Below, piece by piece: positions 1 through 64,000 of a DNA stretch of 64,000 nt. This DNA is from Glaucostegus cemiculus (lineage: Eukaryota). The stretch is taken from NCBI GenBank assembly GCA_976551045.1, contig CDPCPM010000015.1, positions 11,036,001 through 11,100,000 of the forward strand, given 5' to 3'. The translations under genes and the position numbers were made by a program. Under the pieces are notes generated by a model. It did not search any database and was not told where the DNA came from. It saw only the letters and a program-made list of their open reading frames with translations. How positions within the stretch are numbered: the first letter of the stretch is position 1; every line of letters starts with the position of its first letter.

Positions 1-124
1 TTGGCTCAACACAAAGAACTGCTGCAGCATTAGCAAGGAGAGCTAAACTCTGCCTGGATTCTAGCACAGAAGAGAATTTCCTGAAACACCGGACAATTGT
101 GCTCAACAAAGTGGGCTTACAAAT

Positions 125-225
125 TGAAGCAAAAAGCAAACCACTGGAGGAACTCAGAGGGTCAAGAGCATCTGTGGACGAAATGGGTAGTCAAAGTTCC
201 AGGTCGAGACACTGCATCAGTCCTA
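125..225 (-). mobile_element. Penelope-like element terminal-repeat fragment with degraded hammerhead motif
   Basis: Family signature ctggaggaactcag..ggtca..gcatctgtgga; reverse complement of ~190-222 reads gactgatgcagtgtctcgacctggaac. Confidence 0.6.
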
Positions 226-344
226 ACTACAGCATATGCAGTCTCTTGTGGCTCCACTCCGTGTTTGCAAAGTGCTTGAAGCTTCAGGATATCCCCAAGT
301 GTTTTTCAGTCAGTAACGCTCTACTTTGTCAGGTGTTTCAGATT

Positions 345-846
345 TGGTATGTCACCAAAGATTCTTACAAATTTCTACAGATGTACAGTGGAGAACATTC
401 TAACTGGTTGCATCACAGCCTGGTACGGAGGCTCCAATGCACAGGATCGCAAAAGGCTGCAGAGGGTTGTAGACTCAGCCAGCTCCATCACGGACACAGC
501 CCTCCCCGCCATCGAGAACATCTTTAAAAGGCGGTGCCTCAAGAAGGCGGCATCCATCATTAAGGACCCTCACCATCCGGGACACGCCCTTTTCTCGTTA
601 CTACCATCGGGGAGGAGGTACAGGAGCCCGAAGACCCACACTCAGTGTTTCAGGAACAGTTTCGTCCCTCCACCATCAGATTTCTGAACAGTCCATGAAC
701 CCCTGAACACTACCTCATTATCCCTTTTTGCACTATTTATTTATTTTTGTAACTTATAGTAATTTTGTCATTGCACTTACCGCCGCTACAAAACAACAAA
801 CTTCACATCATTTATCCCAATGAGAATCAATCTGATTCTGACTCTG
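345..846 (+). mobile_element. Rex1/Babar-type LINE 3' fragment (GATTCT-tail family)
   Basis: ORF 349-687 LTNFYRCTVENILTGCITAWYG...DPHHPGHALFSLLPSGRRYRS is the typical Rex1 ORF C-terminus; 3'UTR ends ctgattctgactctg. Confidence 0.9.
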
Positions 847-859
847 GAAAAAATAGTCA

Positions 860-1135
860 GAATGGTCACTGTTGTAATGAGGTAACACAGTGGGCATGTT
901 TTACAAAGAAAGATCCCTAAACAACATGATCTGTTTCAGTTGGCAATCACATGGGGAATCGGGGTCCCCAGTTGGGGACTGGCAATAGTTATTTCTACCC
1001 ATTAGAGCACGAGGTCCCAGTTTAACATTTCATTCAAAGAACAGCACCTCCAACAGTGTGGCAGCCCCTCAGTGCTGCACCAGAGTGTGCCTCTGGGATT
1101 CAGGACTCAGAGGCAGGAGAGTTACCAGTGAAGAC
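860..1135 (-). mobile_element. DeuSINE (SacSINE1-like), degraded
   Basis: Reverse strand carries ctgagtc..., gcagcactgaggg..tgccacactgttggaggtgc, gttaaac and ttacaacagtgac blocks resembling the Deu-domain SINE consensus. Confidence 0.6.
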
Positions 1136-1469
1136 ACAGCTGATACTAACAGTTCAGCTCTGTGCTTTTAGTAAACACCTTCATCAGAACTCTCAGATCA
1201 AGCACGGTGTTAAATGAGCTGTTGCTTTCTGCTCTTCTGTTTTTCTTTCCAATTTCCAACATTTACCTTGTTGTTTTCTACAGATTTTATTAAATTTGAA
1301 CAAGGTGTGAACACTTCCATGGACAGATGAACCCGCTCTCTCAGCACTATCCCACCCAGGAGTTACTCATTAACTTATTCTACCTATTCGCTAACATCCT
1401 GGGGGTTCATTTCACCTCGGGGAATTGTGGAACAACTCGGCATACATCAAATTCACCTTGTACAACCAG

Positions 1470-1970
1470 GAGAGTTATGTACAGTTTTGGTCACCCTGTT
1501 ATAGGAAAGATGTTATTAAATGAGAAAGAGTGGGGAAAAGATTTACCAGGACGTTGCCTGGACTTGGGGGCCTGAGTTACAAGGCAAGGTTGTGTAGACT
1601 AGGATTTCATTCCCTGGAACGTAGGAGATTGAGGGGTGACCTGATAGAGGTGTATAAGATCATGAGGGGCATAGACAGGGTGCTAAAAACAAGAGGGCAT
1701 AGGTTTAAGATCAGAGCTGAGAGATTTAGAAGGGACATCAGGGGCAGCTCCTTCACGCAAAGGGTGGTGCATATCTGGAATGAGCTGCCAGAAATAGTGG
1801 TTGAGGCAGGCACATTAGCAACATTTAAAAGCCATCTGGATGATGCATGGATAGGAGAGGTTTAGAAGGCTATGGGCCAAATGCAGGCAGATGGGACCAG
1901 CTCACTGGGCAACACAGTTGGCATGGACAAATTGAGCCGAAGGGCCTGTTGCCATGCTGTATGGCTCTAA
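1470..1970 (+). mobile_element. CR1 (HER1-like) LINE 3' fragment
   Basis: ORF 1530-1865 RFTRTLPGL..LSY..RL..LG..SLERRRLRGDLIEVYKIMRG..F..RVV..WNELP; tail gccgaagggcctgt. Confidence 0.9.
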
Positions 1971-2069
1971 TCGGCAACTGATCTGATACTGCTTGTAGGC
2001 AAAGTTACTGCCTTGGAATTTCCAATAAAGCTTACAAAAGTTTCCCTCATATATGAACTGTGTTTAGAG

Positions 2070-2230
2070 TCATAGAGTAATACAGAATGGAAACAGGCTC
2101 TACAACCCACCTCGTCCATGCCAACCAAGATTCCCATTTCAGCTAGTTTGTTCCATTTCCCTCTAAACCTTTCCTATCCATGTACCTGTCCAAATATCTT
2201 CTAAATGTTGTTATTGTACGTTGCCTCGAC
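2070..2230 (-). mobile_element. CR1 3' tail fragment
   Basis: catagagtaatacagaatggaaacaggc...aaacctttcctatccatgtacctgtcc, same tail as other copies. Confidence 0.8.
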
Positions 2231-3149
2231 CACAAGTTTCCCTTCATGTCACACCCCATCCTAATTTAGAAGTGATCACCGCTGGTGGAATCAAACTCCA
2301 AGAAGTCGCTGCCTAGCACTGCAGTAGGAAAACCTCTCCACACACAGGAAGCTGACCACCACACTCTCCAGGGAAATTATCCATGGGGAATAAATCCTCG
2401 GCATGCTTCTGCCAACCAGTACAACGTGCAGGTGAACCCCACATTACAGAGGGTGTTGCATTCCTAGAAAAAAGACTGTATCGCAATTTTCTGCGAAGCA
2501 AAGGAGTGTTATCTGTGTAAGCATCAAGAAACCTAGGGTTTCAAAAATGTAAATTTTGTGTCTATTACTCTTTTTTCCCATAAATTTCTTGAGAGCAAAT
2601 TTTACTTCGTATCTCAAATTTTTGGTTAGCGATCTGTGAATTCTGTAAGGGCAAATGTCCATAACACAAACGGCAGTAACACAGGGTCACCTGTATTAAA
2701 TCTTAATTTACAGTGCCCTCTATGTTCTTGTCTCTCCCATTTGTTTCTTGTAATTTTTCAGATGATGGGTGATTAACATGTTCCTTCTATTATTTTAATT
2801 CCTTTCACTGCATCAGGGCGATGATCTATTGATTGAGCAGTTTTCCAGCAATTGACCCCCTAGTTTGGGATTAGGTTATTCACTGGTCCTTGCCCCAGTG
2901 AAACACAAGGACAGGAGAACAGCTGAAAGTAGTTGCAGTAAATTCATTCTTCAGCTGGAAGTTTTTAACCATTGCACAGGATGTCACTGTGACACAGGGA
3001 CATCGGCAATCATTCTGGGGCCCAGTGTTTGGCTCTTATTTCCACTTGTGGCTTTCCTTCTTCACCCCTCTGTGGTGCACGAGTTAGCCCAGACACAGCA
3101 GTGAGCTGACAACCACTGGTGGACTCCTGGTGAAGCCTCTGTGCATTCT

Positions 3150-3345
3150 TCAACTCAATTCTGAGTCAGAAGGGTGAGTGTTTAGGTTCCACACTGGGGA
3201 CTTGAGCCAAAGTTCTGGTCTGACACTACGACGTGGTGCTGAGGGAGAGCTGTGCTGTCAGTGGTGCCGACTTTCACCGGAGATGTTCACCTGACACCTG
3301 GCTGCTTTCCGTGTTGGATACAGAAGATCCCATTTCAAGGAAAGT
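3150..3345 (+). mobile_element. DeuSINE (SacSINE1-like) 5' half
   Basis: ctgagtcagaagg..gacttgagc..ctgacact..ctgagggagagctgtgctgtc..ggtgccg..agatgtt..aagatccca. Confidence 0.7.
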
Positions 3346-3422
3346 TCTGCCAATTGGATAATTGGCTTCTGTAAATTATCCCTAGTGTGGGTAAGTGGCA
3401 AAGGTATCAAAGGGGAGTTGAT

Positions 3423-3682
3423 AAGATGAGATAAGATATCTTTATTAGTCACATGTACACTGAAACACACAGTGAAATGCATCTTTTGCGTAGAGTGTTC
3501 AGGGGGCAGCCCGCAAGTGCCACCACACTTCCAGTGCCAACATAGCATGCCTACAACTTCCTAACCCGTATGTCTTTGGAATGTGGGAGGAAACTGGAGC
3601 ACCCAGAGGAAACCCATGCAGACACAGGGAGAATGTACAAACTCCTTACAGACAGTGGCCGGAATTGAACCTGGGTCGCTGG
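3423..3682 (-). mobile_element. V-SINE (Rex-like tail subfamily) nested in the 3' half of an HE1-like SINE (3350-3790, +)
   Basis: V-domain gctgtctgtaaggagtttgtacattctccctgtgtctgcatgggtttcctctgggtgctcc-like block and B-box ggttcaattcc on the minus strand; near-identical to 20225-20515. Confidence 0.85.
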
Positions 3683-4619
3683 CATGTCAGAGAGAATAAG
3701 TTACAAGGCTATAGGGAAGGGGAATGACACTGATGGGGTTCTGCTGGGGCTGGCATGGACCTGATGGGCTGAACAACCTCCTTCCCTATTGCCAGAAGTA
3801 AGTAAGACCCGATGAGTTAGCTCGGGGTCCACGTCCAAGGGACTTCATTGGAGCATCATCAGTCAAAAAAAGCTGACACAAACCCGTTCATGAGGTGTGG
3901 TAGATCAGACAGCCAATGGCTTGGTCAAGGGGATAGGCTTTAGAGGGAAGAGAAGTGAGAAGCTGAGGAGCCGTGGAGGTGAATTCCCAAGGCTGGCGAC
4001 ATGGCAGTGGATGTGTGGCTGCAGGGGAAGGAGACACTAACCTGGGTGTGGACGAACTGGGGAAGTACAGGTCGTTCTGAGGGCTGGAGGAGATACAGAG
4101 CTGGGAAGGGCAACTGGAAAATAAGGATGGGAATTTTAGAATGGAACATGGCCCAAGTGGGAGCCAGTGAGGTCAATGTAGACAGGGGTACTGGGTGGGT
4201 GGGACGAGGCAAGTCAGAGTATGGGCAGAGAAGTTTTGGGTTGCCTCAAGTTTATGGAGACTAGAACAGGTCAGGCATTTTTGGGATTGTCACTTCGACA
4301 GTTCCTTGATCAGCAGTCCCTCGGATCAAGGGTGGCTCACTTCCACCGCTGGTCTCTGGGCTTTGTGGTGTCCTGAGAGACCAATGTGAGACCCGCAGAC
4401 TCTGTCACCCACCAGTCAGGAGCTACCTTACAGGTCAGGCTGGTGGGTAGTCTGTAGGGTGGTGCACTCCCTCCGCCATGTACACCAGGCTTCTGGGTGT
4501 TCGCAACTCTTGGATACAGGGTTCTCAGTGTCATCCCTAATGTTCCTTCTCCACTTTGAGTAGGAGTCAGTGGGGATGTTCCTATTTTTTCAAGCACATC
4601 TGTGAATCCTTTCCTCCAT

Positions 4620-5190
4620 CTAGAACATAGAACATTGATACCTACAGCACAACTCAGGCCCTTTGGCCCTCATAGCTGTGCCGAACATGTCCCACACTAT
4701 TAGGCTTACCCATAGCCTTCTATCTTATTTACCTCCATGTACCTATCCAACAGTCTCTTGAAAGACCCTATCGTAGCTGCCTCCACCACCATTTCCAGCA
4801 GCCCATTCCACACACTCACCACTCTCTGAGTGAAAAGCTTACCCCTAACATCTCCCCTATATCTTCCCCCCAGCACTTTAAACCTATGTCCTCTTGTGGC
4901 CACCATTTCAGCCCTGGGGAAAAGCCTCTGACTATCAACCCTATCAATACCCCTCATCATCTTATACACCTCAATCAGGTCCTCCCTCATCCTCCTCCTC
5001 TCCAAGGAGAAAAGGCCGAGTTCCCGCAACTTGCTCTCATAAGGCATGCTCCTCATTCCAGGCAGCATCCTCGTAAACCTCCTCTGCACCCTCTCTATTG
5101 CTTCCATGTCCTTCCTGTAGTGAGGCGACCAAAGCTGAACACAATACTCCAGGTGGGATCTGACCAGGGACCTATACAACTGAAGCAATA
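4620..5190 (-). mobile_element. CR1 LINE 3' fragment, relatively young
   Basis: ORF 4706-5260 LYRSLVRSHLEYCVQLWSPH..IERVQRRFTRMLPG..FTQRVV..WN with intact frame; (CATAGAA)n tail at 4620-4635. Confidence 0.95.
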
Positions 5191-5244
5191 CCTCCCTTTG
5201 CAATTTCTTCCTGTGACAAAGCTTGGAGTTCTGCTCACCATTAC

Positions 5245-5740
5245 GTACAACTGTGGTCACCCTGCTGTAGGAAGGACATCATTAAACTGGAGAGGGTGCA
5301 GAAGAGATTTACAAGGATGTTACCAGGATTGGAGGATTTGAGTTATAAGGAGAGGCTGGATAGGCTGGGACTTTTCTCCCTGGAACATAGGAGGCTGGCA
5401 GGTGACCGTATGGAAGGTTAAGGTGGGGCATAGATAAAGCGAATAGCTTTATCCCCAGGGTAGAGAAGTCCAAAACTAGAGGGCACAGGTTTAAGGTGAG
5501 GGGGGAAAGATTTAAAGGGGACCTGAGGGACAACTTTTTCACACAGAGCGTGGTGGGTGTATGGAACGAGCTGCCAGAGGGAGTGGTAGATGTGGGTACG
5601 ATAACACAGGTACATGGATGGGAAAGGTTTAGAGGGATATGGGCCAATTGCAGGCAATTGGACTAGCTCAGTTAGGCAACTTGGTCAGCATGGATGATTT
5701 GGGCTGAAGGGCCTGTTTGCGTGCTGTATAACTGTGACTC
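5245..5740 (+). mobile_element. CR1 LINE 3' fragment
   Basis: gagagggtgcagaagagatttacaagg...tggaacgagctgccagagg...gggctgaagggcctgt. Confidence 0.9.
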
Positions 5741-6659
5741 AATGGAGCATCTGTTTCAGGAGTCTGGTGTCAGCCTGTGAATGACATGGTCTGCTCATCG
5801 CTGCCAATGGAGTCAAATCAGAGCCTCAGTGTGAGGGGCGTGGGTCTGGAGGGGGTGCTGATTCACGTATCCCACCAGCAGATTTGGAGGAGTTTGCAGA
5901 GGCAGCATTGGCATCTCTCCCACAGTGTGTGGTTCCTGCTGTAATTGGCCCACAGCACAGAAGCAAACAAGAGGGCAGGGATTACCACTGCCCAGCAAAC
6001 ACCGCGTGTGTTGGGTAGAGGTCTTGACTTTCACTCTGTTCCTCACACACCAAAGGCTGTGCTGATACACCGAAGGAGATGGTGAGCTTGATCATCAGTG
6101 TCTGCCTTCACTGAGAGGTGGCTCCTGAGGTATGGGCAGTGCTCCACACTTTCTGGGGCTGTTGACAATGTGCAGGATGGTGCAGCGGGGTCAGGTAGGT
6201 TGAGGACTTTAGTTTTGTGAAGGTGAAGTGCAAGGCCCATCTTTATGTGTGTTTCATTGTATGAGTCAGCAATGACTTGGAGATCAGCTTCCAAACTAAT
6301 GCATGCATTGGCATGTCCTGCACATTGTAGATTAACCACAAAAGATGGGCTGACCTTGGTTCAGGTGACAGATTGAACAGATTCCAATTCATCCTGTGGT
6401 TTGGTTTCACTTCTGTAGAAAACTTGTTCAAGGTGAGATGTGGCAAGAAAGATTGAGGGAGTGTCAGGACAATGCCTTACTTAAGCCTTACTTAACACGG
6501 GTCTGCACTGAAATTGGATCCATTGTGGAGCTATTGGTTGGGATCATAACTTTCATGCAGCCATGAAACAAGTGTACAATGGCTGTACAACCCATTTTAA
6601 GGAGGAGTCCACCATCCCTCAGGAGGTGATAAAGATGTTAAAGGCGATAAAGGTGACAG

Positions 6660-7200
6660 AGACCTGTTGGGTCTGGTCAGGGAAGCAGTCTCAGTGATGA
6701 TGTGTTCTTAAGTGTCAACATAGTCAAATGTGAGACCAAACAGTCTGATTAGGATCAGCGCACAGCACTCAGATCACCAGGGAGGAGAATGGAGTCATTG
6801 GCAAGGGAATGGAGTTTGTGACAAAGAGCATAAGAATTCACTCTTCCCAATATCTAATCAGGTATAGTTTCTGCTCATCCATTCCTGGACGTCAACGTCT
6901 GAAAATCAAGAGAGAAGCATTGGTGTCAAGAGCTGGGATGGTGGGTGTCCACAGTGTGGAACAGGGAACTGGTGCCCTGTGCTCAGAGGATGTTTCCGGG
7001 ACAGTGTAAGATGAGTATTGGAGAGAGCCTGGATCATTGGAGAACATGAGGTCCAAGCTGGGTGTAAGGAGGGAAGATGGTGATTCACTGGCCACCAGTG
7101 AACAGATCAGAATGTAACCGGGTGAGTTCTGTCAGGGTCACCATGGAGAAATGTTAGAGGAAATGGTGTGGTCATCCACTCAACAGCTGCAGAGAGGCCT
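6660..7200 (-). mobile_element. Old L2-like LINE fragment
   Basis: Degraded L2-like blocks (gtgtggtca..caacagctgcagagagg); recognised by pattern only. Confidence 0.35.
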
Positions 7201-7888
7201 GAGATATCTTCTTCTTACTGCCTCTTCAATCAACAACTTCTCCCACACTTGTGTTGAGCTACAGCCATTTAGTTTACAATTGGCACCAGTGATATAACGC
7301 AGGACTAAGTAAAGCTCCTTTGAATGGCTTCATGTATAATCACTGAGTGCACTTTAGCACCCATAACCCAGAGCAAACTTCAAACCCCAGCTATGTGCAA
7401 GTTCTTGCCCCCAGTAGTGAAAGAGTTAGTAAGTGTCAGTAACCAGTATCAGACATGAAGTGATTACCCAGTCATTCGTTGGATTATTAATTGCAACCCA
7501 TGAAAGTAAAAGCCCTATCCACACCACACTGAAAGATCATCACCAGACCCTCTACTGTCACCAACGTCTGACTCCAGAGCTAGTTCAGGTCTTGATCCTT
7601 TCATTCTGATGCCATCAAATGATCCCCCTGTTCTCATGAGGGATTGTCGATTCTTATTAATATTAAATTTCTTCTATTCAACATCCCAGTTACAGCCAGA
7701 GTCCATGGTTTTATGGACATCTTGTGTGCCTGTACTGGTGGTGAAGTGAATTGCTGGTGTGTGCAATGCTTTTATACATCCTGCATTGAAGGTGAGAGGA
7801 AACTCAAATTGTAAAATGTCATCCAGTTGAGGGGGTTCACTGCACTGTATCTGACCTGATGCAAATGAATGTCTACAAGTGAGCAGCA

Positions 7889-7996
7889 TGTGAGACTGCA
7901 CGTCTGTGAGACTGCACGTCTGTGAGACTGCACGTCTGTGAGAATGCACGTCTGTGAGACTGCACATCTGTGAGAATGCACGTCTGTGAGAATGCA
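7889..7996. repeat. 16-bp minisatellite (TGTGAGACTGCACGTC), about 6.7 copies
   Basis: Direct tandem units visible; variants gaATgcac and gcacAtc. Confidence 0.97.
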
Positions 7997-9504
7997 AGAT
8001 CAGAATAGGTCCCAATAGCTGGAGACAAGCCAGCACTCTTGGTCGATATATTAGGATAAACCCAATGGATTGGATCTCCCATCCTGCATGTTCACCCTTA
8101 GTAATATTAGGCAGCTCCATTTCCACAATCTACAGTGCTCCATTCTGGCTCTCTGCCGCATGCTTCTTTTCTCCTCCCTATTGCTTGCATGGCCGAGTTC
8201 AACTTGACCCAGTCCGATCACAAGGGATCTCCTGGGACAGCCTCAGACCTGTGCCACACTTGACATTAATTGCACCAAGGACACGCTGACATCCTAAAGC
8301 AAGCAGAGAATCTGCAGTGCCCCAGATGGGAATAGTGGAATTAAAGAGAGCTGAGTACTGTCCGTAAAGAACCTCATGAATCTGTGTACAGTTTGGGACT
8401 AGTTTCACTAGTAAGATAATCTTGTGATGTGGGCAAGAGCAGTGTCTGCACTGGATGGTGCAAGGAGTCAATGCCTTCAGTAAGGATTAAGAGTGTCCTT
8501 TCTTCTTTCAAATATTTCTGGGGAATCATTCCTCCGGGTATAAATATAAATAGTTTGTGTTCTCTAGGGCGGATCCTACAATCCAATAGAACAGATCACA
8601 TTGCCACAATCCCGCTGAAATAAGCCTCCCACTAGAACTACCAACAAACATGCACAACAACAAATAAAGCACTTACTTGCTAACCTTATTACTTACTGCC
8701 CACAACTTGTGGGAGCCTAATTATTACTTTGCGCAACTAGCCCACAGTTTTGTTTAAAGATTTAGCTTAAATCATTAAAAGAAATAATATCTTTTAATGT
8801 AATGTGTGTTTTTCATTTCTCTTTGTTATAACTTCCTTACATAAATCCTTCCAACTGAGCTGCTTGGATGGCCATGCCACATGACCGTTGCTGGAGATGA
8901 TGATTTTGCTTTTAATAACAGTATTCCTCTTTCTTTACTGTGACCCTCCCTTTTTTTGGAAGCCACAAACATTTTTCTATATTAGCTCATTGTTAGTATA
9001 CATGTAAAGAATTTGTTTTAATGTGGTCAATTTTCCCCCCCACCCAAATGTATTCTGCAAAGCAATTTGAAACAGAAAGTGTTTTTTACTCCTGTTATTA
9101 GAGGACACCTGAATAAAACCATCAGCTTCTTCCCCTTTTATGACAGTGGCTGGGTGGTTAGGCAGGAATGACATCAAGTCTCCTCTAGAATAAACCAGTT
9201 GATCTATTGAAAGTAAAACAGCCACACATGAAACCACATGCTGTATGAAAATTGGATTAACTTACAATATATTAATTGTTTTCCTTCCTCCCATTTTACA
9301 AGATTACTGTCATCATATAAGTGATTGTTTTCTCACTTGAGTTAAACTGACATGTTACTGCAGCTCTAACAAGCCAGTTAAAGGCACCACCTCCTTACCA
9401 AGAATTCATTTCCCATTTTTACAATGAAAAATTAGATGTTTTATTGGCAACTGGTTCTGGGGAATCAGTATTTTGATTCAAAGTAATAGTGAGAATCCTG
9501 CATG

Positions 9505-9650
9505 GAGACACCAGAGGCTGCAGATGCTGGAGACCTGGAGCAACACACAAAGGAGCTGGAGGAACTCAGTGGGTCAGGCAGCATCTGTGGAGGGAAATGG
9601 ACAGTTGACGCTTCGGGGCCTGCTGAGTTCCTCCAGCTCCTTCGTGTGTC
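9505..9650. mobile_element. Penelope-like repeat, inverted pair
   Basis: 27-bp arms 9543-9569 and 9623-9649 with one mismatch. Confidence 0.75.
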
Positions 9651-10244
9651 AGAGTTCTGTCTGACTTGTTTACTCCCCCCATAACAGATGAATCCTTACA
9701 GAACGAGTTTTCAAATCTCCTCCGTAGCCCACATTAGAAAACAAAGTGACCGCCGGTATCAAGAAACAGAAGTCATCCATACATCAGTACATAGGCAATC
9801 CCTCTGCGTTACACGGAAAACCATCCCTATCGCGATTTTCCATAATGTGAAGCCACACCATCTGGGCCTGCGCCAACAAACGCAGGCTGGAAATAAAATA
9901 GAATTTGACACACAAATTCTGTGAGAACAAATTTTATTCCAGATTTCAGATTTTTGTGTAGTGATTCGTGAATTCCATAAGGGTGAATTTCCGTTACCCG
10001 AATGTCTGTAACGTAGGGATCGCCTGTACTGCAATTTGCAGTGGCCTCTTACACAACAACGTGCATATCAAAGTTGCCTAAAAACTAGTTTCAGCCATTT
10101 AATTATCCAGTGAGACTGCACTGTACTGATGGACTGTTGGCTTGCATTTCATTGAATTAATGCAGTTGAATAAAACTGGTAATTGTGAAGTTAAAAATCC
10201 TTCTTCTTGAGGCACTTTGTGTAAAACTCTCTGAATCCGTATTA

Positions 10245-10385
10245 CGCCATAAGACCATAAAATATAGGAGCAGAATTAGGCCATTTGGCCCATCGAGTCT
10301 GTTCTGTCATTCAATCCTGGCCGATTATTTTAACCCCATTCTCCTGCCTTCTCCCCAAATCCCTTAACCCCGCTTACCAATCAGA
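10245..10385 (-). mobile_element. CR1 3' tail
   Basis: cataagaccataa..ataggagcagaattaggccatttggcccatcgagtctg. Confidence 0.75.
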
Positions 10386-11044
10386 CATAATATTCCTTAT
10401 TAAGATGCCATAGCATTTGGAAAGCACATTGTACTCCTTACTAAGAAAAAGCAGCTATTATTTATCGAACTGAATCTTCTAACCCATTGTCCACCAGTTA
10501 CTGTCATTACTGTCGGGACTTCAGAAGGTGGCTGGGTTGGCAGGTGCCAAGCTAGCCAGATTGACTGCCCACTCGCTGAGAATGTCCCAGTTTTTGTGCC
10601 AGTCCCTGCATCTGGTGACCCTGCTCCCCCGAGAATTTGGACTGCAGAGCGCTGTGCGACCTCTGGCTGAGTGAGATCTAGGCCAGTGCCAGGATCAGTC
10701 TGGGACTGTGCGGGGGGGGGGGGGGGGGGGGGGGGGCATGGAGAAGTGACCTGTAAGGGGTGTGTGCCCATGTAACTGTTTGCCCAAAGTGCCAACCAAG
10801 TGTTTCAGACAAACAATTACATGAAGATAGATTTAATATTGATTTCACACTCACAATTCCTCCCAAATGTTCGACATGGAAACTCCAGTGTCATTACTCG
10901 GCTGTGCCCTTTCCTTGTGCTGGTGGTGTGGGTATACAACCATCATGCCCCAAAAAAGATGTGGGTCTAAGAGTCACCAAGGGCTTCCATATCATGAGAT
11001 GAAAGAAGTGACATAATCAGGAAGCACTGCCTCCACACCACTGG

Positions 11045-11280
11045 TCCTTTTCATATCTTTCCCCTCTCACCTCAAACCTGCGCCCTCTAGTTTTAGATTC
11101 CCCTACGTGGGAAAAAGAGTGTGACCATTTTCCTTATCAACATCCCTCATGATTTCATAACCCTCTTTGAGGTCACCCCTCAGCCTCCTTCAATCCAGGG
11201 AAAACAGTTCCAGCCTGTCCAGTCTCTTCTTGTAACTCAAACCCTCCAGTCCTGACAACATCCTTGTGAATCTTCCCTCT
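11045..11280 (-). mobile_element. CR1 fragment
   Basis: ggtcacccctcagcctcct..ccagggaaaacag..ccctccagtcctgacaacatccttgtgaatc. Confidence 0.85.
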
Positions 11281-12589
11281 CTAACCTAAAGACATCCTTT
11301 GCTGGAAATGTGGGGTAGATATTTGTGTGCCTGGGAGTTGATTTTGGACACGATGGTCTGGAGGGAGCCCAGAGCTTGAGAGTTGCTCATGTGAGATTGG
11401 ACGGTTAGAATTTCTCCATTGTAGCTGCAGCAAACTCCAAACTTCCATCATGGGAAGTGGTCTAGAGGTGGGAAAATTGTGTTGACTAGTCATGTGAATA
11501 ACAAGGGCTTTAAGGAGGAAATATCTTAATGGACTTGGCAAGGACTTTATATTATCAATGAATGAACTCAATTTAATTTGGAAAAGAATGGAGAATCATC
11601 CTTGGATCAAAATTTCTGTAAATGTTAAGAAAATGTCATCTCTCTCTGTGTCATCAATGTATTACCTTTAATCATGGACTCAAAGATTCATAGATTTGTA
11701 CAGCACAGAAAATGGGCTCTTCAGTTGACCACGCCATTTGTACTTCAGTCAACTTGTATGATATTTAACGATGGACAGATAAACAATTGGACTGTGTTAG
11801 GAAGGTGAAAATCCACCTTGGTTCCAGAGTAGAGAACATCATCTTTGATATTTGGGGATGAAGGAGGCCATTTGGGGTCCTGAAGGGCCTCTCCCACACC
11901 TTTCCTCTCCTGATGATTCAGTGCAACATTCAGTTGGTTTAAATTATTCCGAGATCTCTCCCTCCAACATTCTACCAAGTAGCCTATTCTATTCATTGAC
12001 TTTCTTTCAGGAAATCCAAACTTTGCCATTCACCGGTTCCCGAGATGACCACCTTGACACACTCCCTCAAGCGATGTGAGGTGTTTCTTGGACCTACCTT
12101 TTACCATATCATTGACCACCCCAGCCTGTTTCTGTAATACCAGTCATTGAGTTTCAGCTGTAACTATCTCATTTAGCTTCCTGCATACCTCCGTAATATC
12201 AAAGTTTGTTACCTCCTTTCAAGGACAATGAAAATAGATTCCTCTCATTTTCCTTCATAACTTCTCCCAGTAGAGATTGGCTAAGTGACTGTTCTGTGCA
12301 CCGTCTCTTACACCTATTCAGTCAGCCCACATGATGACTTCCACTCCACTGGTTTTGAGATCGAGCCCCTCCTTCTGGTCGTTTTGTAAGTTAATGCTTG
12401 TGGTTGGACATACTGAGCACAGTCTATCAGTCTAAAAAAACAAATGAGTGCACACAGTGGTCAATCTTTCCATCCACCATATCCAATTTTGATTTGTTTC
12501 ATGCAAAAATACTTCCACGTCTTAATGAATTCAGATCCAAATTCCAAGCATAAAGTAAACGTCCTATCTTTGTAATTTTGTTTCCTTTG

Positions 12590-13330
12590 TTACATTTGTC
12601 AGATCATCGTCTGCTGCCTGCTTTTACCTTGTTTGGTTACCTCATGTTTTTTTCCATCTGCAGAAAGTGTGATGGAACCAATAGCTCTTTGTTTCCATCC
12701 TTATGGCAGAGCCCCGAGGTGTGAGATGGGCAAGGAGTCAATTTCCTTCCTCAATCGAGACATTTTGTGCTCATGAAATTCCTGAACAGAAAGAAGCTGC
12801 ATTGTGCCATTGTAAAAGAAAACTTGTGCCCTTTTTAAACATTGACCAGTTAACTCTCGCCATGCTAGAGGCTCAAAGGAAACGCAAAGGTCTCCACGCT
12901 GGCATTCTTATTTAGAGAAAAATGCCAATGTTTAACAGAAATATAATAAAAAATAACCTTATATCTCTTTTCACTGGTTACACCCCATCAAGACCATCTT
13001 TTCACCAAATGCTTTACCAAACCTGTTATCCTCAAAGGAATTAAACTTGGTTCTTAAACCTAATTGGACAACCTACTTTAACATTCTGTTCTGATAACTT
13101 ATTGCACAGATCTAAGATTTCTCTCAGTCCTGATATTAAGAAGTATAACATACGTTACTCCTTTTTGAATCCTTCCCCAGAGAGAAGAATTTGCTTGGAT
13201 TAGTTTATTAATTATTTTCATAATTCTACAAGCTTTATCTATTTGACTTTGAAATTTCCTAATTTTTTTTGATATGACATAAATCATTGATTGGATTCAT
13301 CACAGTATTCCATTATTGACGTCAATACTA
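12590..13330. mobile_element. Highly degraded L1-like ORF2 relics (+ piece ~12590-12930, - piece ~12960-13330)
   Basis: + strand HRL...ICRKCDGTNSSLFPSLWQSP resembles the L1 C-terminal zinc knuckle; - strand NSSLWGRI resembles the L1 LSLxGRI motif. Confidence 0.4.
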
Positions 13331-13384
13331 GATCAATATTTCGTAAATTAATTTTTAGGATCTAGACAAAGAACTGACAAAGCC

Positions 13385-14230
13385 AGAATTTAATGCTCTC
13401 TCCTAAATGCCCTTGAGAATGTGATGGTGAGTCACTTTCTCGAACGGCTGAGGCCCTTCTGGTAAATGTGCTCCCATGGCCCATGGGTAAGGAGTTCCAG
13501 GATGTAGATCAAAGCACAGAAACAGACCTTTTGGCCCACCGTGTCCATGGCAACCATCAGGTACCCATCAATACTAATCCTATTTACCAGCTTTTGGCTT
13601 ATAGACTTCCATGCCTCGTATCAAGTGCTCATCCAGATACCTGTTAAATGTTATGAGAATCTCTGCCACACCATATTCACACTGTGGCCACTGTGCGCCG
13701 GTGTTGGCAGGAATGAATATTTTGTGTGTTTGATGGTGTGCTGATCAAGCAAGTTGCTTTTTCCTGGATGGTTCCAATCTTCTTGAGAATTTTTGGCACT
13801 GCATTCCAGGTATGTGGAGAGTATTCCAATACGCTTGTGACTTACGACTTGTGCCTCGTGTGTGGTGGCAAGATCTTGGGGCATCAGGAGGTAAATCACT
13901 CACTGCAGGATACCCAACCTCTGACCTGAGCTTGCAACCAAGGTATTTATAGTATGACTGTGGACCAATTGAGTTTCTGGTCAATGGTGATCTCCAGTCT
14001 ATTGATGGTGGGGTCCTACTGATGTCAAGGGCAAGTGGTTAGACTTTCTCGTGTTGGAGCAGCTCAATGCTCAGCACTCCTGTGGCATGAATGGTACTCC
14101 CCACTTACCATCCATGCTTGAATGTTGTCTGGGTCTTGCTGCTTTCTGACATGAGCTGCTCCATGTGCTGAGGAGTTGTAAATGGAATTGAACAATGTGC
14201 AGTAATCAGTGAACATCTCCGCTGCTCACC
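13385..14230 (-). mobile_element. Old CR1/L2-group LINE fragment (different family from HER1-like)
   Basis: Frameshifted YLLMPQDLATTHEAQV.. resembling HLLTPxxLxTIYKAQVRS; related + piece at ~14520-14730 and 3' piece at ~38110-38410. Confidence 0.55.
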
Positions 14231-14244
14231 GATGATTGAACTGT

Positions 14245-14510
14245 AGTGATTACAGGGGAGGTTCACCAGGATGTTGCCTGGGATGGAGTGTTTCAGTTAT
14301 AAGGAGAGACTGGAGAGACTGGGTCAATTTTCCTTGGAGCAGAGGAGATGAGGGGAAACCTGATAGAGGGGCTTAGATAGGGTGGATGGTGAGAAACCTT
14401 TCTACATAACAGAAACATCTAACACTAGATGTTTAGGTTTGTAAGGAGTAATAGACTTAAAGGGGATCAGAGGAATTTGTTTTTCACCCAGAGGGTGGGT
14501 GGTATCTGGA
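14245..14510 (+). mobile_element. CR1 fragment
   Basis: gaggttcaccaggatgttgcctggga..ttataaggagagactgga..ttggagcagaggaga..tttttcacccagagggtgg. Confidence 0.85.
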
Positions 14511-14744
14511 GCACACAACCTGATCAATCACCTCCCGGAGGCGTTCGGTGGTGCCACCAATGTCCAATCCCCTACCATCCACTTCACAGGGGCCATTACT
14601 GACCAGAAACAACTGGATCAGCCTCAGTTATCCTGGCAGTTCAGAAGGCTAGCATTTTTGAGTATCAATGTTCCTCCAATCTGAGTCAAAAACCTGGAAC
14701 TCTAAACTCAGCAGCACTGTGGGAGCACTCTAACTCCACCTCTT

Positions 14745-14880
14745 CCCCTTACCACTTTATAAGGCTATCTCCCCTCTACCCTTCCAGTCCCGATGATGTC
14801 TCGACCCAAAACATCGACTGTCCATTTCCCTCCACAGATGCTGCACGACCTGCTGAATTCCTCCAACATTTTGCGTTTTG
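14745..14880 (+). mobile_element. Penelope-like repeat with hammerhead-like motif
   Basis: cagtc-ccgatga-tgtctcgacc-caaaacatc-gactg (14785-14820), then ccacagatgctgc..gacctgctga. Confidence 0.7.
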
Positions 14881-15369
14881 ACTTTTAAGTGTTGGCCTTG
14901 TCTGTGACCCTCATGTCCTGCATTGAATTTGAAGTAAAAACCTCTCATGCAGGGAAATCGAAGTCTGGAATTCTTTTCCTCAAAATGCTGTGGTGATAAA
15001 TCAATGGATATATTCAAGACCAATTCTTAGATTTTTGTGAGCTTGTCAAGGAATAGAAAACAGAGGTGAGTTATTAACTTTGAAGTACAGATCTAGCATG
15101 AAATAACTGACTGGTAAACAGCTTCATGAGATTGACCGACCCATTCCTGTTCCTAGATGGAGAGAAATGGTTGCATTGACACATATTTCTGTCAACTGAA
15201 TTGGTTGAACAGTAAACATCTTCAGCAATGCATTTGATAATACTGATCCAGCTTCCTTGCACAATCGACCTCGATAATCCTCAGATAACATCACTGCCGG
15301 CTGTCCTCTTTCATTTAAAATGCATATATATTAAATTTAATAAAATGAGGACTGGCAGAACTGGTTGGA

Positions 15370-15840
15370 TATATTTACAAGAATGCTGCCAGGACTCGAG
15401 GGCCTGAGTTATAGGGAGAGGTTGGCCAGGCTAGGTCTTTATTCCTTGGAATAGAGCAGAAGGAGGGGTGACATTATAGAAATGTTTAAAATTATGAGAA
15501 GCAGAGAGAAGATGTACGGTAACAGTCTTTTCCCCAGGTTAGGGGAGTCCAAAACTAGGGGGCATAGGTTTAGGGAGAGAGGGGAAAGATTTAAAGGGGA
15601 CCTGAGGGGCAACTTTTTTCACGCAGAGAGTGGTGAGAATATGAAATGATCTGCCAGAGGAAGTGGGTGAGGCAGGTACAATAGTATCATTTAAGAAACA
15701 CTTGGACAGATACATGGAGGGGCAGGGCATGGAGGGATATGGGCCGAACGCAGGAAACTGGGACTAGCTGGGTGGGCAATGTAGTCAGCATGGACTGGTT
15801 GGGCCGAAGGGCCTGTATCCGTGCTGTTTCACTCTATGAC
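15370..15840 (+). mobile_element. CR1 3' fragment
   Basis: atttacaagaatgctgccaggactcgagggcctgagttatagggagagg...gggccgaagggcctgtatccgtgctg. Confidence 0.92.
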
Positions 15841-16519
15841 TTTACTGATTACTGGTGATATAATAATCACTGATAGAGGAACAATACTCATTTGATATCA
15901 TACGACATGCAGTGTTTGATGTAAAATGTCACACAATCAGTGCCTGTGGTCAGGATTGAACCCAGGTCTCTGGTGCCATAAGACAGCAGCTCTATTAGCT
16001 ATGTTGCCCTGGTGTTCACTCCCTGTACCATCACCTAACTCACTACCTCACCTCTGGGACTCCTGTGTCCAGTTGCTCCAAACCCCTGATCCAAGAATTT
16101 TTAGACGAATGTTTTACATGAATTAGCTAATAAATCAAGCATTAGACTTCAAAAGGCCTCTGACAAACAGCTGCAGTAGAGAAGGAGTGAGCATTTCCAA
16201 TTAACTGAGTTTATAAGTAAAGCACTTGCAGTGTTTATAATTCACTCATATTTTAATGTTTATAATTTTAATAGCTTAATTTATTTTCAATATTTAAATG
16301 AGTTATAAACATTACATATTAACATTTACTTATAAACAACTGAAAACATTATCGAAAACTCAGTGCTCTCTCTTCCCCACTCCTCTCCATTCAAGTGATG
16401 GGCTCAATGTTCCTAGTTGAGGGGAGTCCCGAACACTCTGCCCCTACAGGAGCTACATGCCTGCGGTATGGCACAGTTCCCCGGCAGATCTGTCTTCTAC
16501 ATGTAATAAATGTCATAAC

Positions 16520-16990
16520 AGGTGGGAAGAGGACCAAGCCTGTCAGCCCGTCAAGCCTGCTCTGTTATTCAATACAATCATGACTGAGCTGACATCCATC
16601 CAGCCCACTTTCCTGATCTTTCCCCAGAACTCTCCACTCCCTTACTGATTAGAAATCCACCTATCCCAGGCCTAAATATATCTAAGGACTCTGCCCCCAC
16701 ACTTCTCTGAGAGAAGCAGTTCCAAGGACTCGCAATCCTCTGAGAGAAGAAATTCATCCTCACCTCAGATTTAAATGGACCTCCCCTTTTTCTGAGACCA
16801 CACCCTCTGGTACTGCACTCTCTCATGACAAGAAACACCCTCCCAGCATTTACCTTGTCTGCACCCCCTAAGAATCTCACATGTTTCAATAAGATCGCTT
16901 CTCGTTCTTCTGAACTCCAATGAGAAGAGTCCCGTTCTGTCTAACCTTTCCTCATCAGACAATCCCTCCACTTCCAGTATAATCTTAGCA
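16520..16990 (-). mobile_element. CR1 3' fragment (second subfamily)
   Basis: ORFs LFSLEFRRTRSDLIETCEILRG and NFFSQRIASPWN. Confidence 0.88.
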
Positions 16991-17147
16991 AACATTTTGC
17001 AATGAAATAATCTTCCTCTCATTTTTGAAAGATTATAATTCATCATATAAGTGCAGGACTTTTGTTTTCAAAATTAAACACTTCTGCTTGTAGCTGTACC
17101 AGGACTGGAACTGCCAACTTCCAGTCACCTACTCCATTAATCAGCAC

Positions 17148-17535
17148 CAGAATCAGAATCTGAATCAGATTTATTATCAGTGACTTACATGATGTGAAGT
17201 TTGTTGTTTTGCGGCAGCAGTACAGTGCAAAGACATGAAAATTATTATAAACTACAAAAATAAATAAATAGTGCAAAAACAAGGAATAACAAGGTGGTGT
17301 TCATGGGTTCATGGACCGTTCAGAAATATGACGGCGGAGGAGAAGAAGCTTCTTCTTAATTGTTGAGTGTGGGTCTTCAAGCTCCTGTACCTCCTCCCCG
17401 ATAGTAACAAGGAGAGGGCATGTCCTGGGTGGTGATGGTCCTTGGTGATGGATGCTGCCTTCTTGAGGCACCACCTCTTGAAGATGTCCTCAGTGGTGGG
17501 GAGGGTGGTGCCCATGATGGAGCTGGCTGAGTCAC
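17148..17535 (-). mobile_element. Rex1/Babar-type LINE 3' fragment
   Basis: ORF CLKKAASITKDHHHPGHALSLLLSGRRYRSLKTHT; (AGAATC)n tail at 17148-17170. Confidence 0.9.
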
Positions 17536-17944
17536 CAGGGTCATCAGGCAATGATGGTTGATGAGAGAGAAGCTGGAGAAGGTACAAATTTCCTGTGAGG
17601 ACAAGAGCATAACTGAGGAACAGAATAACATCCTTCAGGATCAGTGAATGCAGTGCCACTCAGCCTGGGCAGCTGCTGAGCTTTCACATTTAACATCTAT
17701 AATCGCTGTTTCTAATTCCTCTTATCGATCACATTCTCTCTGCTCAGCCACATTATAAATGTGGCGTCTTGCTTGATGAGATTACAGTCTAGGACAGGAC
17801 AAAGTAAAAATGAATTTTAATTAAAAAGACTGAGTTAAAATGATATTAGAATATACTAATAGTTTGCATATCAGCAGGGATTTCATTGTGATCAATCCAA
17901 TATGTTCTCTATTACATTTTCTCCCAAGGTTTCTCAGTGTTCAT

Positions 17945-18615
17945 ACAGAACATAGAACATGGAACAGTACAGGACAGGACAGGCCCTTTGGCCCATGATG
18001 TTGTACCGAACTAATTAAACCAATGACTCCTAATTAATCTAATCCCTCTTCACCACCCATTGACAATGTCCCTTCCCTCTCTGTCTAGCCATGTGCCTCT
18101 CTAAGAGTCTCTTAAATGCTCCTGTGCTATCTACATCCACCACCACCCCTGGCAATGCATTCCAGGCACCCACCACTCTCTGTAAAAAAAACTTGCCCGC
18201 ACATCTCCTTTGTACTTTCCCCCTCTCACCTTAAGTACATGCCCTGCAGTACCAGATATTTCTGTCCTAGAAAAAAGATACCAGCTGTCTACTCTATCAG
18301 TGCCTTTCATAATTTTATGAACTTCTTTCAAATCTCCCCTCAGCCTCTGCTGCTCCAGAGTAGACAGCCCCAGCTTGTCCGACCTCTCCTCATAGCACAC
18401 GTCCTCCAAACCAGGCAGCCTCCTGGTAAACCTCCTCTGCATCCTCTGCAAAGCCTCCACATCCTTTCTGTAATGAGGCAGCCTGAACTGAATGCAATAC
18501 TTTAAATGTGGCCTAACCAGAGTTTTATAAAGTTGTAACATAACTTCCTGGCTCTTGAACTCAATGCCTCAACTAATGAAGGCAAGCCATGTGCCTTCTT
18601 TATCATCCTATCAAC
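17945..18615 (-). mobile_element. CR1 3' fragment
   Basis: ORF 18131-18541 LYKTLVRPHLKYCIQF..QRRFTRRLPGL..LRGDL. Confidence 0.92.
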
Positions 18616-19199
18616 AGGTGAACTAATTCTTTCAAACAATTTGAATCTTTTGTAACTCAAAACTATTAACATCATATTAATGTTCCTTAGGAAGTTCCTT
18701 GCAGTTTTAAATTCTGTACATTGGTTAATGTGAAATTTTATATTCTCCTTTGTATTCTCATCAAATGCAAAATGAAACTTTGTTTGTAACTTGCTTTGAT
18801 TTTTCATTAAAGTAAACCATCCTTTCAAAAGGTCACTAAACTCATTTTTCCTCCTTATATATTCCTTTCTCATCTCAAAAAGTCATGTTAATCTACATTC
18901 AGATGTTATTTGGTTCTTTCATAAAATTGGCCACTAATAATAACATTAAAGGAGGAAGAAGAGGTATAAACCAAAGTTGACCTGGATTCCCAATTGGCCA
19001 TTGAGGTTTCAAGATGAAGTGGAGACACCGACTCAGGGTGTGTGAGACCAGCAAAGGTACGTCAGTGGGTTCTGCTAAGGTACAAAGTGTTTGGTACATT
19101 ATACGGTGTCTATGGACTGCGGACTTCAGTGAACAGCAAGGGTAAAGCTTTGTATTTAAAAAATTAATTCAATTAATTACATATATTAATTCAGAATGA

Positions 19200-20150
19200 C
19201 ATAGCAGAGCAGGTGATGGATTGCAGCTGGAGTACACAGGAGCTGAAGGAAACCAGTGTGATCCATGGCAATTAAACCTGTAGTAAGTATCTGCAGCTTG
19301 AGGAACTGGAGCTGGAGTCTGAGACTTTGGCCCTGCAATGTATCTGGGGTGGAAAGTTACTCTTTGCTCCAAGAGCCAGTCACTTCCTTCGATTAAGTAC
19401 TGCAGAAATGGTCAGTCAAGATAGTCAGGAGGATATGATTACAAGTCAGGAGGGTATGGGTTTGCAAAAGGTATGAATGGAGGACTTTCAGCCCTTGCGA
19501 TTGTTCAACAAGTTCAAAGTTATTGCAGCCAATATGGACAGGAGTAGAATTCACAGGGTGGATGTGCTAACTGATCAAACCAGCGGTACTGAGGGACAAC
19601 CTCGTTTGGGAGTGTGAAAGAATATCGAAGGGATAGGGGTGTGGAGAGCCAAGAGGGTGTTTTGCTTCCTACAGCCGTGAGTGTGAATCCTGAGGCCTGT
19701 GTTGTCTGCTCAGGATTAAGGACAATATTGAAGTATCTTGGCGAGTCCTTGAATGGCCAAGCCATGCAAGGCTGGGGTATTGAGTGCCCAGATAAGGGAT
19801 GAGTAAAGGTGGGATATTTGATGATCAGCATGGATGTGGTGGGCTAAAGGGCCTGTTCCCATAGTCTGTGACAGTATGTCTCTACCTCCTCAGGACTGGA
19901 CAAGAGTCTGGCGTGAGAAGAGGGGTAAGAACCAATTGCTGTGGTCTATGTGGGAACCAACAACATGGATAGAAAAACAGAGGAAGGAAAAGCAGCGAGA
20001 ATCAGTATTCCCAAACAGAACCACAGAGGGATTAATCTCTGCATTACCAACTGAATCACATGCAAATTGGCTTAGGGTTAATAAGGTCAGAGAGTGAATG
20101 GGCAGCTCAAAGATTGGTGTGGGAGAAATGGATTTCAATTCATGGAGCAG
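19200..20150 (+). mobile_element. CR1 ORF1 relic (zinc finger/leucine zipper plus SGNH esterase-like domain), with a small tail insertion ~19690-19870
   Basis: EPIAVVYVGTNNMD at ~19929-19970 matches the esterase block VVxxGTND of CR1 ORF1p; QLEELEL-like heptads at ~19290-19320. Confidence 0.6.
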
Positions 20151-20224
20151 TGGTTAACTGCTCCATGGAGCAGTGATTAACTGGGAGTTAATAAGTATAA
20201 GAAATGTAGACTACAAGAGAAATC

Positions 20225-20515
20225 TAAGACATCTTTATTAGTCACATGTACATTGAAACATACAGTGAAATGCATCTTTTGTGTAGAGTGTTCTGGGGAT
20301 AGCCCACAAATGTCGCCATGTTTCTGGCACCAACATAGCTTGCCCACAGCTTCCTAACCTGTACATCTTTGGAATGTGGGAGGAAACCGGAGCGTCCAGA
20401 GGAAACCCACGCAGACACAGGGAGAATGTACAAACTCCTTACAGACAGCAGCCAGAATTGAACCAAGGTCACTGGCGCTGTAATATCACACTAACCGCTA
20501 CACTACCGTGCCTGC
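20225..20515 (-). mobile_element. Full-length tRNA-headed V-SINE with Rex-like tail
   Basis: Minus strand: A-box tagtgtagcgg, B-box ggttcaattct, V-domain, tail tttcactgtatgtttcaatgtacatgtgactaataaag. Confidence 0.9.
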
Positions 20516-20519
20516 TCAT

Positions 20520-22295
20520 AATCTGGTGAGAAATCTAAAAATAAACTGTGAAAGCTTCTATAGATATGCAAAGAGAAACAGGTTTTCAAGAGTTAATGGG
20601 GTCCCTCACACACTGAGGCAGGGAAATTGTACTGGGGGATAAGGAACCAGCAAAAAATATTAAGTAAGTGTTTTGTGTCTGTTTTCAAGGAAGAGGACAC
20701 AGAAACCCTTACAGAAATAGTGGAGATGATAGGTTCAGAGTACATGTGGAGCTGGAAGAAATTAACATTGGTGAAAAAAAGGTTGGTGGGATTGAAAACC
20801 AATAAATTACCACACCTGGAACATTATATACAGGTCTGCTCCCCATACCTAAACAAGAATATACTTGCAGTAGAGGGGGTGTAATGAATATTCATCAAAT
20901 CCTTTCTTTAGGGTTCTCCTGTAGGAGAGGTAGGCTGGCTGAGCCTTTACTGTCTTGGATTTAGAAGAATAAGAGGTGATTTCATTCAGGTGCTTGAACC
21001 CCTGTTGTTTGTCATCAATATTAATGATTTAGTCAGGAATGTTGGTGGAATGATTATAGAGTTTGCAAAATTGTTGGTATTGTGAACAGTGAAGAAGGTT
21101 GCCTAAGCTTACAATGGGATATAGGACAACTGAGAAAGTGGGCAAAGGAACAGTAGGTGGATCTTAACTCCGACAGTGCAAAGTGATGCACTTTGGGAAG
21201 TTAAACCAGGGCAGGGCTTACACAGTAAATGGCAGGGCCCTGGGGTGTGTCGTTCAACAAAAAGACCTAGGGTACAAGCACATAGTTCCCTGAAAGTGAT
21301 GACCCACATAGAGAAAGTGGTGAAGAAGGTGTATGACATGCTTGCTTTCAGCAACTGCAGCAATGAGTACAATAATTGATACGCAATGTAACAGCTGTAC
21401 GAAACGTTAGTTAGACCGCACTTGGAGTATTTTGTGCTGTTCTGGTCACCATCTCATAGAGTCACAGAGCATGGAAACAGGCCCTTCAGCCCAAATGGTC
21501 CATGCTGACCAAGGTGCCCCATTCCAAGCTAGTCTTATTTGCCAGCGTTTGGCCCATAACCTTCTAAACCTTTCCAATCCATGTACCTGTCCAACTGTCT
21601 TTTAAAAATTGTTTTTGTACCTCCCTCAACCACTTCCTCCGGCAGCTCATCCATATATGGACCACCCCTTGTGTAAAATAGTTGCTCCTCAAGCTCCTAT
21701 TGAATCTTTCCCCTCTCATCTTAAACCTATGCCCTCTAGTTCAGACTGAGTGCATTCACCCTATCTGTGCCCCTCATGATTTTATACTTGTCTATAAGAT
21801 CACCTCTTAGGAAGGATATAAATAAGATAGAGAGGGTGCAGAAAAGATCCACAAGGATGTTGCCTGGACTGCAGGGCTTGAGTTATAAGGAGAGATTAGG
21901 TCAGCTGGGGCTGTTTTCCCTGGAGCTAAGGAGGCTGAGGGGTGACCTTATAGAGGTTTATAAAATCATGAGGGGCACAGATGGTCATAGTATTTTCCCC
22001 AGGATAGAAGAGACTAAAACTAGAGGGCAAAATTTAAGGTGAGAGGGGAATGATGTAGGGAGTACACGAAGGGCAACTTTTTCACACAGAATGTGGTGGG
22101 TATATGAAACGAGCAGACAGAGGAAGTGGTAGAGGCCGGTATAATAACAATGTTTAAACAACAGTTGGACAGATACATGGATAGGAAAGGTTTAGAGGGA
22201 CACGGGACAAACACTGGCAAATGGATGGGCATCTTGGTCAGCATGGAAAAGTGGGGCCAAAGGGCCTGTTTCCGTGCTGTATGACTCTGCCACTA
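20520..22295 (+). mobile_element. CR1 ORF2 fragments (+) with a nested antisense CR1 3' copy at ~21455-21808
   Basis: The + copy breaks at ttctggtcaccat (~21452) and resumes taggaaggatata (~21808); the intervening sequence is a minus-strand CR1 3' end. Confidence 0.85.
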
Positions 22296-22359
22296 TGAAA
22301 CTTAGAAAATTCTTACGAGCATTTTTAAGAACCCTGTAGATGCAGAGATAATGTTTACT

Positions 22360-22451
22360 CAGTCAGAATCAGAATCCGATTTATTAACAGTGATATATGA
22401 TGTGGAATTTGTTGCTTTGCGGCAGCAGTACGGTGCAAAGACATTAGATAG

Positions 22452-22513
<62 letters not shown>

Positions 22514-22635
22514 GACCAGGTAGTGTTCACAGGTTCATGGACCATTCAGAAATCTGATGGCGGAGGGGAAGAAGCTGCTCCTGAAACATTGAGTTTGGGT
22601 CTTCAGGTTCCTGTACCTCCTCCTCGATGGTGGTG
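22360..22635 (-). mobile_element. Rex1-type 3' end containing a (GATA)n(GA)n microsatellite (22445-22510)
   Basis: Homologous to 17148-17410; tcagaatcagaatc tail. Confidence 0.85.
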
Positions 22636-22821
22636 CTTAGTTTCCACTCTGGACAATAGCAGTAGGATCTCCCTTTTTAAATAACTGTTCACAAGTGCAA
22701 TGGACACTTCAATTTATATGTAGCACAGGAAAATCAAAATACATTCAGAGCACTGACTTCCACAAATGTTGGTTGCTTCAGGTATATCTAAACTTTTGAC
22801 TAAATGTTGAGTCTTTTCTCC

Positions 22822-23130
22822 ACAGAGGGTCTCCAGGTAACCAATGGGTTCTGTTTTTACACATGTCCATAAGTCAATTTCGTCTATGTCAGAAAATAAT
22901 AAAAATCACTCTAAGGTAACCACACCTCCACAGTATTGTAATGAATGGCAGCAAATGCACATAAGACTGATAAGAAAGAACAATTACAGAAAGTGGAGAG
23001 AGGAAACTTGTTCTGCTGTTCATAGGAAGGAACTTATGTACACACATTGGACTTTTGAACGTAATATTATGGGAGCTCATTCATACATAGGAGTGTCTAC
23101 AAGTTGGGCATTTGTAACAGAGAGCCTGTG
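22822..23130. mobile_element. Putative Tigger/pogo-like MITE, degraded
   Basis: Imperfect termini cacagagggtctcc.ggtaac / gtaacagagagcctgtg, with internal cataagtc / acaagttgggcatttgtaac motifs typical of pogo-type MITEs. Confidence 0.45.
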
Positions 23131-24027
23131 ATTGCTCGCAGATTGTTTTGTTGACAAGCCATTGCTCTGGGCCTCGTGTACCCAAGGAGAACACACTGAT
23201 CTTCTTTTGCTCATGACTGACCATCTAGCTGTTCCAAAATGTTCTTTAGCTCCATCTGACTTTGCAACTTAAAAAATTTGTGACTTTTGATCTCTGTCAG
23301 GACACGTGAAAATACTGATATCTTGGCTGGCATTACGGAAGAGATGGTATCATATCAATCATGCTGTACAGTATCCAGTTCTATTACCTTCGACTAAGAG
23401 TAAATTAAGCTGCCAAAGTAATCACAGCTATTTTGCTCTACCACCCAAGGCAGATTTTAACCCAGTGTACCAACAGGGTTGCTTTCAATGTTTTACTCCC
23501 ATTCTTATTGCTGTTGTAATCCGTCAATACAAACTGTGTGAGTAAGTTTAAATGTGCACACAAGTTCTAAACAACAAGAAACTGTTTTCAATACTGCACA
23601 GGCTTTTTTTTTAATGAGAACCAACCCCCTTGAGATATTCTGTTCAAAACAGCTCTTCCTCCCCTGATCATAAACATATCAGTTTCTGCCACCAGGTGGT
23701 GGTAACTCCAAGCCATCTTTATGAACTTCCACGTGACAATGGAGGTTCTCCGTTGAATTGGAGAGGTACTCTTGTGCTTTAAGAATGCATTCACAGATGA
23801 GAGGTGAAATTATGGAATACTTTTGTATAAGTACTTCAAGGTGTATGTAGGCTAGAGCTGGAAACAATACTAGTTTTGAAGTAGACAAGTGATGTTGGGT
23901 TGAAGTTTGCTCTATGAGTTGAACCTCTATCGAGTTAAATGTCTATCAGTGTGATGAAGGCATTTCAGTTCAGCAGTGTTTTAAGTAACTCAAAGGCAGC
24001 AGTTTTAGAATTCCTCCAATAAACCAT

Positions 24028-24266
24028 TGGGGAGGAGGTACAGGAGCCTGAAGACCCACACTCAATGTTTCAGGAGCAGCTTCTTCCCCTCCACCATCAA
24101 ATTTCTGAACGGTCTATGAATTCATGAATACTACCTTATTATTTCCTCTTTTGCACTATTTATTGATTTTTGTAACTTACAGTAATTGTTATGTCTTTGC
24201 ACTGTACTGCTGCTGCAAAACAACAAATTTCACGACATATGTCAGTGATAATGAACCTGATTCTGA
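24028..24266 (+). mobile_element. Rex1-type 3' end
   Basis: ggggaggaggtacaggagcctgaagacccacactca...cctgattctga, same as 607-846. Confidence 0.9.
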
Positions 24267-24289
24267 TAAAATAACAAGATAGTATATAC

Positions 24290-24610
24290 AAACTAGGAGC
24301 AGTTGTGGATGCTTGGCCCTTCCAGCCCACACTGCTATTCAAGACAATCATGGCTGATCCGATCGTAACCTCACCTCAATGTTCCCATTTAACCGAGGTA
24401 AGCTTTAACCCCCTCATTTATCAAGAATCTATCTACCTCTGCCTTTAAAAACATTTAAATACTCTGCTTCCACAAAGGGCAGTGGAACTTTCTTCCTCAA
24501 AGAGAATTGCAAAACTTCAAATTCCACTAAGGCAAAAAAAACCCGCCTCATCTCTGCCTTTAATAGGCAACTCCTTGTTTGTAAACTGTGATTCCATAGT
24601 TCTAGATGCT
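24290..24610 (-). mobile_element. CR1 3' fragment, old
   Basis: aggagcag..ggcccttccagccc..attcaagacaatcatggctgatc..aatctatctacctctgcc. Confidence 0.7.
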
Positions 24611-25114
24611 TGGATTCAAATCAAAGGTTTACTGCACAAAAGAAAATCAACCTAAATGTCAACATATATAGCATTTAAAAAAAACGGAATTGTTTAAAAG
24701 GACTATATTGAAAGTTGGCAAAGAAAACCAGCAAAGGACTTTATAAAAGTAGTGAGCAGATAAAGAGTTCATTTGTTAAGTTCAGGGAAGAAAGAATATT
24801 GGATATTCCAAAGGAATTCTTTCCCTCAGTTTTCACACCAGACTAGTGGGTTAAACAGTAGGAGGTAGCCCACCCAGGTAGGGTAATTACAGAAAAGGAT
24901 ACAGCACCAAAGGCATTGGTAGGACTCGGGGAGGCATGCATTCGAGAACTCTGAAGCACGTTAGAGAGGAAATTGGTGAGGATCTGACCACAATCTTTCA
25001 AACAGTGTTGGACATGGAAATTGACAATGGGCCAATTGGTTAACATGAAACACTTTTCCACCAAGCTGGACCTAACAGTTAGAAACAATTCCCTCAGTTG
25101 AACCATGATTCTGT

Positions 25115-25310
25115 TCAATGAAGAAAAGGGGAATTCTCCCTGTCTGGACTATCATCTTTTGGTACTAGTTAGTCATTAATATAATTTCCATTGGTGGCAA
25201 TTTTCTTCCCGCAAACTGGAGGCTGTGTTTCCCTATTTTAAAGCAACTAGTACACTTTGAAGCTAATAATTAGCAGTCAAGCTCAGCTAGATTGTGAAAG
25301 ATGTGATCTA
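25115..25310 (+). mobile_element. DeuSINE 3' half, degraded
   Basis: gaagaaaaggggaattctccc..gcaaactgg.ggctgtgtttccc..gattgtgaaag. Confidence 0.5.
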
Positions 25311-26399
25311 ATTCCTTCATTTTAGCTTTCTGTTCAAAAAAGAAATAACCACTGGTTGGGTTAAATGAAGTTGGTAAGCATCTTATGGTAAAAAATGTGG
25401 TAAATTTAAACAAATGGATAAGGATTAACTAAACACGGATTAAGATTAAGACAGCATGGATTTTGAAAAGGCAAGGAATGCTTAATAAATGCATCAAATT
25501 ATTTGTGAAAATAATGGAGTTTATTGAGCAATGAAATGTAATGGATGCTGCATACATGGTTTTTCAAAAGATCATTTGACAGGGTACCACATGAAAGATT
25601 GGTGATTAAATAAAAACATTAATGGGATTGTGATGGCACAGATTAGAAGCTGGTTAAATGTCAGAAAATAGACAGCTAATTAATGTATTTGCAAATGGAC
25701 AAATGTAAAGTGTTCACCTAATAGACTAATACAGTTCAATCTTGGTAAAAGGGAGCAATATAAAAGATGTGAGAATTGAGAGCCTAAAAAAGTGTGAAAA
25801 GTATGTAACCAAGAGGATATCCAGAGGCTAACAATTCAAACGGATAAATATCATTTGATATTTGACAAAATTAAATGCAACGTGATGCATTTTGCAGGAA
25901 GAGGAAGTGTATGTATGCACTGAGTGATAAAACTTCAAAAGATGCAGAAAAACTTGGTTCAAATATATGAAACTCCAGAAATTTCCAAAGCTGTAACAAA
26001 ATATATCAAGGATTCCTCAGGCTTCACAAACAGGGAAACAGAATAAAAAGCAAGGAGGTGGTACTGAAGCACAGTGGGTTGTAGACGGAGACATGATCAG
26101 CAGAACTATATTGTGCTGGGGTTTCTCACCAATACTTTGCAGGCATAGGAGCTAGGGACAGGTGTACCATTCCCCCCCCCCCCCCCAGAACAGCGTTACA
26201 TCGTTACATCTCCAGGATCCAATTTAAATCTTAATTTGTCTGTATCCTCCACAAATGGAATGCGGGGAGAATAAAATCGGATTAGTGTCGGATTAGTGTA
26301 ACTGGGTGTTTGATGCTCGGTGCAGACTAGCCAGGCCGAAGGGCCTGTTCCTTGCTGTCTGACCCCACGGCTCACTGACTCACTGACTTGCAACATGCG

Positions 26400-27650
26400 G
26401 TGTTTTATTTCAAAACGTCTTTGCTTAGCCAGGCTGCTGGTAAATCGCCCGGTGGCACTGAGAGTGGACGCCTGTTGATCGGAGCAGGTTGGAGAGCCGC
26501 CGGCCAGGTGCACGGGTACCCCTGGGTGCATGCAAAAGCGCACAGTTCCCAAACACAAACAAGCTGCATTGAAGCTAAATATTTAACATAGAACTGAACT
26601 AAATTTTCACTTTTAAATCTCCCAGTGACAAATTAACACCACCACTGTAATTACAGGTAATTGGTATCAACAACACAATATTACTTCAAATATAAACGAA
26701 CTTGGAGTCTTTTAAAAACTAAACAATTTATTTCCTCTGGGTTTTGTCCTTCACTGTAACCTACGAAAAATATTCGGGTGTCAGTGGATGCCGGGGGGAA
26801 CTTGGGGCAATTCTGCCCAGAATAAAAATTCTTTGCTGCCGCGACGTTGCCGGCGGTTTGTGAATCTCTGTCTCTGTGTATCCCGAAGCGGTAGATATCT
26901 CGGTGAATAATTTATTCGTGTCTGCTGGCAATCTCTGCTCGCCCCCGAGGTCTCCAGCCGCCGCAGACGTGCTGTCTAGTTTTGTTGAAGCTTTATTACT
27001 GGCAGGTTAGTGAATCGAAAGTGCGGACAGCCTCCGAGTGCCGAGCTGGAGTTGAATGCCGTGTTGCAACTGTTGTCGGCAAATCCCCCGACCTTCCCCG
27101 GCGAGACAGCAGTCACCTTGTGTCGTCAACCATGGGTGGCCAAACTGCACAATTATAAAAAGAAATGATTTGCTCTTCTGCATTTCTTTTGTGTTAATAA
27201 CAAGAATTTATATTTCAAAATTCAAGGAGCCCCTACAAAATGCAATTTAAGATCAGTGTCCCTCTTTTACCTCCAGTGAGAACCTTCCCGCCGGGGGTTT
27301 TGGTGTAGGGGCAACACCCAGGCCTGGAAATTCATGGGCTCGTTTAAAAATAGAGGCGCAAAATTGGCGCTGCGCAGGGAGCTTTGCGCCCGGGTGCCCT
27401 GGCGCAACGGGTGTGCGTTAAAACGCGGGTCATCGCCGGAGCGCAGGCACCTGCTGAAACCCACCGGTGTGAACTGACTTCATTCCTCGGCCTCCCGGAG
27501 GGGCGATGGACCTACGAGCTGCGGGAGGAGGCACCCAAGTCACAGGCACCCCCCTCAACATCTTCTTGCAAGGGGCGAACACCCGGGGAGCGGTGTATGG
27601 GGGGGGGCGAGCAGAGAAAGCCCGCGGGGGCAGGAATGAAGTGGCTGTGG
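26400..27650. promoter_or_regulatory. Distal CpG-rich island with TAAT-rich cores (candidate enhancer or alternative promoter)
   Basis: Dense CpG in non-repetitive sequence; gtaattacaggtaattgg at ~26647; candidate donor CAG|GTTAGT at 27005/27006. Confidence 0.5.
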
Positions 27651-28159
27651 GTGGGTGTTGTCAGAAACCTCGCCAGTGTCCCTGGACCCTGGTCTGACTG
27701 CTGCAAGGAGTTTTGAGTGGTCTGTGGGCGTGACAAATCCACAGATTGAACCATTGCTCCAGCATTCACATGTACACCTCACACTTTCCAAGTGGGTCTA
27801 GCTATTCAACTGCAATGGGCATACCATGCGCGCACATTCCTGCCTCTCTCTTGCAGGACAAGGTGGCACCCCACTACTGCACGGGGCAGCAGACTGGAGG
27901 GCCACAGGCCCTGTCATTTTAGGGGCATGTGGCAGGTGCCCTGGTCACCCCTGAACCACTGGCCAGTTCCCACTTGGTTTGTGTGCTCCCTGTGCTTTGT
28001 GGATAGTCACATCTCAGACACAGAATGGTGACATCAGTAGCTCCTGGTGCACCATGTCACGATTGTCTTTCAGCACTGATTTTACACAAGGAACCATTTA
28101 CAAACCATGCACTAACGACTGAAATCAGATCAGCCTAAATACTCTGAGACTGATAAGGC

Positions 28160-28520
28160 TGAGAGGTGATTCTGGTTACATTCAGAAGATTCTGAAAGGG
28201 ATTGACAGGGTAAATGCTGATGCTTTTCCAGGCCAGGAAATCAAGATCCAGCCTCTGGACAGATACCCACCTCTGACTAACATGAGGAGAAATATCCACA
28301 TTTTGGAGGGTTGTGAATCTTTGCAATTTCCTACTTCAGATAATTGTCAAAGTTGAAGCGTGTAATGTATTCATGGCTGCAAACTGATCGATTTTTAGAC
28401 ACTGCGGGAACCATGAGACATTGTAATTGGGCAGAAAAGTGGATTTGAGATATAGGGTCAGTCTTGATCATATTGATTGCTGTAGCAACCTCAAGGAATC
28501 ATGTGACCTTCCCCTGCTTC
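28160..28520 (+). mobile_element. Old CR1 3' fragment
   Basis: gaggtgat..ttgacagggtaaatgctga..gagggttgtgaatctttgcaatttcctac. Confidence 0.65.
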
Positions 28521-29189
28521 TGCTTTTCAAATTATTAGGCTGTTACTTTTAGGCCTTACTGCTTCCATGTTGCAACAACAGCAAAACTCATCGTTGATCG
28601 TTAACATTTAACAAGCAGTGTAGGTTCAGCTGTTTGCTCTTCCTCCCGATATCGGTATCAGGAGGGGAAGTAATAGATGCCAAATATTGTGTAATAACAT
28701 AGAATTTATTCCAGAGCAGGCAGAACAGAACAACTATCATGTTTAATCAGTGGTTAAGAGTGAATATAGTGGGAAGCTAGTGTATATTCAGTGGATTTTG
28801 TTCTGGAATGTGTGACTGTAACTTGTGATTGCAAATATTAAGATTGAACTTGAACACTTAAAATAATCATTGCTCAGCAGATCATTCACCTTATGCTTTA
28901 CCGATTTTACCAGCGCAGTAGCTGTAAGCTAAACTTCATAAAAATGATATTAATCATTTGTCAGTAACTTAAGTCTAATATCATTTGAAACCTTTCTTCC
29001 CTTGAAAGGCCATCCACATATGGAAAAGCCCCCAAAACACACTGGGAAACAGGGACCAACTTCAGTTTTACTCAGAGCAGACTGCACTGTAGACACAAGA
29101 GACTGCAGATTCTGGGGTCTGGAGCAAAAAATAAACTGCTGGAAGAACTCAGCAGGTTAAGTAGCACCTGTGGGGGCAAAGGGACGGTT

Positions 29190-30330
29190 GACCTTGCAAC
29201 ACACCCCCAGCAGGTGCAAAATCCTCAGTGCCATGTGGTGCAGACTGCATTACCTCATCAATTGAAGACAGCGACTGGTGCCAGAGGAAGAGCAGCAGGA
29301 GGACCCAAAGCCTGAGGTGGAGTCTGCAGAGCATCAGGAGGAAGAGGAAGATATGCAGGGGTTGTCTCTCCCTGGTACTCACAGCCTCAAGTCCCAAATG
29401 ATGGAGGATCCAGCATTGACCACACAGGATATCAGGCACTCACTGACAGGGAGCCTGCAAAATAAAATTCCCAAGTGCAAACCTCCATGTATAACAGTCC
29501 CTAGCACCAATAAATTGTATCAATAAGCAACTGGGAGAGCCCAGATGATGCATAGAATCCACTGACAGGCTGCTGTGCAGGTCCACCTGCACTAAATGAG
29601 TCCCTGTTCCAATCACTCTACTGACAAAAAGCAACATCTCTGCATTTCCCACTGACTAGCACCTCACCTTTAACAAACTCAGACCTCCACATAAAATACA
29701 TTTTCTGTGAGGTCCATGGAAGATGTGAATAATGGTGAGCCAGTTATTGTGACACACCTTGTAATAACATGTTGAGAAATATGTTTAAGCATTGATATTG
29801 GTATTGGTTTATTATTGTCACTTGTACCGAGGTACAGTGAAAAACTTGCCTTGCATACTGATCGTACAGGTCAATTCATTACACAGTGCAGTTACATTGC
29901 GGTAATACAAAGTGCACTGATGTAGTTCAGGTAAAAACAAAGCAGTACAGAGTAAAGTGTCACAGCTGCAGAGAAAGTGCAGTGCAATAAGGTGCAAGGT
30001 CACAACAAGGTAGGTTGTGAGGTCAGAGTCCATCTCATCATATAAGGGAACCATTCAATGGTCTCATCACAGTAGGGTAGAAGCTGTCCTTAAGTCTGGA
30101 GGAGCCTGAGGGCATGTACCACCAGTCTTAAGGCCAGCTTCTACCCCACTGTGATAAGACCATTGAACAGTTCCCTTACACATTCCATGTACAAGGGTCA
30201 TCGCTCCTGGTGGGGACTTCTGTAGCCATCTCTTTCCAGGCTCTTCTTAAGATGGGCCCTGTGGGTTTCCCCATAGCTTCCCTTCTCCCCCAAGACACAC
30301 AGAGGTTGCTCGTGGTCTTCCCCTTTGAGT
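29190..30330. mobile_element. PIF/Harbinger DNA transposon relic: transposase C-terminus (+, ~29194-29465) and Myb/SANT-like gene (-, ~30180-30330)
   Basis: + frame LQHTPSRCKILSAMWCRLHYL*..EEEQQED..EEEED..IRHSL resembles HARBI1-type LQYSP..CCxLHN plus acidic tail; - frame RRAWKEMATEVPTRSDDPCTW resembles the Myb/SANT AWxEVA..RTW motif; convergent orientation. Confidence 0.6.
29792..30178 (-). mobile_element. Rex1-type 3' end (CCAATA-tail family) with a terminal inverted duplication
   Basis: Homologous to 43715-44036; the + oriented piece 30100-30178 folds back on 30043-30099. Confidence 0.88.
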
Positions 30331-31539
30331 GAACAAAGGAGCTGATCCTGAGTCCATGGCAGCCAGTGTGTGTTGCTGCAGTGTAGCTGCCTTGGGGAGT
30401 GTGCCTATAAGTGCTCATGCCCTTCGCTGGTTGCTGCAAAGAAAATTGTTGTGTAAAACTGGGTGAAATCCCACCAAATGTAATGTAGGTCTCATTTTAA
30501 AACATGTGTCTGAGTCTCAACCACCCCAATGCTATTTTGAACTGGATATGGCCACTTTTGCATTGTCCCAGTTGGGCATGAGTACTGCCATGATTTACCA
30601 GGAGTAGGTCCAATCCAATTTCTAAACAAAATTCATCATCACTTCTCTTATATGATTCCAAATCTGTGAGACAACTGTGCATTAAATTAGCTCAGAACAT
30701 TTGAAGCAGTGTCTATACCCTTCAGTCAGCTGGGGGTTTCGACAAAGAGCCAAGTAATTCCATAATTATCATGTGAGGAAAGCTCCACATCTTCACAGTC
30801 ATTTTATTTTTGCAAGGGATTCTGACAGTAACTGTTAAATTATACATTTGTCTGCAAAATAGATCCAAAACAAACAGAAATGAAGATCAAACACGCAGTG
30901 AAGCTGGAACCCTGGGATGGTGTTCGAATTTGTAATAATGAGGAAAACTAAACTATGGAGTAACTTTACCCAAGTTATGGTTACAAAAAGTGTAGTCGAG
31001 GGTATATTGATACGTAGAACTGCTGGATTGGACTGAGAGCTGTTCATTATTGCTACAACTTAATCTTTCTCCCTAACCTGGGAGACATTTTCATTGGGAA
31101 AAGAAGCATTTATTGGATTAGAATAAAAAACAGAAAATTCTGGAGATACTCAGCAGGTCAGGCAGCATTTGTGCAGAGAGAAGCAGAGCGAATGTTTTGA
31201 GTTAATGGGTTGATCAGTTCAACAACTCTCCTGTCCATTGACCAGCTGGGCTTCCTGCAGTTTTGGCAAAACTCTGACAGGCCTGTGTAAATAAAACTCA
31301 GGAGTTCATTGTTGCCAAGTTCAAGATAGTTAGCTGCTTTCCTCTGCTTCACCCAGCACCCAACCAGAGTTAAAGTTAGGGATAAAGATTTATGTTTTTG
31401 TTTATGGTTAGAAAAATTAAAATAAACATTTTAATTAATCACAGATGCGTAATTGTAGTGTGCAATGCAAAACAATATAATGGGATCTTAAAAGACTTTT
31501 TGAGCAAGTTTTCTTTCAAAAGCAGTCAGTAAGACCAAA

Positions 31540-31930
31540 GGGTGGCTCAGTGGTGCAGTGAGCAGAGCCACTGCTTCACAGCACCGGAGAGCCGGGTTCA
31601 AGTCTGACCTGAGTTTTTGGAGGCTGCATGTTTTTCTCAGGGTAGAAATGTCAACTACTATTGGACATGCATTTAAGGTGAGAGGGGGGTAAGTTTAAAG
31701 AGGGTGTGCAGGGTAAGTTTTTACACAGAGTGGTAAGTCCCTGGAACGGGCTGCCAGGGGCGGTGGTGGAGGCAGATACAACAGTGGCGTTTAAGAGGCT
31801 GTTGGATAACACATGAATGTTCAAGGAATGGAGGGATGTGGGTCATGTACAGGTAGAAGAGGTTTAGCTTAATTCAGCATCATGTTCAGCATAGACATGG
31901 TGGGCCTGTTCCTGTGCTGTACTGTTCTGT
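31540..31930 (+). mobile_element. V-SINE tRNA-like head fused to a CR1 3' fragment
   Basis: tggtgcagtgagcagagccactgcttcacagc..gggttcaagtc head, joined at ~31635 to ctcagggtagaaatgtc..acagagtggt..gggcctgttcc. Confidence 0.7.
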
Positions 31931-32394
31931 GTAATGCCAGTATGTCTGCGTCAAAGTTGTAAGGTTGTTTCAATGAGGCTTGCCTGACCTTGCTGCTGAA
32001 GTTGACATCTCTCTTTTCCACGAGGGTGCCCCTGTTTCCTACAGCCTCCTCTGCTGCTGCCTCCAACCTTCACCTTATTGCCCTTGCCACTCCTCCACCA
32101 CTCACATCAGCGTTTACTACCACACCCTCTGTTGCCATTGACTACCACATTCATCTCCCCCACCTCCATTGCTAAAGGTAATTAGAACACAAAAAACGCA
32201 TTTCTTGCATTATAATGATTGTATTTACAATAGACTTACCTGTTCTATTGAGGAGTACTAACCTGCCCCCAAAACTTGAAATGATAATCAATCATTCACA
32301 CTGCTTTACCAATGGCACTAAAGCTCATCACTGTCCGGATTCATCATCAAGTGGACCTCCTGGGCACTCATTAGCAACATCACAGAGTAAAACC

Positions 32395-32600
32395 ACTAAC
32401 TGCTGGAGGAACTCAGTGGGTCGAGCAGCATCTGTGGAGGCAGAAGGATGGTTGACGTTTCAGGTCAAGACCCTGCATCAGGACTGAGAGTGGAGAGGGG
32501 AGATGGCCGGTATGAAGTGGTGAGAGGGAGGAGTGAGACAGGGGCTGGTAGGTGATAAGTGGAATCAGGGATGTGGGTGATGATGGACAAATGGATCCAG
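32395..32600 (-). mobile_element. Penelope-like repeat with hammerhead-like motif
   Basis: Minus strand cagtc-ctgatgc-agggtcttgacct-gaaacgtc (32449-32488). Confidence 0.75.
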
Positions 32601-34894
32601 AAGCCTACTACGTTTCCTTTTAGTGTTCTATTACCACACCTCCTTCACATCCATTTTTGTGGTATCCCTCAGGTATGCTCACTGATTATACACGTGTACT
32701 GGATTTTGTAAAGTGTTGACAATCCTTGGCACCCCTGCATAGTATAATAGCTTAGAGACTGCCAGTGAGTGGTATACCAACGGGAAAAAGTGACCAGAGC
32801 TCAATCCATGAACCATCTCTGTCCCCAGGTGGGCCATAAGATGGTTGGAAAGACATAGAATTGGGCTCAAGTGTCGCATTAATGGAGCTGACCAGGTGAT
32901 GTGACGAGAACATACATGAAGTAAGTGTGTTAATACAGATCATAAATACTGTATTTAAGATCTGCTTTACCACACTTACTTCATATATGTTCTTAAATAT
33001 AATTGACTCAGCCCTGTCACTTCTTCATATATGTACTTAAATATTTCTAAAATGTACTTGACTTCTGTGGAGCTACAACTCGTGCTCAGGAACAAAGCTG
33101 GCATTATTCACTGGAGCTCTCCCAGCTGAAGTATAACAGTGCTCATTCTTTTAATCTGTGCGTTGGAAGCCAAAGGGGAATCCAAGAGAATCTCTGTGTA
33201 TTCTCAACTTTGAACTCCTGGAATGCCGAGACAATGAGAGACGCGCCATGGAGCTGTGGCAAAATTGGGATTTAAGAAAGAATAATGTCTCTGCTATTCC
33301 AGCAATCCATATCCCACCACAATCCTGCCTGTGGCTGACAGTACAAATGTAGATTGTGTGTCTGAGTAGGTTCTGCCTTCCTACAGGTTTGCCTATGTGT
33401 CTTGACCCTATTTCTGCTAACAAGCTTTCTTGCATACAACTGTCACCTCAGGGTGAGCATTTTTCACCTTGCCCTCAATATTATCATTTACCTGGAAAAA
33501 GCAAAATGTTAATGTACGAATTAAAGGGCAAAGAGGAAATGTTCTCTTTTTTAATCAAAACTTCTAATGTAATAGGAACATAAGATACACATTTCTTACA
33601 TGATAGTGATGACATTTACTAATAAAATTGCTTGCAGTGTGTGAGGAGTACTGATATGAAATGATTCTGATTCTGATAATCAATTATTCACACTCTGTAC
33701 CAATGGAAGGTAAACTCATCACTTTCCTTAACCATTGTCAAGTAGTCATTCCAGGCACTTGTAAACACCATCACAGGAATCAGCTACTTTCCTTTTTACT
33801 GTTCTATTGCTTAGTCATAGACTCAGGGATTTCCAATATACCTAGTCTGGCACAGCGTTGCCATTTTGTTTGGTCTACCACTCTCACAATTATGATGAAG
33901 ACTTTTACTTCAGGTCAATTTTGCACATGCTACATATTTTCCCCTTGCTCTGGTCCTTAGCTCAACATGATTGAGGGCTATGAGGATCTGATGCAGAGGT
34001 CCAGGGTAGAGCCTTGATCATATTGAATAGTAGGGCAGGCTTGAGGGTTTGAGTGGAGTACACCTGCTCTTGTGTGTTCCTGTTCTGACTGATCATCAGT
34101 TTTCTAGACCTGCCCTACCAATGCACAACAACTCAGTCACTTTTCAGGCCATAAGGGAGCCTGTCTCCTCTGGGCATTCCCAGATTCCAGTGGAGACTAT
34201 TTACAGAGTGTGCAGACAAATACTCATCAAACACAAGGAGCTCAAAATAAAGTGAGTCCCATTTATTCAAGAGATTTTCTCAAACTGCTTCTCTGGGACT
34301 TGACTTTGCTGCAGCCCAGAGAGCAGTGTCAGATGCTACAATCCTTAAAGAAGTAACAGCCTTAAAGCAGCAATTTTGTTTGCAGACAGTGTTACGTATT
34401 TTACATGACTCTTTCCCAATGGCCTCACCAATTAACTTTCACTCAAGTACTGACATGATTTCCTTTTGAAACACTAACCAAGTCTGCGTCCACCACATAA
34501 ATACATATTATGTTACCTCAGCATTATGACAGTTCAGGTAATGGGCATTCACCCTTACAAAATTCACAATTCACGACCAAAATATCTGAGATACAGGATA
34601 AAAATGTACTCTTTTGGAATTTATGTGAGGAAAATACTAAATAGATACAAAATGCAAAAAACAAGCAAATTTTCTCTATTTTTGTCGAGGGTTCACTGTG
34701 CAGGAAATTGTGATGTGGATGGTTTTCTGGGAATACAACCCCCTGAAATGTGGGAGTGTACTGTAATAAATTCTGGGTCATCATTCTCCATTTAGGTTTT
34801 TCGTCACATTCTCCCATATCTTTTGTCCTTCACTTTAAAACAGTATCCTTTAGCCTTTGAAACCCATTTTAGCTACCTAAACCCGTTATGCACC

Positions 34895-35175
34895 TGGAGA
34901 TAAACGAGGCTGCAGGTGCTGCAATTTGGATCAGTCCTGATGCAGGGTCTTGACCCAAAATTCCTCTCCCCCTACAGATGTCGCTCAAGTTGCTGAGTTC
35001 CTCCAGCAGTTTGTTTTCTTTTTGCTGTTAAGGTCCTGTTCTTTTCTGTCAAATCTCCTCTCTACCTTCAAAAAGCAATTGCTGGAAATCTGAAACAAAA
35101 CTTGAAAATGCTGGAAACACACAGGTGGTCAAGCAGCATCTGTGAAGAAAGAAAAATAAGTTTGCATTTCAGACC
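34895..35175. mobile_element. Cluster of Penelope-like repeat pieces in both orientations
   Basis: cagtcctgatgcagggtcttgacccaaaa at 34932-34960; ctggaaacacacagg..gcagcatctgtg at ~35110. Confidence 0.7.
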
Positions 35176-35185
35176 AATGAGCTGT

Positions 35186-35335
35186 CATTGGTATTGGTAT
35201 TGGGTTATTATTGTCACTTGTACCAAGGTACAGTGAAAAACTTGTCTTGCAAACCGATCGTACAGATCGTACAGTGCAGTTACATAGTTAGTACAAAGTG
35301 CATTGATGTAGTACAGTAAAAATAGTAACGGTGCA
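35186..35335 (-). mobile_element. Rex1-type 3' end (CCAATA tail)
   Basis: ttggtattggtattgggttattattgtcacttgtacc..cagtgaaaaacttgtc. Confidence 0.85.
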
Positions 35336-35787
35336 GACCCTTCTCTTGAAAACTTTCTTTGCCCCAGTAATAACAACTGAAGACTGGATGCCTTTCGCAA
35401 ACCATATAATCCAAGCCATCTACTTCAACATGCAAACTTTTGTTCATATACAATCTGCCCAGATCACTGCTGCCATCAAATGTCAGGCAAACCACTCTCT
35501 CTTTAGTTCTGTTTACCAGTCTGCCGGGACAAGTCAGCACCATAGTGTAAACAGGACATTGGGAAAACAGAGCCTTAAGAACACGTCCAGTGATCATGTG
35601 AATGCCCTTTGGACAAGGCTGCCCCATATTAAACTGCATCAAGATCAATTAAATGGCTTCTGGGTCCATCTGGGCATTTTCGTCTTCCCCACCTCACCTG
35701 CTTGGTGACTCCTCGAAAGCCAAGTTTCACTGTTTTGAATAACAATCAAGCAAAAGGGGAAAAGACAATTCTTTTCTCTAGCTCGCG

Positions 35788-36280
35788 GAGTCATAGAGCT
35801 ATACAGCATGGAGACAGGTCCTTTGGCCCAATCCGCCTGTGCCGACCAGGATTCCCATCTAAGCTTGTCCTATTTGCCTGTGTTTGGCTCATTTCCCTCC
35901 AAACTTTTCCTATCCATGTAACTGTCCAAATGCCTTTTAAATGTCGTAATAGTACCCACATCTACCACTTCCTCTGGCAGCTCGTTCCACATACTCACCA
36001 CAATCTGTGTAAAAAATTTGCCTCTCAGGACCCATTCAAATCTTATCCCTCTCACTGTAAATCCATATCCTCTAATTTTAGACTCCTCGACCCTGGGGAA
36101 AGGACTTTGCGATTCACCTCATGTATGCACCACATAATTTTATAAACCTCTATAAGGTCATCCCTCAGCCTCCTACCATCCAGGTAAAAAAGTCCAAGCC
36201 CATCCAACCTCTCCTTATAACCTAAGCCCTCCACTCCTAAGTCCTGGTAACATCCTCGTAAATCTTTCTTGCACCCTCTT
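35788..36280 (-). mobile_element. CR1 3' fragment
   Basis: ORFs RRLRDDLIEVYKIM and KFFTQIVVSMWNELPEEVV. Confidence 0.92.
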
Positions 36281-36739
36281 TTTTAAAATGTTTATTTATT
36301 ATTTTTATTTGAGGAAACTGTTGACTCTGTAGGGGTAGTTATTATAGAAAACACACCCATCTGCCCATTATTAATAGGAGTCCTGAATGTTACATGTCCT
36401 CAGTTCAATTGAATCCACATGATCCAATGGTTTGGTTAGCTAGAATCCTTTCACCTCTTTAAAATAACGAGTATGCAGTCGTCACGTTTCAGTGAGGCAA
36501 AATCATGTTCTTAGTTTCTGTTGATGACCAAATATGCAAATTCTGGAAGGGAGAGTCTGGCAGATGTGCCTGAATTACCAGTGAGGTTGGGTGATCCATG
36601 GCGGTGAAACATGGACTGTTAAGCTGCCAAGAAAGAAAACTTGACGGCTTCTGGCTGAAGTCCCCTGCATTCTTTTGCATCTTCTAAAGGGAAATGTTTC
36701 CAGGGATACCAAGCATCATTAGGCAAAGAAACTCCTCCC

Positions 36740-37182
36740 CCACCAGGTTCCATCTGCCCATCACCTACATATTGGTCCCCTGACTCCTCCAGTCCCCGCA
36801 CTGTTCTCGTCTGCCTAGCATCCCTTCCTTATCTGGTTTTGCTCATTACCTTCCTTCTTATCAGATTGCATGATCTGTTGCCCCCACTATCACCTCCCAG
36901 CCTCTGTTGCCATCTCCACCCCTCCCTCCCCCACCTGACTCCATCTGCCAATCACCCTGCCTCACCTGGATCCACCCATCGCTCGCCTGCTCCTGCCTCA
37001 CCTCTCCCCCTCACCTCTAGATACTGCCTATCTCCCTTTTACACTCTCAGTCCTGATGCAGGGTCTCGACCTGAAACATTGATTATCCCTTTGCCTCTCC
37101 AAATGCCCCCTGACCTGCTGAGTTCCTCTGGCAGTTTGCTTTTTGCTCCAGATCCCAGCATCTGTAGTTTCTTGTGTCTCCA
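36740..37182 (+). mobile_element. Longest Penelope-like terminal-repeat copy, with hammerhead-like motif
   Basis: Pyrimidine-rich 5' part, then cagtc-ctgatgc-agggtctcgacct-gaaacatt (37048-37080), ending ccagcatctgtagtttcttgtgtctcc. Confidence 0.75.
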
Positions 37183-37714
37183 CAGCAGACTCTGAAGTGA
37201 GCAAGTACACAAGATGAAAGATGGCTGCATCTCCAACGATCCACTCTAGTGGGAGATGCCCCAGGATAAAGAACCAGTGGTTGCCTAGATCTTCATTTTA
37301 ACTGTATTACTGAAAGGGATATGAAATCCTTCATCATTGATTATGATGTAGGAAACTGTAGCCAATGGCAGAAATGAATGGAGACAGTGGCTATGGGCAG
37401 GGTCACCTATCAAAGCCCCATTGTGGATGCCAGTGAAATGAGCAACATAGATGCTCAGAAAGTAGACATTACAGGTCAGCATCTTAGACCTAACTGAGAG
37501 TTTACTATTTCTCCATAATTTTTGTGTTTAAAGTCAACATTGATGGCTTCCTTTCCAAAGAATGTATTGAGTTCTTCATGAGTCTATATAGACAAATCCA
37601 ATTCATAGCAGATATATGCAAAATAACTAGGCATCAAAAGCAGGTCCTTCCCAGCCTGAATCATTGAACTGATCAGCCTTATCTGGGCTAGCTCAGGAAA
37701 GGTTCCTAATGATG

Positions 37715-37920
37715 AGATAACACAGAAAGTGCTGGAGATACTCAGCAAGTCAGGCAGCATCTGTGGAGAGAAAGAAACAGAATTAACATTCTGCTGGATG
37801 GTCATTGACTGGAAATGTTGATTTTGTTTTACTCTGCAGAGATTCTGCCTGATCTGCTGCATGTCCTGGCATCTCCTGGGTTTATTTCGAATTTCAAGCA
37901 GCTGCAGTATTTTGCTTTTC
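37715..37920. mobile_element. Penelope-like repeat, degraded inverted pair
   Basis: gctggagatactcagcaagtcaggcagcatctgtggag ... ctgcctgatctgctg. Confidence 0.6.
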
Positions 37921-38429
37921 AGTCTCAAATATAATAATGAGGCTGTTTATCTGCACCGGTTAACACTTGATCCCTTCAGAGAGTGGAACAAATGATGTTT
38001 TCACATCCCCATTTCTGCCAATTACTGGTGTTGATTAAGACCAAACCACAGGAAAAATACTGACTTGGAGCTTTTGAAATTCTGCTGCCAGTAATTTGTT
38101 TTTAATTCTTTCACAGGATGTAGACATTGCTGGCAAGGCCATATTTATAATCCATGCCTAATTCCCTTGCTCACAATTTCAGAGGGTATTCAAGTGTCAA
38201 CCACTTGCTGTGGGTCCAGAGTCACATGCAGGTCAGACCAACCGGGGCACCAGCTTTCCTCTGCTGAAGGACGTTGGTGAAGCAGATGGTAGGTTCATGG
38301 TCATTGTGAGTGAGGACGAGCTTTCTAAACCCCAAAGGTATTTACCTGAATTTAAATTCACCGTCTGACCTTGGTGGGATTCAAACTCGTGTCCATGGAT
38401 CCGTAGTCCAGGTCTTTGGTAGCTTTCTT

Positions 38430-38997
38430 AAACCACACAGAAGGAGGCCATTCAGCTCACTAGGTTCATGCCAGCTCACAGGAGAGCAATTCCATCATCC
38501 TATCTATCCTCTCCTTATTTCTTGTGCCCCTGCATCTTATTCCCTCACACCCCAGAGGGCGATCCGAATATGGAACGAGCTGCCAGAGGAAGTGGTTAAG
38601 GAAGGTACATTAACAACATTTAAAAGGCACTTGGACAAGTACATGGATAGGAAAAGTTCAGAGGGGTATGGGTCAATCAGGTGAATGGGACTAACTTAGA
38701 TGAGAATCTTGGTCGGTATGGACCTGTTGGGCTGAAGGGCCAGTGTCCCTGCTGTATGACTCCATGACTCTATGACGTACCCATCAAATCCCCTTTCATT
38801 CCTTTTGCCATTTACCTACACCAAAGATTAATTAACAGTAACTGATTGACCTATCAGCACAGCTTTGGAATGTGAGAGGAAACCGGAGCACCCGGAGGAA
38901 ACCCACACAGTCACAGGGAGAGCGTGCAAACTCCACACAAACGGCATCTGAGGTCAGGATCAAATCTTAGTCCTTGGCGCTGTGAAGCAGCAGTGCT
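38430..38997 (-). mobile_element. HE1-like V-SINE interrupted by a CR1 3' fragment (+, ~38550-38775)
   Basis: V-domain gtgggtttcctccgggtgctccggtttcctc on the minus strand; tail gctgaatggcctccttctgtg; internal CR1 ggaacgagctgccagagg. Confidence 0.8.
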
Positions 38998-40152
38998 TCA
39001 TTAACCATTCCTTATCCATACCCAATGGTTCACATCAAGTAACCTTACATCAAGTACAGATATTGAGTGTTGAGGATGCCAGACTTCAGAAATAAATAAA
39101 ATGTAATTAGCGTCATGATAGTTTGTTAGCAGTGATTATAGCTCTGCATGTGAGAAGTTGCAGAGATGCAGGATGGAGCTTCATGCTGGTGATTCCCCAC
39201 GTCAGACAAAGTGAGATCCATAGGGGCATTCATTCACAAAAGAAAGTAATATCCCTCCATTGACTAATCATTCTGAGCAATATTAGATTTACAAATGGCT
39301 TCAGTACAACTGATGGGAATTTGCTATACAGTCATTGCAAGTATAAATGGATGAATTAATTCCTGGTTGTGCCAACTGTATTCCCAGTATAACAAGTCCA
39401 GCTGCACAATGATATCTTGGTGTATGCAGCTTGCTGAATTGTGACAAAAACTGTCCAACTTCAGAAGTCTGACTGCAACCTAGAATCAAGCAGATTCAAA
39501 ACTAAGGTGGAATTAGCTGGTGGAGACGTGCTCAGGTACATTGAGTGTATCCAAAGTGAGAACATTGTTTATTTTTATTAATGATTAATGTGAACGCAAT
39601 GGACATTTGCAGCTGATATAATGTTATGATCTGTAGTGGAAACTATTTTCCAACATATGGCAGGTTTTCAGCCAATCACATTGTGTGTCTTTCCCCAATT
39701 TATATTGTTGCGTTTACACAGAGAAGGTACTTGGTTCTCCAGGCACCCTGGATATCTAAAAATGTTTGAGATACATAAATGATTGGGGTTTTGTAACACT
39801 AACATCTGGTATTGCATAAAAACAGAATAATTTTGGAAACAAGAAAATCAAAAACATGCTGGGAGCATATAAGAAACAATAGTTAGTGCCAGATGCATTT
39901 AGGAAACTTTGTCAAGGTTAACACCAGCTTTCATTTTGAAAATAAGTAGAATACCAGTGCTCAGTGATGCCATTATATACAGACGTTTTAACACTGAATG
40001 ACAAATGCACTTAGTGATGCCACTGCATTGTGTCAAAGAATGGCAAAATGCAATTGAACATTGCCAGCTTAGTGTGTCATGACATTGGATGAAAGAGACC
40101 AGGCTGAACAATTCCATACGGCTAATTCCAATCTCACAGGGGGCTACTGAGA

Positions 40153-41276
40153 AAGTATTTCTTAAGGTGTAACACCTCCTGTGCACTAGTTGAACTCAGA
40201 AAGGGATGGTAGTTGTGCACGAGCAAGGAAAAGAACAAATCAGTGATACACACCTGGTCTGGGCTTCAGGAGAATGTTGTCAGAAGTCTTAGATATAACT
40301 TGGCCTTAGTTTTAACATGAACAGAGAGAAATAGGTAAAGAGATTTTAAAGTGCAGTTTTAAAAGAATGAACTTTCATTCACACTTGACCACTGGCCTGA
40401 GAAGAATGTGGTAAATAAACTTGAGCAAATGAACAAACGGGTAGAGTTGGGAATGTAGGAAATGCTTCTGTAACTAGCAGCGCAGTGGGAACATGGCGAA
40501 TGAGTGTGGCCATTTTAGAGAAGCAACTGGTGGCTTGCTTGAAGCATTAAAACTGAAACAAAGGAACAGAGGGATAGACAGCCAAGTAGGGACATTTTCA
40601 TTGATCTTCGACACAAATCAAAGTAGCTTCTGCTCAGAATTACATAAAAATGAAGTTAGACCACGAACAAGTGCTGTGAAGGTAAAGTGAAGAGTTATTT
40701 ATTATGTAATGTATTTGTTATTGTTTTATATATAGTATAGTTATATNNNNNNNNNNNNNNNNNNNNNNNNNNNNNNNNNNNNNNNNNNNNNNNNNNNNNN
40801 NNNNNNNNNNNNNNNNNNNNNNNNNNNNNNNNNNNNNNNNNNNNNNNNNNNNNNNNNNNNNNNNNNNNNNNNNNNNNNNTGGGAATTGTGCTGCTCAGCT
40901 GGGTGTGAGGTTACTAGTGGCCTGACAGGCAGAGGAATTCAACTTACTAAAAAAATGCACACACCAATTTGGTGCTATTTAATAATATGTTTGTAATTGA
41001 TATCCTTAACATGAATCAGTGGGTGCAAACGATGGTGTGTTTGATTACTGGTTGCAAGAACAATTTGTATGATACTGCTGGACTTTGATGTTGAGCACAG
41101 AGGCCGTACACAGCTGGTGTATTGAATCTGCCATTGGTGAAGGCAGTGCAGATGTGGTTTCAGGCACTTTGTGAAACATGACATTTATTCCACTGTTAGT
41201 CTAACTTAGTTTACACCTGTCAATCCTTTTACGGCTGACTTGTATAAGAAAAGGTGTTACACCTTAAGAAATACTT
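40153..41276. mobile_element. Putative non-autonomous DNA transposon with 25-bp perfect inverted repeats and a decayed THAP-like frame
   Basis: aagtatttcttaaggtgtaacacct (40153-40177) / aggtgttacaccttaagaaatactt (41252-41276); THAP-like frame 41032-41181. Confidence 0.55.
40747..40879. other. Assembly gap (N run)
   Basis: N characters. Confidence 1.
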
Positions 41277-41639
41277 CCAACCCCTTAAGAAATTTGGCTA
41301 CGACCCAAAAAATGAAATCTGTAAATGATGCGTAATTATTGTATTTTTTAAAAAATGAAGGAAATAAATATATAATTTTGACTTGTTTATTCCTGCAAAT
41401 CAGGAAAAATATTTGTATCATTTGCTGTGTTCTTAATTAACAATGTACTATAATAACATACTACAGCATTATCAATGTCTTTAACATAAGAATTCAGTCT
41501 GTTGAATGATTTAAAAATTAATCATGATCATTAGTCCAATTATAAAATCTGTGAATTAATTGCAGTTTTGATGGCATTGTAAAACCAAATTGGAGTAGCA
41601 ATATTTTTGAAGAGTGCAGAAGAAAAATGTTTTGCCTTT

Positions 41640-42080
41640 GGTGGGGACGAGTCTGAGAAGGTGGAGAGAGAAGGTGAGGAGAGGCAGACAGAGAAGAATT
41701 GGGGTAGAGGATGAATATTGGTAGGAAGAGGGGGAGCAGGAGCAGGGGAGGAGGAATAGGAGGTAGGGAGAGGGTTGAGGGAAGGAGAGTCAGAAATGTG
41801 TGTAGGGCTCATGAGAGGGGTTGTGGTGGGAGAAGGGGATTGGAGTGGGGGATAGAGGGTAGTGGAAGGGGGAACGGGAGAAGACTTGAGTAGTGAGAAG
41901 GGATAGAGTTGGTTGGATGTGGGGGTGAAGAGAGGGAAGGGGAATAATGGGATTGGGAGAAGGGAGTGGCAGGAAATGGGAATGGAGGTATAAAGGAGGG
42001 GAATGTGGTATACAGAGATGAAGAGTGAGGATTTATGACTGGCCGAAAGAAGTGGGTGGGGGTATAGAGGGGGAGAGGAA
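41640..42080. repeat. Purine-rich (G/A) low-complexity tract
   Basis: Strongly G/A-biased sequence; (CTCTGT)n follows at ~42241-42282. Confidence 0.9.
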
Positions 42081-42857
42081 CCACTTATGGTGGGGGAGTT
42101 CTGCCCCAAGGGCCCAGGGGTGCACAGGGAATCCAACCAAGACCCAGCTTTTGATGGCTGACAGAGACTCAATGAATTGCATGACTCTGTGACTCAGCCA
42201 CACACAGACACTGAATCTGGGGGAGGGTTGGCCCTTACACCTCTCTGTCTCTGTCTCTGTCTCTCTCTGTCTCTCTCTCTCTCCTTCCCAATTCCCCCTG
42301 TCCCTCCACTCACTTTCTGTCCGCTCTTCCAGCTGGAATTGGAGTTGACATCCACTACCTCCAGCCCTGGACGTCCAAAAATCAGGCTCAGATAAGTTCA
42401 ACCATTACTTCCAAGCCATAGTTCAGTGCAGGTGGTGGGCCCTGCCAGTGAGAATCTGGGCTACACACCAGAATTATACCTCATTTCATTTTTTCCAACA
42501 GCTATACTGTAACATTTAAGAAACACTTATGAAATATGGGAAATTGGTATATTAGTACACTTTTAATAGATTCCTTGGTGCCTGAACTTTAGCACTAATT
42601 TCTAGCCCAGTCTCCATTGAGCCCCAAAATCTTTAGATCTCTGCCATGCTAGAGCACTAATGGCTCTCTTGCCTAGATGATTCAACACACTTTAAGTGCA
42701 GGAATTGCTCCTCATTTCAGTCCTAAATTGCCGACTCCTTAATTTACATCTGCATTCCCTTTTCTGAGATTTCCCTCCCTATCATTTACAATATACTGCA
42801 CCAGCTTTTACGATTCCAGTCCCAGTAACCTTGCCTATGTCTTTACATATCCTCAGC

Positions 42858-44036
42858 AACTACAGCTCTGCCTTCAATATAATTATCCCAAGCAAACTTG
42901 TCACCAAACTCCGAGACCCTGGACTCAACACCTCCCTCTGTAAATGGATCCTTGACTTCCTAACAAACAGACCGCAATCAGTGAGAATAGGCAGCAATAC
43001 CTCCGGCATTATTATTCTCAACACTGGTGCCCCACAAGGCTGTGTCCTCAGCCCTCTACTCTACTCTCTATACACTCATGACTGTATGGCCAGATTCTGC
43101 TCTAACTCCATCTACAAGTTTGCAGATGATACCACCGTTGTAGGCCGTATCTCAAACAGCGATGAGTTGGAGTACAGGAAGGAGATAGAGAGCTCAGTGG
43201 AATGGTGTCATGACAATAACCTTTTCCTCAATGTCAACAAAACAAAAGAGCTGGTCATTGACTTCAGGAAAGGGGGTGGTGTACATGCACCTGTCTACCT
43301 CAATTGTGCTGAGATCAAGAGGGTTGTGAGCTTCAAGTTCCTTGGAGTGAACATCACCAACAGCCTGTCCTGGTCAAATCATGTAGATGCCATGGACAAG
43401 AAAGCTCATCAGCACCTCTACTTCCTCAGGAGGCTAAAGAAATTAGGTTTGTCCCCTTTGACTCTCACGAACTTTTATCAATGCACCACAGAAAGCATCC
43501 TATCTGGATGCTCCATGGCTTAGTACAGTAACTGTTCTGCCCAGGACTGCAAGAAACCACAGAGAGTTGTGGACACGGCCCAGCATGTCATGGAAACCAG
43601 CCTCCCCTCCTTGGACTCTGTCTTTATCTTTTGCTACCTCGGTGAAGCAGCCAGCATAATCAAAGACCCATCTGGGTCATTCTCTCTTCTCTCCTCTTCC
43701 ATCGGGTAGAAGATACAGGAGCCTGAGGGCACGTATCACCAGACTTAAGGGCAGCTTCTACCACCCACTGTGATAAGATTATTGAACGATTCCCTTATAG
43801 GATGAGATGAACTATGACCTCACAAACTACCTTGTTGTGACCTTGTACCTTATTGCAATGCACTTTCTCTGTAGCTGTGTACTGTTATTGTTTTTACCTG
43901 TACTACATCAATGCACTCTGTACTAACTCAAAGTAACTGCACTGTGTAATGAATTGACCAGTATGATCAATATGCAAGACAAGTTTTTCACTGTACCTCG
44001 GTACAAGCGACAATAATAAACCAATACCAATACCAA
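42858..44036 (+). mobile_element. 5'-truncated Rex1/Babar LINE with reverse-transcriptase domain
   Basis: [41 protein letters not shown]; premature TAG at 43521-43523; (CCAATA)n tail. Confidence 0.95.
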
Positions 44037-44579
44037 CACTCTCCATGTTTCCTTTGCTACTCACGTTCTTTGACTCCCCCGTTCCAATCTTCTCCACCTT
44101 TTTAATCCTGTCCTGCCTCCTTCCTCTTCTCTCCCAGTGAAATGTCTGCCTTCTTGCCATTCCTATTACAATATCCAATAAGTTTTCTCTGCTCTTTACA
44201 TGGGATTACTTCCTAGAGGTCAATTTTAAAAATCTCTTCTTATCAATTGCCTCCTATGTTAAAAAAACCCCAAAATAATCCAATATTTTAACAGCAAATA
44301 TTATTACATAGAACATAGAACAGTACAGCACAGTACAGAATAGGAAGTATAATATCCTGCTTTTATCCTGAATTGTACTGAGTCTTGCACTGGAGTATTA
44401 CATCATGTAACAGGCTTCTGCTATGTGAATGGAGGGAAGTCTATCAGGGTCAATGTTCTTTTTCAACTTCAACAGAAAAGTGGGATTTTGTCAGGACCAG
44501 TGACTTTGCTGCATCACATGTGCTCAGCAACTTATAACATGGAATGAAAGCCTGGATTCTCTGATGGATGGACTTTTCA

Positions 44580-45276
44580 TGTACACAGGGATCTTGGGGT
44601 GCATGTCCATAGCTCTCTGAAAGCAGCAACACAAGTGAATAGGATAGTAAAGAAAGCATATGGCATACTTGCCTTTATCAGTTGGACCACTGAGTATAAA
44701 AGTTGGAGAGATATGTTGCAGCTGTATAAACCTTCTGTTAGGCCACATTTGGAGTATTGTGTGCAGTTCTGGTCACCACACAATGAGAAGGATGTGGAGG
44801 CTTGCAGGGGGTGCAGAAGAGGTTGACCAGAGTGTGACTGGATTGAAGTATATTAGTTATAAGGAGAGGTTGCACAAAATGGATTGTATTCTATGGAGCA
44901 TCAGAGACTGAGGGGCAACCTGATGGAAGTATATAATGTTATGAAAGACATAGATGGGGTAGGTAGAGTCCTTTTCCCAGTGTGGAAATGTCAAATACTA
45001 GAGGGGATAGCTTTAAGATGAGGGGGTGGGGGAATATTTAAAGGAAATGTGTGAGGTAAGTTTTGTTATACAGAGAGTGGTGGGTGCCTGGAATACACTG
45101 CCGGGGGGGGTGGTGGAAGCAGATACCATAAAAATATTTAAGAGGCATTTAGACACATGAACAGGCAAGGAATAAAAGGATACAGACCTTGTGCAGGCAG
45201 GTGGGATTAGCCACGTGGTCGGCACAGGCATGGTGGGCCGAAGGGCCTGTTCCCGTGCTGTACTGTTCAATGTTCT
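44580..45276 (+). mobile_element. CR1 3' fragment
   Basis: KKAYGILAFI..LYKPSVRPHLEYCVQFWSPH; tail gggccgaagggcctgttcc. Confidence 0.92.
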
Positions 45277-45307
45277 AGATTCAGGAGAGATTGAAATGGA
45301 TCCCTTC

Positions 45308-47347
45308 CAATTCAGTGGTTTTTCTGGTTATAGACTAAATCTTAATAAGAGTGAACTTTTTCCACTGAATATGAAAACCTCAATTTATAGCCAGTTACCC
45401 TTTAGATTGGTAACTGATTATTTTATGTATTTAGGTGTTAAAATTACTAATAAACATAAGGATTTATTTAAAGCTAATTTTTTACCCTTATTCGACCAAG
45501 TTAAACAATTGCTTACTAAATGGTCTCCAATGTCTTTATCATTGATAGGCCGAATTAATGCAATTAAGATGAAGATCTTACCAAAATTTTTATAGTTATT
45601 TCAAGCGATTCCAATTTTTATCCCAAAGTCTTTTTTTTTGACAAAGTTGATTCTAAAATTCTTTCATATATTTGGCAGAACAAGAATCCAAGACTAAGTA
45701 AGAAATATTTACAAAAATTGAAAAAGGATGGTGGTATGGCCTTGCCTAATTTTAGATTATATTATTGGGCAATCAACATCAGACATTTAATTTTTTGGAC
45801 ACAAGACTTAAATGTTATTCAATGCCCTAAATGGGTACACCTTGAATATCAATCAACACTTGAATTTTCGTTATTCTCTATTTTAGGAGCTTCACTCCCT
45901 TTTGCACTTACCAAATTAAGTAAATATATGACTCACCCAATCATTAAACATACTTTACGAATATGGTTTCAATTTCGTAAATTCTTTGGATTGACTAAAT
46001 TTGTTTTGTCAAGTCCTATACAATCTAATTTTTTTTCAACCATCTAGACAAGATACAGCTTTTTCCTTATGGAAAAGGAATGGAATAGTATGCTTTCGTG
46101 ATCTATTCATTGGTAACTGTTTTGCATCTTTTGAACAGCTGTCTAATAAATATAATTTACCTAGATCACATTTTTTTCGATATTTGCAGATTAGAATTTT
46201 TTTAAAAGCTACTATACCCTCCTTTCCATTTCTTTATAAAGACGAAATCATTGATAAAATTTTAGGCTTTAATCCTCATCAGAAGGGCTTGACAGCAATA
46301 ATTTATGATTTAATTATGAAAATACGGTCAGATTCACTGGACAAAATTAAAAATGATTGGGAAAGTGAACTCCAGATTTCTATATCTATAGAGACTTGGA
46401 AGAAAATTCTTCATTTAGTTAATACATCCTCAATGTGTGCCAGACACTCATTGATACAGTTTAAAGTTCTGCACAGGGCCTATATGTCCAAAGATAAGCT
46501 AGCTCGTTTTTATGATCGTATAAACCCTATATGTGACAGATGTAAATCGAACGTGGCTTCTTTGTCGCATATGTTCTGGTCTTGTCCTCATTTGGAAAAA
46601 TATTGGAAAGACATTTTTAATATTATTTCAGGTGTATTGAAGATCGATTTACAACCTCACCCTATTACTGCAATTTTTGGATTACCATGGATAAAGTCTG
46701 GCCATTTACCTGCTTCTGCTAATCGTATGATTGCTTTTGTCACATTGATGGCCAAACGAGCCATTCTGCTTAAATGGAAGGATCCAATACCCCTTACCAC
46801 TTTTCAGTGGTTCTCTCAAACTATATCATGTCTTAATTTGGAAAAAATTAGGAGTGGTACTGTTGATTCTTCGCTTAAATTTGAAGATATTTGGAGTCCA
46901 TTTATTCAATAATTTCATATGATGTAGTTTCCCCTTCTATAACTTTTTTTTAAATTTAGAGAAACGGAGCTGACGACATTATATTGTTCTATTTCTATTG
47001 AAAATTTTAGCCCAGTTTTTATTTTCCTTGTTTTGTTTTTTTCTTCTTCTTTTTTTTAAATTCATTTTCGGTTTAATTTACTCTATATTATTACGATTTT
47101 TTAAAATTGATTTGGGTTCTTTTTTGTTTCTCTAATTATATAACAAATCTTTTTCTTTTCTATCTTTCACATTACACTTATGAACCGAGAGATTGTTGGA
47201 ACTATTTCTTTTATATATATCATATTTTATTGCTTTTTTTTAATGATTACTTACGATTTACTTGATATTTCTATAATACATGTGTAAACATTGTTGTTAT
47301 ATATTTTAACCTGTAATGATTTGTTATCAATAAAAAAGATTGAAAAA
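45308..47347 (+). mobile_element. 5'-truncated L1-clade LINE (ORF2 C-terminal half plus T-rich 3'UTR) with 15-bp target-site duplication
   Basis: YLGV..W...SLSLIGRINAIKM, MALPNFRLYYWA and CDRC..HMFWSC zinc knuckle; AATAAA at the 3' end; TSD GAAATGGATCCCTTC at 45293-45307 and 47348-47362. Confidence 0.95.
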
Positions 47348-48204
47348 GAAATGGATCCCTTCTCCGTACTTCCCACTGAAGATGGTCCAAGATTGTTTCA
47401 TGTACTCATTGACAAGATGGATGATCATGAAGCTCCCTTTTCCCATGAGTTGTTCCACCGTCCATCAGATTCACCACTGGATGGCCCAGGACAGCAGACC
47501 TTGCCTGCTTCAATGGTTCTGGGACGGTTTAGCCAGAGGGAGAGAAATCATTCTTTGGGAGAGAAATCATTCTTTGTGTATTTTCAGAGAGTCAGTATTA
47601 CACCTTAGCCGAGAAATAATTCATCATCCGTGTAAAGTTATGTAAACACTCATTTCTACTTTTCTTTCTATTTGATTCGCCTTCCTACTTGCTTCCATTT
47701 CATGAGCCAAATGCGACCGAGATGGAAATGACTAACCCATGTTCCTCAGGTTCTATTTTAAACCGCCAGAGCGTTGCTGGGAGCTCCAGGATCATGCCTT
47801 TCAGCTCTAGAAGGTGGCAGCACTGGTATGTACTTCACCGCGACAAATATAGGAGACTTAACTGCTAAAGACAACAGTTGTAAACGGAAGTCTACAGACA
47901 GCCGCTCCACACACCGCACGATGTGCAGCGACGTGTTTCCAACATGAAACCTTTTACTTAATTAAAACCACAAAATAATCAGATATATCTGCCTTCATAA
48001 ACCATTTTGCTTTCTCTTTGCAATGTTCCTTTTGAACTTTAGGCAAAGGAGGTGGAGGGGAAAATAAAACGAGTCGTCTTAATTCCCTCACTGAGCCTTC
48101 ATTGAGAATCCAGGTAGATCAATAACATTTGATGTCGTGATTACAGTCCTGGATTCTATCTTATCACACACGTGCAGTTTAACCAGCGCCGTGCATCGGT
48201 TATG

Positions 48205-48300
48205 TGCAAGGGTCTTCGACCTGAAATGTTAGCTGGTTCTCTCCCCACAGACGCTGCCTGACCTGCTGAGTGTTTCCAACATTTTCTGTTTTTCTTTCAG
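48205..48300 (+). mobile_element. Penelope-like repeat piece
   Basis: agggtcttcgacctgaaatgtt..ccacagacgctgcctgacctgctgag. Confidence 0.65.
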
Positions 48301-48774
48301 TTTAATACTCTTCTATGCATAAAAACATTGACATGAACGCATTGCAGGTCCATAACCACTCCCGCAAGAAGAAAAATAAATAACTAGCTCAATTTAAGTT
48401 TTGAGATGGAGCAGTAAAATAGTTGTTAATGTTGCAGTAGATTAGAATTATGTGGCACTACTTCGGTTGCGAGGACACGTCGACCGGCTGAGATTTAATA
48501 TTGCTTAGTCTAAGTTCGTATAAGAGTTTGAAAGTTGGTAGAATTAAACTATTACTTGGTACATGATGGAAAGCTCATAATAAATGAGCGCAGAGGATTC
48601 GCACCCTCACTGGAAGTTGACGCGACTCCTGGCGAGGTTCCTGGTACCAGGGATCAGTTCACTGAAAGCCCGGGCAATGGTGCGCGCTCAACAGCAGCAG
48701 GGCCTCGGCGCTCTGTGCGCAACCATAGGCTGAGAGGAAGGAGTGAAATAGTCAGTATGTCTTTTATTATTTAA

Positions 48775-48930
48775 CGCATAGAGTAATACAGCACGGAAAC
48801 AGACCCTTCGGCCCATCGTGTCCATTTTAGCTAGTCCCATTTGCCCGCGTTTGACCCACATGCCTCTGAACCTTTCCATGCACCTGTGCAAATGTCTTTT
48901 ACATGTTGCTGTTGTACCTGTCTCACCCAC
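48775..48930 (-). mobile_element. CR1 3' tail
   Basis: catagagtaatacagcacggaaacagacccttcggccc. Confidence 0.85.
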
Positions 48931-50394
48931 TCTTGCCAGAGGAACCAGAATTTACTTAACAAAACCAAACTGAAGAAATAAGGTCACCCTCTCCGTGTAC
49001 TGGGATTGCAAGAGGATTATATTGTGAACTAAACTATTTAGGATGTGTTATTAAAACTCTCAGGTGCCCGTTGTCAGGATTTTGGGATGTTAACCATATT
49101 CTGAGGAATAAGTTTCCCCCACTCGGTGGGCGCCAAACACTAATGTTGGTGAATTCCGGTTATAAATTGCTTTTGCATCAAAATTGGTCAGGAATGTTTG
49201 CTTCTGCTTTCGGAATGGTAATTCCCTGCGAAATGGATTAATTCCTTTCCAATTTAGTTGACTTTAAAATTATTAACACAGGAGGCTTGTACCCCTCGGC
49301 TTCTGGCTCACCACGAATAAAGGATCTTTTGTAACAGAGATTTAAGCGGTTCTTTTCAAGAATGTGTGTTCGAGTTTAGATTTAATACTCGCGCTTTCTT
49401 CTCTTCGATGCACTGTCCCAGGTTTGTCATTCTCAATGTGTCTCCCCCACGTTTATTCCCAGTACACGGTGACAGGTCTGCAGTTGGCTGTACCAGATGT
49501 GATTTCTGTTTTATTGTTCGCCTCCAAACGAAGAATCTGATTTGGTTTAACAGAGTCCGCTTTGCGGAGAAGCCTTATCCTTTAGTACAACCACCATCAC
49601 CAATCGGAGATATCTGCCTTCATTCACCATGTTTCTTTCTCTTTGCTCCAGAATTTTTCTAACTTTAGTTAAAGGAGGTGGAGATGGGAAATAAAACGAG
49701 TTGTCTTAATTCGCCGTATATTTGGAGTCTTCATTGAAAGTCCATGCTCCTGGGGCATCAATAACTTTTGATGTGAATGTCGGCGTTGTCTTCTCTATCA
49801 GTTCTCTTGGGTTCTCTATGTCCATAATTGCGCAGTTTACTGACCTTTTCTAACCTTTCAATGAGCGTGTGCGCAGGTTGGAAATCCTACACATTCGTTC
49901 AAGTCCCATGAAGAGGAACCCAACGTTTACGGAATTTGTACACGCACCTGTTGGTGCAGCCTCCAGTAGCCCACTCCGAGACCTCAATTTACTGTAATCG
50001 ACAATGTAAAGTGTAACTGTGTTCACACAGGGGAGCGGACACAGTGTAGCTAATTATTTATTAGTCTGAGGACGTTGCGCTAAACATTTCTTCACTTTTC
50101 TTAAATGATTGCAAATGTTGACAAAATGCGTAACGTTTCAAAAGAACAGGGTTGCTAAATGTGTTGTTTGTCTTGGTAAATTTGAGCTTGCCTATTTGTG
50201 GTTTATTTTACTGGAAATATTTGATGCTCGTTATGGAATTATGAGTTTTCCCATCCTACAGAGCGGACTCGTCCTCCCTTTCCCCGCTCCAGCCTTCTTT
50301 GCCACCCTGCCTTCACCACGGGGGGGGGGGGGGGGCAAGGCTGTTGTGTGCAGCCCCGCTAGAAAACTTGAGCTGTGGACAACGCCCCGATCGG

Positions 50395-50790
50395 CCCATT
50401 AACCCCTCTGCAAGTAACCCCTTCCCACTGAAACCAGCACCCCGCCAATACCCCTTCCCCATCCAGTAACCCCCTTCTCCCTCCCACCTCCTTCCACTTA
50501 CCCCTCCCTCACTAATACCCCTCACTAACCCTCTCTCACCACTCCTGACACTATTAATCCCCCTCTCCTACCAACCCCACCCCATTAACCTTCCCTCTCC
50601 CACTAACCCCAGTCCCCTCCCCACTAACTCCCCCTTCCCCACTAATTCCCATCCCCCACTAACACCCCTCCCCACTAATCCTTCTCCCTATTCATCCCCT
50701 CGCCTTCTTCCCAACCCCTACCATCTCCCACTAACTTCCTCCCCTCTCCAGACCCCGTCCCCTCCTCACGCCCCCTCCCTCACCACTACC
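50395..50790. repeat. C-rich degenerate repeat (CCACTAACCC-like units)
   Basis: Recurrent (c)cactaa(c/t)cc units in a C-rich tract. Confidence 0.85.
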
Positions 50791-51954
50791 CGCGCGGTTG
50801 TTCTCCTTCCAAACCAGGTCAGAACGTGTTAACAACTGAGTTCAAGCGATTCAAAATACATGCACCTTCTCCCCTACTGTCGCGACTTCAGCGAGAGTGG
50901 AACTTTGAAGTCTGGAAGTTTACTTCGTGACACGCACAATATCTGATCACTTCACGTGTTACTTCCACACTACTGCGTGTTCCCTGACCCCAGTTTCTGA
51001 TAGAACCTTTTTCTTTTCCCGCGTCTTTCCTTCGTCAACTTTGAAACGATGTTTCAGTGATTGCCTTATTTTAATAATTTCCAGCGTTATGCCTTGTTGT
51101 GAGACGGGAATAATTATTTCACAATGCATTTTAAAATTTGCCTGTACAAATACTTCACCGGAGCTCACTGCAGACCGACAAAGTATCCAAATAGTTTCCA
51201 ACTGATGTTTTATTTCGTTTTAAGTGCGAGATATTCACAGTGAAATGAACTGCTGGCGGTCCTATTCTGATACAAAGTATTTCAATAATTAGCAAAACTA
51301 ACCTGAAATAACCTGGAACCGACTTTAAGTAAACAGGAATAATTTACAGGGTCTTTACAAGAGCAACATTAAAGGACTATAATACTCAAGTCGCAGTTAT
51401 ACTTGGGGATGCATATCCTATGTATTAACTTTGGAAGAAACGAAATATAAATAATTCTACAATAGTTTGCTCGATATTTCATTTTTTGGACCACATCTCA
51501 ACAGATCCGGCATCTTTATATTATTTATTGCAATTCGTTCTCTATTTGGATTGACGAGGGATTTATACATCTCTGCACTCTTACTGATGTGCGTTACAGT
51601 ACATCTTGGAGAAATAGCAAAGACAATACAGTATCCTCAGTCGTTTGACATTTGGCTGTATCTAAAGCAACGGGTCTTTGTCAGAGGCCACCCCAGGCCG
51701 AGTGTGTACACAACACAGGTGCGGGAACTTCAGCCTCACTCACCACCCCACCCGTTACGCCCTCCTCCCCGGGAGCCGGAGGTAAGTGGGTCTTTCACGG
51801 GTCGCTATGTGGAGTCTCCTCCACATAGCGACCCACACTGCATTCTCCACACCATCCACTTCCTCTGTCAAATTAAGGACTTCTAACAGTTTCCAAAACT
51901 TGTTTTTATCAATTTGCTAAATATCACAACAAACACTTTAACAAACGCTCCCAA

Positions 51955-52160
51955 ACCTGGACTCACCTGTCACCTGCCAGTTTGTCCCCCTCCCCTCCCT
52001 TTTTATTCTGACTTCTGCTCTCATCCTTTCCAGTCCGAAACGTGGACCATTTATTCCCCTCCACAGATGCTGCCTGACCTGCTGAGTTCCTCTTGCATTT
52101 TGTGTGTGTGTGTGTGTGTGTGTGTTGCTCCAGATTCCAGCATCTGCAGAATCTCCTGCG
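51955..52160 (+). mobile_element. Penelope-like repeat with internal (TG)n
   Basis: ccacagatgctgcctgacctgctgagttcctc..gctccagattccagcatctgcag. Confidence 0.7.
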
Positions 52161-52574
52161 TCAAACCCTTAATTCTATTTACTACCTCCCTAGTTTGCTG
52201 TTCCTGTTTCCCCGCGCACTGAGCGGCTGTTGACAACAACCCATTTTGGTCTCGTTTACTTAAATATTGGTTGTCCGCTGGGTTAGAAAGCGCGAATTGA
52301 GGTTTGCGGATCGGCAATATCCCAGCAATGGTCGGTTTATTGCGTGTCCCACTGAGAAACTCATTCTGCCCTCAGCAGGGGTTCCGCTTCAGATTCAGGT
52401 CAGTGGGACTAGAAAATGAAATAAAAGGAGAAAATGTTCAAATATACCGACTACAGAGACGTTAGCTCTGTCTCTCTCTCTCTCCACGGATGCTGTTTGG
52501 CCTGTTGTCGGTTTCCATCATTTTCTGCTTTTGTTGCAAATTTAGCGCATCTGCAGTTTTCCTTCCTTTAAGAA

Positions 52575-52936
52575 ATCATAGAATCATAGAAGAGTACAGC
52601 GCAATACAGGCCCTTCGGCCCACAATGTTGTGCCAACCTTTAAACCTCGCCTAAGACTATCTAACCCCTTCCTCCCACATATCCCTCTATTTTAAATTCC
52701 TCCATATGCTTATCTAGCAATCTCTTGAATTTGACCAATGTACCTGCCTCCACCACCGCCCCAGGCAGCGCATTCAGTGCCCCAACCACTCTCTGGATAA
52801 AAACCTTCCTCTGATATCTCCCTTCAACTTCCCACCCATTACTTTAAAGCCATACCCTCTTGTATTGAGCATTGGTGCCCTGGGAAAGAGGCGCTGGATG
52901 TCCACTCCATCGATTCCTCTCAATATTTTGTACACC
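52575..52936 (-). mobile_element. Young CR1 3' fragment
   Basis: VYKILRGIDGVDIQRLFPR..; CpGs retained; (CATAGAAT) tail. Confidence 0.9.
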
Positions 52937-54129
52937 TTCGCGTGATATTTCTCTTGGTTAACTTTTTTAAACATTAAGAAATAAAGAACAACCCCCCCCC
53001 CAAAAAAAAAGCCACAAAACGCTTTGCATGACACTCCCGAAACTTGGGGGATGCTGCAGCTCTTTGCGCGAAACCAGTTTCAACTGTGCTGGCGGTGGAA
53101 AAATCCATCTCTTGGAGTGTGGTACTTTCTTCTGAAGAATTAACAGGTTTTGAAGAAAAATGTTTGCCATTTGCAAAAGGAGCCGAAGACCACGAGATGT
53201 AAAATGGAAATTCCTTCCATCAGGAGCTCCCGGGGGCCAGTCGGCGAGGACACATGAGTTTCAAGTGCGAAATATTCAGCCAAGTTTGTGTTTCCTGTCA
53301 ATTGTTTGCAATCTGGCTTTAACGCAATGTAGACATCAAAAAAAAAATCTGCAGATGCTGGAATCTGGAGCAATATACAAAAGGTGCTGGAGGAACTCAG
53401 CAGGTCAGGCAAGGAATTTGAAAGCTCTTCATTGTACATGTTGACCAACTGCATTCTGCGCTACTGCAGTAATTGGGTTGTCGCTGCCCTTCCTCGGTGT
53501 GTGACGTTAACCAGCATCACTGAGCCACAATAGTGCCCGAATAAATACAGCTGATAATTCCATTGCGACCAACAAGCGCAGTTCACCATTTTCGATGACA
53601 CTCTTGCTATTTGTTCCATGAATCCAACTTGTTCGGATGTGTAAACTGGTTTCCTAATTCGTTGTAATAATACATAATTATCTTGAAAAAAAATCACATA
53701 TTTCAGTAAATGGATAACATTTACATTATTTTTCTATTAATGTCTACTTTCTAGACTTTTATTGATTATACTTGTGAGAGTGTGATTTTCGCTACATCGA
53801 TTCCTAACCGTTAGGTCTGACACTTTAAGGGTGGGATCGGTTCATGAAGGTGCCCGGTTTACGGAATAATTTGTATTGCCGGACCATCCCAGTGAAGTTG
53901 TTGGCCTACGGTTTGCCGAAGATTTCCATGTACTGTCATTGTGGTTACGCGAGAGGGCAGGTACAGGTAAACTCTATTGACAAGAGGAGAATCCAGTCTA
54001 GGGTGGACTAACCTCAAAATTAGACGTAGATTGATTGATAGTGAAGGTAAACGCGTTTCTTTGCTCAAAAGGTGGCAGAAATCTCCAGGTCCCTTCTTAA
54101 CAGAAAGTGGGTCAGTCAAACTAATTGAA

Positions 54130-54340
54130 AATCAAAGACCTGCGGATGCTGGAAATCCGAAATGAAAACAGAAGCTACTGGAAACACTCAGCAGGTCAGG
54201 CAGCGTCTGTGGAACGAGAGTCCAAGTTAATGTGTCAGGCAGAAGACTCTTCATCAGGACTTGACCCGAAACATTAACTCTGTTTCTCTTCCCACGGGTG
54301 CTACCTGACCTGCTGAGAGTTTCCAGCGGTTTCCGTTTTG
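54130..54340. mobile_element. Penelope-like repeat, inverted pair joined at the hammerhead motif
   Basis: Left arm carries gtcctgatgaagagtc on the minus strand; right arm starts gacccgaaacattaac. Confidence 0.7.
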
Positions 54341-54849
54341 AGCCAAAACAAAGTCAGTTATTAATAAATGCTTCTGTTATTGCAGGAGGGGGTTAGGAAC
54401 AGGTCAAGCATAATTTGCAAAAAGACAGGGACCGAATGGCCTACTGATGTTTCAATGCAAAGGAAAATGGTTTTTTTTTGGGGGGGGAATAAAGCTGTAG
54501 CAAAGCTATTATAAATTTCTATTTTACCACAGGAGATCATTCATGTTTTAAAACCATTTCACATTTCCCCCCACAACACACACTAGCAAAATCAAAGCAA
54601 TTGGCAATTAAATTATGGAACATTGCCCCACTTTTCTTATGGTTCATCATTTCTACATTTATTCATTGGCATGGTCGAGATTCCATGCTATACATTGAAG
54701 GTGTATTTTCTGTTCAGTAATGGAATAGTTCTTGTAATTATCTCTTGAGGACAACCTTTGTGAATGTTGTAATTTAATTTTAATAACTATTTCTCTCAGG
54801 CAACTAAGTCGATTCTGCTTGATTTTTAAGAGATATTAGTCAATCTTTT

Positions 54850-55800
54850 AATTTGCCTCTCCTGTGAAAAGTTGCTTTAGGTGAAGGCCAGCTCTTCAGG
54901 GCACGATTTATCCTTAAATAGCTGGAGAATAGCAACCATTTATTATTACTTAATGCCGAAAAAAAATCTTATTTCCTAAAACTATCGCCGGCAAGAACGC
55001 CACACGGTACCGACCAGCACCACGTGTTCGTCGTTTTAAAGGTGGACATACGTGGCTTGGTAATAACGCTCAGTTTTATTTCGCTGGCGAGAGAAAAAAA
55101 AATTGCACATAATCTTTTTAGTAATGAATGCGTGCAAAAAGCTTAATATGGTAATGAAGTGATTTCCCTATGCAAATAAGCCATTGCGGAAATAAACAGC
55201 AACGCCTCGCTCGCTCGTTTTACTTCTGTAATATTTTTATACTACGCCATCAACTCATCACTAAAGCAGCCAAAGCAGCCCTCCCCCATCGCCGTGCTGG
55301 GCAATCAGGACCCGCCGATTGCCTTCACTTTTACATCGGATTTGTTAGAAGCAGCGAGTTAAAAAAAAAACCACTCTCATCCCTACACACACCCACAACA
55401 CAGAGCCAAGTCCGAAGGCAAATATTCCTCTGGATGAAGTAGAGAATTACAAGGGAATACAAATGAAGCGTTAGTCACGCTTCTAATTCGGCTGCAAGTT
55501 GATTACGTACTTTCACATGGCAATGGTACGTATATTTCGGTGCACCGTCTGATCGGGCGGTGCACTGGTTCTGCTGTCTGTCTGCGTTGCAGTTGCCATT
55601 CTGCGTTGCTTGTGCGATCGGGTTTGCGCCAAGATTTTGTGGTGTTTGAAGGGGAGGGGGGAAGAGAGAGACAGAAAGCAAAAGCGCTGAGCTTGGCAGA
55701 TTTCCCATCTGTGAGCAGTTTGCTTGCCAGCTGAAATGAATTTGTGCGTGATCTGTATACGTGTGCATTGCCTACGTACATTTCGAGTCCAAGTGTGCGG
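54850..55800. promoter_or_regulatory. Candidate conserved non-coding/enhancer cluster upstream of the NFI gene
   Basis: Repeat-free; octamer ATGCAAAT 55170-55177 flanked by TAATGA motifs; typical position. Conservation not tested. Confidence 0.5.
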
Positions 55801-57803
55801 CGAGGAGTGTGATCGTAGCGGTAATGGCCGAGGCGCTCAGAGAAGCCGCCGGCTTCAACTTGACTCGTGAACCGAGACGCGGGCCACCAGGCTGGGACGC
55901 GTTTCTAACCCACTCCCTTTTAAAGGGACATTGCATCTTGTTCGGCCTGTACAACGAGCCCAGTAGCCCTCTGCTAAGATCATATTCTTCATCCAAGTAT
56001 ATTTAAATATAATTTAAGAATCCCGATATGGAAAAAAAATGCGAATTTTAAACACGGGCGCACAAGATAGCTGTGCGGTGTATATTTGCTTTTGATTTTA
56101 AGCAATTCATAATAGATTTTCCAGGCCATATTCACAAAGTTTGAGAATAAATACAGTGTTGTTCTGGTTTTATTATTAATTTACTATTTCGTGGTCCAAC
56201 AGAAAATAGATCAGCTACTTAAATTCGCCATGACTATTCAGAAATGCATTCGTGTTAATTGCAAATACTGAATCGTTCAGGAATGCATAACTTCCTTTCC
56301 ACAATACTCTTAATCAAATACCCCCCAGGTTTCTGCGCTGCTTTTCAACAGTGCGATGGTTGTGTAACAGTATCAGAGTGGGAGCTAGTTTTGCTTTGTA
56401 AAGTTTCAGTGAGAGAACATTGGTTTGTTTACATTATAATCAGTCATGTTTGAGATTGTTAGCAGAATAATTCATAATATTCTGAAATTCCATCGCCTGC
56501 ATGTTTATGAACATTTCACGTATTCCTAAAGTGAGTGAAGAAATGGTGGCTAAACTATTGTAGTCAACCAAACCGGGGGAACAGACTGCACATGGCATCA
56601 CGAGGAAAAAAAAATGATAGTAAACGTCAGTTTCATAATGCTAAGAAATCAGATATACATTTCTGAAATAAAACGTTGTGTTTTGTGCCTTCGGTTTCAT
56701 TGGCCCGGTTTGCAGTTATAAAAGCGTGTTGTCGTTTGGTCAGGAAACAACTCTCTGCGTGAAGTGGGACATACCAGTTTGATCTTTTGGTGTATCAATA
56801 TAATATTGATTATATTGATAACATTGGTTAGTTATTCGGCGGGGTAAACTATCGATGTGATTTGTATACCTCACCCCCCTCTCACTGGTGTTTAGTATTT
56901 CTAACGACACAAATCACTGTTGAATAATTCAACCCGAAGCCTCACAATTTCTAATATATTTAGTGGAACCATATTTTAAAATAGAGCCGGGTTTTATTTA
57001 CCCAAATTGCATTTTAGTTTCGTTGGGAAGCGAATCATTGTTTCAGCGGCCTGCGTCCCATTCTGTTGCTTGGGACCCCCGAGCGCTGGCACAGTGATTA
57101 CCATGAACTTGGACTTCTAACTGGAGTCTTTCATTTAACTTGTTATTTATTTGACTTGTTCTGTATTTTAACTTTATGGTGGAAGTTGGGAGAGGGAAAT
57201 GCGTCCGCGGATTTCTCTGCATTGCCGGCGCAGTCATCCGACAGGACAATATTTCTGCTCGGTATCTTTTCACCAGGACTAAGAGTGCTGCAAAATGCGC
57301 TGGGTCCTCTCGTCCACCCCTCCCTCCTGGGGGGATTGTCCTGTTGTATAATTTTGCTCACGGATTTTTGCTGTGAATTTTGGTTTGCAAGCACCACCCA
57401 TGGGTGAAGCAGTTGCAGGGTTGGGATCGTTCTGTGCAGCGTCTGTCAGAGCGCAGGGACCTGTGAGCCCGCGGTGTTTCTGCGGGGGAAAGTCTCCCTT
57501 TAAATCGCGGCTCTTAAAGCGGCGCTAACTTTCCGCCGAGCCCAGTGCCGCTGGGTCGCCGACAGCGGCCGCGGGCTGTCGGTTCCTTCGGAGAGGGAGC
57601 GTTGGGTTTGGTGGGGGATGCGGGTGTAGCGGCCGGTATGGGGCGGACTGACCCCCGACTCACCGCTTGACACATGCGGCCGCCTTGCGGAATCGCTGCC
57701 CCCCGTCACTGGCCGTCGGACCCTCGCCCTCGCCCCTGGCTGTGTGTGGAGGTGGGATCTCGGCACTGAGGCGCGATGTCTCCCTGAGCGCCCAACTTTT
57801 CGG

Positions 57804-57836
57804 ATGGTCGGAGACTTGGATTCCAGGCCGTCATGA
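57804..57836 (+). other. Upstream ORF MVGDLDSRPS* whose TGA overlaps the NFI ATGATG
   Basis: ATG GTC GGA GAC TTG GAT TCC AGG CCG TCA TGA read directly. Confidence 0.7.
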
Positions 57837-57862
57837 TGTTCTCTCCGCTCTGCCTGACCCAG
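57833..57862 (+). CDS. NFIB: Nuclear Factor I family transcription factor, coding part of exon 1 (MMFSPLCLTQ); NFI family near-certain, paralog most likely NFIB
   Basis: Matches NFI N-termini (NFIB MMYSPICLTQ, NFIA MYSPLCLTQ, NFIC MYSSPLCLTQ, NFIX MYSPYCLTQ). Ends exactly at a phase-0 donor CAG|GTAACG, as in known NFI genes. The double Met favours NFIB. Confidence 0.85.
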
Positions 57863-57928
57863 GTAACGCCCGCCGGGCGGCTGCACCCTGATCATTGATG
57901 GTGGCCCACCTCCACCTCCACTCCCTCC

Positions 57929-58138
57929 NNNNNNNNNNNNNNNNNNNNNNNNNNNNNNNNNNNNNNNNNNNNNNNNNNNNNNNNNNNNNNNNNNNNNNNN
58001 NNNNNNNNNNNNNNNNNNNNNNNNNNNNNNNNNNNNNNNNNNNNNNNNNNNNNNNNNNNNNNNNNNNNNNNNNNNNNNNNNNNNNNNNNNNNNNNNNNNN
58101 NNNNNNNNNNNNNNNNNNNNNNNNNNNNNNNNNNNNNN
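57929..58138. other. Assembly gap (N run)
   Basis: N characters. Confidence 1.
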
Positions 58139-59800
58139 TCCCCCCCACCCCCTCCCCCCCACCCTCTCCCCCCCACCCCCTCCCCCCCACCCTCTCCCCC
58201 CCACCCTCTCCCCCCCACCCTCACCCCCCCACCCTCACCCCCCCACCCTCTCTCCCCCACCCTCTCTCCCCCACCCTCTCTCCCCCACCCTCTCTCCCCC
58301 ACCCTCTCTCCCCCACCCTCACTCCCCCACCCTCACTCCCCCACCCTCACTCCCCCACCCTCCCTCTCCTCACTCCCCCACCCTCCCTCTCCTCACTCCC
58401 CCACCCTCCCTCTCCTCACTCCCCCACCCTCCCTCTCCTCACTCTCCCACCCTCCCTCTCCTCACTCTCTCTCCCCACTTTCGCTGCGGCGTCTCTGTCC
58501 TCGGGACGCGGTAACTGTTGAAAATGGCGGGAGCAAGTCGGCAGCGTGCACCGTCCCGGTCCTCGCCCCCCTCCCACTGCTTCCCACCCCAATAACCCCT
58601 CCCTCCCCTCCACCCCAATAACCCCTCCCTCCCCTCCACCCCAATAACCCTCCCCAATTCCAGCCAGCCCAATGCTCCCCCTTCTGCGCTCCCATCTCTT
58701 CCAACCTCTCCTTCCCCTCCCCTTCCCCCCCTCCCCTCCTTGGTCCCCCTCCCACATATACCCAAACCAATACATCTTCTGCCCCTCCCCTTCCCTTACC
58801 TTCCCCATTCCCCCAACCCAGTTCCCCATCTCCCTTCCACTTCCTCGCCTACCACATTACCCCACCCCCACCACATTACCCCTCCACCACATTACCCCTC
58901 CCCATTCCTCCTCTGTCTCCTCTCCTACATCTGAACCCCTCGCCTGCCTCTGTGCCCATTTCCTCTTTCCCCTTACCCCTCTGACTTTCCCAGTTTCAAC
59001 CACCCCTTACCCCCTCACTTCCTGCTTCCCCATCCCACACTCTCCTCCCCTCCACTCCTCCATCTCCCTCCCCATCTGTCCTCCTTTCTCTCCTCAATAA
59101 TCACCAGCCTTTCCCACTCCTTCCTATACTCTCTTTACCTGCCCCCTGCCATTTCCCTTCCCCAGTGTTCATTTCTCACCTCTTCCCCTACTCTGCTCCC
59201 TTCCTCACTTCCCCCTTCCTGTCCCCTCTTCCCCTGTGCTGCATTTATTCCCCCTTCCTGTCCCCTCTTCCCCTGTGCTGCATTTATTCCCCCTTCCTGT
59301 CCCCTCTTCCCCTGTGCTGCATTTATTCCCCCTTCCTGTCCCCTCTTCCCCTGTGCTGCATTTATTCCCCCTTTCTCTTCCTTCACCACTTCTTTCCCCT
59401 CTTTCTTTGAACCCCTCTCCCTCCAGCCTCTGTACTCTTTCCCCTTTGTTCCACGCCCCTCCCCCTTGCTCTGCCCCTGTCCTTCCAAAATCCTTCCCCT
59501 TCATCCACCTCCTGCCCCCTTTCTCCTCCCACATCCCACTCATTGCCCCCTTTCTGCATCTCTTGCCTTTTTGCTGCCCCTGCCTATATTCCTGTGTTTG
59601 TGCCCCCTTTCCTGCTCCATTAGTGCCCTCTCTCCCCCCACCCCAACCCACAATCCACCCAGCTACTCCACACATTCCCTTCCCTGTGCCTGTCCCCCAC
59701 CTCCCCCCTCCTCTCTCCCCTCCCCCCCACTCACTTAGCTCCCTCTCCCTCTTACCTCCATCCCTGCTCCCCCCTCAAATATTTCCCTTCACCCCCCCTG
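58139..59800. repeat. C/T-rich low-complexity and tandem tract at the start of intron 1
   Basis: (CCCCCACCCTCTCT)-like units 58139-58478; strong C skew throughout. Confidence 0.95.
59209..59371. repeat. 39-bp minisatellite, 4 near-perfect copies
   Basis: Unit ttcccccttcctgtcccctcttcccctgtgctgcattta. Confidence 0.97.
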
Positions 59801-62800
59801 CCCACCAGCAAAGCAAAATAAGACCACCTTGCCGATTTTTTTTTTAAAAACTTCTTCCCGCCTTTTCACGTTTGGCTCATTTGAACCTTGCAGCGCTCTT
59901 CCAGCCGCTGTCATGAAATTTAAAAAATTGTTGCTGCAGCCATTTGAAATTGGAACAACTTTTATTTTGTGGGCATTGTTGCTTTTTAATCCCTCGAATC
60001 TTCTCCTGTACACTTACTGGAAGTTATATATTTATTTCTGTTCCTTTCTCTAGTTTTTTAAAAAAATTTAAACCCTACTTTATAATACGAACATTTTGAG
60101 TTGTAAAACGAGAGGACTTGGAGTGGGGTAGCTTGCCAAGGGAAGCAATGCCGTGTATTTCAGCAGAGTTTGGGATCTCAAGTATGGAGCACGTTTTGTG
60201 TCCTCTTGAAAATCCTGCAGGTTAAAAGATTTTTAATTGTCATGAGAATTAATTTGCTGCAGTTTAGTACTCATGATTTAATCATATATATATATATTTT
60301 CTTGACAGTTATACATTTAACTTTTATTGTGTTTCAGGTGTGTAATTTTCATATAATTTGTTTAGGACTATTCAGTTTATTCAGAAAGTTACATTTTCCA
60401 TGTGGTTCTATATTTATTTAAGTTCTATACCTGATTAGGAAGGTTCTGTGGTTGCTAACTGCAGTTGATTAACAGAGACTAGGTACAGTGGTTATCTGAT
60501 CTATAATCTGGTAATGTAATTTCACTTGCTCTTTCCAGAAATGTCATGTAGCACATTTTTGAAGATTTTTTTTGCAAAGAAAACAACCTCAGCGAGAAAC
60601 TTTGCATATTCAGCCACCTTCTTTTCCTTTGGTCATGCAGACTTGCACTTCAGTTACTGACCTGCATGGAAATTAAATCAGAGATCCCTAAAGTGAAAAC
60701 TCAGTTACAGCTGGAATATCAAATGCAAAAACAGAGGTGATAATATACTAACAATGTACATTTATAATTTGTTTGTTTGCATGTTTTTCTAAGGATTGAG
60801 AATGTGAAATTTATTTTGAAGAGGGAGAGCAGCTTGCAATAAACGGAAAACAGTTCAAGTGTAGCTAATCAGGCCAGACAGTCTGTATCGGATAACAAAG
60901 CTGCATTATTGTCCTATTAATTATTTAAATAGTTTCATGGTCTAGATGCATTATAAACATTCTTTAATAATAACAGACAAAAGGGAACTTCCTATGTGGA
61001 TCAAGAAGATATTTCATATGCATTTTAAGGAAAAACGAAAGTGAAAGGAACTTAATGTATGCATTATAATCCAAAATCTGCAGGCTTATTTGGTAATATA
61101 TTTTCTATTTTTTCAGTGTACTGTTTTTGTTCTTTGCTGTATTTTCTTCATCGCTTCACATTTTAATTACATTGTCCTTTAAGAGAAATGTCTTGTTCCT
61201 CGCAACTTTGCTTTTTATTTCAGTTTTCTTCTTTGTTCTCTTATCTGTTTTTCCCTTGTTCTTCTCTGCCAACTCATAATGTTTTTCAATTCCTACTAAT
61301 TTCCATTCCTCAACGTAAAATGTATTCAAATATTACTAATTTCAATATTCAGCTTTTGGGAGAAAAACTTTACCAGCGGATCAGTGAGCTTAGAGAAATT
61401 GACTGAAGGGAAATAGAAAATTATTTTCATATAATCATCGTATCAAAACACGTTCATCAGAGAAACTCTTTATGTTCGGGTTTGCAGTATTACTTACAGT
61501 TGCATTGTAAAAGCATAGAAAATGGTGTGAAACAGTGACGTTAAATCCTGTGGCTTGTGGGAGTTTGTGCACTATAATTTCTAATGGTCAGCAGTGGGTG
61601 TTAGCATGAAAAATACTATCCATTTATGGCCTGAATTTCAAAGCTTTGCCAGTTTATGAGGGAAGAATTGAAACGTGAATTTAGTGTGTATTGATGTTTT
61701 CTTTCAAAAGTATCTGGTCAGGTCTTGTATAATGTTGTTCAAGTTTAAATAGGTGCTGTTTTGAAAATTACCTTTTTAAGTCTTTAATCGCTAAGAAGCA
61801 AAGAATAGGAACGTTGTCTGGCCACAGTCATCTGTCAGATTGTTGCAGTAGAGATGGCACAAAGTACTACATGCCATTCACTTGCAGTACTGTAGTAAGA
61901 GATAATGCTAATTGTACGCATTCCTTTAAAGGACAACAGTTTTGTTTTGTAATTTTTTTAAATAATGGAATGAGCTCAAACTAAACTCTGGTACCTATAA
62001 TTAAGACCTGCATATACTAAACCTACTTACAGAATTATACATTAAAGCTACAGTTGTGCGTCTTGTGCTGTGAAATGTATATGGGCTCACATAGCTGCTA
62101 ATTTTCACACAGCACTGGAGGAATAGATCTGAGATGCACTGCCTGTACAAGTGTGGGGGTTCAGAGGGGATGGGGGAAGGAGGTGCATATACATTTAGTT
62201 CTTCAGATTTACTTCCCGTGCTGCGGGCAGCTGTACTGATGGGGCAGCTTCCTCAAGTACGGAAAATTTGAATCCATTGTTTTATCAAAAGGTACACAGG
62301 GTACGTCAGCAGCTCCCGAGTCAGGGCAGTAAGGGCTCACTGACCAGGGCAAGGATAGTCCTCTTTAAGACAACAGCTTATATTTACCTGAGACAAATTT
62401 CTTTGACAGAATCGGCTTTCCCACTTGCACGTATTTGCAATGAAATAAACTGAATCAAGGTTTACACTCACTGAAGGCTTTGAAGGTTTGTATCCACATT
62501 AATTGAGAATTGGACAAACCTTGTGGCAACCACAGGTCCCAGAAATGAACTTGCCAGAAGTGGTTCCAGTCAGTTGCAATGTAATTGCTGTTGGATTTAG
62601 GCCCATGATACAAACCTGCTCATACCTTTGCTACATTGTGAATATTTCTTAGTGGCAAGTTGCTGAAAATACAAAGCAGGTTGCATTTTTATAATGTTTT
62701 GGCAGAGCACGGTTGGTCTGGATCCTATGGGGCTGGTGTTCAGGCAGAGTTTTAATTCACTGCACTATATCTAACCTGCTGGTGCACAGTGCTAATCAAC

Positions 62801-63644
62801 TGAGATCAAATGAAAAAGAATCCCAGTTCCTTGGCAAATTCTCACAGAAGTTAAAGACACAAAAATGATAGTTGCTTAATCAGTATTGCATTATAAAGGC
62901 ATTTGCAATTAATAGTAATAATCTCAGATTAAAATTATTTATCATCTACTGATCTGCTGTTCTCTGCCTGCATTGCTGTTTCACTTGCTGTTTGCATTCT
63001 GTTGACTATGTGAGTGTCTGTGTTACCAGGGAATATCCTACTTTTCTAGAGCATATGGTTTCAGCTAACGGACTGTGTAGGGGACAGCGTTCATTTTAGA
63101 GCCATTGCATTTTGGCTATTGTGTTGCTGCAGTGTTGTTGCCTCATTTGGCCTAAGGTATGCTATGTGTCCTAGTCAGATCACCTTGCTACTGGGCAGCA
63201 GCATATTAATTGGAATGGGTGCAGTGCTGCTTTCTTGTGGATATCTGGGGTCACCATTTTGGCCTAGACTCAATATTTTGTCTTGTTCCATTTCTCCCCT
63301 CCCCACCTCGATCTGCTCCAGGTCACCCAATAGCAAAGGAGTTTTTGAGATCTGCATTTGATGGGCCTACCTCTTTCATTTGAAGTGGATTTGATGCCAA
63401 ATTTGACACAAGCCTTGGTCTATTTCTTTTTCCCTTCCTCATAATCTCCCGGGCCATTTTCTTGACTTTAGCTTTACATTTATCAACCTAAATTTATTTG
63501 TGTATTGTTGCTAATCCATATCCTGCTCAACTTTAAATTTTAACCTTTGGTTGGCTTTTTCCCTGCCATCAACCTTCCAATTTCCATTGTGGAGCTGACA
63601 GATTTTTTTAATAGATGGAAAGCTAATGTTAAATATCAGAATTT

Positions 63645-64000
63645 CAGAAGGATGAGGGGGATTTCATTGAAACCTACTGGATACTGAAAGGCCTGGATAG
63701 AGTGGACGTGGAGAGGATGTTTCCATCAGTGGGAGAGTCTAGGATCTAAGGGCACAGTCTCAGAATAAAGGGATGTCCAATTAAAACTGAGATGAGGAAT
63801 TCCTTCAGCCAGAGGGCGGTGAATCTGTGGAATTCGTTGCCACAGAGGGCTGTGGAGAGCAAGTCATTGGGTGCAATTAAGGCAGAGATTGACAGGTTCT
63901 TGATTGGTGAGGGGGACATGGCAGGAGAATGGGGTTGAAAAGAAAGAAATCAGCTGTGATTGGATGGCAAAGCAGACTCAAAGGGACAAATGGCCTAATT
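63645..64000 (+). mobile_element. CR1 3' fragment in intron 1
   Basis: gaaggatgagggggatttcattgaaacc..cagccagagggcggtgaatctgtggaattcgttgccacag. Confidence 0.9.

Follow-up and report, generated by a model that had tools for sequence, protein, structure and literature searches.

Natural C9 core variants of a minimal hammerhead motif mark Penelope-like element subfamilies in Glaucostegus cemiculus and may have spread from uncut RNA

Introduction

The minus strand of a 64,000-nucleotide stretch of Glaucostegus cemiculus DNA (the window, analysed at its full length and numbered from its first letter) carries at 32449-32488 a short segment that reads as a minimal hammerhead ribozyme, with the core box CUGAUGC in place of the canonical CUGAUGA. 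Does this C at position 9 belong to one decayed copy or to a whole subfamily of elements, and is it a change that the ribozyme core tolerates or the mark of a lineage that amplified without self-cleavage? The original prediction had left the last choice open.

Results

The motif at 32449-32488 and its copy

Read from stem I onwards on the minus strand, the segment consists of the stem I 5′ arm (32482-32486), the catalytic box CUGAUGC (32475-32481) with C rather than A at position 9 (32475), an extra A between positions 9 and 10.1 (32474; this base and the stem I 5′ arm were read from the letters), a 5-bp stem II with a 2-nt loop (32462-32473; arms 32473-32469 and 32466-32462), the block of GAAA box (32461-32458), CG palindrome, U16.1 and C17 (32454; whole block 32454-32461), and the stem I 3′ arm (32449-32453). 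The 5′ ends of short copies pile up at the stem I 5′ arm. Core, stems and palindrome thus follow one another from 32486 to 32449 in the order expected of a minimal type I hammerhead, as had been proposed. Stem III is formed by the CG palindrome in a dimer only, and the predicted cut lies between 32454 and 32453 (numbering after PMC4209133). The GAAA box, U16.1, H17 and a palindrome at 15.2-16.2 are found in this copy and in the family majorities, and so is the additional nucleotide that separates 9 from 10.1, which minimal hammerheads of Penelope-like elements (PLEs) are known to have (PMC4209133). The CUGANGA box is absent from this copy and from subfamilies C3, C2 and C1, and is present in A1, A2, AAGA and the old families (these names, like U4A below, are labels of this analysis).

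The motif pattern matched 4 times in the window and not once in 50 simulated windows. The covariance-model scan of Rfam that had been suggested as a check gave 16 matches at E values up to 10 and no hammerhead family among them, a miss that may be expected for a motif form without stem III.

The copy itself is degraded, as had been anticipated for individual copies. Position 1.1 is A, against the G of the subfamily majority, so that the core-adjacent pair of stem I is broken. The stem II closing pair 10.1-11.1 is G-U, where G-C is commonest in C1 and C2, and CpG decay is its likely origin. Judged from its letters, the copy is likely to be a lone decayed insertion and inert. It lies in the 5′-truncated 3′ end (3′ UTR and part of the pLTR) of a Neptune-type PLE of subfamily C2, without coding sequence, at 32385..32603 on the minus strand. 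This copy is about 210 bp long, with approximate ends; its best blastn matches among endonuclease-linked C2 elements are 79-82% identical to it across roughly 32403-32600, and it was assigned to C2 from its downstream sequence alone.

A conserved block downstream of the motif (32401..32434, minus strand) is predicted to fold into a small hairpin and the 5′ arm of a 9-bp helix, whose partner arm is absent from the 32449-32488 copy. The block differs between families at 1-6 of 33 positions. It also occurs at 37013-37188 (+), and the 9-bp helix is predicted in C2, C3 and A1, the changes between families keeping wobble pairs. We regard the block as a candidate protein-binding or reverse transcription (RT)-start element.

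Other copies and repeats in the window

A profile search found 17 pieces of the PLE repeat in the window, which holds no endonuclease match. All seven motif copies that had been listed are present, and CUGAUGC does occur in four of them, with cores at about 220 (−), 32481 (−), 34937 (+) and 37053 (+). These are a short C9-bearing C2 copy beginning at the motif (120..224, −), the copy described above, a short C9 copy that also starts at the motif and is devoid of the cleavage site (34931..35027, +), and a longer C2 copy (36732..37188, +) with its C9 motif at 37048-37085. The remaining three come from other groups: the copy at 14785 belongs to the A9 group and carries deletions (14724..14886, +; 2 nt are missing where stem II begins), and those at 48205 and 54225 belong to older families, the former with a decayed core (48205..48295, +), the latter in an inverted pair of old-family copies (54157..54340) whose minus-strand core is canonical. 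An A1 copy at 51998-52170 (+) has lost its core box and stem II to a 19-nt deletion. At 9532-9649, 37719-37862 and 54157-54340, ends of this PLE repeat face each other in head-to-head inverted pairs.

The window contains several other repeats. An AT-rich inverted repeat at 32905-32995 gives weak matches to miRNA precursors (best E 0.17, far under the gathering score). The two arms of an inverted repeat pair, 29792-30076 and 43764-44036, show 89-91% complementarity and are younger than the other repeats. Another many-copy repeat, at 1502-1969, 5268-5736, 15334-15836, 21808-22286 and 38544-38761, looks like what we take to be the 3′ end of a CR1-type LINE. Tandem repeats occupy 7873-8016 (16-nt unit), 58097-58479 (14 nt) and 59170-59403 (39 nt). 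Outside the window, a 76-80-bp stretch of one sampled locus (L291:3720-3800) is 99-100% identical at five other places, and is thus a young repeat.

The host element

Neptune-type Penelope-like elements carry the motif, a minimal hammerhead, at their 3′ end. Long copies, A9 and C9 alike, continue upstream into a decayed GIY-YIG endonuclease, with the motif about 250-600 nt downstream of it in linked copies, that is, in the terminal-repeat location. One C9 copy (L181) can be aligned to A9 copies along 2.2 kb and has reverse transcriptase motifs, a C-x4-C-x2-C linker and the endonuclease, which supports the link to Penelope-like reading frames on which the original prediction depended. The same linker, an instance of CX2-5CxxC, is found in L181, L184 and L054. 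A piece of the reverse transcriptase region has 33 homologous proteins, most of them annotated as reverse transcriptase (RVT_1) and 5 also as GIY-YIG, the best, from a shark, at 51-52% identity; protein neighbours of the element come also from a skate. The decayed piece itself gives RVT_1 at E 0.082, which fails the cut-off. Similarly, the Pfam GIY-YIG profile reaches E 0.0039 for an A9 copy, again failing the cut-off, and gives no match for a 96-aa C9 piece; the GIY-YIG motif is nevertheless visible in the majority sequence of every family.

None of 8 long loci, all of them 5′-truncated, shows a pLTR-ORF-pLTR tandem or a 5′ repeat. Inverted 5′-truncated partner copies occur at L188 and at 54157-54340 in the window, and opposite-strand joints are seen as well. 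Copies in the window are dispersed and longer copies enter an open reading frame, an arrangement that does not fit a retrozyme. The order of reverse transcriptase, linker and endonuclease is that of Neptune or Nematis, the linker being common to both clades (PMC8557442), and ‘Neptune-type’ is accordingly a label by layout rather than a phylogenetic placement against Nematis. Locus L135 (about 1500-2350) combines an A1-type endonuclease with an AAGA-type motif and tail; it is likely a recombinant or a nested insertion.

C9 and U4A as subfamily traits

Pattern searches covered the whole genome of 2.85 Gb. The exact motif pattern with any base at position 9 had 1,047 matches, against 0 for the reversed-pattern control; position 9 was A in 72, C in 27, U in 1 and G in none of the first 100 matches listed of the 1,047. 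The exact C9 pattern had 716 matches, again against 0 reversed-pattern controls. When 30 loci were picked for an endonuclease resembling that of a C9 copy, 27 proved to have the motif, and in these, with the query excluded, position 9 was C in 25 of 26, U in 1 and A in none. Conversely, 28 of the 30 loci chosen with the endonuclease of an A9 copy had the motif, with A in 27, G in 1 and C in 0. When copies were sorted by downstream sequence only and gaps were excluded, C9 was found in 23/24 C1 and 32/38 C2 copies, and A9 in 19/20 A1 and 68/78 old-family copies. C9 therefore tracks both the endonuclease and the downstream sequence, and the change is subfamily-level, as had been suspected from four copies. 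Of the two forms proposed for it, the substitution A9C agrees with the unchanged length; an inserted C before A9 survives only as a structural reading.

A motif-blind sample of 1.18 Mb (the window together with 112 10-kb stretches of larger contigs, 6 of these stretches lying next to the window) contained 203 copies: old 90, U4A 34, C2 24, A1 18, AAGA 15, C1 14, A2 6 and C3 2, the U4A and A2 counts being mixed since the two are not separable by downstream sequence. The C9 subfamilies make up 40 of the 203, and extrapolation to the genome gives roughly 96,000 C-family copies, a rough figure. Endonuclease-linked copies number one for A2 and four for AAGA.

The sister subfamily U4A, which the original prediction does not mention, has the core CAGAUGA and an intact 5-bp stem I, with 1,646 exact genome-wide matches and 0 controls; A9 is kept in 98 of the first 100 matches listed of the 1,646. 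It has its own endonuclease (example loci L241, L247 and L271-L290).

Stem I pair 2.1-1.1 is U-A in the old families (44/64 listed copies) and C-G in the others, a two-sided change between families that speaks for the predicted stem I; in the present copy the pair is broken. The 5-bp stem I proposed for the motif holds for the A9 families, but not for the C9 families, in which it has 4 bp (C3 and part of C2) or 3 bp (C1, where the fourth pair has been lost to A opposite A in 38/43 listed copies). The short stem is no proof of lost cleavage, because in the canonical-core AAGA family stem I also has 3 bp and a mismatch. Only 5 of 40 C-family copies keep the remaining core bases together with both closing pairs.

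Selection, age and branching order

The endonuclease of the C9 subfamilies has a dN/dS of 0.09-0.14. Uncorrected dS among the C9 families, 0.37-0.72, is inflated by CpG noise, and CpG-masked counts were used instead: with CpG columns masked, pairs of C9 subfamilies differ at 15, 22 and 26 of 103 third positions and at 5, 8 and 13 of 191 first and second positions (Fisher p 3e-4 to 8e-6). Such purifying selection on the coding region implies that the C9 lineages were autonomous for a long time. Over the motif segment, C3 and C1 differ at 1 of 27 non-CpG positions, compared with 26 of 103 third positions (p 0.004 by a binomial and 0.015 by a Fisher test), which rejects free drift of the segment.

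Across C3, C2, C1, U4A and A1, 3 of the 27 non-CpG motif positions differ, namely position 4, position 9 and one wobble-compatible base of stem II; N7, the extra A and loop II are invariant. The stem II change between subfamilies, from C-G to U-G, keeps pairing. In C2, U4A and A1 the monomer is predicted to fold into a rod that leaves positions 4 and 9 unpaired. Because positions free of a catalytic role are frozen and two catalytic ones have changed, we read the selection as non-catalytic; on these alignments, the motif segment stayed under selection, and catalysis was probably not the target.

Age was approached through non-CpG divergence from the family majority, which is 0.187 for the old families (135 copies; a mixed group, so that the value is inflated), 0.135 for C3 (2 copies), 0.126 for U4A (44), 0.121 for C2 (34), 0.121 for A2 (5), 0.118 for C1 (25), 0.081 for A1 (31) and 0.065 for AAGA (17). 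The variant cores are intermediate in age between older and younger canonical families. No young copies were seen, the best between-copy identities being 86% or less. Contigs of other organisms pass from unique flanking sequence into the 32385..32603 copy, on both sides in three of them and on one side in a fourth; since these flank junctions are common to them, the insertion predates the split of those organisms.

In a tree of 111 rows without an outgroup, the C9 copies form one branch (100/91). With the old families as outgroup (70 of 183 rows, a random subsample), the order is old, C3, C2, then C1 against U4A+A2+A1. A single U4A clade is rejected (p 0.0025, or 0.0008 after masking of CpG), so position 4 returned to U at least once or a few bases were exchanged. 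A single C9 clade is not rejected (p 0.24 and 0.40). Joining the old families with A1+A2 is rejected by likelihood (p 0.004; p 0.021 with AAGA added), yet favoured by site counts (15 versus 6 sites; 16/16 old copies). Given this conflict on the root, a reversion at position 9 is possible, and no more. An import of the A1/A2 motif from the old families is unsupported, as the A1/A2 motif and flanks match U4A and not the old families.

5′ ends and RNA data

With search anchors excluded, the 5′ ends of 120 of 364 copies lie no further than about 10 nt from the first base of stem I. This pile-up coincides with inverted junctions in four other organisms (32481-32489 in the coordinates of the present copy, the region of the stem I 5′ arm). 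Among C9 copies, 31 of 87 end at the motif start and 6 of 87 near the cut site. Copies with an end at the pile-up hold the whole motif, and their templates were uncut, in variant and canonical families alike. Ends near the cut site number 23/203 in canonical and 9/154 in variant families (p 0.09, not significant), a comparison confounded by mixed old families and inverted pairs. As the canonical families share the uncut 5′-end pile-up, the footprint cannot tell cutting from non-cutting families.

There are no RNA records among the listed holders of the stretch. Raw RNA-seq reads of a relative include 10,947-28,359 repeat reads per run, on both strands, with almost none on unique flanks. They show no pile-up of read ends or starts, and libraries of this kind may not show cleaved ends. 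In one run (X23), about 3,000 reads lie on 32398-32487 with one shared loose end at 32487; these reads come from a single abundant host transcript in the relative, holding a copy that starts at the motif.

Two other uses of the region were considered and rejected. A splice acceptor (downstream of the motif, where a pyrimidine tract ends with CAG) loses its AG in AAGA and some A1 copies, and the changes there keep the predicted 9-bp helix. Protein coding from the ATG of the core is excluded by frames that close early and differ between families.

Discussion

We favour, with a probability of roughly 55%, the reading that the C9 core marks several protein-coding PLE subfamilies that spread from uncut RNA, because cutting by C9 is predicted to be poor or absent. 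Activity was low after single changes in the CUGA turn (PMC9901934), and no cleavage rate measured for A9C together with the extra A was found in the literature. If C9 cuts poorly, the elements would have spread from uncut RNA, and the 35-nt segment would owe its retention to a role, other than catalysis, that it plays at the 5′ end of the element RNA, possibly as a rod-like hairpin bound by an element protein or as internal-promoter sequence. Transcription would start near the first base of stem I, a reading of the 5′-end pile-up for which Drosophila Penelope, with its internal promoter, is the model (PMC2377424). The short copies would then arise when reverse transcription begins at an internal site some 100 nt further downstream. 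Short copies from uncut templates fit what is reported for Anolis, where a PLE remains able to insert in vitro with its hammerhead mutated and mainly uses uncut RNA as substrate (PMC11167929), and the success of Naiad PLEs, described as having high copy numbers and no canonical hammerheads (PMC8557442). As a counterpoint to poor cutting, however, C3, U4, G5, A6, G8, G12-A15.1, U16.1 and C17 are kept in every C9 subfamily. This kept core includes unpaired bases that would be superfluous for a rod, and it also fits a working ribozyme. The evidence leans towards amplification without efficient self-cleavage, self-cleavage itself being a prediction from sequence.

The kept bases are also what speaks for a core that tolerates the change, the extra A serving as A9 and C bulging after G8 while cutting persists, likely with the aid of a protein. 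We hold this possible, at a little better than one chance in four. C3, C2 and C1 have all retained stem II, the palindrome and the cut site as well as the other core nucleotides, and the sole stem II change still pairs (C-G to U-G). The Anolis PLE hammerhead needs protein to cut (PMC11167929), and natural core variants whose activity is low but real exist, with C3-G8 covariation, A6C and insertions (PMC3088659). Such tolerance would nevertheless leave unexplained both the parallel U4A subfamily and the frozen state of the catalysis-free positions. From hammerhead chemistry, C9 could pair with G12, the general base, and the C1 core box can form a competing hairpin in the predicted dimer. In a viroid, moreover, C at the extra position is strongly detrimental (PMC3705267), although the order there is A-C and not C-A.

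We consider it doubtful that the segment is kept as DNA only, as initiator and downstream part of an internal promoter, with RNA structure irrelevant in the C9 lineages. The motif start resembles what we take to be the initiator consensus, and the clustering of 5′ ends at the first bases of stem I (120/364 copies in the flanking 20-nt bin pair) would suit a start site; the internal promoter of Drosophila Penelope does have an initiator and a downstream promoter element (PMC2377424). Against this, the sequence, judged by eye, resembles a downstream promoter element only poorly, the RNA reads of the relative show no pile-up of starts, and stem changes fixed in subfamilies within the 35-nt segment preserve pairing. 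That C9 is chance decay of single copies, or a dead motif drifting in a non-autonomous repeat, is very improbable. Most single copies are indeed broken, as the 5/40 intact C-family cores illustrate, but decay would hardly give the skew towards A and C at position 9 (72 and 27, with U 1 and G 0, among the first 100 matches listed), nor make C9 track its own endonuclease type and flanks, nor conserve the motif segment between subfamilies. At the subfamily level, the endonuclease linkage and the segment conservation already refute it.

A more far-reaching reading, which we put forward tentatively and at odds of about one in three or a little less, is that C9 and A4 are two unrecorded natural states which the core went through, with ~100,000 copies each, before it became canonical again in the youngest families. 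This would mean either cutting that was still protein-assisted or self-cleavage lost and regained in one autonomous lineage.

The 32449-32488 locus is ordinary debris with no sign of function, and its value lies in the subfamily series to which it leads. The role of the hammerhead in PLEs is treated as an open question in the literature (PMC8557442, PMC11167929). Here a single genome holds the 35-nt segment in three matched natural forms, one with the canonical core, one with C9 and one with A4, each in an autonomous subfamily of high copy number, and this series bears on whether PLEs need self-cleavage or whether the core tolerates changes thought disabling. Should the C9 and A4 states still cut with an element protein, the known hammerhead core would be widened. 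Minimal hammerheads in PLE repeats are already known (PMC4209133); natural C9 and A4 core subfamilies appear to be new, going by a search of the literature (figures and subscription papers lay outside it) that found no record of A9C or U4A hammerhead cores or of elasmobranch PLE hammerheads with them.

The closest known relatives are the minimal hammerheads of metazoan PLEs (Cervera and De la Pena 2014, PMC4209133), which, as described in the text of that study, are likewise type I, without a stable stem III, with a palindrome at 15.2-16.2, an extra nucleotide at 9/10.1 and a location in PLE terminal repeats, mostly as single dispersed copies. The core variant described there is U3-A8, whereas here whole subfamilies have C at position 9, another has A at position 4, and stem I can be as short as 3-4 bp. 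For Neptune-clade EN+ PLEs, canonical hammerheads are stated to be universal (Craig et al. 2021, PMC8557442); here, in contrast, abundant autonomous subfamilies are non-canonical. The Anolis Poseidon element PAc (PMC11167929) shares the hammerhead in the pLTR, insertions from uncut RNA and the lack of RNA-seq ends at the cut site. Its start codon lies inside the motif, whereas here the frame from the ATG closes within about 20 codons and AAGA lacks this ATG, and its hammerhead mutants were engineered, whereas C9 and U4A arose in nature. The natural variants of the hammerhead core in Perreault et al. (2011, PMC3088659) are alike in combining core changes and insertions with reduced activity; the passages of its text considered here give no change at position 9. 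Non-LTR retrozymes (bioRxiv 10.64898/2026.07.22.740005) also carry a type I hammerhead derived from PLE pLTRs, but they are described as tandem and non-coding, unlike the dispersed ends of coding elements found here.
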